DNA of 64,000 bases from Phycisphaeraceae bacterium. Its GTDB lineage: Bacteria; Planctomycetota; Phycisphaerae; Phycisphaerales; Phycisphaeraceae. Position 1 is the first letter of the stretch. Every line of letters starts with the position of its first letter. The translations under genes were made by a program, and so were the position numbers. The notes under the pieces were generated by a model that saw nothing but the letters and a program-made list of their open reading frames with translations, was not told the origin of the DNA and searched no databases. The stretch spans positions 4,416,001 through 4,480,000 of the forward strand of contig OY771506.1 in assembly GCA_963674705.1 (NCBI GenBank), given 5' to 3'. Below, piece by piece: positions 1 to 64,000 of the stretch.

Positions 1-891
1 CTCTATTGGCAGATGAACGAATCGAGTATCGTGAATCCATTCCCGGCTAGGATCGACAACCTGAACGCACTGTTGGGCTCCGGCTATACCAATTCAGGAA
101 ACGTGGGTGGTAATGTCGTCGTCGGGGTTTCCAGCATGAGCGCGGCCAACGGCTTCCCCGGCTTCGCCGCGGGCAACACCGCCTACAACTTCAATAATTC
201 GGGTTCCGGCAGCGTGATCACCAACCTGACCCTGCCCCGAGAGTCCATGACCATGGCAGGTAGCTCGATCAGCATGTGGGCGAACTCCACCGACCCGAAC
301 GACAGCGGCCTTATGAACGGCACAATGTGGCGGGGCGATGAAGGCAGCGGTCACAACCTGAGCCTGCGCATGGTCGACGACGGCATCGGCAACGGGACAC
401 TGGGGCTGTACCTGGAAGACGCCGAGGGCGCGGGCCCGAGCGGTACGCTCGTTATCGCGACCGACGGCTCGGTCGATTATTCCGACGGCCAGTGGCACCA
501 CGTGGCCGCAACCTGGGACTATGACATCAACACAGACGCCGGTACGCTCCGGGTCTATGTAGACGGCGGTATCCTCGGCGGAGGTGAAGAAGTCTCACTA
601 GCGTTCAGTTCGGCGACTTACGCGCCTATCATTTTCGAATCCGACCCGGTGAACAACCCGGGCGTGCTTGATGAAGTGATGGACTTCGACTTCCGTAACC
701 GCATGGGTAAGGGCCGAGTTAACTCCCACCGCTACAACGGTGACATCGACGAAGCGGCGATCTGGAACCGCGTGCTCTCCAGCCAGGAGATCGCCGACCA
801 GTACGCTTCGGCCATACCCGAACCCGCCAGCTTGGCGCTGTTGGCTTGCGGGGTCGGCTACATCGGAACGCGCCGGACGGTGCGTTCATAA
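1..891 (+). CDS. PEP-CTERM protein with LamG-like jelly-roll domain (5' partial)
   Basis: Frame is open from base 1 (LYWQMNE...). LamG motifs DGQWHHVAATWD and GDIDEAAIWNRVLS; C-terminal IPEPASLALL...RR. Confidence 0.85.
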   Translation, partial: LYWQMNESSIVNPFPARIDNLNALLGSGYTNSGNVGGNVVVGVSSMSAANGFPGFAAGNTAYNFNNSGSGSVITNLTLPRESMTMAGSSISMWANSTDPNDSGLMNGTMWRGDEGSGHNLSLRMVDDGIGNGTLGLYLEDAEGAGPSGTLVIATDGSVDYSDGQWHHVAATWDYDINTDAGTLRVYVDGGILGGGEEVSLAFSSATYAPIIFESDPVNNPGVLDEVMDFDFRNRMGKGRVNSHRYNGDIDEAAIWNRVLSSQEIADQYASAIPEPASLALLACGVGYIGTRRTVRS

Positions 892-902
892 CTGGACACG
901 AA

Positions 903-928
903 CGTGTGTCGGTTAACACTGACACACG
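903..928 (+). other. Intergenic stem-loop after the PEP-CTERM gene (no U-tract)
   Basis: CGTGTGTCGGT-taac-ACTGACACACG with one G-U pair. Confidence 0.5.
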
Positions 929-1002
929 CCATTTATAAAGAACACCGCATATCCTGGAGCGGATCCAGTTTTTCAGCTCAGGGATCACATGGAGGCTATG
1001 AC

Positions 1003-1800
1003 ATGCAACGGATCAAGGGCTTTACACTGATCGAACTGTTGGTTGTGATTTCTATCATTGCGCTACTGGTAGGAATCCTGTTGCCTGCATTGGGCGCAGC
1101 GCGAAAGACCGCGATAAGTGCCAAGTGCTTATCGAATCACAAGCAGCTCGCGTTGGGCATTATCAGCTACCAGAACGATTATAAGGATCACTTCCCCAAC
1201 AAGACGATCCGAGTTTACTCACCGACCGGTGTCCCGCTCGGTATAGCCTATGCCTCCTGGACCTGGGTTGGCACCGCTGCGGTGGACTCCACCGGGATGG
1301 CCAAGCGTTGTGGCGCAGATGTGCGATTTCTGAACCCGTACGTCGGCGGCCCTTACGATGACCCTGAAGCCGATGTGCCGATGGGTATGTGCCCGGCCGA
1401 TGAGAAGTCTGATGACGATTCATACTTCAGAGAAACAGGCACCTCTTATCGCGCCAATAACACGCACGCCAGGAGCCTGACACGCAACGACAGGTCCGTA
1501 TGGGGTGACGACCGACCCGGCCGCATAGCTACCGAAGTCGTCAATCCGTCCAGGACCGTCGCGATGCTTGAATCCAAGGTATTGGAGATTGTCGTCCCGG
1601 CCACGGTGAGCACGCACATTCCTATCGAAGACATGCCCGCGAAGTACTTCTTCCACTCCGGCCCGGGCGATGCCAGGTTCAACACATCGTTCTGTGACGG
1701 TCACGCCGAAATGGTCACCTACCAAAACAACGTTTGGTCGAACGAAACATACACGTTCAATATTGATAATGAAGCTGAGATGCAGACCGTGGAAAAATAG
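1003..1800 (+). CDS. Prepilin-type N-terminal cleavage/methylation protein (DUF1559-like, H-X9-DG-type C-terminus)
   Basis: [26 protein letters not shown]-terminal H...NTSFCDGHA; GGAGG at 991-995 supports ATG 1003. Confidence 0.9.
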   Translation: MQRIKGFTLIELLVVISIIALLVGILLPALGAARKTAISAKCLSNHKQLALGIISYQNDYKDHFPNKTIRVYSPTGVPLGIAYASWTWVGTAAVDSTGMAKRCGADVRFLNPYVGGPYDDPEADVPMGMCPADEKSDDDSYFRETGTSYRANNTHARSLTRNDRSVWGDDRPGRIATEVVNPSRTVAMLESKVLEIVVPATVSTHIPIEDMPAKYFFHSGPGDARFNTSFCDGHAEMVTYQNNVWSNETYTFNIDNEAEMQTVEK

Positions 1801-2167
1801 AATTCAAACTCAATGGTTTGGTATGAAGTTTGGTGAGTCACATCGGTCTCATCGGAATGAACTACCCCATCGAGACAAGCCTCCCACACTCGCCATTGCA
1901 TCCGACAAACCAGCTCGTCGATTGAATCGGCGTCCTTAGAAGTCGGAGTAATGGTGAGTGTGCATGGCTAAGGCCTGATGTATCAAGTGATTCTTAAGTC
2001 ACTGTGTATTACGTCAAATAGCAAACTAAACCAATGATGTGATATGGAGTTCACACCCACATGGCTCGTTAAACTCCGGCCTCGTGTGGAGTGTAATTGA
2101 TGCAACGACATGAGGGGTTTGCGTTAAATAAGACCAGCTTTGTCTATGAATTTTGCGGCATTTGTAA

Positions 2168-3046
2168 TTGCCTGATATGAGAAGTCGGAGGCACCGTATC
2201 ACAAGGACGTTGATTCAGGCCGTTAAGAAGGATGACGACCTGTTGGCTGAGATTGAGCAGGCCGAACCGGGGGGTGGCGTGTGTATCTGGTGGCTGGGGC
2301 ACAGCGGTTTTCTGATCAAGTCACAGTATGGCTCTATATTGATCGACCCTTATTTGGGTGATAGCCATTCAAGCCAGGATTCGATTACATCCTCACAGTA
2401 CTCAAGGCTGACCGAACGGTGTGTGGATCCATCCAGACTGACCAGCGTTGACTTGATAGCGATCACACATAACCATCCGGGACATTTAGACCCAAGCACG
2501 ATACAAGCATTACTCACAGCGAATCCGGATTCGTTACTCATAGTTCCCGGTGCGCAACGAATTAACGTGTGTGAGATCCTGGAATGCGAGCCTTATTGGC
2601 CACTTGGTGTTGATGCGGGCTTCACCGTTCAAGTCGGTGGCATGGTCGTGCATGGCATTCCGGCGTTCCATAATGAGCCCATTGTCGATAATGCGAACCG
2701 CTTCAATTGTTTGGGCTACGTTATCAACCTGGGTGGCATAACGATCTACCATGCCGGTGATACGATCCAAAACGACCCAATTATTCAGGCGCTGAGCCGT
2801 CACACGATTGATGTCGCGGTATTACCAATCGGCGGTAAGTTCAACGGCATGGATACTCCCGACAATCTCGATGCAAACGAAGCGGCGGTATTCGCAGATT
2901 CTATTGGTGCAAAGTTAGCTGTGCCATGTCACTATCAGATGTTTTCATCCAGCCCGGAGTCTGCGGATCATTTTGTGCAGCATTGCGAGTCATTGAAACA
3001 AGCTTACCGCGTACTCAGAAGCGGTGAACGTATAGATGTCCATTAA
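2168..3046 (+). CDS. Metallo-beta-lactamase-fold hydrolase (UlaG-like)
   Basis: WLGHSGF, LIDPY, THNHPGH, HAGDT and PCHY motifs; start uncertain. Confidence 0.8.
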   Translation: MPDMRSRRHRITRTLIQAVKKDDDLLAEIEQAEPGGGVCIWWLGHSGFLIKSQYGSILIDPYLGDSHSSQDSITSSQYSRLTERCVDPSRLTSVDLIAITHNHPGHLDPSTIQALLTANPDSLLIVPGAQRINVCEILECEPYWPLGVDAGFTVQVGGMVVHGIPAFHNEPIVDNANRFNCLGYVINLGGITIYHAGDTIQNDPIIQALSRHTIDVAVLPIGGKFNGMDTPDNLDANEAAVFADSIGAKLAVPCHYQMFSSSPESADHFVQHCESLKQAYRVLRSGERIDVH

Positions 3047-3074
3047 AAAAACAGGCATCAAATCTGATGCCTGT
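3045..3074 (-). terminator. Intrinsic terminator between convergent genes
   Basis: ACAGGCATCA-aatc-TGATGCCTGT preceded by an A-run, which is a U-tract on the minus strand. Confidence 0.75.
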
Positions 3075-3117
3075 CCTATTGAATGTGTATTGCTTGGGTT
3101 GTTCAAGCGATCATTCG

Positions 3118-4074
3118 TTAATCCTGGCTGACGACTGGGGTATTATCTGGGGCAACAAGCATATGTTCGAGCAGGCCTTCCTCCTCAAGCATCGTACGTA
3201 GTTTCTTTGACTCACCCGGCTCAAGCGAACCGAGCGGCAGCCGGCACGGGCCAAGCGGGCAACCGCTCCAGCCAAGGATCTCTTTGAGTGCTGCAAACAG
3301 GGGGAACTGAATCAGGACCTCTACTAATCTGACGGACATATATTGACATGCCTGAGCGGTGTCGATGTCACCTTCACGGAATGCTTTTATCAATCGATAG
3401 TAGATCGGTGCCGCAATGTTATAAGTGCTGCCAACCGCACCATGGGCGCCCACGGCCAGACCGCTGATCAGCATCTCGTCCGTACCCCACAGGAAGTCAT
3501 AGCGATCCTGGTACTTCTCCAGGCAGGCTTGGTACTCATGAACACGTGAGTCGGTAAACTTCACACCCGCGAAGTTTGGGATATTCTTTTGAGCATACGA
3601 AACCAGATAGTCCATATTCGGCTTGATACCGGTGAAGCCGGGTGCGTGATAGTAATAGAACGGGATATTGGGCGCGCCGCTTGCGATCTCGGCCATACAA
3701 TCCATCAGCCGCTTATCCGAATCTACTTTGAAGTAGGATGGAGCAAAAGCAGATACCGCATCTGCGCCGACGCTCTGGGCGTGCGCGGCAAGCTCGCGTG
3801 CTTCGGCGACGCTGTTATGGCCTACCTGGATAAAGACGGGGATGCGGCCATGCGATCCAGCGACAAAGGCTTCGGCAACTGTTTTACGTTCGGCGCCGGT
3901 CAGGCTTGCGCCTTCGCCGGTCGTGCCCATGACGTACATACCAGCGATGTTCATCCGAACCAGATAATCCACATAACCCGCAATCGCTTCGGGCATGACT
4001 TCACCGCTGCTGGTTAATGGCGTGCATGTTGCCGCCATGAGACCTTCAATTCTTTTTAACTGGGACACTGCCAA
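3118..4074 (-). CDS. nanA: N-acetylneuraminate lyase (DHDPS/NAL family)
   Basis: GTTGEG, YYYH, GVKFT (Schiff-base Lys), GAVGSTYN; sialidase context. Start may be GTG 4068 after AGGAG. Confidence 0.85.
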   Translation of the reverse strand: MAVSQLKRIEGLMAATCTPLTSSGEVMPEAIAGYVDYLVRMNIAGMYVMGTTGEGASLTGAERKTVAEAFVAGSHGRIPVFIQVGHNSVAEARELAAHAQSVGADAVSAFAPSYFKVDSDKRLMDCMAEIASGAPNIPFYYYHAPGFTGIKPNMDYLVSYAQKNIPNFAGVKFTDSRVHEYQACLEKYQDRYDFLWGTDEMLISGLAVGAHGAVGSTYNIAAPIYYRLIKAFREGDIDTAQACQYMSVRLVEVLIQFPLFAALKEILGWSGCPLGPCRLPLGSLEPGESKKLRTMLEEEGLLEHMLVAPDNTPVVSQD

Positions 4075-4117
4075 CTCCTAACCGCATCATGACGATGCAT
4101 TGATCCCCCCGATACCG

Positions 4118-6841
4118 CTACGACGCGGCATCCTGATTGACTGTATGAATTGTAAGCCCCGACAAATCTTTCTGCTTGCCAGGCACAACAAAACTCACAA
4201 TGTAACCGATGATGAAGCATGTTGATATGCCCACCGCCGCATAAATAAAACCCTGGATATCAGTTAATAAGGGTAGCGCAAACATCACCGCGGCCCCAAT
4301 GACCACGCCAACCATTGCCCCCAAGGCGTGACTTCTCACAGTCAGCGCGCCTAATGCAAACAAGCCGCCAAGTACGCCCATAAACAGGCCAATGATCAAG
4401 ATAAACTTGTCAAACAGACTCTTGATGCTGGGATCTACGAAAACGATTGCCAAGAGTGTGCCAGCCGTGCCCAGCAAGAGTGTTGTCACACGGGCAGCGT
4501 TTAGATACCCCTTCTCAGACTTGAACAGTTTCAATGGCTGGAAGAAGTCTACCGTCGCGGCAGTGGCCGTTGAATTCATACTTGTCGAGATGGTCGATTG
4601 TGCCGCGGCAAAGATGCCGGCAACAATCAAACCTGCGATACCGACCGGTACTTCCTGGATAATAAACAATGGCAATATCTGGTCGGTGGTGTGCGTCGGG
4701 TCGAGTTCACCCGGATTGTGTGCGTAGTATGCAAACAGAACGGTGCCGAGGCCGTAGAACAGCAGTGACGCCGGGACCGCCAGGAATGCAGCCAGCCAGA
4801 TGGAGTTTGCAGCCTGCTTGGAACTGGACGTGGTCATATATCGTTGCACAACGGCCTGATCTGCTGTGTAACTGGAGATATTCTGGCCGATCCCACCCAG
4901 GATGACAATCCACAAAGCTAGTGAAGCACTGGTCGGATCGAGATGGAAGTTGACCATGTGGAGTTTGTCATGTGCAGATGCGGTATCGAGCACGCCGGAG
5001 AAACCGCCATCGGTGCCCATCACCGCCAGGATAAAACAAAATAGTGCTCCACCCAGCAAGATGAACGTCTGGATCGTATCGGTCCAGACCACTGCTTCAA
5101 CGCCACCCATCGTGCAGTAGATGATGCTTAAAACGCCCATGATCAGAACGCATGTCACTGGCGATATCGGTGTCACCGATGCCAGGGCAAGTGCCGACAA
5201 AGACATGACGATCGCCATACGGAACACGTGGAACAAAATAAACAACAGGCTGGCGAACATCCGTACGCCTCGGTTGAATCGCTTTTCAAGGTATTCATAA
5301 GCACTTGTGGCGTCGATGCGCCTGAAGAAAGGTAGCGCGATAAACACCGCGATAGGCGCGACGACGGGGATCATCATGTTGCCGAGGAAGTAGACCCAGT
5401 CCTGAGCGTAAGCCTTGGATGGGATACCCATGAAAGTCAACGAGCTGAGCATGGTCGCGAAAATGCTGCAAGCAGCGGCCCACCAGACGATCTGCTTGCC
5501 GCCACGGAAGTAGTCGTCGGTGTTCTTGTTCTTATTCATGAAGTAAACACCGACGCCAACCATCGACAGCAGATAGATGATCAGTACGGAAAAGTTAGCA
5601 ATACCAAAAGATCGATCCGATTCGATCGGGTCGATCTTCCAGACAGCAGTGGTTCTGACGCGTGGGCGAACTTCGCCGGCAGCAACAATGATTGAACCGC
5701 CCCACTTCACGGCATTGGTTGTAACCTGGTTGCTCGGTGTAGCACCGGCTTCAACCCAAGTATCAGTGATCGTGTGATAAGCGTAGGATTCTTTAGGGAA
5801 TCCGGGGTGGTTATCGCGAAGCTCATCCGCCTTGTGGAATAACGAACCATCCGCGCCGCCAAGTATAAAGATATGCGACTGGCCAACTGATGCCGACGTT
5901 CCCGCCATTACACAAACAGGCGCGTCAGCACGCTGACGCCAGGGGATGGCAAACTCACCTTCCCCAGAATACTTGCCTGTTGATTCGTTAAAAGCTGCTG
6001 CGTCATATTTGCTGGGATTGAATTCATATACATCACGTAAGAATTCAATCGTCCCCTCTTCATCAGATACACGTCGGCCACTGATAATATAGATGCAATC
6101 ATTAAAGCCGTTATGTTGTGCCGCAACGATATTGAAAGCTCGCGCGGGTCCGGGCCAGGTAGGTAGTGCCTCCCACTTCACATTACCCGGATTATCTTCG
6201 TAGCCCGAGAGATCTAAGCGCCAAAAACCACTGTGTGCAGAATCAAGCCCCGATCCAGTTTGCCCACCCGCGACATAGACGGTTTGTCCGATCATGGCGG
6301 CCGCCATGAATGCGGATGGCTGGGGCAGCGAAGGAAGCTCTACCTGATCGACTGATTGCTTGTCCGGATCCCATCGCAGCAAGAAACAATCCGCGTAAGT
6401 GGTGTCCGCGTCGTTACCACCGATACAGAGAATGCCGAACTTTGTCGATACCGCACCGCCATAGGCAAGTGGCTTTGTAAGGTGAAACGGACCGGCCCAG
6501 ACAAGCACGCCTTCGGGATTCTTATGCAGTACCCAGATCGTGTCGTGCCAGACCTTCGGGACATCCCAGATATCCTGACCGGCTTCCGTAGGGAAGTTTG
6601 CCCCCCCTGCTACTATCAAAGCGTCGTTGGAAACACCCACAAAAGGCCCAGCCACACCGATCCCATCAGGCAAATCTGGCAGGGCATTCCATTCAAGCCA
6701 TTGACGCTCAGCGTGCTCTACCGCCTCAGCGGCAGCCCTGGCAACCGGAGGAACCCAAAACAGCAATGAGGCCAGAATGATGAAAACTGTGAACCGGATA
6801 ACCCAACAACGTTCAGACGTGTCGGATGAATGATTGAGCAT
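4118..6841 (-). CDS. Kelch-repeat (NanM-like mutarotase) domain fused to a sodium:solute symporter (sialic-acid transporter-like)
   Basis: Signal-like N-terminus and Kelch repeats (VAGGANFP, IGG, AGG), then SSS motifs DYFRGG, SAYEYLEKRF, GGVEAVVWTD, DQAVVQRY, FAAAQST. Start uncertain (ORF extends to 6919). Confidence 0.85.
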   Translation of the reverse strand: MLNHSSDTSERCWVIRFTVFIILASLLFWVPPVARAAAEAVEHAERQWLEWNALPDLPDGIGVAGPFVGVSNDALIVAGGANFPTEAGQDIWDVPKVWHDTIWVLHKNPEGVLVWAGPFHLTKPLAYGGAVSTKFGILCIGGNDADTTYADCFLLRWDPDKQSVDQVELPSLPQPSAFMAAAMIGQTVYVAGGQTGSGLDSAHSGFWRLDLSGYEDNPGNVKWEALPTWPGPARAFNIVAAQHNGFNDCIYIISGRRVSDEEGTIEFLRDVYEFNPSKYDAAAFNESTGKYSGEGEFAIPWRQRADAPVCVMAGTSASVGQSHIFILGGADGSLFHKADELRDNHPGFPKESYAYHTITDTWVEAGATPSNQVTTNAVKWGGSIIVAAGEVRPRVRTTAVWKIDPIESDRSFGIANFSVLIIYLLSMVGVGVYFMNKNKNTDDYFRGGKQIVWWAAACSIFATMLSSLTFMGIPSKAYAQDWVYFLGNMMIPVVAPIAVFIALPFFRRIDATSAYEYLEKRFNRGVRMFASLLFILFHVFRMAIVMSLSALALASVTPISPVTCVLIMGVLSIIYCTMGGVEAVVWTDTIQTFILLGGALFCFILAVMGTDGGFSGVLDTASAHDKLHMVNFHLDPTSASLALWIVILGGIGQNISSYTADQAVVQRYMTTSSSKQAANSIWLAAFLAVPASLLFYGLGTVLFAYYAHNPGELDPTHTTDQILPLFIIQEVPVGIAGLIVAGIFAAAQSTISTSMNSTATAATVDFFQPLKLFKSEKGYLNAARVTTLLLGTAGTLLAIVFVDPSIKSLFDKFILIIGLFMGVLGGLFALGALTVRSHALGAMVGVVIGAAVMFALPLLTDIQGFIYAAVGISTCFIIGYIVSFVVPGKQKDLSGLTIHTVNQDAAS

Positions 6842-7146
6842 GATGAGGTGTTTTCCAAGTGGCAGGAACGGTCTAATTGATACAAGCAGCATAATGGTAA
6901 AGGAATCTGCACGCAACAAGTATTTTTAGATTATACGAAATATATTAAACCCTGCCAATCAGGCCTATAGGCCCGGACAGGCCCAATAATTGAGGTTTTG
7001 GACAAGCCTCATGCCAGTCATATGAGAGAAAAGTGGGTATATGGCACACAATCTGCTCTCCCACAGCCCAGACCAGGTTCCCCAAGCACTCGTGTATATG
7101 ATATTAATTATTGATATCATTGATTTTATGGAATTAATAATATATC

Positions 7147-7174
7147 TTGACATACGAAAATATTATGCTAGTCT
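7147..7174 (+). promoter_or_regulatory. Putative sigma70 promoter for the sialidase cluster
   Basis: TTGACA-16 nt-TAGTCT with extended TG, in an AT-rich divergent intergenic region 50 nt before ATG 7224. Confidence 0.5.
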
Positions 7175-7223
7175 AGGATCAGGCGTGTAGTCTGCGCCCC
7201 ATTTACATGTACTTGGAGCTGAA

Positions 7224-8945
7224 ATGTCTGAGCTGTTTTTGCGTCCGTCGACCTTTCTGATCCTTCTGATTACCTGTATCTCAGCTACAGCGTCAGCTGA
7301 GACTTTAGTGGAGCGTGGCGAACCTATCGCAGTCAAGCAACTGCCGGGGCCGTGGCAGCAGGTCGACGGGGCGCTGATTGGCCAGGAGATGGGGCAATTC
7401 CTGTTCGGCAACTTCAAGATGCTTGAGGGGGACGTATCGATCAAACTGCGTATGTCGATCGAAAGCTTTAACGGAACGGCTACGGCCTTCATTCTCGATG
7501 CCAATAATTACGTGGGATTTGACTCCAGAAGCGGTAGCATTTTTCTTGAGGGCCCCCGCTTCACTGACTCTGGGTCACGTAAAATCGCAGATCGTGACAA
7601 AACCATCCAAGAGGGTGTCCCCTTCAACTTTGAACTCAAACGACAGAACGGTGAGTTGCATTTTTATATCAATGGGAAGCTACTCAGGTCACAACCCGAT
7701 CCAGCGAAAGCATTCGGAACTGTTGGCGTGCGCACTCATCGTGCCAAGATTGCGGTTTTTGATTTTTCCGCCGAAGGAAAGTCTCAGCCATTACCCGAGG
7801 ATCATGATTATATGAACCCGAGTGTTTCGTTCGAAAAGCCGGACCTGACTTCACTCAAACCTCAACCGGGTGTAGAGACATCCGTGGTGTGGGAAAGCGA
7901 TGTCGACGGTTATGACACCTATCGCATCCCCTCGGTAATCATGACTACCACGGGGACGCTGCTGGCATTTTGTGAAGGACGTGTAAATAGCCGATCAGAC
8001 ACGGGCAATATCGATCTGATTGTTAAGCGGTCAGACGACGGGGGTGCAACCTGGAGCAAGCAAAGCATTGTATGGGACGATTCGGTACACACCTGTGGCA
8101 ATCCCTGCCCGGTCGTTGATCGGAGCACGGGAGATATTGTGTTGTTGATGACACACAATCCGGGAAATGAACACGAGATAGATATTCAGGCTGGTACCGT
8201 AGCGCAAGGCAGAACGGTCTGGATCACCCGAAGCAGTGACGACGGCATTACTTGGTCTGCACCCAAGAACATCACAAGCCAGACCAAGAACCCGGATTGG
8301 GGCTGGTATGCGACCGGCCCGGGCATTGGCATACAACTCACGCATGCTCCACATACTGGTCGACTGGTTATTCCTGCAAACCACTCCATCAAGGTGGAGT
8401 CCAATGGGAAAACGGTCAGCGATAATGGCGCTCATACGATTTATAGCGATGATGGTGGCAAGACATGGAAGATGAGTGATCCAGTCAGGCCGAGTTGTAA
8501 TGAGAGCCAAGTGGTCGAGTTATCAGATGGCAGACTGATGCTGAACTCCCGTTCGTATGAGGACCCGAAACTACGGCGTATCTCTTTCAGTAGCGACGGA
8601 GGTGAAACCTGGTCCGAACCGAAGATCGAGCCTCAATTGATCGAGCCACGCTGCCAAGGCAGCACGATCCGGTTTGATACGGGGGATATATCCGCTAAGC
8701 CATTAATACTGTTTTCCAACCCGGGCACACAAGCTGGCAGATACAACCTCACCGTACGTGCAAGTATGGATGATGGTCGGACATGGCCACTCGCTAAAAC
8801 GCTGGAGCCGGGCTATGCGGCCTACTCCTGCTTGATTCAGTTGGATGACGACACCGTGGGCTGTTTGTACGAAGGAAGCAAACCCGGTCGTCCTTATCAA
8901 TGGATCGCATTTGCCCGGTTCGATTTGGATTGGCTGAAGGAATAA
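7224..8945 (+). CDS. GH33 sialidase with N-terminal lectin/DUF1080-like domain
   Basis: Signal peptide; YRIP, AFCEGR, multiple Asp-boxes SDDGGxTW, CNE, AAYS. Confidence 0.9.
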   Translation: MSELFLRPSTFLILLITCISATASAETLVERGEPIAVKQLPGPWQQVDGALIGQEMGQFLFGNFKMLEGDVSIKLRMSIESFNGTATAFILDANNYVGFDSRSGSIFLEGPRFTDSGSRKIADRDKTIQEGVPFNFELKRQNGELHFYINGKLLRSQPDPAKAFGTVGVRTHRAKIAVFDFSAEGKSQPLPEDHDYMNPSVSFEKPDLTSLKPQPGVETSVVWESDVDGYDTYRIPSVIMTTTGTLLAFCEGRVNSRSDTGNIDLIVKRSDDGGATWSKQSIVWDDSVHTCGNPCPVVDRSTGDIVLLMTHNPGNEHEIDIQAGTVAQGRTVWITRSSDDGITWSAPKNITSQTKNPDWGWYATGPGIGIQLTHAPHTGRLVIPANHSIKVESNGKTVSDNGAHTIYSDDGGKTWKMSDPVRPSCNESQVVELSDGRLMLNSRSYEDPKLRRISFSSDGGETWSEPKIEPQLIEPRCQGSTIRFDTGDISAKPLILFSNPGTQAGRYNLTVRASMDDGRTWPLAKTLEPGYAAYSCLIQLDDDTVGCLYEGSKPGRPYQWIAFARFDLDWLKE

Positions 8946-9059
8946 TCTTCGGACTCACCCGGCACGGATCCGGTGAGATCCGCCAGGTAATGCAGCCCAA
9001 TCGGGTGATGAGTATCGGCTGTCATGCGTGCGTGTGACACGTGGAGGAGTACAAGGAAG

Positions 9060-11183
9060 ATGTCCAGCGGAATGATCAAGCGTTCGGCCGGTGTTGCAGC
9101 CATTTGCACATCCGCTGTTGCGCTGTCAGCCGTGCAGGTGACGGCGGGTGTCTTCGAGTCCTCGACCGTATTCACCTCGGGTGAAAGCGGCTATACCTGT
9201 ATCCGCATTCCCACCATCATCAAAGCAAACAACGGGATGTTGCTGGCATTTGCCCAGGGGAAGTACGGCAGTTGTAGTGACTTCGCCGACAGCGATATGA
9301 TCTTGAAGCGCAGTACCGATGGCGGACGAACATGGGGCCCGTTGCAGGTGCTTGATACCAACGGCACCGGTGTGACCGGTGGCGCCTGCCCGGTGGTGGA
9401 TGCAGCGACAGGGACAATAGTGGTACCGTTCATGCGGGACGCTCAGCCCTATCTGATGCGCAGCACGAATAACGGCGCATTCTGGACGGGGCCGTTCCCT
9501 TTAGCGTCGCAAGTGTTCTCAAGCGAATGGTCGGCTATGGGGTTTGGTCCGGTACACGGTATTCAACTCCAGAACGGACCAAACGCGGGGCGTTTAGTCA
9601 TCCCCTGCAAGAGCATCCTGGCCGATCAGAACCTGGAACCGGACGGACGCGAATCGCACGTTGTATACAGCGACGACGGCGGCGTCACCTGGGCCATCGG
9701 CGGAAGTATGAAGAATCCCAATGCCGGATTCGGCCCCAATGAATCAACCGTGGTTGAGTTGAATGACGGTAGCCTGTACTTGAGCGCTCGTAACCAAGGC
9801 GGTGGCTCTCGTCATCGACTGGTCGGCTTCAGCCCCGACGGTATTCAGGACTTCGACGGCGACCCGAACGACGGCATCAATTCCAGCGTTGTAGATACCG
9901 GCCTTGTCGATGCACAGGTCCAAGGTTCGCTACTGAGAGCTTCGGCTGATCGCATTATCCACAGCCACGTCGTCAACGACACCACCGACCGCTATCACCT
10001 CACGATCTCCAGCTCCTTCGATGAGGCGCAATCCTGGTCCGACCACAAGTTGATTCATCGCACACGTACCGCGTACTCCGATCTTGTAGTGGCACAGGGC
10101 GGTGAGATCGGTGTGATGTATGAAACCGGCACCTATACCGAGATCCGCTTCGGCTGGTTTGATGAATCATGGTTAGACGACACCGCTATTGTTCACTACG
10201 ACTTCAGCACAGCCAACTTCGCCTCCGACGGTGGTGTCAACAAGTTCCGCAGCACAAGCGGCTTTGACTATGACGCCCAGGCTCTGTCCTTTGTCACGCA
10301 TGTCGCGGGCAGTCAGGACTACGAGGGTGACGGCGCTATCCGTTTCTCCCTCGCCGCCAGCGGCGACACCCTGCGCATGTTTGATGCCACCGCCGACAGC
10401 AACCTTGAGTTTGAGCATGAGGACAGCTTCACAATAGAGGCTGTTTTCAACACATCGAACCACGACACCAATGTCGGTGTGATTCTGGACAAGAGTGAAA
10501 CAGGAAACAGCAACGGTGAATTCTCACTCGAGGTCGAGAACAGCAAAGTTAAATTCCACCTGCGTGACTTAAACGGCCTCGAAGCCAACCTGCTGAGCAG
10601 CATCGACGTCAACGATGGCCTCTGGCACCACGTCGCCGCTGTACGCGATGCGAACGAGAAGCGGCTGTATCTCTATGTCGACCACCAGTTCGCTGGCACC
10701 GTCGTCGACCAGACGACTGCCGACTTCGGTGACATCGCCTTCGGCCAAGCCGAGGTCCCGATCATCGGCTCTGACGCCCAAGGCCTCTTTCAGTTCGGTG
10801 GAGATCTACAGCATTTGAAGATTTCAATGGCCGCGCTGGCGCCGGATCAGTTCCTGCAAAAACTCAACACTGGGTTGGTGGGCGACCTGAACGGTGATGG
10901 ATATGTCGGGCTGGATGACTTGGACATCGTCCTGAGTCACTGGAATTTGACGGTCCCACCAGGAGATGCCGCGGCTGATCCGACCGGCGACGGATTCGTT
11001 GGCCTTGATGATCTTGATATCGTGCTGAATAACTGGAATACTGGAACACCACCCACATTCGTAGCGATCCCGGAACCCGGGACCACAACTTGCCTGTTTT
11101 TAACTACAGTGCTTATTTCTTATTGGCGCAGCCAGGTTCGGCTGCCACACCACAATGTCCGTACGGATGGAAGAGAAGTTTGA
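9060..11183 (+). CDS. GH33 sialidase-like + LamG + dockerin-like + PEP-CTERM (divergent copy)
   Basis: CIRIP, Asp-boxes, GPNES, AYS; DGLWHHVAAV; two GDG(F/Y)VGLDDLD repeats; IPEP. RBS-like sequence before ATG 9060. Confidence 0.85.
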   Translation: MSSGMIKRSAGVAAICTSAVALSAVQVTAGVFESSTVFTSGESGYTCIRIPTIIKANNGMLLAFAQGKYGSCSDFADSDMILKRSTDGGRTWGPLQVLDTNGTGVTGGACPVVDAATGTIVVPFMRDAQPYLMRSTNNGAFWTGPFPLASQVFSSEWSAMGFGPVHGIQLQNGPNAGRLVIPCKSILADQNLEPDGRESHVVYSDDGGVTWAIGGSMKNPNAGFGPNESTVVELNDGSLYLSARNQGGGSRHRLVGFSPDGIQDFDGDPNDGINSSVVDTGLVDAQVQGSLLRASADRIIHSHVVNDTTDRYHLTISSSFDEAQSWSDHKLIHRTRTAYSDLVVAQGGEIGVMYETGTYTEIRFGWFDESWLDDTAIVHYDFSTANFASDGGVNKFRSTSGFDYDAQALSFVTHVAGSQDYEGDGAIRFSLAASGDTLRMFDATADSNLEFEHEDSFTIEAVFNTSNHDTNVGVILDKSETGNSNGEFSLEVENSKVKFHLRDLNGLEANLLSSIDVNDGLWHHVAAVRDANEKRLYLYVDHQFAGTVVDQTTADFGDIAFGQAEVPIIGSDAQGLFQFGGDLQHLKISMAALAPDQFLQKLNTGLVGDLNGDGYVGLDDLDIVLSHWNLTVPPGDAAADPTGDGFVGLDDLDIVLNNWNTGTPPTFVAIPEPGTTTCLFLTTVLISYWRSQVRLPHHNVRTDGREV

Positions 11184-11185
11184 AG

Positions 11186-13234
11186 ATGAAGATTCTGACT
11201 TATGCAATTGCCGTGCTGTTGATGACAAGCGTATCCTTAGCCAGCACCATGGTTGAGACCACGGTATATGATCGTGGTGAGGGCGGCTATTACGGCTTCC
11301 GCATCCCAGCGATAGTACAGGCGCAAGATGGTACGATTCTGGCTTTTGCTGAAGCACGCAAAAACAGTCTTAGTGACTTTGGCGACATCGACCTGGTTGT
11401 GAAACGCAGTTACGACGGCGGGCAGACGTGGAGCGCTTTGCAGATTATCAACAGTAACGGAACAGCAGAATCCGGCAACCCCGCTCCGGTTGTCGACCAG
11501 ACAACAGGCGACATCCTTATCCCGTTCACTAAGGATCGCCAAACAGTCTGGTTATCCCGCAGCGTCAACAACGGTGTCACCTGGACCGCCCCTGTGAACA
11601 TCACGTCCATGGCCAAACTTCCCACGTGGGACGGGATCGGCTTGGGCCCGAACCATTCGATCCAACTCGAGCGCGGCCCCAACGCGGGACGTATCGTGAT
11701 CCCCAGCAATCACAACCTGCTCGGGCAGAATCTTGAACCGGACGGTCGTGAGATCAGCCTGATTTATTCAGATGATGGCGGTGCGACGTGGAATGTCGGC
11801 GGAACCCTGATCAACACCACCGCAGGGATCGGGCCCAATGAATCGAACGTCACCGAACTGGTGAACGGTACGCTCTATGTCAACGCTCGCAGCCAGGGCG
11901 GATTCAGTCGACATAGACTGATCGGATACAGCAACGATGCGGGCCTGTCATTTACAGGCCAGGCACAGTTTGACTACGGCCTGGAAGACCCACAAGTTCA
12001 GGGTTCGGTTGTGCGCTATTCGGCAGTTGATATGGGCGACAGCCAGAATCGGCTGCTGTTTTCCAATCCAAAAACGCAGGACTCCCGCGTCCGACTTCAT
12101 GTTCGTAGCTCGTTTGATGAATCATTGACCTGGAATGAGGGCAAGATGATTAATCGCGGTCCCAGTGCCTACTCGGACCTGGTCACACTCAATGATGGCA
12201 AGATCGGTGTGCTCTATGAATGGGGCAATACGACAGGCTATGAAGAAATTCGATTCGCCACCTTTACCGAGCAGTGGTTGGACGACCCGACCGTGCTGCA
12301 ACTGAACTTCGACGAACAGGCTAGCGGGACCGCCCCATCCACCAGCAACTATCTGAAAGACAGCCGTGGATACGGCCTGAATGGCACGGCCTCAAACGGC
12401 CCTACCTTTGTCCCGGGCGACCCGCGTTACGCAAACGGTGCGGCACTTCGTTTCACTGCTGGGATTGACGAGGTGCGCATCGATGACAGCAACAATTCGA
12501 TGTTAGACTTCGAGGCGGAGGACAGCTTCACGCTTGAGGTCGTGTTCCGCACCACCGACCACAGCGGGACGACCGCCAACGAAAGCGGACCGTTGATCAG
12601 CAAAGATATCGGTTCAGGGTTGCCCTCTTACTTCCTGCGTGTACAGGATTCGAAAGCCCGGTTCCTTGTTTCGGACAATTCAACTTTGACGTCACTGTAC
12701 AGTAACGTGGACGTGAATGATGGTGAATGGCACCACCTTGCGGCGATCCGCAATAAGGAAGCCGGCAGGTTGTTTCTCTATATTGACTACCTGTTTGCCG
12801 GCTCAGTGATTGACACAACAACCGGCGACTTCGCCAACTCCAGCGATCTGCTGATCGGTTCGTTTAACGACAGCTCCGGCACAACGGACAAACAGTTCAA
12901 CGGCGACATCGACTTTGTTCGCATCTCGGCGGGCGCGTTATCTGTGTCGGAATTCATCTTACCTTACGATCTGGTGGGTGATCTGGATGGCGACGGCTTT
13001 GTCGGGCTGGATGACCTGGATATCGTGCTGGGCAGCTGGAACCAGAATGTCCCGGCCAATTCCATCGCCGACCCATCGGGTGACGGCTTTGTGGGGCTCG
13101 ATGACCTAGACGTTGTTCTCGGTAATTGGAATGCGGGTACCCCTCCCAGCGAGAATATCGTACCCGAGCCAATGACACCCTGCGGCATAATCGGTCTACT
13201 GAGCTTGTTTATATGCAGCCGCCGTCACTCTTGA
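11186..13234 (+). CDS. GH33 sialidase + LamG + dockerin-like + PEP-CTERM
   Basis: Signal peptide from MKILTY; FRIP, AFAEAR, Asp-boxes, SAYS; LamG; dockerin-like pair; VPEP. Confidence 0.9.
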   Translation: MKILTYAIAVLLMTSVSLASTMVETTVYDRGEGGYYGFRIPAIVQAQDGTILAFAEARKNSLSDFGDIDLVVKRSYDGGQTWSALQIINSNGTAESGNPAPVVDQTTGDILIPFTKDRQTVWLSRSVNNGVTWTAPVNITSMAKLPTWDGIGLGPNHSIQLERGPNAGRIVIPSNHNLLGQNLEPDGREISLIYSDDGGATWNVGGTLINTTAGIGPNESNVTELVNGTLYVNARSQGGFSRHRLIGYSNDAGLSFTGQAQFDYGLEDPQVQGSVVRYSAVDMGDSQNRLLFSNPKTQDSRVRLHVRSSFDESLTWNEGKMINRGPSAYSDLVTLNDGKIGVLYEWGNTTGYEEIRFATFTEQWLDDPTVLQLNFDEQASGTAPSTSNYLKDSRGYGLNGTASNGPTFVPGDPRYANGAALRFTAGIDEVRIDDSNNSMLDFEAEDSFTLEVVFRTTDHSGTTANESGPLISKDIGSGLPSYFLRVQDSKARFLVSDNSTLTSLYSNVDVNDGEWHHLAAIRNKEAGRLFLYIDYLFAGSVIDTTTGDFANSSDLLIGSFNDSSGTTDKQFNGDIDFVRISAGALSVSEFILPYDLVGDLDGDGFVGLDDLDIVLGSWNQNVPANSIADPSGDGFVGLDDLDVVLGNWNAGTPPSENIVPEPMTPCGIIGLLSLFICSRRHS

Positions 13235-13253
13235 TCACAAAGGATCTTTTCTT

Positions 13254-15320
13254 ATGAAGCTTTCGCTCTCAGCACTGCTTGTAAGTTGCCTGGCAGTCAT
13301 CCTTCCCGCGCAGGCAGACACCATGATCGAAAACACGGTCTTTGACATGGGGGAAGGTGGTTACTACGGCTTCCGCATCCCGGCAGTTGTGCAGGCGACT
13401 GATGGCACGATCCTGGCATTTGCTGAAGGTCGTAAGGATAGTCTTGGAGACAGCGGTAATATTGACTTAGTTGTCAAACGTAGCACTGATGGCGGCCTTA
13501 CATGGAGCGCTCTACAGGTAATCAGTGATAATGGTTCACAAGAATCAGGTAATCCTGCTCCGGTAGTCGACCTGGATACGGGGAATATCATTATTCCTTT
13601 CGTCAATGACCGGCAATACCCGCAAGTCAGTATCAGCACGGATAATGGACTGACATGGTCAACGCCTGTTGATATTTCAACAATGGCAAGACCATCTACC
13701 TGGAACGGGTACTACTTTGGCCCCAATCACGCAATCCAACTGCAACGCGGCGAGCATGCTGGCCGCATAGTGCTACCCAATAATCATGGGTTGGCAGGTC
13801 AACCACTGGAACCCGACGGTCGCGAAGTCAGCCTGATTTATTCGGACGATGGCGGTGTCACATGGAACGTTGGGGGCACGCTGGTCAATCCTACCGCAGG
13901 CATCGGTCCCAACGAATCATGTGTGACTGAACTTGTTGACGGCACACTGTATGTGAACGCGCGTAATCAGGGAACCTACAGCAGGCACCGTCTTATTGGC
14001 TACAGCGAGGACGCCGGCCTTAGTTTCACCGGCTTGGCAGAGTTCGAATACGACCTGGTAGACCCGCAGGTGCAGGGTTCTGTCGTTCGCTATTCAGCGG
14101 TGGATATGGGCGATGCATACAACAGATTGTTGTTCTCTAATCCAAAGACTACAGACTCTCGTACCAGACTGTTTGTGCGTAGTTCATTCGATGAGTCAGA
14201 GTCCTGGGATCAAGGAAAGATGATCCATCGTGGCGCATCTGCGTATTCCGATCTTGTTACGCTCAACGATAAACGGATCGGTGTTCTCTATGAATGGGGC
14301 GACACAACCCGTTATGAAGAGATACGTTTTGCGACGTTTACTGAATCATGGCTGGATGATCCAACTGTTCTACAATTGAATTTTGATGAACAGACCAGCG
14401 GCACAGCCCCATCAACCAGTGATTACCTGAAAGACAGCCGCGGCTATGGTCTGGATGGCACGGCATCGAACAGCCCGACTTTCGTCGAAGGTGATCCACG
14501 GTATCAAAATGGCGCCGCTCTCAGGTTTACCGCTGATACTGACGAGGTACGGATTGACGATGTGGGTGTCTCCATGACCGACTTTGAAGCGGAGGACAGC
14601 TTCACGCTCGAAGCTGTTTTCCGAACGACTGCACATAGCAGCACCAGCGCAACCGCGAGCGGCCCGTTGATCAGCAAAGACGTGGGCACATCACAACCGT
14701 CATACTGGCTTCGTATACAGGATTCCCGTATTCGGTTCCTTGTTTCCGATGGCAATTATGAACCTAATCTATATAGCGACGTCATCGTCAATGATGGTGA
14801 GTGGCATCACGTTGCCGCGGTACGTGATGCGGAAGCCGGCACGCTGAGTTTATATGTCGATTATGTGCTCGCTGGAACCATCGCAGATACAACGACAGGT
14901 GACTTCGGGAATGCGAATGACCTGTTAATCGGCACATTCAATGACAGTTCCGGAACGACCAGCAAACAATTCATCGGCGATATTGACTTTGTACGTATTT
15001 CGCAAGCAGCATTGAGTGTCGATACGTTTGTTCAGCCGTATGTGCTTGCGGGCGATCTGGATGGCGATGGGTACGTTGGGCTCAGTGACCTGGATATCGT
15101 ATTGCTTAGCTGGAATACAACCGTGACACCAGGCAGCATTCCTGCGGATGCAAATGATGATGGGTACGTGGGACTTGATGATCTGGATATTGTGCTGAAC
15201 AACTGGAATGAAAGCACGCCCCCTGAAGTTTCAATCCCCGAACCAGGATCTGCAATCATGCTGCTTGTATGTATTTTGACTAATCGGCTACTAATCCAAC
15301 GGCGAACTTTTCACTCATAA
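13254..15320 (+). CDS. GH33 sialidase + LamG + dockerin-like + PEP-CTERM (tandem paralog of 11186)
   Basis: Same architecture, with long stretches identical to the previous gene (e.g. WLDDPTVLQLNFDEQ). Confidence 0.9.
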   Translation: MKLSLSALLVSCLAVILPAQADTMIENTVFDMGEGGYYGFRIPAVVQATDGTILAFAEGRKDSLGDSGNIDLVVKRSTDGGLTWSALQVISDNGSQESGNPAPVVDLDTGNIIIPFVNDRQYPQVSISTDNGLTWSTPVDISTMARPSTWNGYYFGPNHAIQLQRGEHAGRIVLPNNHGLAGQPLEPDGREVSLIYSDDGGVTWNVGGTLVNPTAGIGPNESCVTELVDGTLYVNARNQGTYSRHRLIGYSEDAGLSFTGLAEFEYDLVDPQVQGSVVRYSAVDMGDAYNRLLFSNPKTTDSRTRLFVRSSFDESESWDQGKMIHRGASAYSDLVTLNDKRIGVLYEWGDTTRYEEIRFATFTESWLDDPTVLQLNFDEQTSGTAPSTSDYLKDSRGYGLDGTASNSPTFVEGDPRYQNGAALRFTADTDEVRIDDVGVSMTDFEAEDSFTLEAVFRTTAHSSTSATASGPLISKDVGTSQPSYWLRIQDSRIRFLVSDGNYEPNLYSDVIVNDGEWHHVAAVRDAEAGTLSLYVDYVLAGTIADTTTGDFGNANDLLIGTFNDSSGTTSKQFIGDIDFVRISQAALSVDTFVQPYVLAGDLDGDGYVGLSDLDIVLLSWNTTVTPGSIPADANDDGYVGLDDLDIVLNNWNESTPPEVSIPEPGSAIMLLVCILTNRLLIQRRTFHS

Positions 15321-16693
15321 TGACAACTCGACAGAATGACAATGATGACAGTGAATACTCCTCTACGTATCTAACGCGCAGACGGTTCCTGACAGCAGCC
15401 CTCGGCATTTCGGGATCGATGATCGCGGCTCCACCATTCCGGGGATGGAGTCAGGCGGCCACTGCCCCCAGTAGTCGAGTAATCGACGATAGTCAGTGGG
15501 GATTCGGTGACCAGGAAAAGGCACGCCTGGCCGGACTGCTTCAACACAAATTGCTTGATATGGCAGTAGTAGCTACTTTGCCTGAGAATGCAAAGGTTCG
15601 TCACTTGGGTTGGCCTGTGGCTACACGACTGCTTAATGGTCGGACAATTGTTTTGTTCCGTCGTGCAAGTGGGCATACTGACTCAGACGATGCCAGGCTT
15701 GCCGGGCATTACATCTTGTATTCCGATAATCTGATTGAATGGAAACCGCAGCAGCCGTTACGACTTGGCCCTGTGCCTGGCATGCATTGTATTGGCTCTG
15801 TGGTGGATGCGGACGGCAATGAGCGTGTCATTGCCATGACCAGTGGGAATCCTCAAACGCTGTATACAAGTGATGATCATGGTGTAACCTGGAAAGCCGA
15901 TGCACAAGCACTTCAGGGGATACTCAGGACCGCTGCTCATATCGGCCCGAACCTGATACAGCATCCTGACTTTGGTCTTGTGGCCGCTTTCGGTCAGGAA
16001 ACAAAAGGCGGACGCCGGAATTATCTTGTCAGTTCAACAGATGCGGGTAGGCATTGGCAAGAATGTATCTGGCTGAGAGATGTACCGGGCCGCGGCTTTG
16101 AACCGTCTGTAGTTACATGGGGTCCCGGCCATATGATCATGATTAGCCGGGAGACTTTAGCTGACTTTGCTATTGGGCCGAACGGACTTTGGGGTCATAG
16201 TCAACATGTATATCAGCATCATCATGCCAGTCCGCTATCTCTTGTGAATTTTAAAACATCACGGACTAACATTGTTGGTAATCCAGCTGCCGGTAATGGG
16301 TGTAACGATACCGCAGAAGTAATTTTTAATCCTGTCTCTCAACGTATTGAGGTACTCCAGAGTCACCGCTGGGGAGGTGGATTGGGCCGAACGGGTCGTA
16401 CTATTCCCAAAGATGAATCACTAGAAGTCAGTTCTCTTAATTTATGGAGTATCAATCCGGACGACTTGCTAGCTGGAAGCAGTACATGGCGTTTTGATGG
16501 AACTATCATTGAGCGAACCGGATTTAGCCGAAAAGGTAATCGTGATGGTCTGCATCCTGGAGGTTCTATCGTAGACATTGATGCTGGCATGCAACACATT
16601 TTCGTCTATGCCGGTTGGCGTAGATCCCCAGCGAGTATTTTTAGAATCAGTAGAACGTTAGATACAGACGCGTTGAGACGCGCTTTACTGTGA
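15320..16693 (+). CDS. Tat-exported Asp-box (BNR) beta-propeller, sialidase-like, function unknown
   Basis: TRRRFL twin-arginine signal; SDDHGVTW and STDAGRHW Asp-boxes; no RIP motif. Confidence 0.7.
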   Translation: MTTRQNDNDDSEYSSTYLTRRRFLTAALGISGSMIAAPPFRGWSQAATAPSSRVIDDSQWGFGDQEKARLAGLLQHKLLDMAVVATLPENAKVRHLGWPVATRLLNGRTIVLFRRASGHTDSDDARLAGHYILYSDNLIEWKPQQPLRLGPVPGMHCIGSVVDADGNERVIAMTSGNPQTLYTSDDHGVTWKADAQALQGILRTAAHIGPNLIQHPDFGLVAAFGQETKGGRRNYLVSSTDAGRHWQECIWLRDVPGRGFEPSVVTWGPGHMIMISRETLADFAIGPNGLWGHSQHVYQHHHASPLSLVNFKTSRTNIVGNPAAGNGCNDTAEVIFNPVSQRIEVLQSHRWGGGLGRTGRTIPKDESLEVSSLNLWSINPDDLLAGSSTWRFDGTIIERTGFSRKGNRDGLHPGGSIVDIDAGMQHIFVYAGWRRSPASIFRISRTLDTDALRRALL

Positions 16694-16748
16694 TATGTGA
16701 TATAAATACTAACCATACGCCAATATCGTCACAATTCTATGAACTGTT

Positions 16749-18227
16749 ATGAAAATACACACTATCCTGACTTGGTCACTTCTTACTACCTGCGTGCTGT
16801 CATCTATTTGGGGGTGTAGCGTTGAAAAGACCCAACATGTATCTGCAAAGCGATATAACGTTCTTTTCATCGCACTGGATGACCTTAACGCTGAAGTCTC
16901 ATCGTTTGGATCAGGTGTGGCTATAACGCCAAATCTTGACAAGCTTGCTGAGCGAGGCACATCATTTCAACATGCATATTGTCAGCAGGCCGTTTGTAAT
17001 CCATCGCGAGCATCGATTATGACGGGGATGCGTCTTGACACATTGCGTGTATGGGACCTACGTACACACTTCCGGGACACACACCCAGATATTGTCACTC
17101 TGCCGGAGTTGTTTAAGCAGAACGGATACTTCACACAAGGTATTGGGAAGCTATATCACAACTGGGGCAAGCTGACATACGAGGGCGATCCGCAATCATG
17201 GTCTGTGCCACAGGTTTATCACCATGCCCCACACTACAGCGATTGGTATATCCCTGGGGCGGCGCTAGGTACACCTGCGACCGTACAGAACGGCCCCACG
17301 CAATGTGTTGATGTGCCAGACGAGACATATTTTGATGGTCGTATTGCACAATTAAGTATCCAGGCACTCCGCGAACATAAAGACGAACCCTTCTTCCTGG
17401 CGGTTGGCTTTTGGAAACCACATTTGCCGTTCAACGCGCCTAAAAAGTATTGGGATATGTATGATCCTGCGAAGATTCCCGGCCCGATCCCTGCAACTCC
17501 CCCCCGCGACTGTCCAGACATTGCACTTCACAACTTCAAGGAATTACGTGGATATGCGGGGATGCCCAAGGAGGGCCAACCTACTGAACAGCAGGTACGT
17601 GAATTAAGGCACGGCTATTATGCAGCAATCAGCTTTGTTGATGCACAAATCGGCAAGGTCGTGGATGAGCTTGATCGCCTGGATCTGGCTGATTCCACGA
17701 TCATCGTTCTTTGGTCCGACCATGGTTTTCACATAGGAGAGCATGCCCTTTGGGCCAAGACTTCGAATTTTGAGCGTGACGCAAGAGTCCCGCTTATCAT
17801 CAGTGTACCGGGACAAGGAAAGAATGTCCGTTGCGAAGCGATGGTCGAGTTATTAGATGTTTATCCCACACTCGTCGAATTATGTGGTTTAAAACAGCCG
17901 GACCAACTTGAAGGCAACACACTTGTACCATTAATAACCAGCACCAATAGTGGACAAGAACGTGTCGCGCTGACACAACACCCACGCCCCCCCTACTACA
18001 AGGAAAAGGATGGTCCTACACATATGGGGTATTCATTACGCACCACCCGCTATCGATACACAGAGTGGCGGGATTGGCACACTGGTGAAGCAAGTGCAAT
18101 CGAACTCTATGATCATGATGTCGATCCTAATGAAGCCGAGAATCTGGCTAATCATCCGGATATGGTTGAGACGATCAAGCTGCTTTCAGCGAAGCTTGCT
18201 GAAGTTGCTCCTCGCGAGAAACATTAA
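16749..18227 (+). CDS. S1 sulfatase (iduronate-2-sulfatase-like), probable lipoprotein
   Basis: NVLFIALDDL, CNPSRAS (FGly motif), GKLYH, KPHLPF, SDHG; IWGC lipobox-like. Confidence 0.9.
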   Translation: MKIHTILTWSLLTTCVLSSIWGCSVEKTQHVSAKRYNVLFIALDDLNAEVSSFGSGVAITPNLDKLAERGTSFQHAYCQQAVCNPSRASIMTGMRLDTLRVWDLRTHFRDTHPDIVTLPELFKQNGYFTQGIGKLYHNWGKLTYEGDPQSWSVPQVYHHAPHYSDWYIPGAALGTPATVQNGPTQCVDVPDETYFDGRIAQLSIQALREHKDEPFFLAVGFWKPHLPFNAPKKYWDMYDPAKIPGPIPATPPRDCPDIALHNFKELRGYAGMPKEGQPTEQQVRELRHGYYAAISFVDAQIGKVVDELDRLDLADSTIIVLWSDHGFHIGEHALWAKTSNFERDARVPLIISVPGQGKNVRCEAMVELLDVYPTLVELCGLKQPDQLEGNTLVPLITSTNSGQERVALTQHPRPPYYKEKDGPTHMGYSLRTTRYRYTEWRDWHTGEASAIELYDHDVDPNEAENLANHPDMVETIKLLSAKLAEVAPREKH

Positions 18228-18263
18228 GCCACGGTTTAGCACACACAGTAAATAGATGGAATC

Positions 18264-20342
18264 ATGAATAGAACGCAACGAATGTACCGTGTCATACTTC
18301 TATTAGCTATATACATTACAGGACTCGGCTGTTTTGCAGAGTCTACGATTTCTGACAGTTCCGTACTCGATATCGGATTTGAGTCTCAGCCAATGGGCAC
18401 GCTGAAGCGTATCACTGTTAATAACGGTTGGATTGTATCTACCAAAGGCAAGTCCGAGATTGTTGCTGGGAAGCAACGTACCGGCAAACATTCATTAAGA
18501 ATGTATGACTATGATAGTATTGTCAGTTGGGAACCTCAGGCTATTGATAGTGATGCGCATGAATTATCTTTCTGGGCTGAACGTTGGACAAAGAACGGAC
18601 CATTCGAATTCCGCGTTGAATTCTTTGATGGCACATCTTGGCGCGAGGTCTACCGTGGTGATGATGATATTGAAACCGGTGGCTACAAGACCCAGGTAAT
18701 CATCCCGCTGAATGGCGTAATTCCAGAGCGTATACGATTTATCTGCCACAGTGATCCTAACAAGGGTGTCTTGATCGATGATATCCGTATCACACGCTCA
18801 ATGCGGATGGCTGTTAAATCGGTAGTTGCAGAGCCATCTGGCATGCCTGTTTTGGTGGGCAACCGGCATAATCCTGTTGTGCGTATCTGTCTCAATACAC
18901 CCGGCAATATTGATAAACTACATCTGAATCGTATTAAACTTGAGTTGAGTGAGGAGAGTACTTCCTTAATATCTGCAATTGAGATATTCGGTACGGGTGG
19001 TATACCGTCATTGGATTGGCGAAATCCACACACAGTTTTTGGTGACGCTATCGCGATTGGGACACCTAAACCGCCCGCCCGCTCACTGACATTCGAATCT
19101 GACTATCCCCTTCAAGACGGCAAGAATTACTTTTGGGTCTCATATCAACTGAACAATCGTGTAACCCCGAATCATACGCCATTGGTACAATGTCGCGAGG
19201 TCATGCTTAGTAATGGCGACGCGATAACATTAAATAACAATACCAATTCACCCCAAGCCACGGCATCACAGCGTGTTGGCATTGCACTTAGGAATACTGA
19301 CGAGGATGACGTTGCCGCTTATCGGATACCTGGGTTAACAACTACGAATAACGGCACACTGATCGCTGTCTATGATGTCCGCTACAACAGTTGGAGTGAT
19401 TTACCCGCAAATATCGACATCGGCATGAGTCGGAGCACAGATGGTGGAATTTCCTGGGAACCGATGAAGATAATTGGCGATATGGGACATGATCCCCAAT
19501 GGGCATATGATGGTATCGGGGATCCAGCAGTACTGGTAGACAGACAGACTGGCACAATATGGGTGGCTGGGTTGTGGAGCCATGGCGAGCGCGGCTGGAA
19601 AGACTCTGGGCCCGGTCTTAGTCCTGACGAAACAGGTCAACTTGTTCTTTTCAAGAGTGATGATGATGGCCGCACCTGGTCAGAACCGATTAACATCACA
19701 TCTCAAATTAAAGACCCGAAGTGGCATCTTGTTTTCAACGGCCCAGGATGTGGCATCTCCATGCGAGATGGTACTATCGTCTTCGCCGGCCAGTTCAAGG
19801 ATGCAGATGATATGCCGTACTCAACGATCATTTATAGCAAAGATCATGGGATTACCTGGCATATAGGATCGGGTGCGAAATCCAACACAACCGAAGCACA
19901 GGTTGCGGAACTCAGTGATGGTTCACTTATGCTGAACATGCGTGATAACCGTGGTGGATCACGCTCTGTCTATGTAACAAATGATCTTGGTCAGACTTGG
20001 CACGAACACCCAACATCCAGATCAGCTCTTCCTGAACCTGTTTGCCAGGCAAGCCTCATTTCCATGGATGTGCCGAAACTGAGTAGACCTATACTGCTAT
20101 TCTCAAATCCAGCAGTTCCTGACAAACCACGTCGCAATATGACCATCAAGGCTTCAGTAGATGATGGCAACACATGGCCAGAAGAATATCATTTATTGAT
20201 CGACTCGGGTGCATCTGCTGGATATTCATGCCTGACGGTAATCGATCAACATACTGTGGGGATATTGTATGAAGGAAGTCGTGCCAATATGACATTTCTA
20301 AGAATACCTCTCAAAGATATTCTTGGGGATCTGTTGAAGTAA
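18264..20342 (+). CDS. GH33 sialidase with N-terminal accessory domains
   Basis: YRIP, YDVR, GIGDP, Asp-boxes, TTEAQ, MLNMRD, AGYS. Confidence 0.9.
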   Translation: MNRTQRMYRVILLLAIYITGLGCFAESTISDSSVLDIGFESQPMGTLKRITVNNGWIVSTKGKSEIVAGKQRTGKHSLRMYDYDSIVSWEPQAIDSDAHELSFWAERWTKNGPFEFRVEFFDGTSWREVYRGDDDIETGGYKTQVIIPLNGVIPERIRFICHSDPNKGVLIDDIRITRSMRMAVKSVVAEPSGMPVLVGNRHNPVVRICLNTPGNIDKLHLNRIKLELSEESTSLISAIEIFGTGGIPSLDWRNPHTVFGDAIAIGTPKPPARSLTFESDYPLQDGKNYFWVSYQLNNRVTPNHTPLVQCREVMLSNGDAITLNNNTNSPQATASQRVGIALRNTDEDDVAAYRIPGLTTTNNGTLIAVYDVRYNSWSDLPANIDIGMSRSTDGGISWEPMKIIGDMGHDPQWAYDGIGDPAVLVDRQTGTIWVAGLWSHGERGWKDSGPGLSPDETGQLVLFKSDDDGRTWSEPINITSQIKDPKWHLVFNGPGCGISMRDGTIVFAGQFKDADDMPYSTIIYSKDHGITWHIGSGAKSNTTEAQVAELSDGSLMLNMRDNRGGSRSVYVTNDLGQTWHEHPTSRSALPEPVCQASLISMDVPKLSRPILLFSNPAVPDKPRRNMTIKASVDDGNTWPEEYHLLIDSGASAGYSCLTVIDQHTVGILYEGSRANMTFLRIPLKDILGDLLK

Positions 20343-20348
20343 TCCTCA

Positions 20349-21539
20349 TTACTTCAAAGTGCTCAGCTTCATCTGTTCCAACAGTTTCCAGCAATTCAAC
20401 TGCATACGAGGCAGATGGAACGGCCCTTTCCACATATTCCCCTTGAGAGTGGATGCTATAGTACTATCGCGGTGCAGATACCCGAACCATTCACCGTGCT
20501 CCGTATCCGGGAAGTGCTTGTGTGCCCAATCATGGACTTTCTTATGCCAATCCGCGTAGACATCTTTCCCAGTCAAATGATGCGCCAGTAATGTTGCATA
20601 GATTGCTTCGTTGTGAGGCCACCAAAGCTTCATATCGTGCTCATATCGTGGATTGGGATAACCTTTACAGTCTTTAAAGTACAGGATTCCTCCATGCACA
20701 TCATCCCAACCGAACTCCAACGACCAGTCAAGGATCTTGCATGCTTCAAATAATAACGTCTTGTTATTATTACGATAACGCGATTCTTCCATCATGAACC
20801 ATGATGTCTCGATTGCATGCCCCGGATTGACCTCTCGACCATCCGGTTCATCCACGAATTCTCCATTCGGCCCGACGCTTTCCAGCAGAACCTTGAATTC
20901 CGGCTTAAGAAAGTGATTAATGACTTCTTCCAGCACTTCATCAATGGTTGTCTGGTAAATTGGATCGTCATCAATCTGCCGAAGAATCTGCGAAGTAGCC
21001 AACAGTATCATTGGCATGGCGTGAGACTTCATAGATCGTGTTTGTGGGATGCCTTTGGGTTCCAGTAAACCAGGTGTCTTGTAATATTTAATAATCAACT
21101 TGAATAAGTCCGCCGCTTCTTGGCTGGCCTCGTCGTCACCGGATGCTTTGGCATATTCTGCTAATCCGACCGCAGCGAATGTCTCGGTGAATAAGTAGCG
21201 ACGTTTACGCAAGGGCTTCCCGTCACGGGTTACGGCGTAAAACATCCTCCCGTCTGAGTCGAAGCCGTATTTACGCAAAAATCCGATACCATGCCGGGCC
21301 AGTTCCAGCCATTCCGGCTTCTTCTCTACCTGATTATACAACCTTGCAAACAACCAACTGATCCGCCCCGCGACCCACATCGGCTTGTCTGTCGAGACGA
21401 TCGTGCCGTCCGCATCCAGGAATGTCATGAAACCGCCACATTCTCTATCCAGGGCATGGCGGGTCCAGAATGGAATGGTGCTGTCAAGTAGACCGTCTCG
21501 ATAAACCGGTATCAGTTCTTCTATCCTGGATAGATCCAT
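20349..21539 (-). CDS. N-acylglucosamine 2-epimerase (AGE family; ManNAc to GlcNAc)
   Basis: NPGHAIE, KLWWPHNE, GEWFGYLHRD, WKGPFHLPR. Confidence 0.9.
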   Translation of the reverse strand: MDLSRIEELIPVYRDGLLDSTIPFWTRHALDRECGGFMTFLDADGTIVSTDKPMWVAGRISWLFARLYNQVEKKPEWLELARHGIGFLRKYGFDSDGRMFYAVTRDGKPLRKRRYLFTETFAAVGLAEYAKASGDDEASQEAADLFKLIIKYYKTPGLLEPKGIPQTRSMKSHAMPMILLATSQILRQIDDDPIYQTTIDEVLEEVINHFLKPEFKVLLESVGPNGEFVDEPDGREVNPGHAIETSWFMMEESRYRNNNKTLLFEACKILDWSLEFGWDDVHGGILYFKDCKGYPNPRYEHDMKLWWPHNEAIYATLLAHHLTGKDVYADWHKKVHDWAHKHFPDTEHGEWFGYLHRDSTIASTLKGNMWKGPFHLPRMQLNCWKLLEQMKLSTLK

Positions 21540-21629
21540 TATATTTCCTTACTACAATTATAATATAGTTTATAAATAACGGCTTTGTATATGTGGCATG
21601 TAATATGAGGGCATTTTACCAATTGAATG

Positions 21630-23732
21630 TTATTTTTGCATGACGATCACAGGATTCTGCCAGTATGCCCAATCGTGGGAATTGTTAGTCTTGGGGTCAA
21701 CCTCCAACGTAATACGTACTGATTTGCCGGCATAAGCTTTCAAGGAGGCATGCTGACTATTGTTGTTACTCAGACTATCGTGTTCCATCAACAACTTGTC
21801 ATTGACAAACAGCCGGTAGACTACCCCGTCCCCATTACCGGACTCGGTGTACAGCGTTGTATGAAACTCAAGGCCTTTCCGATCGGGCAACAGAAGCTCG
21901 TACCGTATTTTCGCTCCTTTGTGTGGCGTGCCTTGGGGATGCAGGTAGATCCCTTTATGGACGCCGCCATCGGCTTGAGGGAATAAGCGAGTTCTATACT
22001 CAAGTGAATCGGTGATGGTCGCTGAATCGATCTCCTTAACAAAATCATATACTAGCTCGCCATCGGAAATGACGTACTCAAGGTCGGGCGAATGCTCCGG
22101 AATAGCTGCTTTATATACATAGACGTCATCCCAGGAATCCAAGCCTAATATGGCAAGTGCGAACTTTACCTCATCACGCCAATTTGGTGTGCCGGCGGCC
22201 TGGAACACATACCACAATTTTTTCTTTTGGTCTGGCGTGGACATGTGGCCGGGAATCTGCTTCGCGGTCCATAATCCGAGTCTCAAGCCGAACTCACCGC
22301 GATGATCTACATGACGGTGTAGTATATAGGCCTCAATTTTTGGTATCTGCTTGATGCGTTCATATGACAAAGCGTAAGCCGCTGCCTGTATCTCCTCCCC
22401 ATCGGGCCCTGCCGGGGTATCAAAACCTTGTTCAGAAAGTATCAACCGGCGTGACCGTCCTTGAATCATATTTCGTGGTTTATCCATGTAGCCCGCTAAA
22501 ACTTCAAGGTTTCTGAACGTCACCATAGGCGTGTCATATCCAAACGTTGCCATGTCATCCTGCCAGAAACGAGGATTACGCAAATCCTGCGGATAAGGAT
22601 GATACGCGATGTGCCAAGGATAATTGCCTTCATTTATTGACAATTCAACCAGCTTATCAAGCAAGGCCTTACCTGACAGACTACGTAATGGATCTTGTGA
22701 ATTCGGCCTAACCCAGCTATGGGTTAGTGAAATGAAAACCGGGATATCGGAATGTGCCTGCGATATCGCAAGCCAGGATAGCCTGACCTGGTTAAGATAC
22801 TCCCGGGCTACGGTATCCAGGTCTGCTGGCCCCATGTTGTGCCAAGTCCAATGCGAATCGACTTCATTACCGATGATGTATCCACCGATCTGCCCGAATC
22901 GCTTATCCGGCCTGCTATAACGTTCGGCGAGAAACTCCATCAACGTAGTATAAGTCACTACGCTTTTCTTGTTCGATAGATTAACCGCGAAGTGGCTGAA
23001 TTCCGGATCAGTAATATATGCGTCAGGATGGATTAGCGGATTGTTTTCTCTAGCGGGCAAGCCAACGATATTAAGTATCACCGCAACAACGTTGACATCT
23101 GCTTTAGTAAGATCGGATATCGTGTTATCTAGAGACCTCACATAATCCGGATTAATACGGATGGTGATACCTTCTCTATGGAGCATCCATTCTCTATCTG
23201 GATTTTCAGCTCCTTCTGGAAGAAGCAAATTGCTAAGGTTTATGTTCCAGTGTGTATGCCGGGCACCGAGTTCTTTAAGATCATCGATCACAACTGGACA
23301 CGAAACACCTTTGACTTCGCTCGGCCAGGTAACATCTTGATGGTACTTGGATACGCCATCCATCTCAGTAACCCAGCGGAGATACTGCTGCCCATCGAGA
23401 GTTATCAGAAACTGTTGATAGAGAAGATTGTTCTTGCCATTCCACTTCGGCAAGCTGATCGTATCGCTTGTAGGCTTTTGATCGTAGAGCACCTTGAAGT
23501 CTTTACGATCCTGATACACCGCCCCGGCTTCGATGCGACAAGCTTGAATGTCTTCGGGCAGATGTACGTATAAACTCTCGGTAGTTGCACCGACATATAT
23601 CTGTTCGTCTGTTTTGTCCTGCCCCCACACACTGCTTACGGCAAAATAAAAAGCCACAAGAAACAGCACAATCGCCATTCTTCGATAGTTTCGTCGCTTA
23701 CCCCCAGCCAGAAAGATTACTGTAATATTCAT
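21630..23732 (-). CDS. Secreted clan GH-A-like glycoside hydrolase (DUF5722-like) with C-terminal carbohydrate-binding-like domain
   Basis: Signal peptide; YIIGNEVD, AYHPYP, ILSEQGF; C-terminal GDGV...DWAYW beta-sandwich. Confidence 0.7.
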   Translation of the reverse strand: MNITVIFLAGGKRRNYRRMAIVLFLVAFYFAVSSVWGQDKTDEQIYVGATTESLYVHLPEDIQACRIEAGAVYQDRKDFKVLYDQKPTSDTISLPKWNGKNNLLYQQFLITLDGQQYLRWVTEMDGVSKYHQDVTWPSEVKGVSCPVVIDDLKELGARHTHWNINLSNLLLPEGAENPDREWMLHREGITIRINPDYVRSLDNTISDLTKADVNVVAVILNIVGLPARENNPLIHPDAYITDPEFSHFAVNLSNKKSVVTYTTLMEFLAERYSRPDKRFGQIGGYIIGNEVDSHWTWHNMGPADLDTVAREYLNQVRLSWLAISQAHSDIPVFISLTHSWVRPNSQDPLRSLSGKALLDKLVELSINEGNYPWHIAYHPYPQDLRNPRFWQDDMATFGYDTPMVTFRNLEVLAGYMDKPRNMIQGRSRRLILSEQGFDTPAGPDGEEIQAAAYALSYERIKQIPKIEAYILHRHVDHRGEFGLRLGLWTAKQIPGHMSTPDQKKKLWYVFQAAGTPNWRDEVKFALAILGLDSWDDVYVYKAAIPEHSPDLEYVISDGELVYDFVKEIDSATITDSLEYRTRLFPQADGGVHKGIYLHPQGTPHKGAKIRYELLLPDRKGLEFHTTLYTESGNGDGVVYRLFVNDKLLMEHDSLSNNNSQHASLKAYAGKSVRITLEVDPKTNNSHDWAYWQNPVIVMQK

Positions 23733-23830
23733 TATTACAAGACCTTATAACATAGTGGAAGAATCGGTAGTGTATTTGTCGACCTGTTGAAAGCAGCGTT
23801 CTCGAATCGGATATAATTCGATGTACATCA

Positions 23831-25789
23831 TTGGATTTCCTCCCCTGGGCGAACAACTGGAATACCAATCTGGCTCTCATTGGACCTGTAGTGGAGATTA
23901 TGTTGCTCTCTGACCATTATAACTCCGCACACTGGGTGCTGAAGGAAGCCGATACGTGGCAGAACGTCGCGGATTGGCCGGATCCAATTGCTCCGCTGTG
24001 GGAAAGGTATACCGAGATATTGAAGGATATGAGGCTGCCCGAGTCCACCGGCCTGTCTCGCGAAAACTATCTGCATGTAATCAGCGGTATCGTCGTGTAC
24101 TTTGCCAAATTTCAGAATGATAAGGGCGCAGTCATCGACCCCTATCATGAGGTTGAAATTCAGTATTCAACCCCCTGTTTTGCCCTCGCAGCTGCGACAT
24201 TGTTTGTTCACGATGGTCGAGAGGATCTACTAGAGCCGGCGGCATGTGCGCTCGAGTGGTCGATAATAACTTTGAGTCAACGCAGGGCAGCCACATCTCA
24301 CGAGGACTTCTTCCCGCCTCTAATAGCACATACACTATCTTTGGTTAAGAGCAAGATAGAGCCAGCACGTTTCGCTGAATGGATACGACTAATCAAGGGT
24401 TTTGACCCGTATGATATTTATCGTGTTGCGCCTGGTGATAACAACTGGAACGTTGTGGCTCTAAGCGGCGAAGGGCTTTTTTATCTGCAAGGGTTGCGTG
24501 AAAACAATACTTACGTCGAGCATTCACTCGCTGCACAGGGTCAATTCTTCAACTCGCCTTGGGGCCTTTATACCGAGGGCCCCATGGCATACGATCTTTT
24601 CCCCCGTATATGGGTTGCAGATTTGCTGGCGAGCGGCTACACGGGATACCGGGCCGACATACTTGAGGATGTCTTGGGGCGAGGTGTTAAGACAAGCCTG
24701 TTTATGCAATCCCCTGCCGGTGAGTTACCTGCTGGTGGACGCAGCGCTCATCACCAATGGAACGAAGCTGAACAGTGTGTCATGTTTGAAGTATATGCAT
24801 CCAAGGCAATACTTCGAAACGATTTGGCAGAGGCTGGGTCATATAAACGTGCGTCCCATCTCGCTCTGAAGTCTTTACTTCGTTGGATTCGCCCAAGCGG
24901 TGAACTTTGGATAGTTAAAAACCGTCGCAACCCAGCCAATCAACATGGCTATGAATCTTACTCGTCTCACTCTCAATACAATCTGCTTACCGCTGCGATG
25001 TTAGCATTAGCCTTTAAGCACGCTGAGCGAACTGAAGCTATTACTGAGTATTACACGCCGGCTGAAGTCGGTGGATTCGTATTCCAACTCCCCGACCCCT
25101 TCAATAAACTAATCGCAAATGTCGGTGGACACTACCTGCTTATCGATTACTACGCAGATCTGACTCACAATCCCACAGGCTTGCTTCGGATTCATCAATG
25201 CGGGATGGATCCTCAGCTTGGACCAAGTGATGGACTGACCGAAACAGCGGCATATCACCTACCCGATGGACCCCAAACTTCCGCCGCGGTCGGTGTGTCC
25301 TGGATTGATTGCAATGGCTCATGGCGGCGGCTTGCGGAATATGGACATCTCCATGGCCAACCGGGACAGTATGGACCTGTGTCCGCCGAACTTGATATGA
25401 TTGAACAATCCCCTGAACGTGTGGTATTTAGTCTTACATATCATGGGGAGTTCAATGGCCCTCAAGCTATCATAGAACGCTACACACTCACCCCGGATAC
25501 TGTCATTCAAAATACTGAGCTTCTGGATTATGATGGCGCATCAAGATTGATCTGGCCAATACTGGCAAATGACGGTGTAAACGATCTGGCTATCACTACG
25601 ATCGATGATACAATTCGCGTGTCGTCCAAGGATAGCACGCAGACATTTACAACACATGGCGCATATACAACTCAGGTCCTTCCAGAACGCTATGGCTGTC
25701 GTAATGGATGGGCCCGTATAGCTGTTTCTGAATTCGGGCCCGGTATCATGCCAGCCATTGTAATTACATCCACCATCGTTCATGACTAA
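23831..25789 (+). CDS. Hypothetical protein, possible alpha/alpha-toroid carbohydrate-active enzyme
   Basis: 652-aa ORF with helical N-part (NNWN, GGRSAHHQWNE, YSSHSQYN) and beta-rich C-part. Start may be ATG 23900. Confidence 0.6.
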   Translation: MDFLPWANNWNTNLALIGPVVEIMLLSDHYNSAHWVLKEADTWQNVADWPDPIAPLWERYTEILKDMRLPESTGLSRENYLHVISGIVVYFAKFQNDKGAVIDPYHEVEIQYSTPCFALAAATLFVHDGREDLLEPAACALEWSIITLSQRRAATSHEDFFPPLIAHTLSLVKSKIEPARFAEWIRLIKGFDPYDIYRVAPGDNNWNVVALSGEGLFYLQGLRENNTYVEHSLAAQGQFFNSPWGLYTEGPMAYDLFPRIWVADLLASGYTGYRADILEDVLGRGVKTSLFMQSPAGELPAGGRSAHHQWNEAEQCVMFEVYASKAILRNDLAEAGSYKRASHLALKSLLRWIRPSGELWIVKNRRNPANQHGYESYSSHSQYNLLTAAMLALAFKHAERTEAITEYYTPAEVGGFVFQLPDPFNKLIANVGGHYLLIDYYADLTHNPTGLLRIHQCGMDPQLGPSDGLTETAAYHLPDGPQTSAAVGVSWIDCNGSWRRLAEYGHLHGQPGQYGPVSAELDMIEQSPERVVFSLTYHGEFNGPQAIIERYTLTPDTVIQNTELLDYDGASRLIWPILANDGVNDLAITTIDDTIRVSSKDSTQTFTTHGAYTTQVLPERYGCRNGWARIAVSEFGPGIMPAIVITSTIVHD

Positions 25790-25910
25790 CCTCCCTCATG
25801 TGAAGGGCGTGAAGCATTCGGATTCGCGTGTCTGTTTGAGCCCCATAGGGTCAGCAGCTATTATGCAAATCACTACAGGCCATGTTATTATATTTTGCTG
25901 GATATAGACC

Positions 25911-27113
25911 ATGGCAGCAATAATAAACCCCAATAACTCTGACTCTTCCCGTTCAATTTATGTGGTCAACGTAGTTGCCGCATGCAGCATCGTATTTGGT
26001 CGCGATACATTGCGGGGGATATTGAAGTACGCCAATCTTCAGCAGGATTGGCTCATTCACGTGGATCCTTGGGATACGACTGGCCGTCACGAGGTATACC
26101 CGGAAACTGATGGGGCGATTTATGCTGGTGGTGGTGATGATGTTTATCACATGCTACTTAATAGGAGTAAGCACGTCGTCTGTTGTGAGGCATCCTACGA
26201 TCAATCAAAATCCCCCATCGTTTCATCTGACGAAGAAGCAATAGGCAAAATCGCGGCGGACCATCTCCTTGATTGCGGCTATCAACACTTCGCTTACTAC
26301 GGTGTCGCTCATGGCGCTTCGCGGAATGTGGGCAATATGCGCTATTCTGGTTTTGATACCGAACTGAAGTGCAGAGATCATTCATGCAAATTTGTCTGTC
26401 CGGTTTCCTGGCCATCTGGCTCAGAACGTATGTCGCGCTCACACCGACGTACATTAATTGAGTGGCTCGATCCCCTGCCTAAGCCAATTGGGATAATGAC
26501 AAGTGATGATACCCTTGCCTTTGATTTGGCTGCAGCTATTCGTGAAACCAAGTTCAAGGTACCCGATGATATTGCCATAATCGGCGTGAATAATGATGAA
26601 CTACTCTGTGAAGCCGCTTCGCCTCCTCTTTCGAGTGTTGATGTCGACTTTCAGCGGTTAGGATATGAAGCTGCTAAATTGCTTGACCGTATGTTGCGGG
26701 GAGATAATATTTCAAAATCCCAAAGACATATTCAGATGAGTCCTTTGGGTATTCATCAGCGAGTCAGTACCAACCAGCTTGCGATTGACGATAAGGACCT
26801 TGCAGCAGCCATTCAATTCATCCGAAACCATGCCTGTGATCCCTGTGGTGTACGCGATGTCCTGAACCACGTACCTGTTGCACGTCGCTGGTTAGAGCGC
26901 GAATTCGTTGAGAAGGTAGGCAGAACACCGTATGAAGAGATTCTTCGTGTCCGGATCGATCAATCTAAACGTATGCTGTTACAATTAGATCTTTCTGTTG
27001 ACGAGATAGCCAGAAGGTGTGGATACTCAGCAACTTCGAACTTCAATCGCATCTTCCGGAAAGTAACGGGACAAACACCGGCTGCTTTCAGGCGCAGTTG
27101 CCGTTCAGATTGA
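25911..27113 (+). CDS. XylR-type regulator (LacI-like sensor + AraC HTH)
   Basis: VPDDIAIIGVNND, PPLSSV, C-terminal IARRCGYS..SNFNRIFRK..GQTP. Confidence 0.9.
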   Translation: MAAIINPNNSDSSRSIYVVNVVAACSIVFGRDTLRGILKYANLQQDWLIHVDPWDTTGRHEVYPETDGAIYAGGGDDVYHMLLNRSKHVVCCEASYDQSKSPIVSSDEEAIGKIAADHLLDCGYQHFAYYGVAHGASRNVGNMRYSGFDTELKCRDHSCKFVCPVSWPSGSERMSRSHRRTLIEWLDPLPKPIGIMTSDDTLAFDLAAAIRETKFKVPDDIAIIGVNNDELLCEAASPPLSSVDVDFQRLGYEAAKLLDRMLRGDNISKSQRHIQMSPLGIHQRVSTNQLAIDDKDLAAAIQFIRNHACDPCGVRDVLNHVPVARRWLEREFVEKVGRTPYEEILRVRIDQSKRMLLQLDLSVDEIARRCGYSATSNFNRIFRKVTGQTPAAFRRSCRSD

Positions 27114-27396
27114 TTCGGTCTGCATTGATATCTGGCACATTTAGCCTTTTTCCCTACGGCAACCGCGGTATACATAATTTCCCTGCCATGATTGATGCAT
27201 TATTTGGTTGATTACCTCCTAATATTTATCGCTTTACTACTGTGCGTGTACTCTGTTTGGATACATACACTTTGTTTCTATGTACTTACGCACGATTGAC
27301 CCAATCTCTTAAAAGAATAACACTAATTTCCTAATCTTCTTGGGTACAATTCATGAGATCATGTTCGAAGCAATATCGTACAGGAGGCCCCGAGAT

Positions 27397-28956
27397 TTGG
27401 ACGTTAAACGATTAATCTTCTGTCTTCTCACATCAACCCTGCTTCCCGTCACAGCGACAGCAGATGATTTCTACATTGCTACAAACGGAAATGACACCAA
27501 TCCCGGGACTGTCGCCCATCCATTCGCATCACTCGCACGCGCACAACAGGCAGTATCTCCCGGCGATACAGTATGGATAAGAGGCGGTGTATATGAATTC
27601 AATGCTGGATTTGGGGCAAGTGAGTATGCAGTATTGTTCAATAAAAGCGGAACAGCAGATAATCGCATCAATTACTGGGCCATGCCGGGAGAGCAACCGG
27701 TTTTCGACTTCTACAACTACCTCCCGTATGAACGTATACGCGGCTTCAGCATTCAAGCTGATTATCTGCACTTCAAAGGCCTTGAACTTCGTGGCGTTCA
27801 GCAAGTAATTACCAATGTTAATGAATCGTGGGCAATACGCGTTGAAGGACCAGGTGGTGATTACAACATCTTCGAACAACTTGATCTGCATCACAATGAA
27901 GGACCTGGCTTATTTATCGTGAACGGTGGTAATAATCTAGTACTTAATTGTGACTCTCACGATAACTACGACCCTGACCGCGGGGGGGAAAACGCTGACG
28001 GCTTCGGCAGTCATAGCAACGATGATGGCAATATTTTCAGTGGTAACCGCGCTTGGAATAACAGTGATGACGGATTCGATTTTATTAACTCAGACGGCCG
28101 GGTCATACTCGAATACTCTTGGGCTTGGCACAACGGCTATATCTACGATACTGATACTGCCGCAGGAAATGGCGCAGGCATCAAAGCAGGCGGTTATGGC
28201 TTGAATACAGCAAACTTCCCAAATCCGGAAGACGTACCAAGAAACGTCATTCGCAATAATGTTTCTTTCGATAACCGAGTTCAGGGGTTTTATGCAAACC
28301 ACCACCCCGGGGCGATTGAATGGCTGAATAATACAGCCTTTGATAATCCGCGAGGTTTCGATCTTCTTAATGATGTTGATCCAGTTAACTGGACTGCCGA
28401 GCATTACCTTCGTAATAATATTGCGTTTGATAACGGCACCAATCTGATTAACGATAATCAGTCCCAGATCGATGATGAATTCAATACCTGGAATCTTGGA
28501 TTCAATGTGTCAGTGTCGGATTTCTTAAGCACCGATACAACAGGTGTTGACGGTCCTCGCCATGTTGACGGCAACTTACCTGATCTCGATTTCCTTAAGA
28601 TTACATCCTACAGTGATCTTATTGATGCAGGATCAGATGTGGGGTTACCGTTCTTTGGTGCAGCGCCGGATCTTGGGGCATTCGAAACGGGGGGGCCGCT
28701 GACCGGCGACCTTGATGGAGACGGGTTCGTCGGACTTTCTGACTTGGACATCATACTTGTTAACTGGAACCTTGCTGTACCACCGTCAGATGAACGTGCT
28801 GATCCCTCCAACAATGGATATGTCGGCCTGCAGGATCTTGATATTGTCCTCAACAATTGGAACGCAGGCACACCACCTGCCATGCCTGTTACTATCCCGG
28901 AATCGAACTGCACAATTCTTATATGTGTAACAAGTCTGTTGATTTTTAAGCGCTAG
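27397..28956 (+). CDS. PL9-like polysaccharide lyase (beta-helix) + dockerin-like + degenerate PEP-CTERM
   Basis: NADGF, NSDDGFD, GNGAGIKAGG, APDLGAFE; dockerin-like pair; IPES tail. AGGAGG at 27382 supports TTG 27397. Confidence 0.8.
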   Translation: MDVKRLIFCLLTSTLLPVTATADDFYIATNGNDTNPGTVAHPFASLARAQQAVSPGDTVWIRGGVYEFNAGFGASEYAVLFNKSGTADNRINYWAMPGEQPVFDFYNYLPYERIRGFSIQADYLHFKGLELRGVQQVITNVNESWAIRVEGPGGDYNIFEQLDLHHNEGPGLFIVNGGNNLVLNCDSHDNYDPDRGGENADGFGSHSNDDGNIFSGNRAWNNSDDGFDFINSDGRVILEYSWAWHNGYIYDTDTAAGNGAGIKAGGYGLNTANFPNPEDVPRNVIRNNVSFDNRVQGFYANHHPGAIEWLNNTAFDNPRGFDLLNDVDPVNWTAEHYLRNNIAFDNGTNLINDNQSQIDDEFNTWNLGFNVSVSDFLSTDTTGVDGPRHVDGNLPDLDFLKITSYSDLIDAGSDVGLPFFGAAPDLGAFETGGPLTGDLDGDGFVGLSDLDIILVNWNLAVPPSDERADPSNNGYVGLQDLDIVLNNWNAGTPPAMPVTIPESNCTILICVTSLLIFKR

Positions 28957-29008
28957 TTATTCTGTTGCTGTATTTGTAATCAGCACGCCTGACATATCTC
29001 TTGATGAG

Positions 29009-30187
29009 CTATTGTTGTCTTACCAACTTACTAAGTAGACTACCATCTCGAACACAATCGGAGATCATCACTTCAATATTACTGATTGCGGTGCCCTCGC
29101 CATCCTGATGCGCGACACCACGCTTTAGTATACTCGGAGACACATCGATAACTGAGGCATTCGACGTGGCGAGTTCGCATGCCAGAACATGCTGGCGTGC
29201 GTTTTCCAATGATGCGGGATGAGTGTGGTTAATCCTGTTACTCAGCATACCTGCCATGGTTGGAGCTATATGTGCACGCGAATCGGTATTCCAAGGTATT
29301 TGCTCGATGCTTTTTCCACGCTCAATCACCATTCTATCAGCATCAATCATAGACAACTGACCTTTCTCGGTATATATCCTGACCGTCGGCGTGACAATAT
29401 GCTGACTCGCATGTGATAGATGAATGTCAATCTCGATATCATCCGTGGTGGTAATCCGCATGCTAACTGTGTCATAGGTCTCGATTTCAGCGGCACGATA
29501 CAAGTATGATTGAACAGACTTTACTGCTGCTGCTGTGATGTAATCCGAACCGAGTAGAAACAGCGCAAGCATAACGAAGTGAGACATCGCATTTGAAGCC
29601 GGACTATCGTTGATGATCTTTTGTCCAAGTGTCATGCGCCCAGCCCAGTCTGTGCGAGTATAGTACTGCCTGGTTCGCGGCCAACACCCATATACCACTG
29701 CCCTTCTTGCTTTCCCAAGACGGCCACTGACCAGTGTTTTCTTGGCTGTTTCGACGACGGGATCGTATAGATGTTGAAATCCAACGATCACCGGCCTGCC
29801 TGTTGCCTTTCGAACATCGATCATTGCATCAACATCATCAATGCATCCTGCCGCTGGTTTTTCACATATCACTGCCTTACCACTAGTCAATGCAGCAATC
29901 GTAAATTCCTTGTGCAGATGGATCGGCAAGGGAAGCCAAACAGCATCTATATCCTCTGCTAACAATCCATCTACATCATGTGCTATTGTCACCCCTATTG
30001 ATTTCAGTTTTTTCATGATCTCGGTACACTTCTCTGGTACCGGATCACATGCAGCAACAAACTGAATCTGTTCGTCATTGTTAAGATGATGACGTGACAA
30101 GTACTCACATACAATCTGTCCGTAACCACGGATACCTATACAGCCGAAACGAATCGCCTTTTTCCTTTCTAATCTTGAGGAAGACAC
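29009..30187 (-). CDS. Gfo/Idh/MocA family oxidoreductase
   Basis: IGIRGYG Rossmann motif, PIHLH, CEKP, VGFQ. Confidence 0.85.
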   Translation of the reverse strand: MSSSRLERKKAIRFGCIGIRGYGQIVCEYLSRHHLNNDEQIQFVAACDPVPEKCTEIMKKLKSIGVTIAHDVDGLLAEDIDAVWLPLPIHLHKEFTIAALTSGKAVICEKPAAGCIDDVDAMIDVRKATGRPVIVGFQHLYDPVVETAKKTLVSGRLGKARRAVVYGCWPRTRQYYTRTDWAGRMTLGQKIINDSPASNAMSHFVMLALFLLGSDYITAAAVKSVQSYLYRAAEIETYDTVSMRITTTDDIEIDIHLSHASQHIVTPTVRIYTEKGQLSMIDADRMVIERGKSIEQIPWNTDSRAHIAPTMAGMLSNRINHTHPASLENARQHVLACELATSNASVIDVSPSILKRGVAHQDGEGTAISNIEVMISDCVRDGSLLSKLVRQQ

Positions 30188-30700
30188 GAGCCTTCTCCTG
30201 GATAGACTGACATACCAATCTGGTTATTATTCGAACACATACATGCTCAAGAATGTATGTTTGAATCTAATTTACCACACTTCTATCGTGAGACCAGAGG
30301 TTTGAAGGCAACCCTCAGATCATATTTTGAAGGTCTACCCCTACCTTCTTGAAAACGGCGGTTTGACCCAATTTCTTAAAACTTTGAAACGATTCTCACA
30401 ACATATAAGTCTTGCAATAGGTATGGGCTGGCGTGATAATTATCTCGGCTTGATGAAGATATTTCTTACCACTTGGCGGTCATTTTATTGAAGGTTTTTA
30501 ACTTTTAGTGAGTAAGTGTGATCGTCTCAGAATCGTGCAATTTGTAACTCATTATTGAATCGCTTTTGTGCCAATTCGTTCCGTAGTTGCTCGTTACCGT
30601 GTTGATCTTTCTCATCTGGAGTGGCCTATGTCTGGCCAGCACACGTCTGTTCGTTGTGTGTCCTTAAACAATCCTGTTCCTGGAGACGGAGAATACCACA

Positions 30701-31483
30701 ATGAAAAGAGTGCTAACTATTTTAAGTGTTTGTAGTACTATGGTCAGTGCAAGTGCGACAACGGCCGCCATTGGCACTCACACCTTGTTGCAGACGGACG
30801 AAAGTATGGGCAATGGTGCGAGTTGGGCCGTAGGTGTCTACAACGATAACAACACACCTGCAGACGCGAATAAAGCCAGTTCTAGTGGTGCCGATATCCG
30901 TGACTTGGGTACCGATGGTATCACCGATACATCTGAAACAACACGTAAACGCATTGTCGTGATGAAGTGGGACCTTGGAGGTATTGTTAGCCCCGGTGAG
31001 ACAATCTCCGCTATTACACTCAGTGGCACAAACATCGGTCAAACTACAGGTGCTTTGATCGACTTCTATGCTGCTATTGATGGCAGCACCGCTGACATCC
31101 AGGGCTTGACCCTGCTCGAAACAAAAGTCACCGCTATGAATTGGGCCGGTTACAACTATACTGGCCCAACCACGCCTGGTGGCTTCGACAGCACCATACC
31201 ACTGGACCTTGCGCAATTTACATTGGTTGGAAGCTCGCCTGGTAACGGTGGCGTGTATGGCATCACGATCAGTGATGGTGATTTATTGAATGCTGCCAAT
31301 GCCGATACGAATGGCACACTTATCATTGCTGGTTTGCCGACCGCGGAGAATAAGGCAATCAGCCTCACACGTGGTAATCCGAACTCAGCAATTAAGCTCG
31401 ACGTAACCGTAGTTCCCGAACCCGCAAGCCTGGCAACATTAGGACTGAGCGGCTTGGCCCTATTGGGTCGCAGCCGTAAATAG
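30701..31483 (+). CDS. PEP-CTERM surface protein
   Basis: Signal peptide; VVPEPASLATLGLSGLALLGRSRK; GGAG RBS. Confidence 0.9.
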   Translation: MKRVLTILSVCSTMVSASATTAAIGTHTLLQTDESMGNGASWAVGVYNDNNTPADANKASSSGADIRDLGTDGITDTSETTRKRIVVMKWDLGGIVSPGETISAITLSGTNIGQTTGALIDFYAAIDGSTADIQGLTLLETKVTAMNWAGYNYTGPTTPGGFDSTIPLDLAQFTLVGSSPGNGGVYGITISDGDLLNAANADTNGTLIIAGLPTAENKAISLTRGNPNSAIKLDVTVVPEPASLATLGLSGLALLGRSRK

Positions 31484-31491
31484 TTTATTTT

Positions 31492-31523
31492 TGGGTGTGT
31501 GGTTCGACAGAACTATACACCTA
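31492..31523 (+). other. Intergenic stem-loop after the PEP-CTERM gene
   Basis: TGGGTGTGTGGTTC-gaca-GAACTATACACCTA, 14 bp with three G-U pairs that form only on the + strand. Confidence 0.55.
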
Positions 31524-31598
31524 TTGCGTTACATCAGACACTCGCCAAGGATGGTGAACGACTGGTATGGATCAGGCGAATGATAGGAAGCCTTGAAG

Positions 31599-32438
31599 AT
31601 GTCATATAAAACCACGACTAAAAGTTACCAGGCATTTACACTTATCGAATTACTGGTTGTCATCTCGATAATCGCACTGCTGGTCGGAATCCTGCTACCG
31701 GCCTTGGGGGCAGCACGGGAAACTGCTAAACGAAGTGTCTGTGCCAGCAACACACGTCAGAACGCGGTCGGCGCATTATCCTATGCTACTGATAACAACG
31801 ATTGGTTGGCTGATCCTGGGGGCCTGTATAGCCCTGCTGATGGCGCGTACCGGATCACGAACTACAACGACTTCTACAAAGTTGGAGATATAGATAAACC
31901 CAACGGGCTTGGGATACTCTACAAGCAAGGGTATCTGTCCGACTATAGAATATTCTATTGCCCAACACAGGATGACGGCGTATTTACCTGGGAATACTAC
32001 GAACCCTATCTGCCCTATCTAAGTAACGATCCATTGCCACCCGCTCCACCGGGTGGTGGCGCATTTTGGCGTACCGGTTACTATTACAACCCAAACTTTT
32101 ACACATCGTCCGCGATGAGTGTATACCTGCCCAGTGGTACGCGCGCCGGTATGCAACTAGTGGCCCGGAATACACGTGATTTTGACCAGGATCGTGTGCT
32201 GATATGTGACACCATCAATACTCGGGATTCATACGCCCACCAAAAAGGAGGAGGAGGTTGGAATGGATCATTTATTGATGGGCATGTCCAATATTTGAAT
32301 GATCCCGATGCCGTTGCATACTTTGAAGAACATCCACTTACTAGCACCAACAAGACAAACGAATTAATGGAAATTCTGGACCGTTTACAGAATACTGAGA
32401 CACTCATCACAAGCGTATATCAGGCGGCGAATAACTAA
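31599..32438 (+). CDS. Prepilin-type N-terminal cleavage/methylation protein (DUF1559-like)
   Basis: [30 protein letters not shown]...NGSFIDGHV. Confidence 0.9.
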
Positions 32439-32538
32439 CACGGTCGTTTGGTAATTAACTACACCATCTGATCAATTCGGGTAAATATTGGCTCAAACCT
32501 TACCTTTAACTTTCACTAGTACTTGGAGAGGACCGGAT

Positions 32539-33636
32539 ATGAAAGATCATGTATTGAAAACAATGAGCTTGATGGCAGTTGCATCCGCGCTAGTCACGAC
32601 TGCCACCATCCAAGCAGCGGTGGTCGATATCGGCACAGATGTGGGCTCTGGCGCCGACGCGGGTCTATACAATGATGACGGCTTCGTCGGCCAGGCTTTC
32701 GCCGATACTTCGAATCTTAGCATTTATTCGATGGACATCCGACTGCTGACTGATGGTTCACTCACTCAACGATTCCGGGCTGGTATCATACGTTTGGACC
32801 TTTCCAGCATAACAAAGGACTTCAGCAATCTGCTCAATGCCGGCATCAAGATTCAAAACGCATCGCAACAAAGAGAGATGATTATCTATGGATTGAATGA
32901 TGGAGATGCGGAAGAATCCTGGGATGAAGGCACCATTACATGGAATACGACACCGGGTTTAACCCCTAATCCAACTTATGATCCAGTACTGACAACCGAT
33001 GGCCAGGTTGATACGCTCCGCTGGACGGAACTGGGTTATTGGACACCGATGGGGCCCGGTTCAGGTGGTACCACTACCGAATTTTCGACCACCTACCTCT
33101 CGACTGAAAATCCGGCCGGCTGGACAGACGACGAGGCGGCTTTCGCAGACGAATACGGCGAAGTCGATCCCAACTTTAACAGTAATCTTGTCAGCTTCCT
33201 TCAAGCTGATACAGATGGACAAGTCTCTTTATTGTTTATGATCAGTGAACGGCTTGGTCCTGCCAATGGTGGCAGCGTTGGTATCCGTACCAAGGAATGG
33301 GTCTTGGCCAATTCAGGGCTGACGACTCCGTCTATCGTCATGGAATTTGCTGACGGTAGCCTGGAAGGTGACCTTAATGGCGACGGATTCGTCGGCTTGG
33401 ATGATCTTGACATTGTGCTTGGCGCATGGAACCAGAATGTCCCCCCAGCCGATCCGGCTGCCGATCCGTCCGGTGATGGATTTGTTGGTCTTGATGACCT
33501 TGATGTCGTGCTGAATAACTGGAACGCCGGTACACCCCCGGTGACCAGCACCGTACCCGAGCCAACCGGTATCACCCTCCTTGGACTGGGTGGCCTGGTT
33601 ATGTTCATACGCCAACGCAGTACCTGGATAGTATAG
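32539..33636 (+). CDS. PEP-CTERM protein with DNRLRE/CBM96-like domain and dockerin-like repeats
   Basis: Signal peptide; YGLNDG..ESWDEGTITWN; dockerin-like pair; VPEP. GGAGAGG before ATG 32539. Confidence 0.8.
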   Translation: MKDHVLKTMSLMAVASALVTTATIQAAVVDIGTDVGSGADAGLYNDDGFVGQAFADTSNLSIYSMDIRLLTDGSLTQRFRAGIIRLDLSSITKDFSNLLNAGIKIQNASQQREMIIYGLNDGDAEESWDEGTITWNTTPGLTPNPTYDPVLTTDGQVDTLRWTELGYWTPMGPGSGGTTTEFSTTYLSTENPAGWTDDEAAFADEYGEVDPNFNSNLVSFLQADTDGQVSLLFMISERLGPANGGSVGIRTKEWVLANSGLTTPSIVMEFADGSLEGDLNGDGFVGLDDLDIVLGAWNQNVPPADPAADPSGDGFVGLDDLDVVLNNWNAGTPPVTSTVPEPTGITLLGLGGLVMFIRQRSTWIV

Positions 33637-33655
33637 TTTTCCTGTACATCCCTAC

Positions 33656-33699
33656 ACATTCGCGTGAGTTGATTCTCACGCGAATGTTTATTGTTTTTT
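33656..33699 (+). terminator. Intrinsic terminator
   Basis: ACATTCGCGTGAG-ttgatt-CTCACGCGAATGT followed by a T-rich tract, between convergent genes. Confidence 0.8.
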
Positions 33700-33731
33700 G
33701 CAAGGCATAATGAAGCAGGTAAACAATGATA

Positions 33732-34979
33732 TCATGCCATCCGATTCGCAATACCCTTCTTAGCCTCCGTGCGTATCTGGCCGGGTGTCTTTTTTAGTTG
33801 TCTGCGAAATACCGCATTCATGTACTGCTGATGCCTGAATCCAGAATTGAAGGCGATAACGTTCAGGGGTATATCCGTCTCGCTCAGAAGTCGCGTAGCA
33901 TGTCGAATCTTGGCGTCTTGAATCTCGGTCATAATGGTGTGCCCCATAACATTCCGGAAACGTCGTTGCAGAACACTTCTGGATAATGGAACCTGGCGTA
34001 ACACATCATCAATGCCGATACCCTCGATAGCGTGTGCCGAGATAAACCGAAGGGCGGCCACCACCTCACGGTCATCTATCGCTAGGACATCAGTAGAATG
34101 TCGCGTCACGATAGATGCCGGTGTGAGTAAGAAAGGCTTATCTGGAGCCTTGTCTCCCGACATAAGCTTGTCTAACAAGCCGGCCGCTTCATACCCCAGT
34201 CGCTGCCAATCGATAGGAACACTTGTTAGTGGTGGGGACGAAATCTGGCACAGCGGAGCATCGTTATCTGCACCGATCACAGCTAGTTCGTCGGGGATGC
34301 TGACACCGATCCGCTTTGCAGCCTCCAGTGTTAGTTGAGCATAGCCATCATTACATGCCATGATCCCGGCGGGTTTGGGGATCGAGTACAACCAGTCCGC
34401 CATACGTACCTGCCATTGTATCCAGGAATTGGGGTCGCTTGGATACAGCGGCATATCGTAGACACTGCATTCTAAGCCATCTTCACGCACGCGATCTGTA
34501 AACCCCTCCCGTCGCTGTGCAGATGGGATCATCCCTAAACGATGACAGAAACCAAAGTACCTGAACTTGCGCTCTAAAAGATGCTCGGCTGCAACTCGGC
34601 CAATTTGCTTATTATCAAAATACACAACCGGTAGGATCGGTTTCTCATCCTCCAAATAAGTATTGACGCAGGGGATATTCAACTTCTTGACGTGACCGGC
34701 GATTTTTTTGTTATCAAATCGGCCAATGATCCCCGTCACCACACGCTCAACCAGCCACTGCTCTAAATGATATGTCGTTTCTGTCGGTGGCGGCGCGAGC
34801 ATCACCGACCACGGCCTATGTGCCTTGATGTAATCGGCAATCCCCTGCAATAGTGGCGGACGCCACTGGACCAATAGCGCAACACGTGGTATGGACAATT
34901 TATTATCCAGTACGGCTTGCTCTTTTTTTATCTTGCGCTTGCCCATTGAGATCACGTAAAATATGGCGCGAACCGCCAT
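33732..34979 (-). CDS. XylR-type regulator (LacI-like sensor + AraC HTH)
   Basis: IPDELAVIGADND, PPLTSV, C-terminal IAFNSGF...FRRQLKKTP. Confidence 0.9.
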   Translation of the reverse strand: MAVRAIFYVISMGKRKIKKEQAVLDNKLSIPRVALLVQWRPPLLQGIADYIKAHRPWSVMLAPPPTETTYHLEQWLVERVVTGIIGRFDNKKIAGHVKKLNIPCVNTYLEDEKPILPVVYFDNKQIGRVAAEHLLERKFRYFGFCHRLGMIPSAQRREGFTDRVREDGLECSVYDMPLYPSDPNSWIQWQVRMADWLYSIPKPAGIMACNDGYAQLTLEAAKRIGVSIPDELAVIGADNDAPLCQISSPPLTSVPIDWQRLGYEAAGLLDKLMSGDKAPDKPFLLTPASIVTRHSTDVLAIDDREVVAALRFISAHAIEGIGIDDVLRQVPLSRSVLQRRFRNVMGHTIMTEIQDAKIRHATRLLSETDIPLNVIAFNSGFRHQQYMNAVFRRQLKKTPGQIRTEAKKGIANRMA

Positions 34980-35037
34980 AGATTATATGGTCATCGGACC
35001 CAAAGGCATAGTAAATTCTCCCCAATCCAATAATGGT

Positions 35038-37221
35038 TCATGCCATATCCATCATCGTAGAGGCGAATGGCTCCAAGCTAAATGCTACTGAACGGATCGG
35101 ATTCTGGACTACGGTCTGCTGAACTTGGTTCGTGTTATTCACAACAACTAACTTACCATGTTTCGGGTAATAAGCACAGTCTGTGTTGCAATTATTACAT
35201 ATCCATTGATTGATCTGCGAATCCATTTGAGCAGACCAGTAGATAGAGCGTAACAATAAACGTGCATTCCGCCCGTTATAGGTATGAGCTGCAAAATACA
35301 CGCTCCTGCCACTACCAAATTGCCTGATGGTAATCCTGGGTGAATTACCCTGTGCAGAGAGTACTTTTGTTTCAGGATCGATGATATAAATATCCTCGAT
35401 AGGTTTACCTAATTCAGGAGCTGGTCCAGCATCTTCCATAATGTAGTGATCGCTAGACACTACGAACGCATAACGATCAAAAGCCCTGGTCAGACCGAGT
35501 TCCCGATCCACGCCAAGAATGTCTGAAAGCTGAAAGAACGACGTCCCATGCCGATGTGCCGTTGGTTCACCTATCCCGATAAGTCCACCACCGGCATGCA
35601 CAAAGCTCCGAATGGCTGCCAGGATACCGGGCTCTGTCCACCATGATCCACCAGACCAGGAATCACCTGCAATCCCTGCATTAATCACAACATCCACATC
35701 CGCTGGTACGCCCTGCTTAAGGATGTCATCGAACGATAGGAACGACACTTCAACCGGTAAGCCAGAGAGCGATTCCATCGCTTCGTTGTAATAGTTATCA
35801 CGATTGAAGTGTCCACGGCAAGCCCATGCGCGCAGCTGCCCCCATGCCGAAAGGATCGCGACTTTGACGTCAGCCTGCCATGGTTTATCCCCATGATGCA
35901 GGTTGCGCAACTGCCTGAACTCATTGCCCATCAGTTCGATGTAATCGACAAAGTCAGGATGATTCTCCACCAAGTGAAGATATCCACCAAACCCGATTCG
36001 ATCCACGCCTTTACGCAGCAATGCACGGCGGATATCTGCCCAATAGGACTTGCATTCCAGTGTTGGGGTACCACCGGGCAAGAACGAAGGCGCCCCATTC
36101 ACCCCAGTCGGGAACAGATATGGGTGCATTCGCAGTTCCCGTACTAATACGTCCGGTGTCTCCGCAACTTTTCTGGCCTCAAATCCATTGAAAATACCAT
36201 CGATCACACCATCAAAGCCGAACCGCTTAAAGCGCTCGCCGTAAGGCTCGACACCCAGCCAATGGTCGTTGTAGAAAAAGAACGCTTGCTTGCCGTGTTT
36301 GTGGATCAGTTCAACGCATTTGCTTCCGAATCTGACAACAAACTCATTGATAAAATCAATCCATTCCCGGTAAAACTTGGAAGGCACCTTGTATGAATTG
36401 TTGTATTCGCCGGCGTTGACGAAGTCTTCACTCTTTGGCCGATAGCCGTACTTATTCTCGAATTGACGTATCGCTTCTGTACTGACAGAGAATTCATACG
36501 ACCCCCAATCGTTAACGATAAAACGACGCTTGGGATCATCTCCCCAGAACCACCAGAAGTTGTAAAACATCGAGGTCAGGCGGACAACGCTTGTGTGAGG
36601 ATGTTCATTGAGCCATTGCTCTAGGTAACTCATGATCCGCTCCCGTGCTTCCGGGTAGATCGGATCGATCGGCATCAGGTGTTCACGATCACCCCAATCA
36701 TTTGTGACGTGGTTATACATCGATATCTCCTCCCAGATCCGATAGGAGAAGAAGTTCACTGTGTATTGATGCCAGCGTCTGGTGTTTCGGATCGTGACTG
36801 TGCCGGATTCAGGCTTGAAGTCCCAATCCGAGACAGGTACTTCGTTGCCCGAAGTGCGGTCGAAAACTTGCCACCACTGTTTGGGATCATCATTCGTATT
36901 GATCTTGAACTGTTCACGGAAGTATCCACGCAGCAATTTGATCCCCAGCGTACCTGACTCAGCGATCACCGGCTGGCTCATCATGCAGCACTGCTGGAGT
37001 TTGTCGGGGTGCTTCTTTGCCCAATCGTTGTGTGCCCGGACGAGGCAGAGCGTGGAGTATATCTCGTATCCTGAACTGACAATCTCATCCGATAGCTGAG
37101 TGCCATCGCTGTCACGGATCACATCCGCCCCCCACCGCTTGGCAAGTTTCAGCGTTAAGTCCTCGTATCCGGCTTCACCTGGAAGCGTAAATCCGCCATG
37201 ATTGAGTGATTTATTGTCCAT
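35038..37221 (-). CDS. GH112 beta-galactoside phosphorylase (Gal-HexNAc or Gal-beta-1,4-Rha phosphorylase family)
   Basis: FTLPGE, WGADVIRDSDGT, SMYNH, DHWLGVEP, PYLFP, DRIGFGGYL. Confidence 0.85.
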   Translation of the reverse strand: MDNKSLNHGGFTLPGEAGYEDLTLKLAKRWGADVIRDSDGTQLSDEIVSSGYEIYSTLCLVRAHNDWAKKHPDKLQQCCMMSQPVIAESGTLGIKLLRGYFREQFKINTNDDPKQWWQVFDRTSGNEVPVSDWDFKPESGTVTIRNTRRWHQYTVNFFSYRIWEEISMYNHVTNDWGDREHLMPIDPIYPEARERIMSYLEQWLNEHPHTSVVRLTSMFYNFWWFWGDDPKRRFIVNDWGSYEFSVSTEAIRQFENKYGYRPKSEDFVNAGEYNNSYKVPSKFYREWIDFINEFVVRFGSKCVELIHKHGKQAFFFYNDHWLGVEPYGERFKRFGFDGVIDGIFNGFEARKVAETPDVLVRELRMHPYLFPTGVNGAPSFLPGGTPTLECKSYWADIRRALLRKGVDRIGFGGYLHLVENHPDFVDYIELMGNEFRQLRNLHHGDKPWQADVKVAILSAWGQLRAWACRGHFNRDNYYNEAMESLSGLPVEVSFLSFDDILKQGVPADVDVVINAGIAGDSWSGGSWWTEPGILAAIRSFVHAGGGLIGIGEPTAHRHGTSFFQLSDILGVDRELGLTRAFDRYAFVVSSDHYIMEDAGPAPELGKPIEDIYIIDPETKVLSAQGNSPRITIRQFGSGRSVYFAAHTYNGRNARLLLRSIYWSAQMDSQINQWICNNCNTDCAYYPKHGKLVVVNNTNQVQQTVVQNPIRSVAFSLEPFASTMMDMA

Positions 37222-37235
37222 AACAGAGCAGATTA

Positions 37236-37275
37236 CAAAAACCCCGATGTAACGCCAACTCGTTACATCGGGGGT
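37236..37275 (-). terminator. Terminator-like hairpin downstream of the GH2 gene
   Basis: CCCCGATGTAACG-ccaact-CGTTACATCGGGG with an upstream A-run (U-tract on the minus strand). Confidence 0.7.
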
Positions 37276-37326
37276 GAATTATCAATCAAATATGCAGCAT
37301 GGACGAGCCCGTTTGCTCACAATCCA

Positions 37327-40521
<3,195 letters not shown>

Positions 40522-40636
40522 CTATTGTTAACCCACTGGAGGCAACAAGATACCAAAGCAATAGATACATTGCAGTAATCGCCAATGAAATAATATGTTG
40601 CACAACAAAGAAGGCCTAAGTATTGACTTACAAGCA

Positions 40637-41704
40637 CTAATCTTCAGTTATCCAACGCCGCCGCCAAGCAGGATAGTCTTTGGTAAGCAGTGATTCTGCC
40701 CGACGAGAATACCAGGCATATCCCAGGCGTCGTTCGGCTTCTACTTCCGACAGTTCGTAGTGAATGACGCCGTCACGCCCGCTGAAAATCGGCCGATTGG
40801 TACCGATCTCGTAGAAACGAGCCCACCATCGCTCGTTTGTGTCTTTTGAGGATACCAGCCTTCGGTCCTGATCACCGTTGGGCAGCATGATGCGTTCATA
40901 GGACACACCGTAAATAGCCGTCATGTCAAACCATTCAACTGCACCGTTTATAGCACGTACTATATCTGGTGATGGATCGTCGATGCTCATAAGTAGCTGT
41001 ATAAGTTTTACTGATTCGGCGCCGCTAAGCGAAGGGTGTTCATATGCACGAGCCTTTACGGGTTTGAGCGTAACCGCGTCATGCTGAGCACACCAGACGG
41101 TCGGATGTCCATCGACGACGACCTGAGTTCTTAAAATGATCCGGATGCCTCGCTCATATGCGTCTGCCGCTTGTTGGCGGTGTGATTTATTGATAATAGT
41201 GAAAGGCTCCTTCGCTGATGCAATCTCTTGCATCAGCATCATTACATGATACATGGCGTCATCGTTATAGGTGATGGCATCATGATAGCTTCCACACAGC
41301 GGGTAGTACTGTGGCCAACCGCCATTTTCGTATTGTGCCTTGAACAGATAATCCTGGCCTTGGGAAAATGCCTGTAAACAGCGGCGATCTCCCGTCAACG
41401 CGATTACACGTGCGAGGACACGCATCTCGGCTACGGTAGCTTGATTGTCTATAGTAGCCGGCTTATCAATATCGGTATTTAGCTGCTCTTGATCTACTGG
41501 CTCGGAGGGATCGTAATTTTTATCCCATCCGCCACAGGCTCGCTGACGCGCGAGGATATTTTTAATGATAGGTCTACCTTCATCAGATACATACCATTCT
41601 GCGGGCATATTGGCCAGTTTCACCCAGTCGACAGCAATTGCGCGGCCAGGTGAAACCAGCAATATAATCGTGATGATAACGCTAACACACCATTGCATAA
41701 TCAC
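40637..41704 (-). CDS. PL10 pectate lyase (PelA/Pel-15E type)
   Basis: Signal peptide; TIDNQAT, NGGWPQYYP, ITYNDDAM, WCAQHD, ARAYE, WARFYE. Confidence 0.85.
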   Translation of the reverse strand: MIMQWCVSVIITIILLVSPGRAIAVDWVKLANMPAEWYVSDEGRPIIKNILARQRACGGWDKNYDPSEPVDQEQLNTDIDKPATIDNQATVAEMRVLARVIALTGDRRCLQAFSQGQDYLFKAQYENGGWPQYYPLCGSYHDAITYNDDAMYHVMMLMQEIASAKEPFTIINKSHRQQAADAYERGIRIILRTQVVVDGHPTVWCAQHDAVTLKPVKARAYEHPSLSGAESVKLIQLLMSIDDPSPDIVRAINGAVEWFDMTAIYGVSYERIMLPNGDQDRRLVSSKDTNERWWARFYEIGTNRPIFSGRDGVIHYELSEVEAERRLGYAWYSRRAESLLTKDYPAWRRRWITED

Positions 41705-41721
41705 TATGCTATCTTAATAAC

Positions 41722-42588
41722 TCACGGTGTGTAGTCATAGTCTTCCGTCGTGGCGTTATTCGCCCAGTAACGCATATCGTCAAGTTCATTGGCTGACATA
41801 CCGGCCACATGACCATCAAAGAATGCGATATCGGCGTTCGGCCCGTAGCGACCTTTGGGCAAGCCCATAAGCGTACCAGCAGAGTCCACGTCAATGGCAC
41901 CACCATTATTGTGCCACTTCTGCCCGTTGGCATGCGGTGCAAACAAGTCAAAATAGCCGGAATCAGGGTCGTCCGGATTCAGGCCGGGCATGCTTGCGTA
42001 GCTGTCACCGAACACTATTAGATCAGATGGTCGCCTTACTTCGCTATTGATGTACACCACATGCTTCCCGACATTCGGAAAGGATGTGTTGTCCTTGGAA
42101 ATGAAACCATCAAAGTTGTGATGCCCACCGACGTAGATGCCGTTGAGCCCAAACGATGGAAAGGCGCTTAGCTTGTACAACTGAACCGCAGCATCACTAT
42201 CGGTGATTTGTGGCAGTTCAGGGGGATCTGCATGGCTATAAACGATCTCCCACACATCTGACACATATGAAATAAGTCGCCACGGATACCTGCCGGAGGC
42301 GGGGTAAACGATCGACTGACCATGATAATCAGCCGTGAAGTCTTCGTAATAGTACGATTTGAAAGGATAGCCGGGCAGTACCATGTCGGCATAGTCACTC
42401 TGATAGGCCGAATAAGCGGTCACCAATTGCCGAAGGTCGCTCTTGGACTTGACCTGTTGGGCAGCCTTACGTGCCTGACTCAGAGCAGGCAACAGGATGC
42501 CGATCAGCAGCGCGATGATACTTATCACAACCAACAGCTCGATGAGCGTGAAGGCATGGCGATGATTAATATTTACTTGGTAAGTCAT
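41722..42588 (-). CDS. Prepilin-type N-terminal cleavage/methylation protein (DUF1559-like)
   Basis: [26 protein letters not shown]-terminal RY..NADIAFFDGHV. Confidence 0.9.
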   Translation of the reverse strand: MTYQVNINHRHAFTLIELLVVISIIALLIGILLPALSQARKAAQQVKSKSDLRQLVTAYSAYQSDYADMVLPGYPFKSYYYEDFTADYHGQSIVYPASGRYPWRLISYVSDVWEIVYSHADPPELPQITDSDAAVQLYKLSAFPSFGLNGIYVGGHHNFDGFISKDNTSFPNVGKHVVYINSEVRRPSDLIVFGDSYASMPGLNPDDPDSGYFDLFAPHANGQKWHNNGGAIDVDSAGTLMGLPKGRYGPNADIAFFDGHVAGMSANELDDMRYWANNATTEDYDYTP

Positions 42589-42670
42589 GCCTGGAACCCT
42601 TGTTGTCAGTTAAGTCACCCCAGCTATGAAGACTTTCAACATTTAATCTATCAAGTGTCATGCTGGCGGA

Positions 42671-42826
42671 TTATTGTGATTGCATACGAACCTCTTCTGA
42701 GGTCAATGCTTTGTTTTTGGTAATCGATCGTCTTGACGTCCACCAGATTGTCACTGCATACCCCCACATCAAACCGATCGCCACGATGTATGCAAGAATG
42801 GTGTGCTGGAGTGGATCCATATTCAT
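42671..42826 (-). CDS. ccmD: CcmD-like small membrane protein (51 aa, absent from the ORF track)
   Basis: Manual translation MNMDPLQHTILAYIVAIGLMWGYAVTIWWTSRRSITKNKALTSEEVRMQSQ; ATGA overlap with the ccmC stop; GGAGG RBS; one TM segment plus charged tail. Confidence 0.7.
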   Translation of the reverse strand: MNMDPLQHTILAYIVAIGLMWGYAVTIWWTSRRSITKNKALTSEEVRMQSQ

Positions 42827-43539
42827 GCGACACCTCCAAGCCGACCCCTTACGATACTTTGAGACTCGTGTTGCCCACCGTCTTCAAGTTCTTCATGCTG
42901 AACTCGTTGTAGCAGGAAACGTGCAATAACTAAACCCACAGAGATCATGGTGACCGGTATCATGCAGACAAGGAGCGTCCACTTCATTTCTGTAGTCAGC
43001 GTGATCGATGAGGGATGGATGTCAGGCATCAACTTGACAGACAAGTAAACCAACGGCACATCAACAAAAGCCACGATTCCATATACTGCACTCACCAATG
43101 CCCTACGCTGTCGGGATTCGATTGATGGGCGTATCACAAGATAGGCCACGTACAGTAACCAGAGCACAAGACTGAAGGTTAAGCGCGGGCTCCAGGTCCA
43201 CCATACACCCCATGCACTGTGCCCCCAGATCATACCTGTCAGTAGAACCACACCACACAGTAGTACGGCGACCTTTGCTGACGACACTGCCAGATCGTCC
43301 CATACCTGTCGTCTTTGCCAAAGGTAGCCGACCGATGCGATGAAACAGACCAGGCAAGCCAGGAATGTATTAATGGCCACGGGCAAATGGAGATAGAATA
43401 CTTTTTGCACGATGCCCATCGTTTCTTCGACAGGTGTCCAGAAGAAAATCATGGCGGTCGCGACAGTAAACAACATCGCGGTCACCAGCCAGTATATTGC
43501 CCATATTGTCCCACTTATATGTTTCATCACAAATCCCAA
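42823..43539 (-). CDS. ccmC: Heme exporter/chaperone-loading protein CcmC
   Basis: FYLHLP, Trp-rich WGHSAWGVWWTWSPRLT, DIHP. Confidence 0.9.
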   Translation of the reverse strand: MGFVMKHISGTIWAIYWLVTAMLFTVATAMIFFWTPVEETMGIVQKVFYLHLPVAINTFLACLVCFIASVGYLWQRRQVWDDLAVSSAKVAVLLCGVVLLTGMIWGHSAWGVWWTWSPRLTFSLVLWLLYVAYLVIRPSIESRQRRALVSAVYGIVAFVDVPLVYLSVKLMPDIHPSSITLTTEMKWTLLVCMIPVTMISVGLVIARFLLQRVQHEELEDGGQHESQSIVRGRLGGVA

Positions 43540-44217
43540 TCATGGTTCGAGGATCAACTCAAACACGAGCCAACTCACAGTCAGGTATATCGCATCGAAT
43601 GCAATCAAGACCAAAACGCCAGTGGTATTAAAAGGTTCGTTGTCACCAAATAGGCGCATCATCATTTGAGTGGAAACGATCACTAAAGGCAGAGATACCG
43701 GAAAGATAAGGATAGCCAACAATCCACCCTGCAGGCGCGTCGAACTGACTGCAGCTGAGAACAACGTGCCGACGGCTGCAAATCCTACAAAACCTCCAGC
43801 CATGATCGCGACAAACCCGATCGGCGAAGCGGACAAATCGAAGCCAAACATGATCACCGCAACCGGTGTTACGACCAGCGATAGCGCGACCATCAATATC
43901 AGGTTGCTCAGTAATTTACCTGCATAAATTGCACCGCGATCAACAGGTGCCAACATGAGTCCGGCTAATGCGCCATCATGTCGCTCGACAGCCATGGTTT
44001 TTTCAAAGCACAAGACTCCGCCGAAAAGGTAGGCGACCCATAGGACCGCCGTCGCTGCGATTCCAGACTTGACCTGCTCTGGTCCTAGACCAAGACCGAG
44101 TACTACAACGATCAGCACACCCAGTACAACCACCAGTCCAAGCGTCTGTCGGCTGCGGGCTTCAATACGAAGATCTTTACTACTAATCAGAATGATTTGC
44201 TGGAGCACATGCGTCAT
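43540..44217 (-). CDS. ccmB: Heme exporter permease CcmB
   Basis: KDLRIEARSR, E...G.L.GL.LAP, LL.IL.FPV..P; about six TM segments. Confidence 0.9.
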   Translation of the reverse strand: MTHVLQQIILISSKDLRIEARSRQTLGLVVVLGVLIVVVLGLGLGPEQVKSGIAATAVLWVAYLFGGVLCFEKTMAVERHDGALAGLMLAPVDRGAIYAGKLLSNLILMVALSLVVTPVAVIMFGFDLSASPIGFVAIMAGGFVGFAAVGTLFSAAVSSTRLQGGLLAILIFPVSLPLVIVSTQMMMRLFGDNEPFNTTGVLVLIAFDAIYLTVSWLVFELILEP

Positions 44218-44999
44218 TGCCCGATCACCTCCCGCGTCACCGCTTCCGGATCAGCAAGATGGATCGGCTGGTCACATACAATATGCCCTTGACGCAAGAC
44301 AACCACACGTTTGGCAAGCTCAAGGCTTTGTCTGACATCGTGGTTTGTCAGGATGATGGTTTTACCTTCAGCATTAAGTTCGGCCAGCAGGTTCGTGACA
44401 GACACAACTGAAGGAACATCCAACCCTGAGAACGGTTCATCAGCCAGCATAAGATCAGGGGCATGCATTAAAGCCCGGGCTATGGATAATCTCTGCACCA
44501 TACCTCGGCTGAATGTTTTTACCTGGCTCTTAGCACGCTCCGCTAAATCAACACGTTCGAGCAATTCCATGGCACGCTCTGCGTGTCGTCTGACACCATA
44601 GAGTTTGCCAAAGAAGATAAGGTTCTCGATTGCTGAAAGATCGCGGTATAGCATCGGCTGATGACCGATGACACCGATCCGAGCACGGAGTTTAGGATTC
44701 GGACGATTCGCGGCTTCACCGAAGAGTGATATCCTCCCGGCAGTCGGTTGACTGAGCATCGCGAGTATGTGCAGCAGTGTACTTTTGCCGGCACCATTTG
44801 GTCCAAGCAGCGTCAGATATGAGCCTACCGGCACATTCAAGCTCAGTTTGCGTAGCACCCATCGTTCGTCATACCGCTTACACACTTGATTAAGGCATAC
44901 CGCAAGACCCGCCGATTCACTCTCGGCACGATTAGTTTCTAACACGGGCTCGGCGGTCATGCTGATCATCGGTAGATTAATTAGGTTAACCGGCTGCAC
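44214..44999 (-). CDS. ccmA: ABC ATPase CcmA
   Basis: GPNGAGKST, FSRGM, LADEP; lies in the ccm operon. Confidence 0.85.
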   Translation of the reverse strand: MQPVNLINLPMISMTAEPVLETNRAESESAGLAVCLNQVCKRYDERWVLRKLSLNVPVGSYLTLLGPNGAGKSTLLHILAMLSQPTAGRISLFGEAANRPNPKLRARIGVIGHQPMLYRDLSAIENLIFFGKLYGVRRHAERAMELLERVDLAERAKSQVKTFSRGMVQRLSIARALMHAPDLMLADEPFSGLDVPSVVSVTNLLAELNAEGKTIILTNHDVRQSLELAKRVVVLRQGHIVCDQPIHLADPEAVTREVIGQ

Positions 45000-46047
45000 C
45001 GGTAGGTTCTGGTTTACGGGAGGGTTTCATCATTACAACCAATGCCGCTAGAGCAACCGCTCCCCCACCAATGCCAGCGATCATTTTCATCTGACCCGAT
45101 TGGCCGCTTGCCGGATTTATCAAGGCAGGTGTGGCGGAGGAAGACTGCTCTTCACCGGCCGGCTCTACTTCTATTGTCACACTAATCGGTGTGCCTTTTT
45201 CGAGTTCTTTGCCCATGAACATCCGAAACTGTTTATTCCCGGCCTTGAATGGTTCACCGGCGGTCAGGCCCACCGCTTCAACCTTGGATTCATCGTCGGG
45301 TAGGAATACCATCATCTGCTTGATCGGCGCGTCAACTGTTAATGGCAGCTTGAATACACCATTCACTGGGGCAAGCAGGTAGTTGATGTGTAATTCGTTT
45401 GTACCTGGTATTAGTGGCATACCACTGACAAGTTTGCCATCTTCAACAAGCACATTGTCAGGCGCAAAGCCTCTACCCGGTTGCACGTGGCTGGCGTGCT
45501 GTGGGATCGGCATGGTAATTGTGATCCGTTCGAGCGTTTTCTGTTCAGCTTGGTCCCCCTTTGCAGGTTGTTCAAGGTTTCCGGTTTCGTTAGCGACAAC
45601 TGAATCCCCCGCTTTATCAGCACTTGGAACCTCAACCGGCTTGCCTATGTAACTCTTCTCAGTTGGGTTTACCACCGCCCAAACCTCGGTCACATGCATT
45701 TGATCTTCCATCGGTCGAACAATCAGATGACGAACAGCGACAAACCATTCCGGTTCTACCTCAGTGGTTTCGTAGACAACTTCCGGTGCCTTGGTGACGG
45801 GTGGATGTCCCGCCGGCATCTGGCCGTGGAATCGTTTCACCGGAGGATGGCCTTGAGGCATCTCCGGTTGCCCTTGCGGCGTCTCCTGTTGCCCCCCCGA
45901 CACGGGAGGATGGCCCGGAGGCATTTGTGGAGATTGCTGTGCTTGTTCATCACCCGTGGTTTGCGTCTCTTCAGCGTGCAACGAGCCCGTGGCAAGACAC
46001 AGGGACACGGCGAGAGATAATACGAACAGGAAAGCTATGCGTATCAC
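44986..46047 (-). CDS. Periplasmic membrane-anchored ccm-associated protein with three MPxGHPPV repeats
   Basis: Signal peptide; MPPGHPPV, MPQGHPPV, MPAGHPPV; beta-rich domain; C-terminal TM; overlaps ccmF and ccmA. Confidence 0.7.
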   Translation of the reverse strand: MIRIAFLFVLSLAVSLCLATGSLHAEETQTTGDEQAQQSPQMPPGHPPVSGGQQETPQGQPEMPQGHPPVKRFHGQMPAGHPPVTKAPEVVYETTEVEPEWFVAVRHLIVRPMEDQMHVTEVWAVVNPTEKSYIGKPVEVPSADKAGDSVVANETGNLEQPAKGDQAEQKTLERITITMPIPQHASHVQPGRGFAPDNVLVEDGKLVSGMPLIPGTNELHINYLLAPVNGVFKLPLTVDAPIKQMMVFLPDDESKVEAVGLTAGEPFKAGNKQFRMFMGKELEKGTPISVTIEVEPAGEEQSSSATPALINPASGQSGQMKMIAGIGGGAVALAALVVMMKPSRKPEPTGAAG

Positions 46048-48146
46048 TTGATCGGCTCCGTTTCTTTGTTACTTATATTTGTATTGATGGTTGAACTGAC
46101 TTCGCAGAGTCCTTCGCCCGCTAGCGCCAGGTGCACCGAAGCGGGCTTACGTTTATTCTGCGATGTAGATTCAGGTGAGGACATAGGACCAGGTACGGTC
46201 TGGCTCATCAAACGTGGCATCAGACAGAACACTGCCCCTATTGACATGACAATCCCACCGATCCAGATCCATGCGACCAGTGGATTAATGATCGCCTGTA
46301 TCGCAACGAGTGAACCGTCTTCATTCCAACCGCCGAGTGTCAGGTAAGTATCACGCAACCATGTGGAGTTTAGTGCAACCTGAGCGCTGGGCTGCTCGGA
46401 CTTGTCATAGAATCGCCGTTGCGGACGCAGTTCAACAGGTGTACCACCATTTGAAGGATACAGGTTGACTTGCGCTTCAACCGCGGTGTAGTTGGCCTGA
46501 CGATTTTGATGTAGGCCGGCGAAGGTGATCGTGTACCCACTGATGCTGGCAGATTCACCCGGTGAGAGTCGGAAGTTCTGCTCGACACCAAAGAGGCTGG
46601 ACCCAGCCACACCGATCATGAATAACACCATACCGATATGAACAAACTGCCCACCATACCTCCGATGGTTACCATCGATTACGTGCAGTGTCGCTGTTAC
46701 TGCCGTTTCCTCCTCAATCTTCAAACGCTGCTTGACCGCATTGGCGAGACCGACGCCTACGCTGAGGATCGACACGGTCGCTATGGCCGCACAGGCCAAC
46801 GCCCAGGGATCTGTCAAGCCTAAAGCGGGCGCTATAACCAGCACTATTGCAGCCGTGATTGCAGGGATCAGCAGCCCTTTAGCAAGGGATCGGCCGGCAT
46901 CCTTGCCATAGGTCAATAAGGGCCCAACCGCCATAACAGCTAACAGTGCCAGGCCCAATGGCAGAACAATCTTGTTGTAGAAATTGGGTCCAACAGTCAC
47001 CGGCTCGGGCAAGACCACACTGCTGATCAGCGGGAAGATCGTACCGACCAGTGTCGTCAAAGTGATGATCACTAACAGAACGTTCACCGCAAGGAACGCG
47101 CCTTCCTTAGTAAACATGCCTTCCAGCGACTTCTCGCTCTTAAGCAGCTTATGGCGCCAAATAATCACCGCCATACTGATGACCACGCACAATCCAAGGA
47201 ATACCAGGAAGAACGTCGCGACCAGCGAACCGCCAAAAGCGTGCACAGACTGAACCACACCACTACGTGTCAGGTAAGTGCCGAAGATGCAGAGCAGGAA
47301 AGTCACCGAAATCAGCACCGCGTTCCAGGTCTTAAACATACCACGCTGCTGCTGGATCATGATCGAATGCAATAGTGCGGTGCCGGTCAGCCAGGGCAGG
47401 AGCGATGCATTTTCGACGGGGTCCCACGCCCAGTAGCCGCCCCAGCCCAACTCGATATATGCCCACTTAGCACCTAAGAGGATCCCGATGGTCAGGAACA
47501 GCCAAGACACCATCAGCCATTTACGTGTCGCACCGATCCACTGGTTATCTTTTCGCCCAGCGATCAAAGCCGCCAAGAGCATCGCCCAGGGGATTGTGTA
47601 CGCGGCATAACCGACGAACAGTAACGGCGGGTGGATGATCATGTACGGGTCTTGAAGCAATGGATTAAGACCACGGCCATCTACTGCCCTCACCGGTAAC
47701 TGCTCAAATGGATTGGCTGCGAACAACATCAAGGCCGCAAAGAATCCGCAGACCATTGCCAGTATCCTGATCATCACAGCCTGCTCGATGGTTTCACGCT
47801 TACTGTAGCTATACACTGCAACAGCACTCATACCCGCCAGCAACAGTGTCCAAAGCATCAGGCTGCCTTCCTGGCCGGCCCAGAAAGCAGCGATCTTATA
47901 GCCGGTGGGTAAAGCTTTTTCTGTATAGCTGGCGACGTATGCGTTCTGGAAGTCGCTGTTAATCAAGGCCGACAAGAGCGACCAACAGCTAAGCACAATC
48001 ATCACAACGTAAACATAAATCAACCGTCTTGCCCAGAGCAGCGCACCAGTCAGTCCATCCTTAGCCGCAAGCGCAGAGCAAAAAAACGCTCCAGCAGCTA
48101 TGAGCATCGCCCCAATCAAGCTGATGTAACCCATATCTGCTGTCAT
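46044..48146 (-). CDS. ccmF: Cytochrome c heme lyase CcmF
   Basis: WAGQEGSL, GLNPLLQ, IHPP, WGGYWAWDPVEN, TRSG..SVHAF. Confidence 0.95.
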   Translation of the reverse strand: MTADMGYISLIGAMLIAAGAFFCSALAAKDGLTGALLWARRLIYVYVVMIVLSCWSLLSALINSDFQNAYVASYTEKALPTGYKIAAFWAGQEGSLMLWTLLLAGMSAVAVYSYSKRETIEQAVMIRILAMVCGFFAALMLFAANPFEQLPVRAVDGRGLNPLLQDPYMIIHPPLLFVGYAAYTIPWAMLLAALIAGRKDNQWIGATRKWLMVSWLFLTIGILLGAKWAYIELGWGGYWAWDPVENASLLPWLTGTALLHSIMIQQQRGMFKTWNAVLISVTFLLCIFGTYLTRSGVVQSVHAFGGSLVATFFLVFLGLCVVISMAVIIWRHKLLKSEKSLEGMFTKEGAFLAVNVLLVIITLTTLVGTIFPLISSVVLPEPVTVGPNFYNKIVLPLGLALLAVMAVGPLLTYGKDAGRSLAKGLLIPAITAAIVLVIAPALGLTDPWALACAAIATVSILSVGVGLANAVKQRLKIEEETAVTATLHVIDGNHRRYGGQFVHIGMVLFMIGVAGSSLFGVEQNFRLSPGESASISGYTITFAGLHQNRQANYTAVEAQVNLYPSNGGTPVELRPQRRFYDKSEQPSAQVALNSTWLRDTYLTLGGWNEDGSLVAIQAIINPLVAWIWIGGIVMSIGAVFCLMPRLMSQTVPGPMSSPESTSQNKRKPASVHLALAGEGLCEVSSTINTNISNKETEPIK

Positions 48147-48559
48147 TGGATCGCCTCAATACGCTTTTCGTGTTCTTCTGACTGGTATTTGCTGGCACAT
48201 TTGGTCATCAGCGTGTCAGCCTGAAAGACACCGACTTCATCGAGTTTGCCCTCGACCATCACCTCACAACCAGGTTTGAAGGTATCCGGAACGACGCCTT
48301 CAAAATGGACCGGCACGCTATTGCTGGTGCCGCGCAGATCAAATGACGCCGTAAGCATGGCCGGTTGAACCTCAACTTTGTCTTCGTCCACCAGGCCATA
48401 CAACCGGACACGACGATGCTGGTAGCTGTCGTCCAGGACGAAGTCATCTACGTGCATGTAGTAGACCCAGCCGCTCTTGACTCCCGCGACGGCCAGGTAA
48501 CTTACCGAGGCGACCAATACCAGCCCCACAATCAACATTTTGATACGAACGTGTGTCAT
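48143..48559 (-). CDS. ccmE: Heme chaperone CcmE, Cys-type (CxxxY)
   Basis: N-terminal TM, VRLYG, VPDTFK, VEG, LMTKCASKY. Confidence 0.9.
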   Translation of the reverse strand: MTHVRIKMLIVGLVLVASVSYLAVAGVKSGWVYYMHVDDFVLDDSYQHRRVRLYGLVDEDKVEVQPAMLTASFDLRGTSNSVPVHFEGVVPDTFKPGCEVMVEGKLDEVGVFQADTLMTKCASKYQSEEHEKRIEAIQ

Positions 48560-48595
48560 AGCCCGTCCCTTTACACAAAGTTCCGGGATACATAT

Positions 48596-48612
48596 CACAA
48601 AGTCGATGCCAA
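48596..48612 (-). promoter_or_regulatory. Degenerate sigma54-like promoter for the ccm operon
   Basis: TTGGCATCGACTTTGTG: GG-N10-GT instead of GC. Confidence 0.3.
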
Positions 48613-48908
48613 ACCATTTTTCGATGAAACCAAGGCATCCGGAATGTAAATGTACTGTAAATAAAGTACTTGCGACACAGACGTCGGATCCTCGCCTACC
48701 GGATGTCGCCCCCCGAATCTCAAGGTTGAGAATCAGAATTCAGGGTCCATCCTGCCACCGGGAAGATGGGCCATTTAGCACAGATAGCTGTATTCCAATC
48801 TCCGGGAATTCCGATTCCCCTGCTTTCTTACTGTTGGGTAACAGCTAACTAATGAGTGTTTTGGAGGGCCGATTTCAGGCTAAAAAAGGCACATTATCTT
48901 TTATTGGG

Positions 48909-48924
48909 TGGTACAGCTCTTGCA
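48909..48924 (+). promoter_or_regulatory. Putative sigma54 (-24/-12) promoter for the OmcE-like gene
   Basis: TGGTACAGCTCTTGCA: GG-N10-GC. Confidence 0.6.
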
Positions 48925-49227
48925 TTAGGTACCGGAGAAGGTCTCTATTTAAAGCGAGAAACACATGTCCACCATTCAGGCACAATCAGGTCCCATCGGG
49001 ACACCATCACTTGAAAGGGCGCCACCGGGTGGGCGGGATTGGATTGAGAGACGCCGGTCGCCTTGAGGGGGGGCCGGCCCAGTGATCTGTTCTTTGAATC
49101 GTGAATTTACCCAGTTTGAAAAATAAGACGCCCCGGCCGAAACGCCTACACGCATGACACGGCAAGCGAATCGAACCGAGGCGACAGCCACTTAGGCCAA
49201 AAACATCATATGTAAGGAGAGGCCTCA

Positions 49228-49833
49228 ATGAAAACAAAACTACTCGTCGGAGCAATCGCGGTGGCGGGTCTTGCGTTCGGGATGAACGGCACATCATATG
49301 CCGCCCACTCGGACCATGGCTGCGTTAACTGCCATATGCCCCACAAGTCCGGCGACCCAACTGATCCCGATGCCTACGGTGTGCCCCTGTGGAGCACCGC
49401 CCAGACAGCGGATGGATTGCCGACCTTCGATCTGTACACCAGCGCCAGCTTAGACGCGACAGACGTCAGCCAGCCCAGTGGCCCCAGCAAGCTATGCCTG
49501 GGTTGCCACGACGGCAGCTACGCCGTCTTCAGCTACATCCCCGACTCCGAAGCCATCTTCGAGACCGGCGATCTGGCCAGCTCGCACCCGATTTCGTTCA
49601 CCTATGACGACGCACTGGCAACTGCTGACGGTGGTCTGAAGCAACCCAGCACCGTAACCTCGGGCCTGGGCGGCACCATCGCCGAAGACCTGCTCGACTC
49701 ACAGGGCAAGATGCAGTGCACCAGCTGCCATGATGTTCACACCAGCGGACACGGCGATTACTTGTTGAAGTATGACATCGACGCCGCCTCCGAACATGAA
49801 GCCCTGCTCTGCCGGGCTTGTCACAACAAATAA
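49228..49833 (+). CDS. Tetraheme c cytochrome, OmcE-like (candidate nanowire subunit)
   Basis: Signal peptide; CVNCH, CLGCH, CTSCH, CRACH; PLW, LY.S, SKLCLGCHDG, HPISF; strong RBS AAGGAGAGG. Confidence 0.85.
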   Translation: MKTKLLVGAIAVAGLAFGMNGTSYAAHSDHGCVNCHMPHKSGDPTDPDAYGVPLWSTAQTADGLPTFDLYTSASLDATDVSQPSGPSKLCLGCHDGSYAVFSYIPDSEAIFETGDLASSHPISFTYDDALATADGGLKQPSTVTSGLGGTIAEDLLDSQGKMQCTSCHDVHTSGHGDYLLKYDIDAASEHEALLCRACHNK

Positions 49834-49869
49834 GTTCAATCCGTTTCGAGCAGCGTAGAGACCAAATCA

Positions 49870-49908
49870 AAACGGGGCCCGTTCACTTGGCGGGCCCCGT
49901 TTGTTTTT
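49870..49908 (+). terminator. Intrinsic (possibly bidirectional) terminator
   Basis: AAACGGGGCCCG-ttcacttgg-CGGGCCCCGTTT followed by GTTTTT. Confidence 0.85.
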
Positions 49909-49941
49909 AATCTTGCAGACTAGCGTGTATAAGTGCTTCGC

Positions 49942-51036
49942 TTACGGATTCTTCATCTTCCCAAATGCGTAAACGCCGATCTTATTGTCGCCGAATTGAT
50001 TCGCCAGGAATATCAAGTATTCCGGCTCAAATCCCGGGGCCATATATTCCCTGTATAAATCAATACTGGAGCGGTCGATTGTAATCCCCGCAGGCAATCC
50101 CATCCTATCCGGACCGTCTGTAGCGCCGCCAAAAAAGAGCAGTGTTTGGCCTTCAGGGTTGAATAGCTGAACGATTTCCCATTGGGCGTCGGCAATATAG
50201 ATCACGCCATCAGGATCGATCGCAATGCCCTTGGGACGAGCGAAGTAGCCCGGGCGGTCGCCAGGCTCACCGATAAGTTTAAGTAGATTCCCTTCAGGAT
50301 TGAATACCTTGACTGTGCTGAGTTCTGAGTCGACAACGTAGATATTCCCGTCCGGTCCAATAGCAAGATTCGTTGGATAGCGAAGCTGATCCGGCTCGCG
50401 CCCTTTGCTGGAGAAGCTACGAAGCAACTCGCCGCTGGATTTAGACCAGACTTCGATCTTGCACTGCTTGATGTTACAGACATACAACTGATCACCGTCA
50501 ATAGCTACATCAATCGGCACACAACGGACAGGATCACCCATTGCACGGACAAAGCGGTCATTGGCATCAAACACCAGAATCTGTGACTTCTGAGGATGAG
50601 TATCACAGATATACTTCGTGCCGTCCTTGTCGATAGTGATATTGACCGGGCCAAAGAAGCTGTCTTCCTGACCCAAGCGTGAATAGGTCTTGTTCGCCAA
50701 GTCGTAGATATGCACGCAATGTAACGGGATGTCGCAGACATACAGCTTCTGATTGTAGACGGCCAGACCATAAGGCCCGTGCATCTTGTGCGGTGCTTCG
50801 GTCTGCTGCTTATCACCCACAACAAAATCGGCAAAAGAGCTCTTTTTAATCATCCAGCGCTCGGCGTCGCTGAAACTGGTCAGGAACTGCAAACGAGGTT
50901 CAGAAGGCGGCGGCGGGTAGAAGATGGCGTTAGTCTCGACAGTAACCTCCTGCGGAGCTGAGGTACAGCCGCCGACACCTGATAAGACCCACAGCGTGAG
51001 TGAGACAATTAATAACATTCGGGTCCATGCGTTCAT
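49942..51036 (-). CDS. NHL-repeat beta-propeller lipoprotein
   Basis: VGGC lipobox-like; YPPPPSEPRLQFL; repeated P..IAID.DG.IY..D and FARPKGIA. Confidence 0.85.
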   Translation of the reverse strand: MNAWTRMLLIVSLTLWVLSGVGGCTSAPQEVTVETNAIFYPPPPSEPRLQFLTSFSDAERWMIKKSSFADFVVGDKQQTEAPHKMHGPYGLAVYNQKLYVCDIPLHCVHIYDLANKTYSRLGQEDSFFGPVNITIDKDGTKYICDTHPQKSQILVFDANDRFVRAMGDPVRCVPIDVAIDGDQLYVCNIKQCKIEVWSKSSGELLRSFSSKGREPDQLRYPTNLAIGPDGNIYVVDSELSTVKVFNPEGNLLKLIGEPGDRPGYFARPKGIAIDPDGVIYIADAQWEIVQLFNPEGQTLLFFGGATDGPDRMGLPAGITIDRSSIDLYREYMAPGFEPEYLIFLANQFGDNKIGVYAFGKMKNP

Positions 51037-51107
51037 ATCTGATCTCCTGCGGGTCTACCCCTGACATAATGTTCGTGTGTACCGAAAGCTTCGATCCATA
51101 TATCTAC

Positions 51108-51123
51108 TGCAACTGTTGTTCCA
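51108..51123 (-). promoter_or_regulatory. Putative sigma54 promoter for the NHL gene
   Basis: Minus strand TGGAACAACAGTTGCA: GG-N10-GC. Confidence 0.55.
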
Positions 51124-51280
51124 GCAGAAAACCCACTTCACGAGACACAGTCAGCATCTGTCTCTCATTTTTAAGAATAATCGCCCAAACGAAACTGCAG
51201 ATTCTATTTGAAACTATACGTAAACTCTTGGCATACAACAAGATTCGCCGATCAATATCATCGCGGGTAGTAGTCCCAGT

Positions 51281-51296
51281 CGGCACAGACTTTGCC
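51281..51296 (+). promoter_or_regulatory. Putative sigma54 promoter for the decaheme-porin operon
   Basis: CGGCACAGACTTTGCC: GG-N10-GC. Confidence 0.55.
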
Positions 51297-51321
51297 TTAT
51301 ATCGGTGGAGAGGCTGCGCTT

Positions 51322-52485
51322 ATGACGTTTGGCAAACTGAGATACAACAAAGCGGGCTGCGACCATGCCTATGTCGGTGGTGTCCGCTGTGTGATGTGCT
51401 CATTTTGCAGAATCATGCCCATTCTCGTAGTCGTGCTGTGCTTCGTTCTAATCTTCCTGACAGGCTGCCAGGACGAAGTACAGCGATACAAGACGCTGAG
51501 TTTCTTCTTCGATGGCGTGCCAGTGCCGGAGGGTTACGATCCACCCCATAAAACCGAGGAACTGATCGGGCCTTGGGGTGTAGCCATCCCGGCAGACAGT
51601 GACCTTGGCAGGCAGATGCTGGCCGAACGAGATGCCTGGCCAGACCAACAGTCAACACAAGTGACGGAAGAAGTTTTCTTCTATCACACACCGTATCAGA
51701 AACGAGACTGCTTCGGATGCCACAATGAAGAGCAGGGATATACCCCACCGACTACCGGGGCCGAACTTTGCAGCAAGTGCCACGAATCCTACATCGAGTT
51801 TGAGCAAGACGACTGGGTTCATGGCCCCGTCGTGGTTGGTAAGTGTGGTTGGTGCCACGAGGCCCACAAATCTGAATACCCCTCGCTGACCAAAGAAGCC
51901 CAGCCCGATCTTTGCATGACCTGCCACGATCCGTACTTCATTGAAAGCGATCAATTCCATGCCGGCCTTGAGGATAAGCAGTGCTCACGGTGCCATGATC
52001 CGCATGCATCAGGCAACCGTCTTCTTCTTGCTGATTCCCGTACGTACGAGCGTCGTCAAGCGACCTTTGCATTGTTGCCTTCTCCCCACGCAGGCTGGCC
52101 CAAGGACCTGTGCAGTAAATGCCACATCCCCGAGCAGTCCAATGCCTTGACTGAAGATGTCGATTCAACCTGCATTTCGTGCCACGATGAATACACAGCG
52201 GATAACACCGAATCGACTCATATTCATGAAGCGGTTACACAAGGCAAATGCACAGCCTGCCACATGCCACACCGCTCAACAATGCCGAAACTGATCCGCG
52301 CTGATGCGGAAAAGATGTGTTATCAGTGTCACAAACCAGAAGAATTACAGAACGGTAAACACCCAAATGTCACACGTGTGGATTGCCTGATCTGCCATAA
52401 CGGTCACAGTTCTCCTCGGCCTTCGCTGCTCAAACAAGATATTCCTGGCGGCGCCCAACAGGCAAAGGCAGGTGTTGAGCCATGA
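51322..52485 (+). CDS. Decaheme c cytochrome, probable lipoprotein
   Basis: LTGC lipobox, FFDGVP, 10 CxxCH counted; GGAGAGG before ATG 51322. Confidence 0.9.
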   Translation: MTFGKLRYNKAGCDHAYVGGVRCVMCSFCRIMPILVVVLCFVLIFLTGCQDEVQRYKTLSFFFDGVPVPEGYDPPHKTEELIGPWGVAIPADSDLGRQMLAERDAWPDQQSTQVTEEVFFYHTPYQKRDCFGCHNEEQGYTPPTTGAELCSKCHESYIEFEQDDWVHGPVVVGKCGWCHEAHKSEYPSLTKEAQPDLCMTCHDPYFIESDQFHAGLEDKQCSRCHDPHASGNRLLLADSRTYERRQATFALLPSPHAGWPKDLCSKCHIPEQSNALTEDVDSTCISCHDEYTADNTESTHIHEAVTQGKCTACHMPHRSTMPKLIRADAEKMCYQCHKPEELQNGKHPNVTRVDCLICHNGHSSPRPSLLKQDIPGGAQQAKAGVEP

Positions 52486-54485
52486 GCCTGCATCTGCCGC
52501 GATCAGTTGGTGTCTTGGTGCTTCTGATGTTTCCGTCGATAACGGCGCATGCTCAGTCGACCGCACCAATCCAGCCCATGAACATCACCGGGTTTGAAGG
52601 CGACCTGTTATTCACCGGACACTACCGGATCGACGAAGAAACCAGCGGCAATGGTCAGGTGACCGAAGAAAAAGATATATTCTTCCGTGAAGAGCTTGGT
52701 TTGAGATCCAGTGGTTACTTTTATCACCCCAATCTGGTCGATTGGAGCGCCGGTCTCAGACTCGGCCTGACACAGCAACGTATCGACATTAATAACGAAA
52801 GCTACGACTCCGACGGCGACATTTTCGGATACAACCTCAATGCGCTATTCCTGAAGGAAAAGCCCGTCTCTGTACGTGCCTATGCCAGAAAAACAGACGA
52901 CTTCATAGATCGCAGCTTTGCCCGGCAGATCGAGTTAAAAACGCGCGTCGAGGGCGCCGAGGTTTACATCAAAGGGCAGACACCCATCACACTTCTGTTT
53001 GAACAAAGCGACATCTATGAAGAATCAGACATAAGAACCGACGATGAGACTTCAGACTTGTTCCGCTTCCAGATGATAGATGCACGCAATCCGGATCTGT
53101 TTTCCGAACTGGTTTATGAACATGAGGATGTTGATAAGACAGCAACGTTCTTCCTGGACGGTGAACCCCCGGTGATCCAGGACCTGCCCGACCGTCGAGA
53201 TGAAGTCAGGCTTACAAACAGATGGCGGTTCCCGGATGGCGACCTGACGCACTCTTTATATGGCCATTTACGCCTGCTACGACGACGTGGGGCATTCAAC
53301 AACGATCTTGCCAGCTTCAACCAACGCCTGGATCTACAGCACAGTGATACACTCACTACGTTCTACCGGATTCAAGCATTAACTGATGATACGGACACTC
53401 AGAAAGAAGACCTGCTGGAAGGCGAAGTCGGCTTTATCAAGCAGTACTATCAGAGTTTGTCCGTGACCGGCCGTGTCTTTGCCACGGATAACAAGTTCGA
53501 CAGCAGTGAAGAGCAGAGCTACGGTACCTTCTTTGACTTCGACTATCGTAAAAACACCCCTGTGGGGCGATATAACGCAAGCCTAGGGGTCGGAACGGAT
53601 TTTCAAGACCAGAGTTCAGATTCCGGGTTTAGGAGTATACGAGATGAAGCCGTCGTTCTGGCTGGCGTGACGCCGCAGCAGTTGAGTGAGCCAAACGTCG
53701 TTCCTGGATCGGTTGTGGTTACCGATGTTAATAATGCGGTCACCTTTATTGAAGGCGTGGATTACACGCTTCAGCAATTCGGCCAATTTACTGAGATCGT
53801 GCGATTGGTTACCGGGTCGATCGTCGATGGTCAGCTCGTACTGGTAGATTACGAGGTTGAAGCGGCCGAAAACGCCAACATTCAGACTAACAGGATCCAT
53901 CTTCGTCAACGTCTTCAGATTCAAGACACTCCGTTTGCTTTACTCACTGAATACCGTTTGCGTGACGAAAAACTGCTTTCTGGAGATGATCCCGGGAATC
54001 TTGATCGGCAGGAAATAATCATGTTCGGCTTGGAGTACCATGAAGACCCGTTTACGATTGTCGGCGAATACGAACAGCGCGACCAGCGCCTCTCACCATC
54101 TTCCGTCTCGTATCTTGTTCGAGGCACCTATGACCAGGTATTCAACGACACGATGACCACGACTATCGGCGCTGATTATGAAAACCTGGATTACACCGAT
54201 GCCGAAGACTTCGACCTGGAACCGGGCCGGGACTTTTTAGATCGCTACGGCGTATTTGCTCATACAACAGTCAAATTGCGGCGGGACCTGCTTACACGAT
54301 TCGAAGCCAGCTACAACGATATGAAAGGCAGAGACAACAATAAGCTGGCACGTATCGGAGCATCGTTGAACTATCGGCGTGGGAATCTTAACTTCACGAT
54401 CAGCGGTTACCATGAGGAGTACGAACAGGAAGATGAAACCGGTGATAATGATGTAATCCGCTTCACGCTCAGGCGTTCCTTTTAA
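52482..54485 (+). CDS. Large outer-membrane beta-barrel (porin of a porin-cytochrome module)
   Basis: Signal peptide; alternating amphipathic strands; C-terminal FTLRRSF; coupled to the decaheme gene by ATGA overlap. Confidence 0.8.
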   Translation: MSLHLPRSVGVLVLLMFPSITAHAQSTAPIQPMNITGFEGDLLFTGHYRIDEETSGNGQVTEEKDIFFREELGLRSSGYFYHPNLVDWSAGLRLGLTQQRIDINNESYDSDGDIFGYNLNALFLKEKPVSVRAYARKTDDFIDRSFARQIELKTRVEGAEVYIKGQTPITLLFEQSDIYEESDIRTDDETSDLFRFQMIDARNPDLFSELVYEHEDVDKTATFFLDGEPPVIQDLPDRRDEVRLTNRWRFPDGDLTHSLYGHLRLLRRRGAFNNDLASFNQRLDLQHSDTLTTFYRIQALTDDTDTQKEDLLEGEVGFIKQYYQSLSVTGRVFATDNKFDSSEEQSYGTFFDFDYRKNTPVGRYNASLGVGTDFQDQSSDSGFRSIRDEAVVLAGVTPQQLSEPNVVPGSVVVTDVNNAVTFIEGVDYTLQQFGQFTEIVRLVTGSIVDGQLVLVDYEVEAAENANIQTNRIHLRQRLQIQDTPFALLTEYRLRDEKLLSGDDPGNLDRQEIIMFGLEYHEDPFTIVGEYEQRDQRLSPSSVSYLVRGTYDQVFNDTMTTTIGADYENLDYTDAEDFDLEPGRDFLDRYGVFAHTTVKLRRDLLTRFEASYNDMKGRDNNKLARIGASLNYRRGNLNFTISGYHEEYEQEDETGDNDVIRFTLRRSF

Positions 54486-54496
54486 AGGTGTCATGC

Positions 54497-55579
54497 ATGT
54501 TCAATGCCACACAATCAACAACCTGCCTTAGGGCGATCACAGCCATATTTCTTGTGTTGTCGATTGTCGGATGTGCTACACCGGACAAATCGGACCAAGC
54601 CTATCATCCGGTCTGGCCGCCGCCACCGGCACAACCACGCGTCCGCCACATCATGGACATCCACTCACCCGACGACCTGCGTAAGCCGTCCGCATTGGAT
54701 AACTTGGGCAGGCTTATCACAGGCGGTGGTAAACAGATCCTGACACGGCCAAATAGTGCCGCCGTTGTCGGTAATAATCTGCTCTGTGTAACGGACCAGG
54801 AATGGCAGGGTGTTCATCTGATGCGTATGAATTCTTCCGGCTCAAAGTTTGTATCACTGGCCACAGACAAACTCCACTTCGTCTCTCCTGTTGGTATCGC
54901 AGAGTTTGGGAAACTAATAGCGGTATCCGATAGTGCCCTGAACAACGTCTACCTACTGACACAGGATGGCAAACCTGCCGGGCAGATTGAGGTTCAGGAT
55001 GGTTTCGCCCGACCGACTGGAATGATGTACGACACTGATAGGGATGAGTTGTATGTTGTCGATACGCTTGCCAATCAGGTTTACGTGTTCGATAGGCATG
55101 GGGATTTGGTTAGGAAGTTCGGATCACAGGGTATCGCTCCCGGGCAATTCAATTACCCAACGCATATTTTTGTTGACAATAGAGGCCGTGTGTTTATCAC
55201 TGACTCGATGAACTTCCGCGTGCAGGTTTTCGATCGCGAGGGTAACTACCTGTTCGATATCGGTGCACACGGCGACGCCAGTGGTTTTCTGGCAGTACCG
55301 AAGGGTGTGGGTGTGGATTCAGTTGGCCACATCTATATCGTCGATTCCTACTTTTCAAACGTACAGGTCTTTGATGAGAAAGGCACATTCTTACTTAGCA
55401 TCGGGGGGCCCGGCAAAGGGATCGGCCAATTCCAGGTACCTTCCGGTCTGCATGTTGACAAAAACAACCGTATCTATATCTGCGACAGCTATAACAGGCG
55501 GGTCCAGGTTCTCGAGTACCTGGATGAAGTAAGCGAAGGAGTTGCGAATCATGAAAACGATTCAGCCACTGATCATTAG
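54497..55579 (+). CDS. NHL-repeat beta-propeller lipoprotein
   Basis: IVGC lipobox; WPPPPAQPRV; GQFNYPTHI, TDSMNFRVQVF, PKGVGVDS. Confidence 0.85.
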   Translation: MFNATQSTTCLRAITAIFLVLSIVGCATPDKSDQAYHPVWPPPPAQPRVRHIMDIHSPDDLRKPSALDNLGRLITGGGKQILTRPNSAAVVGNNLLCVTDQEWQGVHLMRMNSSGSKFVSLATDKLHFVSPVGIAEFGKLIAVSDSALNNVYLLTQDGKPAGQIEVQDGFARPTGMMYDTDRDELYVVDTLANQVYVFDRHGDLVRKFGSQGIAPGQFNYPTHIFVDNRGRVFITDSMNFRVQVFDREGNYLFDIGAHGDASGFLAVPKGVGVDSVGHIYIVDSYFSNVQVFDEKGTFLLSIGGPGKGIGQFQVPSGLHVDKNNRIYICDSYNRRVQVLEYLDEVSEGVANHENDSATDH

Positions 55580-57230
55580 CGTTATAGGTCTTGGCATCTG
55601 CCTGTTGTTGAGTGTCGATGGTATCGCACAGAGTCAGACATCAGATGTCGCATCGACCAAGCACAATCTTTCTTCAACCGGACCAGGTACCGTGCGTGTT
55701 GAAGGCTCATCAGGTGTCTGCAGGTATTGCCACACGCCTCACAGTTCTAATCCAATCGCACCGCTCTGGAACCGGGATGATCCGGGCACCTACTACCAGA
55801 CATATGAAAGTTCGACACTTGTAGCAGACGTCGGGCAACCCAGCGGTTCGTCGCGTTTGTGTTTGAGTTGTCACGATGGCACCATCGCGCTGACGCAAAC
55901 CTACAATCCCAATAATGCTCCAGGTGGCAGTACGGTTTTCATCACATCCAGCGACAGGGGATACATCGGCACAGACCTCAGCGACGATCACCCGATCAGT
56001 TTCGTATACGATTCAGGGCTTGCCGTCGCGAAAGGTCAGTTGCGAGACCCCTCATCGTTACCGCCAGAGTTGCCGCTGGACCACAACAACCATGTGCAGT
56101 GCACAACCTGTCACGAACCGCACGATGATTCTTTCGGCAACTTCCTGAGAATGGACAACACGGAGTCTCGCATGTGCCTGAGTTGTCACGAGCCGGACAA
56201 CTGGGCCAGTTCGGCACACGCCAATTCTGGTGCATCGCTGGCGGGCTCTGATGCCATCTGGGACAACATATCCGCATCAACTGTACGTGAAGCGGGTTGT
56301 GAGAGCTGCCACCGTCCCCACACCGCCGGTGGCCGAGAACGCTTACTTCGACGTGAAGCCGAAGAAGACAACTGCATGGACTGCCACGATGGTACAGTCG
56401 CCCGCGTCGATCTAAGTCCTTCACTTAATGCTCTTAGCACGCATCCTGTCAGATTGACGACGGGGGTTCATGATCCGACCGAGTTGCCTTCGACCATGAG
56501 CGAGCATGTCGAATGTGCAGACTGCCATAATCCTCACCAAGCCAGCCGCGGCGGCCCGAGACAGGCGCCCTATATTCAGCCTGCAATGGCTGGCGCAATC
56601 GGTGTGATGAATGCGGGTCTCACTCCGGGCGAAGCACAATACGAATACCAGGTGTGCTTCAAGTGCCACGGCTCACGCAATGTCAGCCAGCCGACTGTGG
56701 ACCGTATCTATGACAACAGCGATCTGGCCGATGCTTTTGACCCACCGAACGACAGTTATCATCCTGTACAGACACAAGGTAAAAACCCGAATGTTCCCAG
56801 CCTTGTACAGAAGTACAAGACGACCAGCATGATCTATTGCAGCGACTGCCACGGCAGCGATGATCCTTCCGTGAGAGGACCCCATGGCTCACGATTCTCC
56901 CCGCTGCTGACGCATAATTACAACACACGCAATAACACCACGGAAAGCCCGCAAGCCTATGCGCTTTGCTACGAATGCCATAACCGAGCAAGTATCCTGA
57001 GTAATGAGAGCTTCGCAAAACATAAGGAACATCTCGATTCAAACGCATCCTGCGCTACATGCCACGATCCGCACGGCGTCAGAGAGAATACTCACCTGAT
57101 TAACTTCGATCGCACAACGGTCAGTGCCGCGAGTAACGGCGTCGGGCCGATATTCCGAGATAGTGGTGTGTTTGCAGGCTCTTGCACATTGTCTTGCCAC
57201 GGTGTAGACCACATTGACAAAAGCTACTAG
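55551..57230 (+). CDS. Multiheme c cytochrome (11 CxxCH + 1 CxxxCH) with N-terminal OmcE-like domain
   Basis: Signal peptide; TKHNLS..CRYCHTPH..PLWNR..CLSCHDG..GTDLSDDHPISF..CTTCHEPH..FLR..CLSCH, then 8 more heme motifs. Confidence 0.9.
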   Translation: MKTIQPLIISVIGLGICLLLSVDGIAQSQTSDVASTKHNLSSTGPGTVRVEGSSGVCRYCHTPHSSNPIAPLWNRDDPGTYYQTYESSTLVADVGQPSGSSRLCLSCHDGTIALTQTYNPNNAPGGSTVFITSSDRGYIGTDLSDDHPISFVYDSGLAVAKGQLRDPSSLPPELPLDHNNHVQCTTCHEPHDDSFGNFLRMDNTESRMCLSCHEPDNWASSAHANSGASLAGSDAIWDNISASTVREAGCESCHRPHTAGGRERLLRREAEEDNCMDCHDGTVARVDLSPSLNALSTHPVRLTTGVHDPTELPSTMSEHVECADCHNPHQASRGGPRQAPYIQPAMAGAIGVMNAGLTPGEAQYEYQVCFKCHGSRNVSQPTVDRIYDNSDLADAFDPPNDSYHPVQTQGKNPNVPSLVQKYKTTSMIYCSDCHGSDDPSVRGPHGSRFSPLLTHNYNTRNNTTESPQAYALCYECHNRASILSNESFAKHKEHLDSNASCATCHDPHGVRENTHLINFDRTTVSAASNGVGPIFRDSGVFAGSCTLSCHGVDHIDKSY

Positions 57231-57314
57231 CGAGTGATTACGATTTCATATAATCAGACGTTTGTACCGTGTTAGTCATAAAGTCTGATTATCGTGCAAC
57301 ATTGTCCGGCTGAT

Positions 57315-58334
57315 TCATTGCCTGGCAGATCGATGCTCATAAGCATTGCGATATGCTACTGCCGCCTGCTCCCATTCCTGGTCGTGTTCATGGACGCGTC
57401 CGAGATAGTAGTAAGCCTCAGAAGGATCAGGATTCACGTTCAAGGCAGCATCTAACGCAACTTTCGCCTCTTCGTAGCGATCTAACTCAACCAAGGCGCG
57501 TCCGCGGAGCGTCTGAACACGCCACGTCGGCGCCTTGCCTTCAGGTATTGTGTCAAGCTGAGTGATGGCTTGAGTTGGATTTTGTTTAATCACATACACA
57601 CGGGCCAACATCAGGATCAATTGCGTATCCTTGGGATCAATCGTTAATCCTTGTTGTAATTCTTGCAACGCAAGGTCGGTTTGCCCCTTTTCAAGCAACC
57701 GCTCCGCCATGTGTAAATGTCTTGAAGCGACACTGTCCGGCGTACTGGCTATTGTTCCATTTGATTTTAGCCGTTCTTCCAAGGCAGTTTTATCAATAAC
57801 GCCGTTCGCGTAATCGACATAGGCCTGCAGATCCTTGCCGTACGATGCTCGCAATCCTGGCATGTGTGCAACTCGGTTACCTGCCGGATCAATGACTTCG
57901 GTCGTTGGCCATACCCGTACAGATAATTGCCCTGATGCGTCGTAATCCTGGTCAATCACAACTGGACCCGCCCACTGGCCGGAATCCTTGATACGTTTGG
58001 CGCCCTCAGCGGCATCTTGGCCACTGACGACAAGGATAGGCTGGATCAAGTCTTTATGTGCAGGATCAGCTAAGAGCACATTGAGTTGGTTCATCGCAGT
58101 GTCACTGCGCTCCTGGTCGGCTTTGACAAACAGGATGATGCTGGTCTTGCCTTCGACAGGCACTCCGATTTGATCGCCTTCCGCATCCGTCACACGCCAT
58201 TCGATCTGGGCCACTGCTATCTGATCTGTAGATTGTGACATTGCGATATTGCCATGCATGGCAAGAGATAGTCCCAAGGCAGCAGTACAAAGTGTTTTGA
58301 GTCCGTACTTCATCATATGATTGTGCTGTTTCAT
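57315..58334 (-). CDS. Secreted thioredoxin-like (no CxxC) + TPR protein
   Basis: Signal peptide; VWPTTEVID cis-Pro strand; C-terminal TPR helices (AYYYLGRV). Confidence 0.7.
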   Translation of the reverse strand: MKQHNHMMKYGLKTLCTAALGLSLAMHGNIAMSQSTDQIAVAQIEWRVTDAEGDQIGVPVEGKTSIILFVKADQERSDTAMNQLNVLLADPAHKDLIQPILVVSGQDAAEGAKRIKDSGQWAGPVVIDQDYDASGQLSVRVWPTTEVIDPAGNRVAHMPGLRASYGKDLQAYVDYANGVIDKTALEERLKSNGTIASTPDSVASRHLHMAERLLEKGQTDLALQELQQGLTIDPKDTQLILMLARVYVIKQNPTQAITQLDTIPEGKAPTWRVQTLRGRALVELDRYEEAKVALDAALNVNPDPSEAYYYLGRVHEHDQEWEQAAVAYRNAYEHRSARQ

Positions 58335-58345
58335 GGCATGGCTTT

Positions 58346-59686
58346 CTATTGCTGTGCGGTGTAATCGACAGGATTCTCACGGTCATATGCTTTGTGCTGA
58401 TGGCAACCGGGCGTACACGATCCGCCGGTATCGGTCTGCTCGTAATTGATCGGTAACTCCCAGTTACCATATGGAACGGTTTCTCGCAGATGCAGAGCCA
58501 ACGTGCTGGCGTGAACACTATGGCACGCCCTGCAGCTCCGTCCGCGTGGATCCTTATTCACATGCATATAATGCATGTTGGTATCACCATTACGGAATCC
58601 GGTCAATCCCTTTGCTTCTGGTGTTAGCACCAGTTGCTCGTCATGACATTCAAAACAAAGCTTGTAACTGTTAATATCAAACGGCTGGTAGAACGTTTCG
58701 GGGTATTCTTCGGTGAGTAGGTTTGAGAATTCTGAACCGTGAACATTATGACACCCGCCACAACTGCCCTCGGCAACCGGGCCGTGTTTAATGAGGTTCG
58801 GATTTGTAACTTCCGTCACAGCGGCGACATCCCGCCCATCGATTGCTGTAACCGGCTCGTTGTGACAGGTCATGCAGATGTCAACGGGTTTATCTTTCAT
58901 CAGGTTTGCCAAATCGCCGCCGTGTGGCGTATGGCAATTCCCACACGCCCGGTCCTGCGTAACTGCTGTGTGCTGATACTTAGCAGTGGTAACCGCTTCT
59001 TTTACCTGTTCATGGCATGATGTGCACAATTCATTTTGAGATTCACGGATAAACATCGGGAAGTTTGATCCGTGCGCATCATGGCAATTCATGCAATCCT
59101 CTTTAACAGGCTCATGCACAAACGTAACTTTGCTAAGCTGATCATTCATCTCCGTATGACATGTAACACACAACTCCCGGCCGGTCTCGACCAGAAGCTT
59201 AGGCTTTGTAGAAGCGTGTGCCTGGTGACACATCCCGCAGGCGCCGGCCGCAACCGGGCCATGAATAAACTCCATATTCGCTGTCACATCCTGGTGGCAT
59301 GATGCACACAACTCATTCATCGTTGGCTTCTTCAGAGAGTTACTATCAAATCCACCATGCGGATCATGGCATCCGGTACAGTCGCGTGTGACCAGTGGTT
59401 CGTGCAATGTTGCCCCCTCTGGCACCTCGATGACGTGGCAGAATGTACAGGTTTCAGCCTTTTCTCTTGCCGGCTTATACGTGTGTGTCTTAGCATCAAC
59501 CAACGTATGACAAGCATCACAGGCATTTACATTCACAGGTCCATGCAGAACCTTGTGATCTTTTACATTCGCATGGCAATCCGCGGTGACACAACTCTCG
59601 GGCTTGATCTCTGTCGTCGGTTTATCGAGCCCCATACAAAGGGTTGTGCATAGCACAAGCATGATAATTGTCTGGTAGTACTTCAT
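58346..59686 (-). CDS. Multiheme c cytochrome (13 CxxCH + CX4CH + CX3CH)
   Basis: Motifs counted; repeated H.P....C..CH..H units; signal peptide. Confidence 0.9.
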   Translation of the reverse strand: MKYYQTIIMLVLCTTLCMGLDKPTTEIKPESCVTADCHANVKDHKVLHGPVNVNACDACHTLVDAKTHTYKPAREKAETCTFCHVIEVPEGATLHEPLVTRDCTGCHDPHGGFDSNSLKKPTMNELCASCHQDVTANMEFIHGPVAAGACGMCHQAHASTKPKLLVETGRELCVTCHTEMNDQLSKVTFVHEPVKEDCMNCHDAHGSNFPMFIRESQNELCTSCHEQVKEAVTTAKYQHTAVTQDRACGNCHTPHGGDLANLMKDKPVDICMTCHNEPVTAIDGRDVAAVTEVTNPNLIKHGPVAEGSCGGCHNVHGSEFSNLLTEEYPETFYQPFDINSYKLCFECHDEQLVLTPEAKGLTGFRNGDTNMHYMHVNKDPRGRSCRACHSVHASTLALHLRETVPYGNWELPINYEQTDTGGSCTPGCHQHKAYDRENPVDYTAQQ

Positions 59687-61233
59687 GAGGGTCCCCCTTG
59701 TGAGGGTGCTTCGTTGGTATTGGGTGAATCTACAGTTTGACCACGGATATACTCTTTGGGTTCATGACATCCCGGCGAGCAACTACCACCGGTCTCGGTT
59801 CGGCTGAAGTTGATAGGCATGGCCCAGTTTGATCCCTCGAAGGGCACATCGGACGCGATGTGATCGGGGCGGTCGCTTCCGTGAATATCGTGACAAGTCT
59901 TACAGGTCCTGCCTTTTTCATCCTTATGAACGTGCACGTAGTGCAGGTTCCGATCACCCTGACGGAATCCTGTCAGACTGTCTGTATTCTCAGTAAGGAC
60001 TAGATCAGCGCTATGACAACTGAAACACAGTGCGTAATTGGTCAGATCGAAGCTCGCATAGAAAGATTCTGGAAATGCTTTAACCAGCAAGCGTGCATTT
60101 TCACCACCATGCACACTGTGACATGCAGCACAGTCTCCCGACCGGATCGGGCCATGCAGATACTTTTTATTGAGTGTCGCCTGCATATCCTGCACGGTGT
60201 GTCCATCGGCCGCGATGACAGGTTTATCATGGCATTGCATGCAGAGTTTGTCGGTTCTGTCTTGCAACAGAGCTTGCCCCCCTGCCGCGTGAGGATTGTG
60301 ACAGTTCGCACAAGCATCATCAATAAACAAGGCATCATGTGACACGGGTTGTGTCTCTATACGTTTTGCCATACCGTCATGACACGAGAAGCAGCCTTGG
60401 GCTATTGGTTGCGATAGATGGAATGGATTCTCGCTGGTGTGCGCATCATGACATGTTGTGCAACCGGTCTCGGCTGGTTCATGAACGAATGGCGAGTTAG
60501 CCATACTGACCTGAATACCGGTATGACAACTGAAGCATTGATCAGGCTGTTCACCTTGCCGAAGAAGATTCGCAGCGTTAGATTCGTGTGGTTCATGACA
60601 GACCGTGCACTGCCCCGCAGCAAATGGGCCGTGAGCATACTTCTTAAGTGGGATCTGGTGACAGGTTGAACATAACTGCTCAACTGATGGCTCGGTCAGA
60701 AGGAACTTCGTATCCGAACTATGTGGGTCATGACACGCGGTACAACCACTGATTTCAACAGCCTCGTGCTCGTGTGACCGCATACCAATGACCGGATGAC
60801 AGAATAGACATGTCTGATTGCCCTCACGTTTTAGCGGGAAGACATGCTTGCCGGTATCTTGCTCATGACACGACTCACAGTTGGCAACAGCAACCGGACC
60901 ATGAATCTGCTTTTGAGTCATAAATTGTGTGTGACATCCGGGCGTAACGCAGGTAGCCCCTACGGCCATCGGCTCGGTTGGTTTGGGCAATGGTTCAGCA
61001 GCTTTAAATCGGCTGGTTGAGCTGGATGATGAATTATTCTGATTAGCCTCAAAGTGTGAAGTGGAGGAGGCCGTGGCAGATGTGCCACTTTTGCTATCAG
61101 CTTCTGGCGTCTCGTGGCCACAACCAGCTATACCGAACATTGCCGTTATGCTCAACAGCATCACAAGCATACAACGCGTTGATACATACCGCGATGTTCG
61201 TGTATTAATCGATTTGGTCTGTGGCTTTGTCAT
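59683..61233 (-). CDS. Multiheme c cytochrome lipoprotein (13 CxxCH + CX4CH + CX3CH), paralog of 58346
   Basis: IAGC lipobox, Ser-rich linker, same motif order as the 58346 protein. Confidence 0.9.
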   Translation of the reverse strand: MTKPQTKSINTRTSRYVSTRCMLVMLLSITAMFGIAGCGHETPEADSKSGTSATASSTSHFEANQNNSSSSSTSRFKAAEPLPKPTEPMAVGATCVTPGCHTQFMTQKQIHGPVAVANCESCHEQDTGKHVFPLKREGNQTCLFCHPVIGMRSHEHEAVEISGCTACHDPHSSDTKFLLTEPSVEQLCSTCHQIPLKKYAHGPFAAGQCTVCHEPHESNAANLLRQGEQPDQCFSCHTGIQVSMANSPFVHEPAETGCTTCHDAHTSENPFHLSQPIAQGCFSCHDGMAKRIETQPVSHDALFIDDACANCHNPHAAGGQALLQDRTDKLCMQCHDKPVIAADGHTVQDMQATLNKKYLHGPIRSGDCAACHSVHGGENARLLVKAFPESFYASFDLTNYALCFSCHSADLVLTENTDSLTGFRQGDRNLHYVHVHKDEKGRTCKTCHDIHGSDRPDHIASDVPFEGSNWAMPINFSRTETGGSCSPGCHEPKEYIRGQTVDSPNTNEAPSQGGPS

Positions 61234-62774
61234 GGCGCCGCGTTAGCCGTCCCTCCCGAATCAATATGCGGGGTATCCTTCAGTGCTTCCAGTACCTCGG
61301 TGTAGTTGTCCATCGATACGTTCAACAAGGCAGTGGCATAGGTAATGTTGTGTACACCATGCCCCAGCTTGACCAATTGGAGATTGTGATCTGCATCATC
61401 GATCATGCGTTGCAGATCCAATTCCTTATTCGGCTCGATAACCGCAGTTTTCATCGACTCAGAGCATTGCTGCTGCAATTGTTCTGTGCTTTCGAGATGT
61501 TGTTGAATCGTGTCTCGCCAGATATCGAGCATTTCGCCGTAGTGCGAACCGTGGCATTTGTCGCACGCCGCTTGTGCCGCTACATAAGTTTGGCCGACCA
61601 CATTCGCCACATCACTGGCAAACTCTCTTTGTTGATGACACGCCACACAGTCAACCTGCGATGAGAACATCGGGCTGGGCATGTCCGGCACACCGCGCCC
61701 GCCGACCCCGCTATACAGTTCAGCCGGACCGTTGTGCGTCATGTTGTGACAAGATGCACATGTGCTCTGATCCCCGCTGCTATGCGACTCCGGCATAAGG
61801 CTTCCCGATGTCGCTAGACCGGCTGTTAAATGATGCACGATCTGGATGTGGCAGCTCGAGCACTCAACCTTGTTCTCAGTGATATGAATCTCATGTATCT
61901 TGCCCGTTTCACCGTACTGTGCGATCTGCACTGGTTTGTTATGGCAGGTCCAGCAGAACTGCTTAGGCACTGCGCCATCCCCACTGACCGCGTCGATGTG
62001 ACAATTCTCACATGTCACACCACGATCCAGGTATTCGTCATGATTAAAGACACCTGTTGCCAACTGTATCTCACCTGAAGGCGCATCATGACATGACCGG
62101 CATCCGCCTAGTGTCTCATCGTCCCGACCGTGCTTGAGACCTTTGAAGTGACAGAGGAAACAGGTGTCAAGCGTCACAACAAGGTGCTGCCCCTGCACAA
62201 TCTGTGAGTGGCACGACACACAACGCAACTGCTTACCCCTGCGTAATTCGGTTAAGTGAGGGGTGTGATCAAATTTGATCGTGATCTCCGTGCCCCGCTG
62301 TGTCTGGATCGGCCAATCAACTTTGCCTTGCAGCAATCGCTTCTCATGGCAACCTGACCGCATGCATGACGAATCGCGGATCTCCGCATGGGGTTTGGAG
62401 CCATAAGTATTCGTGATGTACTTCGCCGCCTGACTGGAAGCTTCCCACTTGCCCCTGAGCGTATTTTCAAGCCCGGGCTCGAAGTGGCAATCGACGCAAG
62501 CCACATCCTTATGTGTCGATTCGTGCCATGCCTGATAGTACGGCTCCATGATGTGACACGACCGGCAGAAGTCCGGCTGCATCGAATACTCTGCAAAACC
62601 GGCAGAACCAACCGCTCCCCCTACCACGACGATAAGAAACCAGCCCCATAGGTTGGGCAGGTATCGCAGGCGTTTGCCCTCACGTCGTTTCACCCCGATC
62701 CAGCGTATCCACTTGCGTGGCTGTTTCTGGTTTTCGGATTCAGTTCCAGTATTGTCGGTCTTGCCCTCGCCCAT
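61230..62774 (-). CDS. NapC/NirT-like membrane-anchored multiheme cytochrome (11 CxxCH + CX4CH)
   Basis: N-terminal TM; P.FCRSCHIM.PYY..W..S.H..V.CVDCH; helical C-tail with GVHN. Confidence 0.85.
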   Translation of the reverse strand: MGEGKTDNTGTESENQKQPRKWIRWIGVKRREGKRLRYLPNLWGWFLIVVVGGAVGSAGFAEYSMQPDFCRSCHIMEPYYQAWHESTHKDVACVDCHFEPGLENTLRGKWEASSQAAKYITNTYGSKPHAEIRDSSCMRSGCHEKRLLQGKVDWPIQTQRGTEITIKFDHTPHLTELRRGKQLRCVSCHSQIVQGQHLVVTLDTCFLCHFKGLKHGRDDETLGGCRSCHDAPSGEIQLATGVFNHDEYLDRGVTCENCHIDAVSGDGAVPKQFCWTCHNKPVQIAQYGETGKIHEIHITENKVECSSCHIQIVHHLTAGLATSGSLMPESHSSGDQSTCASCHNMTHNGPAELYSGVGGRGVPDMPSPMFSSQVDCVACHQQREFASDVANVVGQTYVAAQAACDKCHGSHYGEMLDIWRDTIQQHLESTEQLQQQCSESMKTAVIEPNKELDLQRMIDDADHNLQLVKLGHGVHNITYATALLNVSMDNYTEVLEALKDTPHIDSGGTANAAP

Positions 62775-62784
62775 GACTGGTCTC

Positions 62785-64000
62785 CTAGAGTAATCCCAGC
62801 CCCGCCAGAACGATCAACACAACCATCGATAACCCGATCGCCATCGCAGACACACCTACAAGTACCGCAACAGTTCGTGTCCACTTCGGTGGCGTCGGAA
62901 CCCGCAACGATTCCAACTCCCCGGTTTCCTTAATCCGCTGATATTCTGCCGGCCTTTCGTGCTCAAGTTCTTCCTCCGGCACGACACCAGTAAAGATCAC
63001 ATCATCCACCGGGAACTTCTCAGGACGCAGATTCGCGTTGAAGAAGTGGATCGTGAAGATGAAACCCGCCGCCAACAGCGCCTCGTACCCGTGCACGATT
63101 GTCGCAATATTAAACGACCAACCGGGGATGAACTTGGAGAAGAAGCCTGGGAACCAGAGCATCAAACCGGTGCTGCCGATGATGAAAGTACCCGCGATCT
63201 CCGCCCAGTAGTCGAACTTCTCCCAATAGGTCCAGCGATCGAATGCGGGCTTGCCTTTGCCGGTGAAGAACCAACGGAACATGCCCAGACAATCGGTAAA
63301 ATCCTTCCATCGGGGAAGCAGGGTATACGGCCCCATCAGCAGTGTCTTGGCCGGTTTCTTGCGGAAACGCTTGTAGACACCCACAAAGTGCACAACAAAA
63401 TTGATGACCAGAATAATGGCAAAGAAGCGGTGCCAGGTTCCCGCCGCTTCCACACCCCCCATGCCATACGCCAATGCCTTGGCCCACCCCTGATCGGAGA
63501 AGAGCAACGGCATGCCAGTCAGCGTGAGGCCGAAGAATGTGATCGCAACAAATGCGTGATTGACCCGATTGATCTTCCGGAATCGCTTTACTGAATAGGC
63601 CTGCTTCTTCGCGGCGGCTTCGCCTGCGGGTACTGGATGATTCTTCTTCTCAACCAGTGAACGGATCAACCACAACACGGAGTGCAGCCCGTAGAATCCA
63701 AAGGTGATGCTCATCAATATAATGAAGTATGTCCAGACCCCCGCAAGTAACGGGTACTTCTCCCAGTCCCGGAAGTCGGCGTGGGGCATGAACTGCACGA
63801 ACTTGGCGTTTGCTTCCTTGTGGCACTCACCACAGGTTGAAACAAGATTGGCCTCATTGACCCGTGAATCCGGATTCTCTGCAGGCAGGATGTCATGTGC
63901 TCCGTGACAATCACTGCAACGTGCGGCACGTGATGAGCCAAGTTGGTTCACCTGGCCGTGATAACTCATGCGATATGTGTCATAGAACGAACGAGCGATA
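62785..64000 (-). CDS. CbcL-like cytochrome c / cytochrome b quinol oxidoreductase (5' partial)
   Basis: Frame open to the window end (…FYDTYRMSYHG); CSDCH, CGECH; cytochrome b His-bearing helices, WEKFDYWA, HGYEALLA, IHFFN. Confidence 0.85.
   Translation of the reverse strand, partial: IARSFYDTYRMSYHGQVNQLGSSRAARCSDCHGAHDILPAENPDSRVNEANLVSTCGECHKEANAKFVQFMPHADFRDWEKYPLLAGVWTYFIILMSITFGFYGLHSVLWLIRSLVEKKNHPVPAGEAAAKKQAYSVKRFRKINRVNHAFVAITFFGLTLTGMPLLFSDQGWAKALAYGMGGVEAAGTWHRFFAIILVINFVVHFVGVYKRFRKKPAKTLLMGPYTLLPRWKDFTDCLGMFRWFFTGKGKPAFDRWTYWEKFDYWAEIAGTFIIGSTGLMLWFPGFFSKFIPGWSFNIATIVHGYEALLAAGFIFTIHFFNANLRPEKFPVDDVIFTGVVPEEELEHERPAEYQRIKETGELESLRVPTPPKWTRTVAVLVGVSAMAIGLSMVVLIVLAGLGLL

Follow-up and report, generated by a model that had tools for sequence, protein, structure and literature searches.

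The DNA analyzed here, a stretch of 64,000 nucleotides from a Phycisphaeraceae bacterium (contig OY771506.1), hereafter called the window, encodes a tetraheme cytochrome c that, on the combined support of its sequence, predicted fold, and gene neighborhood, belongs to the OmcE family. Because this OmcE relative sits within the complete set of genes that accompanies OmcE, it is likely that the planctomycete makes a conductive filament of protein to carry electrons across the cell envelope. The gene family itself is already known; what is added here is the phylum, a candidate for the filament anchor, and a probable link to the uet gene cluster.

All bacterial cytochrome nanowires with structures solved to date are from Desulfuromonadia, and the secretion, start, and end of these filaments have been posed as open questions (PMC13712944). 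If the reading given here is correct, the system extends to a planctomycete that degrades sugars and has respiratory genes of the oxygen type as well as anaerobic ones. The locus would then offer a conserved anchor candidate (a dodecaheme protein with an OmcE domain) and a histidine, H39, as the candidate for filament growth, each of which is testable.

A planctomycete member of the OmcE family

The 201-amino-acid (aa) tetraheme ORF contains four CxxCH motifs, in the contexts CVNCHMPH (C32–H39), LCLGCHDG (C90–H94), CTSCHDVH (C164–H171), and LCRACHNK-stop (C195–H199), as well as the motifs PLW (residues 53–55), FDLYTSAS, and HPISF (H120). The motif order, running from CxxCHxPH to an LCxxCH at the extreme C-terminus, is that described in an earlier sequence-only reading of the gene at 49228–49833. 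With CRACHNK-stop as its end, the protein has a tail of only two residues after heme 4. The same two-residue tail occurred in all 116 aligned tetraheme sequences, and a tail of ≤2 residues in 103 of 104 short tetraheme homologs from related loci. At the N-terminus, a Sec signal peptide without a lipobox was predicted (residues 1–25), and no recognizable secretion tag was found in the protein. The cleavage site after SYA was judged by eye and would make H27 the second residue of the mature protein. In the alignment of 116 sequences, the free histidines H27, H120, and H171 were invariant and H39 was 99% conserved, which together with the four CxxCH histidines gives a complete set of eight heme ligands. 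The histidine three residues past the first CxxCH (the donor position) was present in 99 of the 104 short homologs.

The OmcE family is defined by four CxxCH motifs and four distal histidines, and its solved members are Geobacter sulfurreducens OmcE (7TFS) and the OmcE nanowire bundle of Desulfuromonas soudanensis (9YUQ) (PMC13712944). When the tetraheme sequence was searched against the PDB with phmmer, these were the two leading matches (E = 1.8e-8 for 7TFS and 1.8e-6 for 9YUQ; next match, E = 0.17), and a profile built from the 116 sequences matched them at E = 1e-12 and 1.4e-13, respectively. The homology covers the full mature length at 26–28% identity to OmcE, and both solved proteins likewise stop two residues past the final CxxCH. 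The AlphaFold2 (AF2) model, built without hemes, had a pLDDT of 87.3, and 7TFS was its sole Foldseek match at E ≤ 0.001 (E = 4.7e-6, TM 0.55); VIA aligned 154 residues of the model with 7TFS at Z 10.6 and an rmsd of 2.9. The likeness to OmcE that the sequence-only reading had noted in the motifs recurs in the phmmer and profile matches, the Foldseek match, and the gene neighborhood described below. An OmcS-type hexaheme identity was rejected: the ORF has only four CxxCH motifs, and the tetraheme profile matched 6EF8 at E = 0.16 over 29 positions.

The gene cluster

The smallest OmcE clusters comprise OmcE, two multiheme cytochromes, two beta-propeller lipoproteins, and a large beta-barrel (PMC13712944), and the tetraheme gene is one of six genes in the window that match this published minimal cluster, the barrel being a predicted one. 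The features of the locus are as follows (positions in the window, strand, description).

42823..48598, minus: ccmE, ccmF, a 353-aa gene, a ccmA-like ABC ATPase gene, ccmB, and ccmC, divergent from the tetraheme gene
48909..48924, plus: sigma54 (−24/−12) promoter site of the tetraheme gene, TGGTACAGCTCTTGCA, one mismatch to TGGCAC-N5-TTGC
48937..49227, plus: predicted 5′ leader, about 290 nt long; conserved blocks resembling hairpins at 49004–49098 and 49122–49199, ribosome-binding site (RBS) at 49214–49219
49228..49833, plus: tetraheme cytochrome c gene (201 aa), OmcE family, candidate nanowire subunit
49870..49910, plus: intrinsic terminator (A-run, stem, T-run) between two convergent genes
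49942..51036, minus: NHL beta-propeller lipoprotein 1 (NHL1), lipobox VGGC
51109..51123, minus: sigma54-like site upstream of the NHL1 gene, one mismatch
51281..51295, plus: sigma54-like site upstream of the decaheme–barrel–NHL2–dodecaheme run, one mismatch
51292..52485, plus: 10-heme lipoprotein cytochrome of two pentaheme units, lipobox LTGC
52482..54485, plus: predicted outer-membrane beta-barrel (667 aa), signal peptide, C-terminal ...FTLRRSF
54488..55579, plus: NHL beta-propeller lipoprotein 2 (NHL2), lipobox IVGC
55542..57230, plus: 562-aa cytochrome with 11 CxxCH and one CxxxCH (12-heme protein) and an N-terminal OmcE domain, candidate anchor or nucleator
57315..64000, minus: TPR protein, two 13-CxxCH cytochromes, a NapC-like cytochrome, and a 10-heme/cytochrome b fusion, predicted quinol-to-periplasm relay

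The sequence-only reading had called the tetraheme gene stand-alone. This fits it as a transcription unit but not as a gene, as it is part of the six-gene OmcE-type cluster, which itself lies within a large cytochrome cluster. Eight of the 16 proteins with ≥3 CxxCH motifs in the genome, according to the ORF calling of this analysis, are encoded at this locus. Lipoproteins and the barrel were called with the lipobox and beta-signal rules. The true start of the 10-heme cytochrome probably lies downstream of position 51292. The 667-aa barrel-like protein ends in Phe and had no Pfam match; in the ESM Atlas, its look-alikes at 0.99 were unnamed, and the nearest named clusters were porin/beta-barrel clusters at 0.85–0.88, which is a lead only. 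In the relay, the NapC-like cytochrome has 11 hemes and is membrane-anchored, and the 10-heme/cytochrome b fusion (779 aa, extending past the window end) has what we take to be the layout of the CbcL quinol oxidases.

Several other genes in and around the locus were also recorded. The TPR protein (57315–58334, minus strand) has a weak N-terminal ResA/thioredoxin-like match (E = 7e-4), is conserved adjoining the periplasmic cytochromes, and is possibly a maturation helper. The 353-aa protein between ccmF and ccmA (44986–46047, minus strand) has no Pfam or NCBIfam match, contains His/Pro-rich repeats (PPGHPPV), is conserved in planctomycete ccm operons, and possibly replaces CcmH/CcmI. Upstream, at 35038–42588 (minus strand), are carbohydrate-use genes. 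Among their products are a pectate lyase (PF09492) and a prepilin-type N-methylation protein (PF07963); two others, of 727 aa and 1062 aa, resemble a sugar phosphorylase and a beta-galactosidase when judged by eye. Elsewhere, the genome encodes other respiratory proteins: two of the heme-copper oxidase family, an NrfAH-like system, and a member of the octaheme tetrathionate reductase family. A separate 22-heme cytochrome of 1124 aa with a TPR tail adjoins a fused HmcB/HmcC-like (Fe-S plus NrfD-type) gene at a second electron-transfer module (L200:5662-11287).

Expression signals of the tetraheme gene

The sequence-only reading had also credited the gene with a strong RBS, its own sigma54-like promoter, a strong terminator, and C-ending codons, all of which were confirmed. 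The RBS AAGGAG lies 8 nt ahead of the ATG. Scored against the sigma54 consensus TGGCAC-N5-TTGC, sites at the level of the one at 48909–48924 numbered 204 on both strands of the whole genome, which is equivalent to 0.012 per 630 bp. When upstream regions were scored across related loci (≤1 mismatch to TGGYAY-N5-TTGC), such a site was present in 24 of 29 planctomycete loci, where shuffled sequences predicted 0.8, and in two of 40 other loci; as the loci are related to one another, these counts carry no statistical test. The low genome background and the recurrence in planctomycete loci indicate that the site upstream of the tetraheme gene is not due to chance. No sigma70 promoter was found on the plus strand upstream of the gene. 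RpoN is encoded in the same genome (rpoN), and a gene for an NtrC-type activator lies about 5.7 kb past the window end. The region just past the window (L198:3237-8655; genome positions 4481236–4486657 of G000) encodes a histidine kinase, a second kinase-like protein, and this type of sigma54 activator, together with an ABC-type substrate-binding protein and a member of the nitrous oxide-stimulated promoter family. The regulators there likely control the sigma54 sites of the cluster.

The blocks and hairpins of the leader were common to seven sequences, with a CGCCYCGG...CCGARGCG stem directly before the RBS, and their consensus structure contained 42 pairs, seven with two-sided changes. Profile searches with the leader found matches only in genus-level relatives, and the leader occurs in a single copy in the genome. 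A riboswitch reading was rejected on the basis of no Rfam match at E ≤ 1 and a folding z of −0.22 for the whole leader, no better than shuffles. The leader is possibly a stabilizing or regulatory RNA. Downstream of the gene, the terminator has a stem of 14 pairs (49870–49902) followed by a T-run, with a stability of −27.1 kcal/mol (z = −5.2; none of 200 shuffles was equally stable), and it probably acts bidirectionally.

In its use of C-ending codons, the tetraheme gene is at the 91st percentile among the genome ORFs. The codon adaptation index (CAI) had been proposed as a check, and here the outcome was divided: the value of 0.56, the 84th percentile of 3905 ORFs, exceeds that of all 11 cluster neighbors (6th–38th percentiles) but is below the ribosomal median (0.68; reference set of 25 ORFs, a few of them probably spurious). 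The individual promoter and terminator and a codon bias that is moderate but above that of the neighbors are consistent with a subunit made in excess.

A candidate anchor for the filament

The 12-heme protein carries an OmcE domain of its own. Positions 9–206 of its family profile matched both solved OmcE structures (E = 2.3e-44 for 7TFS and 2.2e-36 for 9YUQ). Among 51 such fusion proteins, the histidine of the donor position (xxH after the first motif; H67 in the protein studied here) was present in all 51, and that after the fifth motif in 50. The gene is co-oriented with the barrel gene and nearly abuts it. The AF2 model of the protein was of low confidence (mean pLDDT 50.8) and was left unused.

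An anchor would be expected to donate a ligand to the open heme of the filament while its own heme is closed (PMC13712944). The 12-heme protein, in which the donor histidine is retained and heme 4 of the OmcE domain precedes further hemes, would cap the heme-4 end of the filament. As it could donate to the open heme 4 while closing its own, it is a candidate for the anchor, and a membrane-side anchor or nucleator is its most likely role. The membrane-side end is slightly favored over the tip because the gene lies in one block with the barrel gene. A stricter argument for the cap, that such a protein has one histidine more than its hemes require, was dropped because the 16 invariant free histidines, set against 12 hemes, single out no one donor.

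Genes for 6–7-heme cytochromes were observed near the OmcE-like gene in seven other loci (L048:8310-9392, L050:8716-9654, L090:7770-8801, L106:8929-9714, L077:5150-6109, L032:3208-4038, and L036:3104-4297). Their products have extra N-terminal hemes, a first motif without the donor histidine, and a C-terminal CxxCH, and often have Tyr in place of the histidine after the fifth motif. By these sequence features, they are candidates for the opposite (tip) cap. No gene of this kind was found in the genome studied here, which gave two profile matches.

Distribution of the cluster

The tetraheme profile matched eight of 10 same-genus genomes and 13 of the 41 genomes in the set of relatives (own genome included); across the phylum, at least 13 of 401 genomes matched, again including its own, with at most seven candidates scored per genome. 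The best 80 of 236 loci were titled Planctomycetota, Bacteroidota, Ignavibacteria, Calditrichota, Acidobacteriota, Verrucomicrobia, Actinomycetota, Gammaproteobacteria, and others. Barrel and propeller genes were both present in 58 of these 80 loci, and all six parts in 46; in the 49 loci of ≥15 kb among them, the corresponding numbers were 45 and 40. In these counts, any non-OmcE ORF with 5–13 CxxCH motifs was taken as the second cytochrome, and a few genomes contributed two loci. More than one OmcE-like gene was present in 16 of 79 loci. Tandem tetraheme copies, two to five per locus, were seen in L049, L051, L053, L054, L055, L101, and L116, and some of them lacked the donor histidine or had a fifth heme.

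Planctomycetales bacterium ZRK34, presumably a cultured organism, has tetraheme, barrel, propeller, and dodecaheme genes (L116). In its genome (G041; L211 and L212), the system is split over two chromosomal sites, with two tetraheme genes beside ccm and a propeller–decaheme–barrel–propeller–dodecaheme block elsewhere. A dodecaheme homolog (P0144) was found in Lutibacter profundi, and the 12-heme profile matched 13 of 61 genomes in an order-level gammaproteobacterial sample. Among the control genomes, no match came from Geobacter (0/14).

Same-genus genomes (L028, L029, L032, and L033) also contained another, more divergent form of the cluster, in which the genes are co-oriented, a pentaheme cytochrome replaces the decaheme, and the barrel identity is about 24–26%. 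In some relatives, this form is found at the same site linked to ccm, and both types coexist in two genomes, suggesting module replacement.

Proposed mechanism and alternative explanations

In the mechanism that we propose, the tetraheme cytochrome would be exported, receive its hemes from the neighboring Ccm system, and polymerize head to tail. OmcE filaments are held together by a histidine of one subunit that ligates a heme of the next (PMC9473688, PMC13712944). The tetraheme cytochrome appears to be composed of two doubled-CXXCH repeats (H-CxxCH-xx-H...CxxCH), in which H27 would ligate heme 1, H171 heme 2, and H120 heme 3, so that the C-terminal heme 4 would be left unsatisfied. H39 of the next subunit would then complete heme 4 and drive chain growth. 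Because the repeat pattern would leave heme 4 unpartnered and H39 spare, H39 is more likely than H27 to be the inter-subunit ligand. The earlier suggestion of a ligand from the N-terminal HSDH segment, which begins with H27, is thus not favored; only 41% of homologs retain the other histidine in it, H30. Secretion and holding of the filament may fall to the barrel and both propeller lipoproteins, as has been proposed for Geobacter. Quinol would pass electrons to the cytochrome b fusion, from which they would travel by way of the NapC-like cytochrome, the periplasmic 13-CxxCH cytochromes, and the barrel complex to the filament, and from there to an insoluble acceptor or a partner cell under low oxygen. 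The flow is most likely outward, given that the relay is linked to quinol and that the gene context is that of a heterotroph (pectate lyase, NrfAH-like, octaheme reductase, and heme-copper oxidases).

It is reasonably likely that the tetraheme cytochrome polymerizes into an extracellular heme filament. It might instead be a non-filamentous or short-oligomer part of a porin–cytochrome conduit of the uet/Mtr kind, docked on the 12-heme protein or the barrel at the cell surface and lengthening the chain of hemes by a single unit or a few. The Tenderiales uet cluster has been interpreted mainly in this way, with a polymer left possible (bioRxiv 10.1101/2022.05.06.490989). Because the donor histidine is missing in some OmcE-like paralogs (five of 104), a polymer cannot be deduced from the fold by itself, and the codon bias of the gene is also moderate enough to suit a conduit. 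For paralogs of a nanowire cytochrome in general, those that form wires have been described as not distinguishable by sequence alone, and of four OmcS-like proteins, only one is known to form wires (PMC12977616). However, both solved relatives are filaments, and one donor histidine combined with an unsatisfied C-terminal heme in a single protein would allow unlimited self-addition. Moreover, the gene's own promoter and terminator accord with a subunit required in surplus, as does the presence of several OmcE-like genes in 16 of the 79 loci. We therefore regard a conduit as rather unlikely.

That the propeller and barrel genes almost always adjoin the tetraheme gene, that the locus already has two 13-CxxCH periplasmic candidates, and that the structural match is an extracellular filament make it very improbable that the protein is a soluble periplasmic electron carrier for the many periplasmic cytochromes of the locus, even though its plain Sec-type signal peptide, with no lipobox or recognizable secretion tag, and the adjoining ccm genes would suit such a role. 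A filament that forms but is used chiefly for adhesion, as a biofilm scaffold, or to store electrons, and less for respiration, would accord with the biofilm roles proposed for OmcE bundles (PMC13712944), with the reported dispensability of OmcE for current in G. sulfurreducens, and with the other respiratory outlets in this genome (heme-copper oxidases, NrfAH-like, and the octaheme tetrathionate reductase family), but the predicted continuous chain of the locus, from the quinol-linked cytochrome b fusion to the barrel, leaves this scarcely credible.

Comparison with known systems

The system was compared with those described in the literature cited here and in further reports (bioRxiv 10.64898/2026.05.27.727921, 10.1101/2022.03.26.485925, and 10.1101/695007; PMC13748539, PMC12954529, PMC13194489, PMC11492766, PMC8322314, PMC13264449, PMC10732223, and PMC13386937). 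Like the OmcE nanowires (7TFS and 9YUQ), the planctomycete protein has four CxxCH motifs and four distal histidines in the same order, the same predicted fold, and a two-residue C-terminal tail, and its six-gene cluster, with a predicted barrel, has the same content (PMC13712944). However, the first histidine and first CxxCH are separated by five residues here and by 20 in OmcE, and with about 15 residues fewer in this segment, the interface could differ. The flanking maturation genes are ccm rather than the resB/ccsB of the OmcE clusters, and there is no glycosylation block in the cluster. The host phylum, Planctomycetota, is absent from the five phyla named in the main text of PMC13712944. 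Whereas one companion cytochrome in the planctomycete cluster carries an OmcE domain, that text reports no candidate for the tip within OmcE operons, and the anchor candidate that it does report lies outside the cluster.

Other systems linked to extracellular electron transfer (EET) similarly combine multiheme cytochromes with beta-propellers, such as OmcS/osc, DFE_0448-0465 of D. ferrophilus, and Occ of Ca. Dechloromonas occultata. OmcS, however, is a hexaheme cytochrome (tetraheme profile match, E = 0.16), OccP is an undecaheme cytochrome of 922 aa versus the 562 aa of the 12-heme protein, and the D. ferrophilus DFE proteins were likened by description only. General porin–cytochrome clusters have been noted in Planctomycetota MAGs, and OmcE-like cytochromes in clusters of peat Acidobacteriota and Verrucomicrobiota. 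In the literature searched, we found no OmcE nanowire cluster assigned to Planctomycetota, although the homolog lists of PMC13712944 may include this phylum, and no EET system combining NHL-repeat proteins, multiheme cytochromes, and a porin in Planctomycetota or Bacteroidetes.

The uet cluster of Candidatus Tenderia electrophaga and the Tenderiales encodes a tetraheme cytochrome (UetA), a barrel (UetC), two NHL proteins (UetH/I), and an undecaheme cytochrome (UetJ); its authors raise polymer formation as a possibility, with OmcE unnamed in the available text (bioRxiv 10.1101/2022.05.06.490989). The planctomycete cluster resembles it in gene content, with a tetraheme and an 11-CxxCH cytochrome, a predicted large beta-barrel, and a pair of NHL proteins. 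In contrast, it contains no triheme c7, cupredoxin, or prolyl isomerase genes of the uet type, and its gene context is heterotrophic, whereas uet has been linked to electron uptake in autotrophs. In two of the eight gammaproteobacterial loci read (L220 and L226), homologs of the tetraheme and 11-CxxCH cytochromes occur with two triheme genes, as in uet; the tetraheme gene of L226 was seen in part only, and the barrel-sized ORF of L220 had no BLAST match. None of the gammaproteobacterial homologs among the matches listed (120 of 7766) was labeled Tenderia. Judged by gene content, there is a good likelihood that uet and the OmcE cluster constitute one family. The full scenario, in which heterotrophic planctomycetes build OmcE-type nanowires, the 12-heme protein anchors or nucleates them at the barrel, and the uet cluster of Tenderiales and iron oxidizers is the same machine, used for export and uptake across phyla, is put forward more tentatively, as a possibility short of an even chance. 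If true, one conserved nanowire system would be present in Planctomycetota, Bacteroidota, Gammaproteobacteria, and other phyla, serving both electron export and electron uptake.
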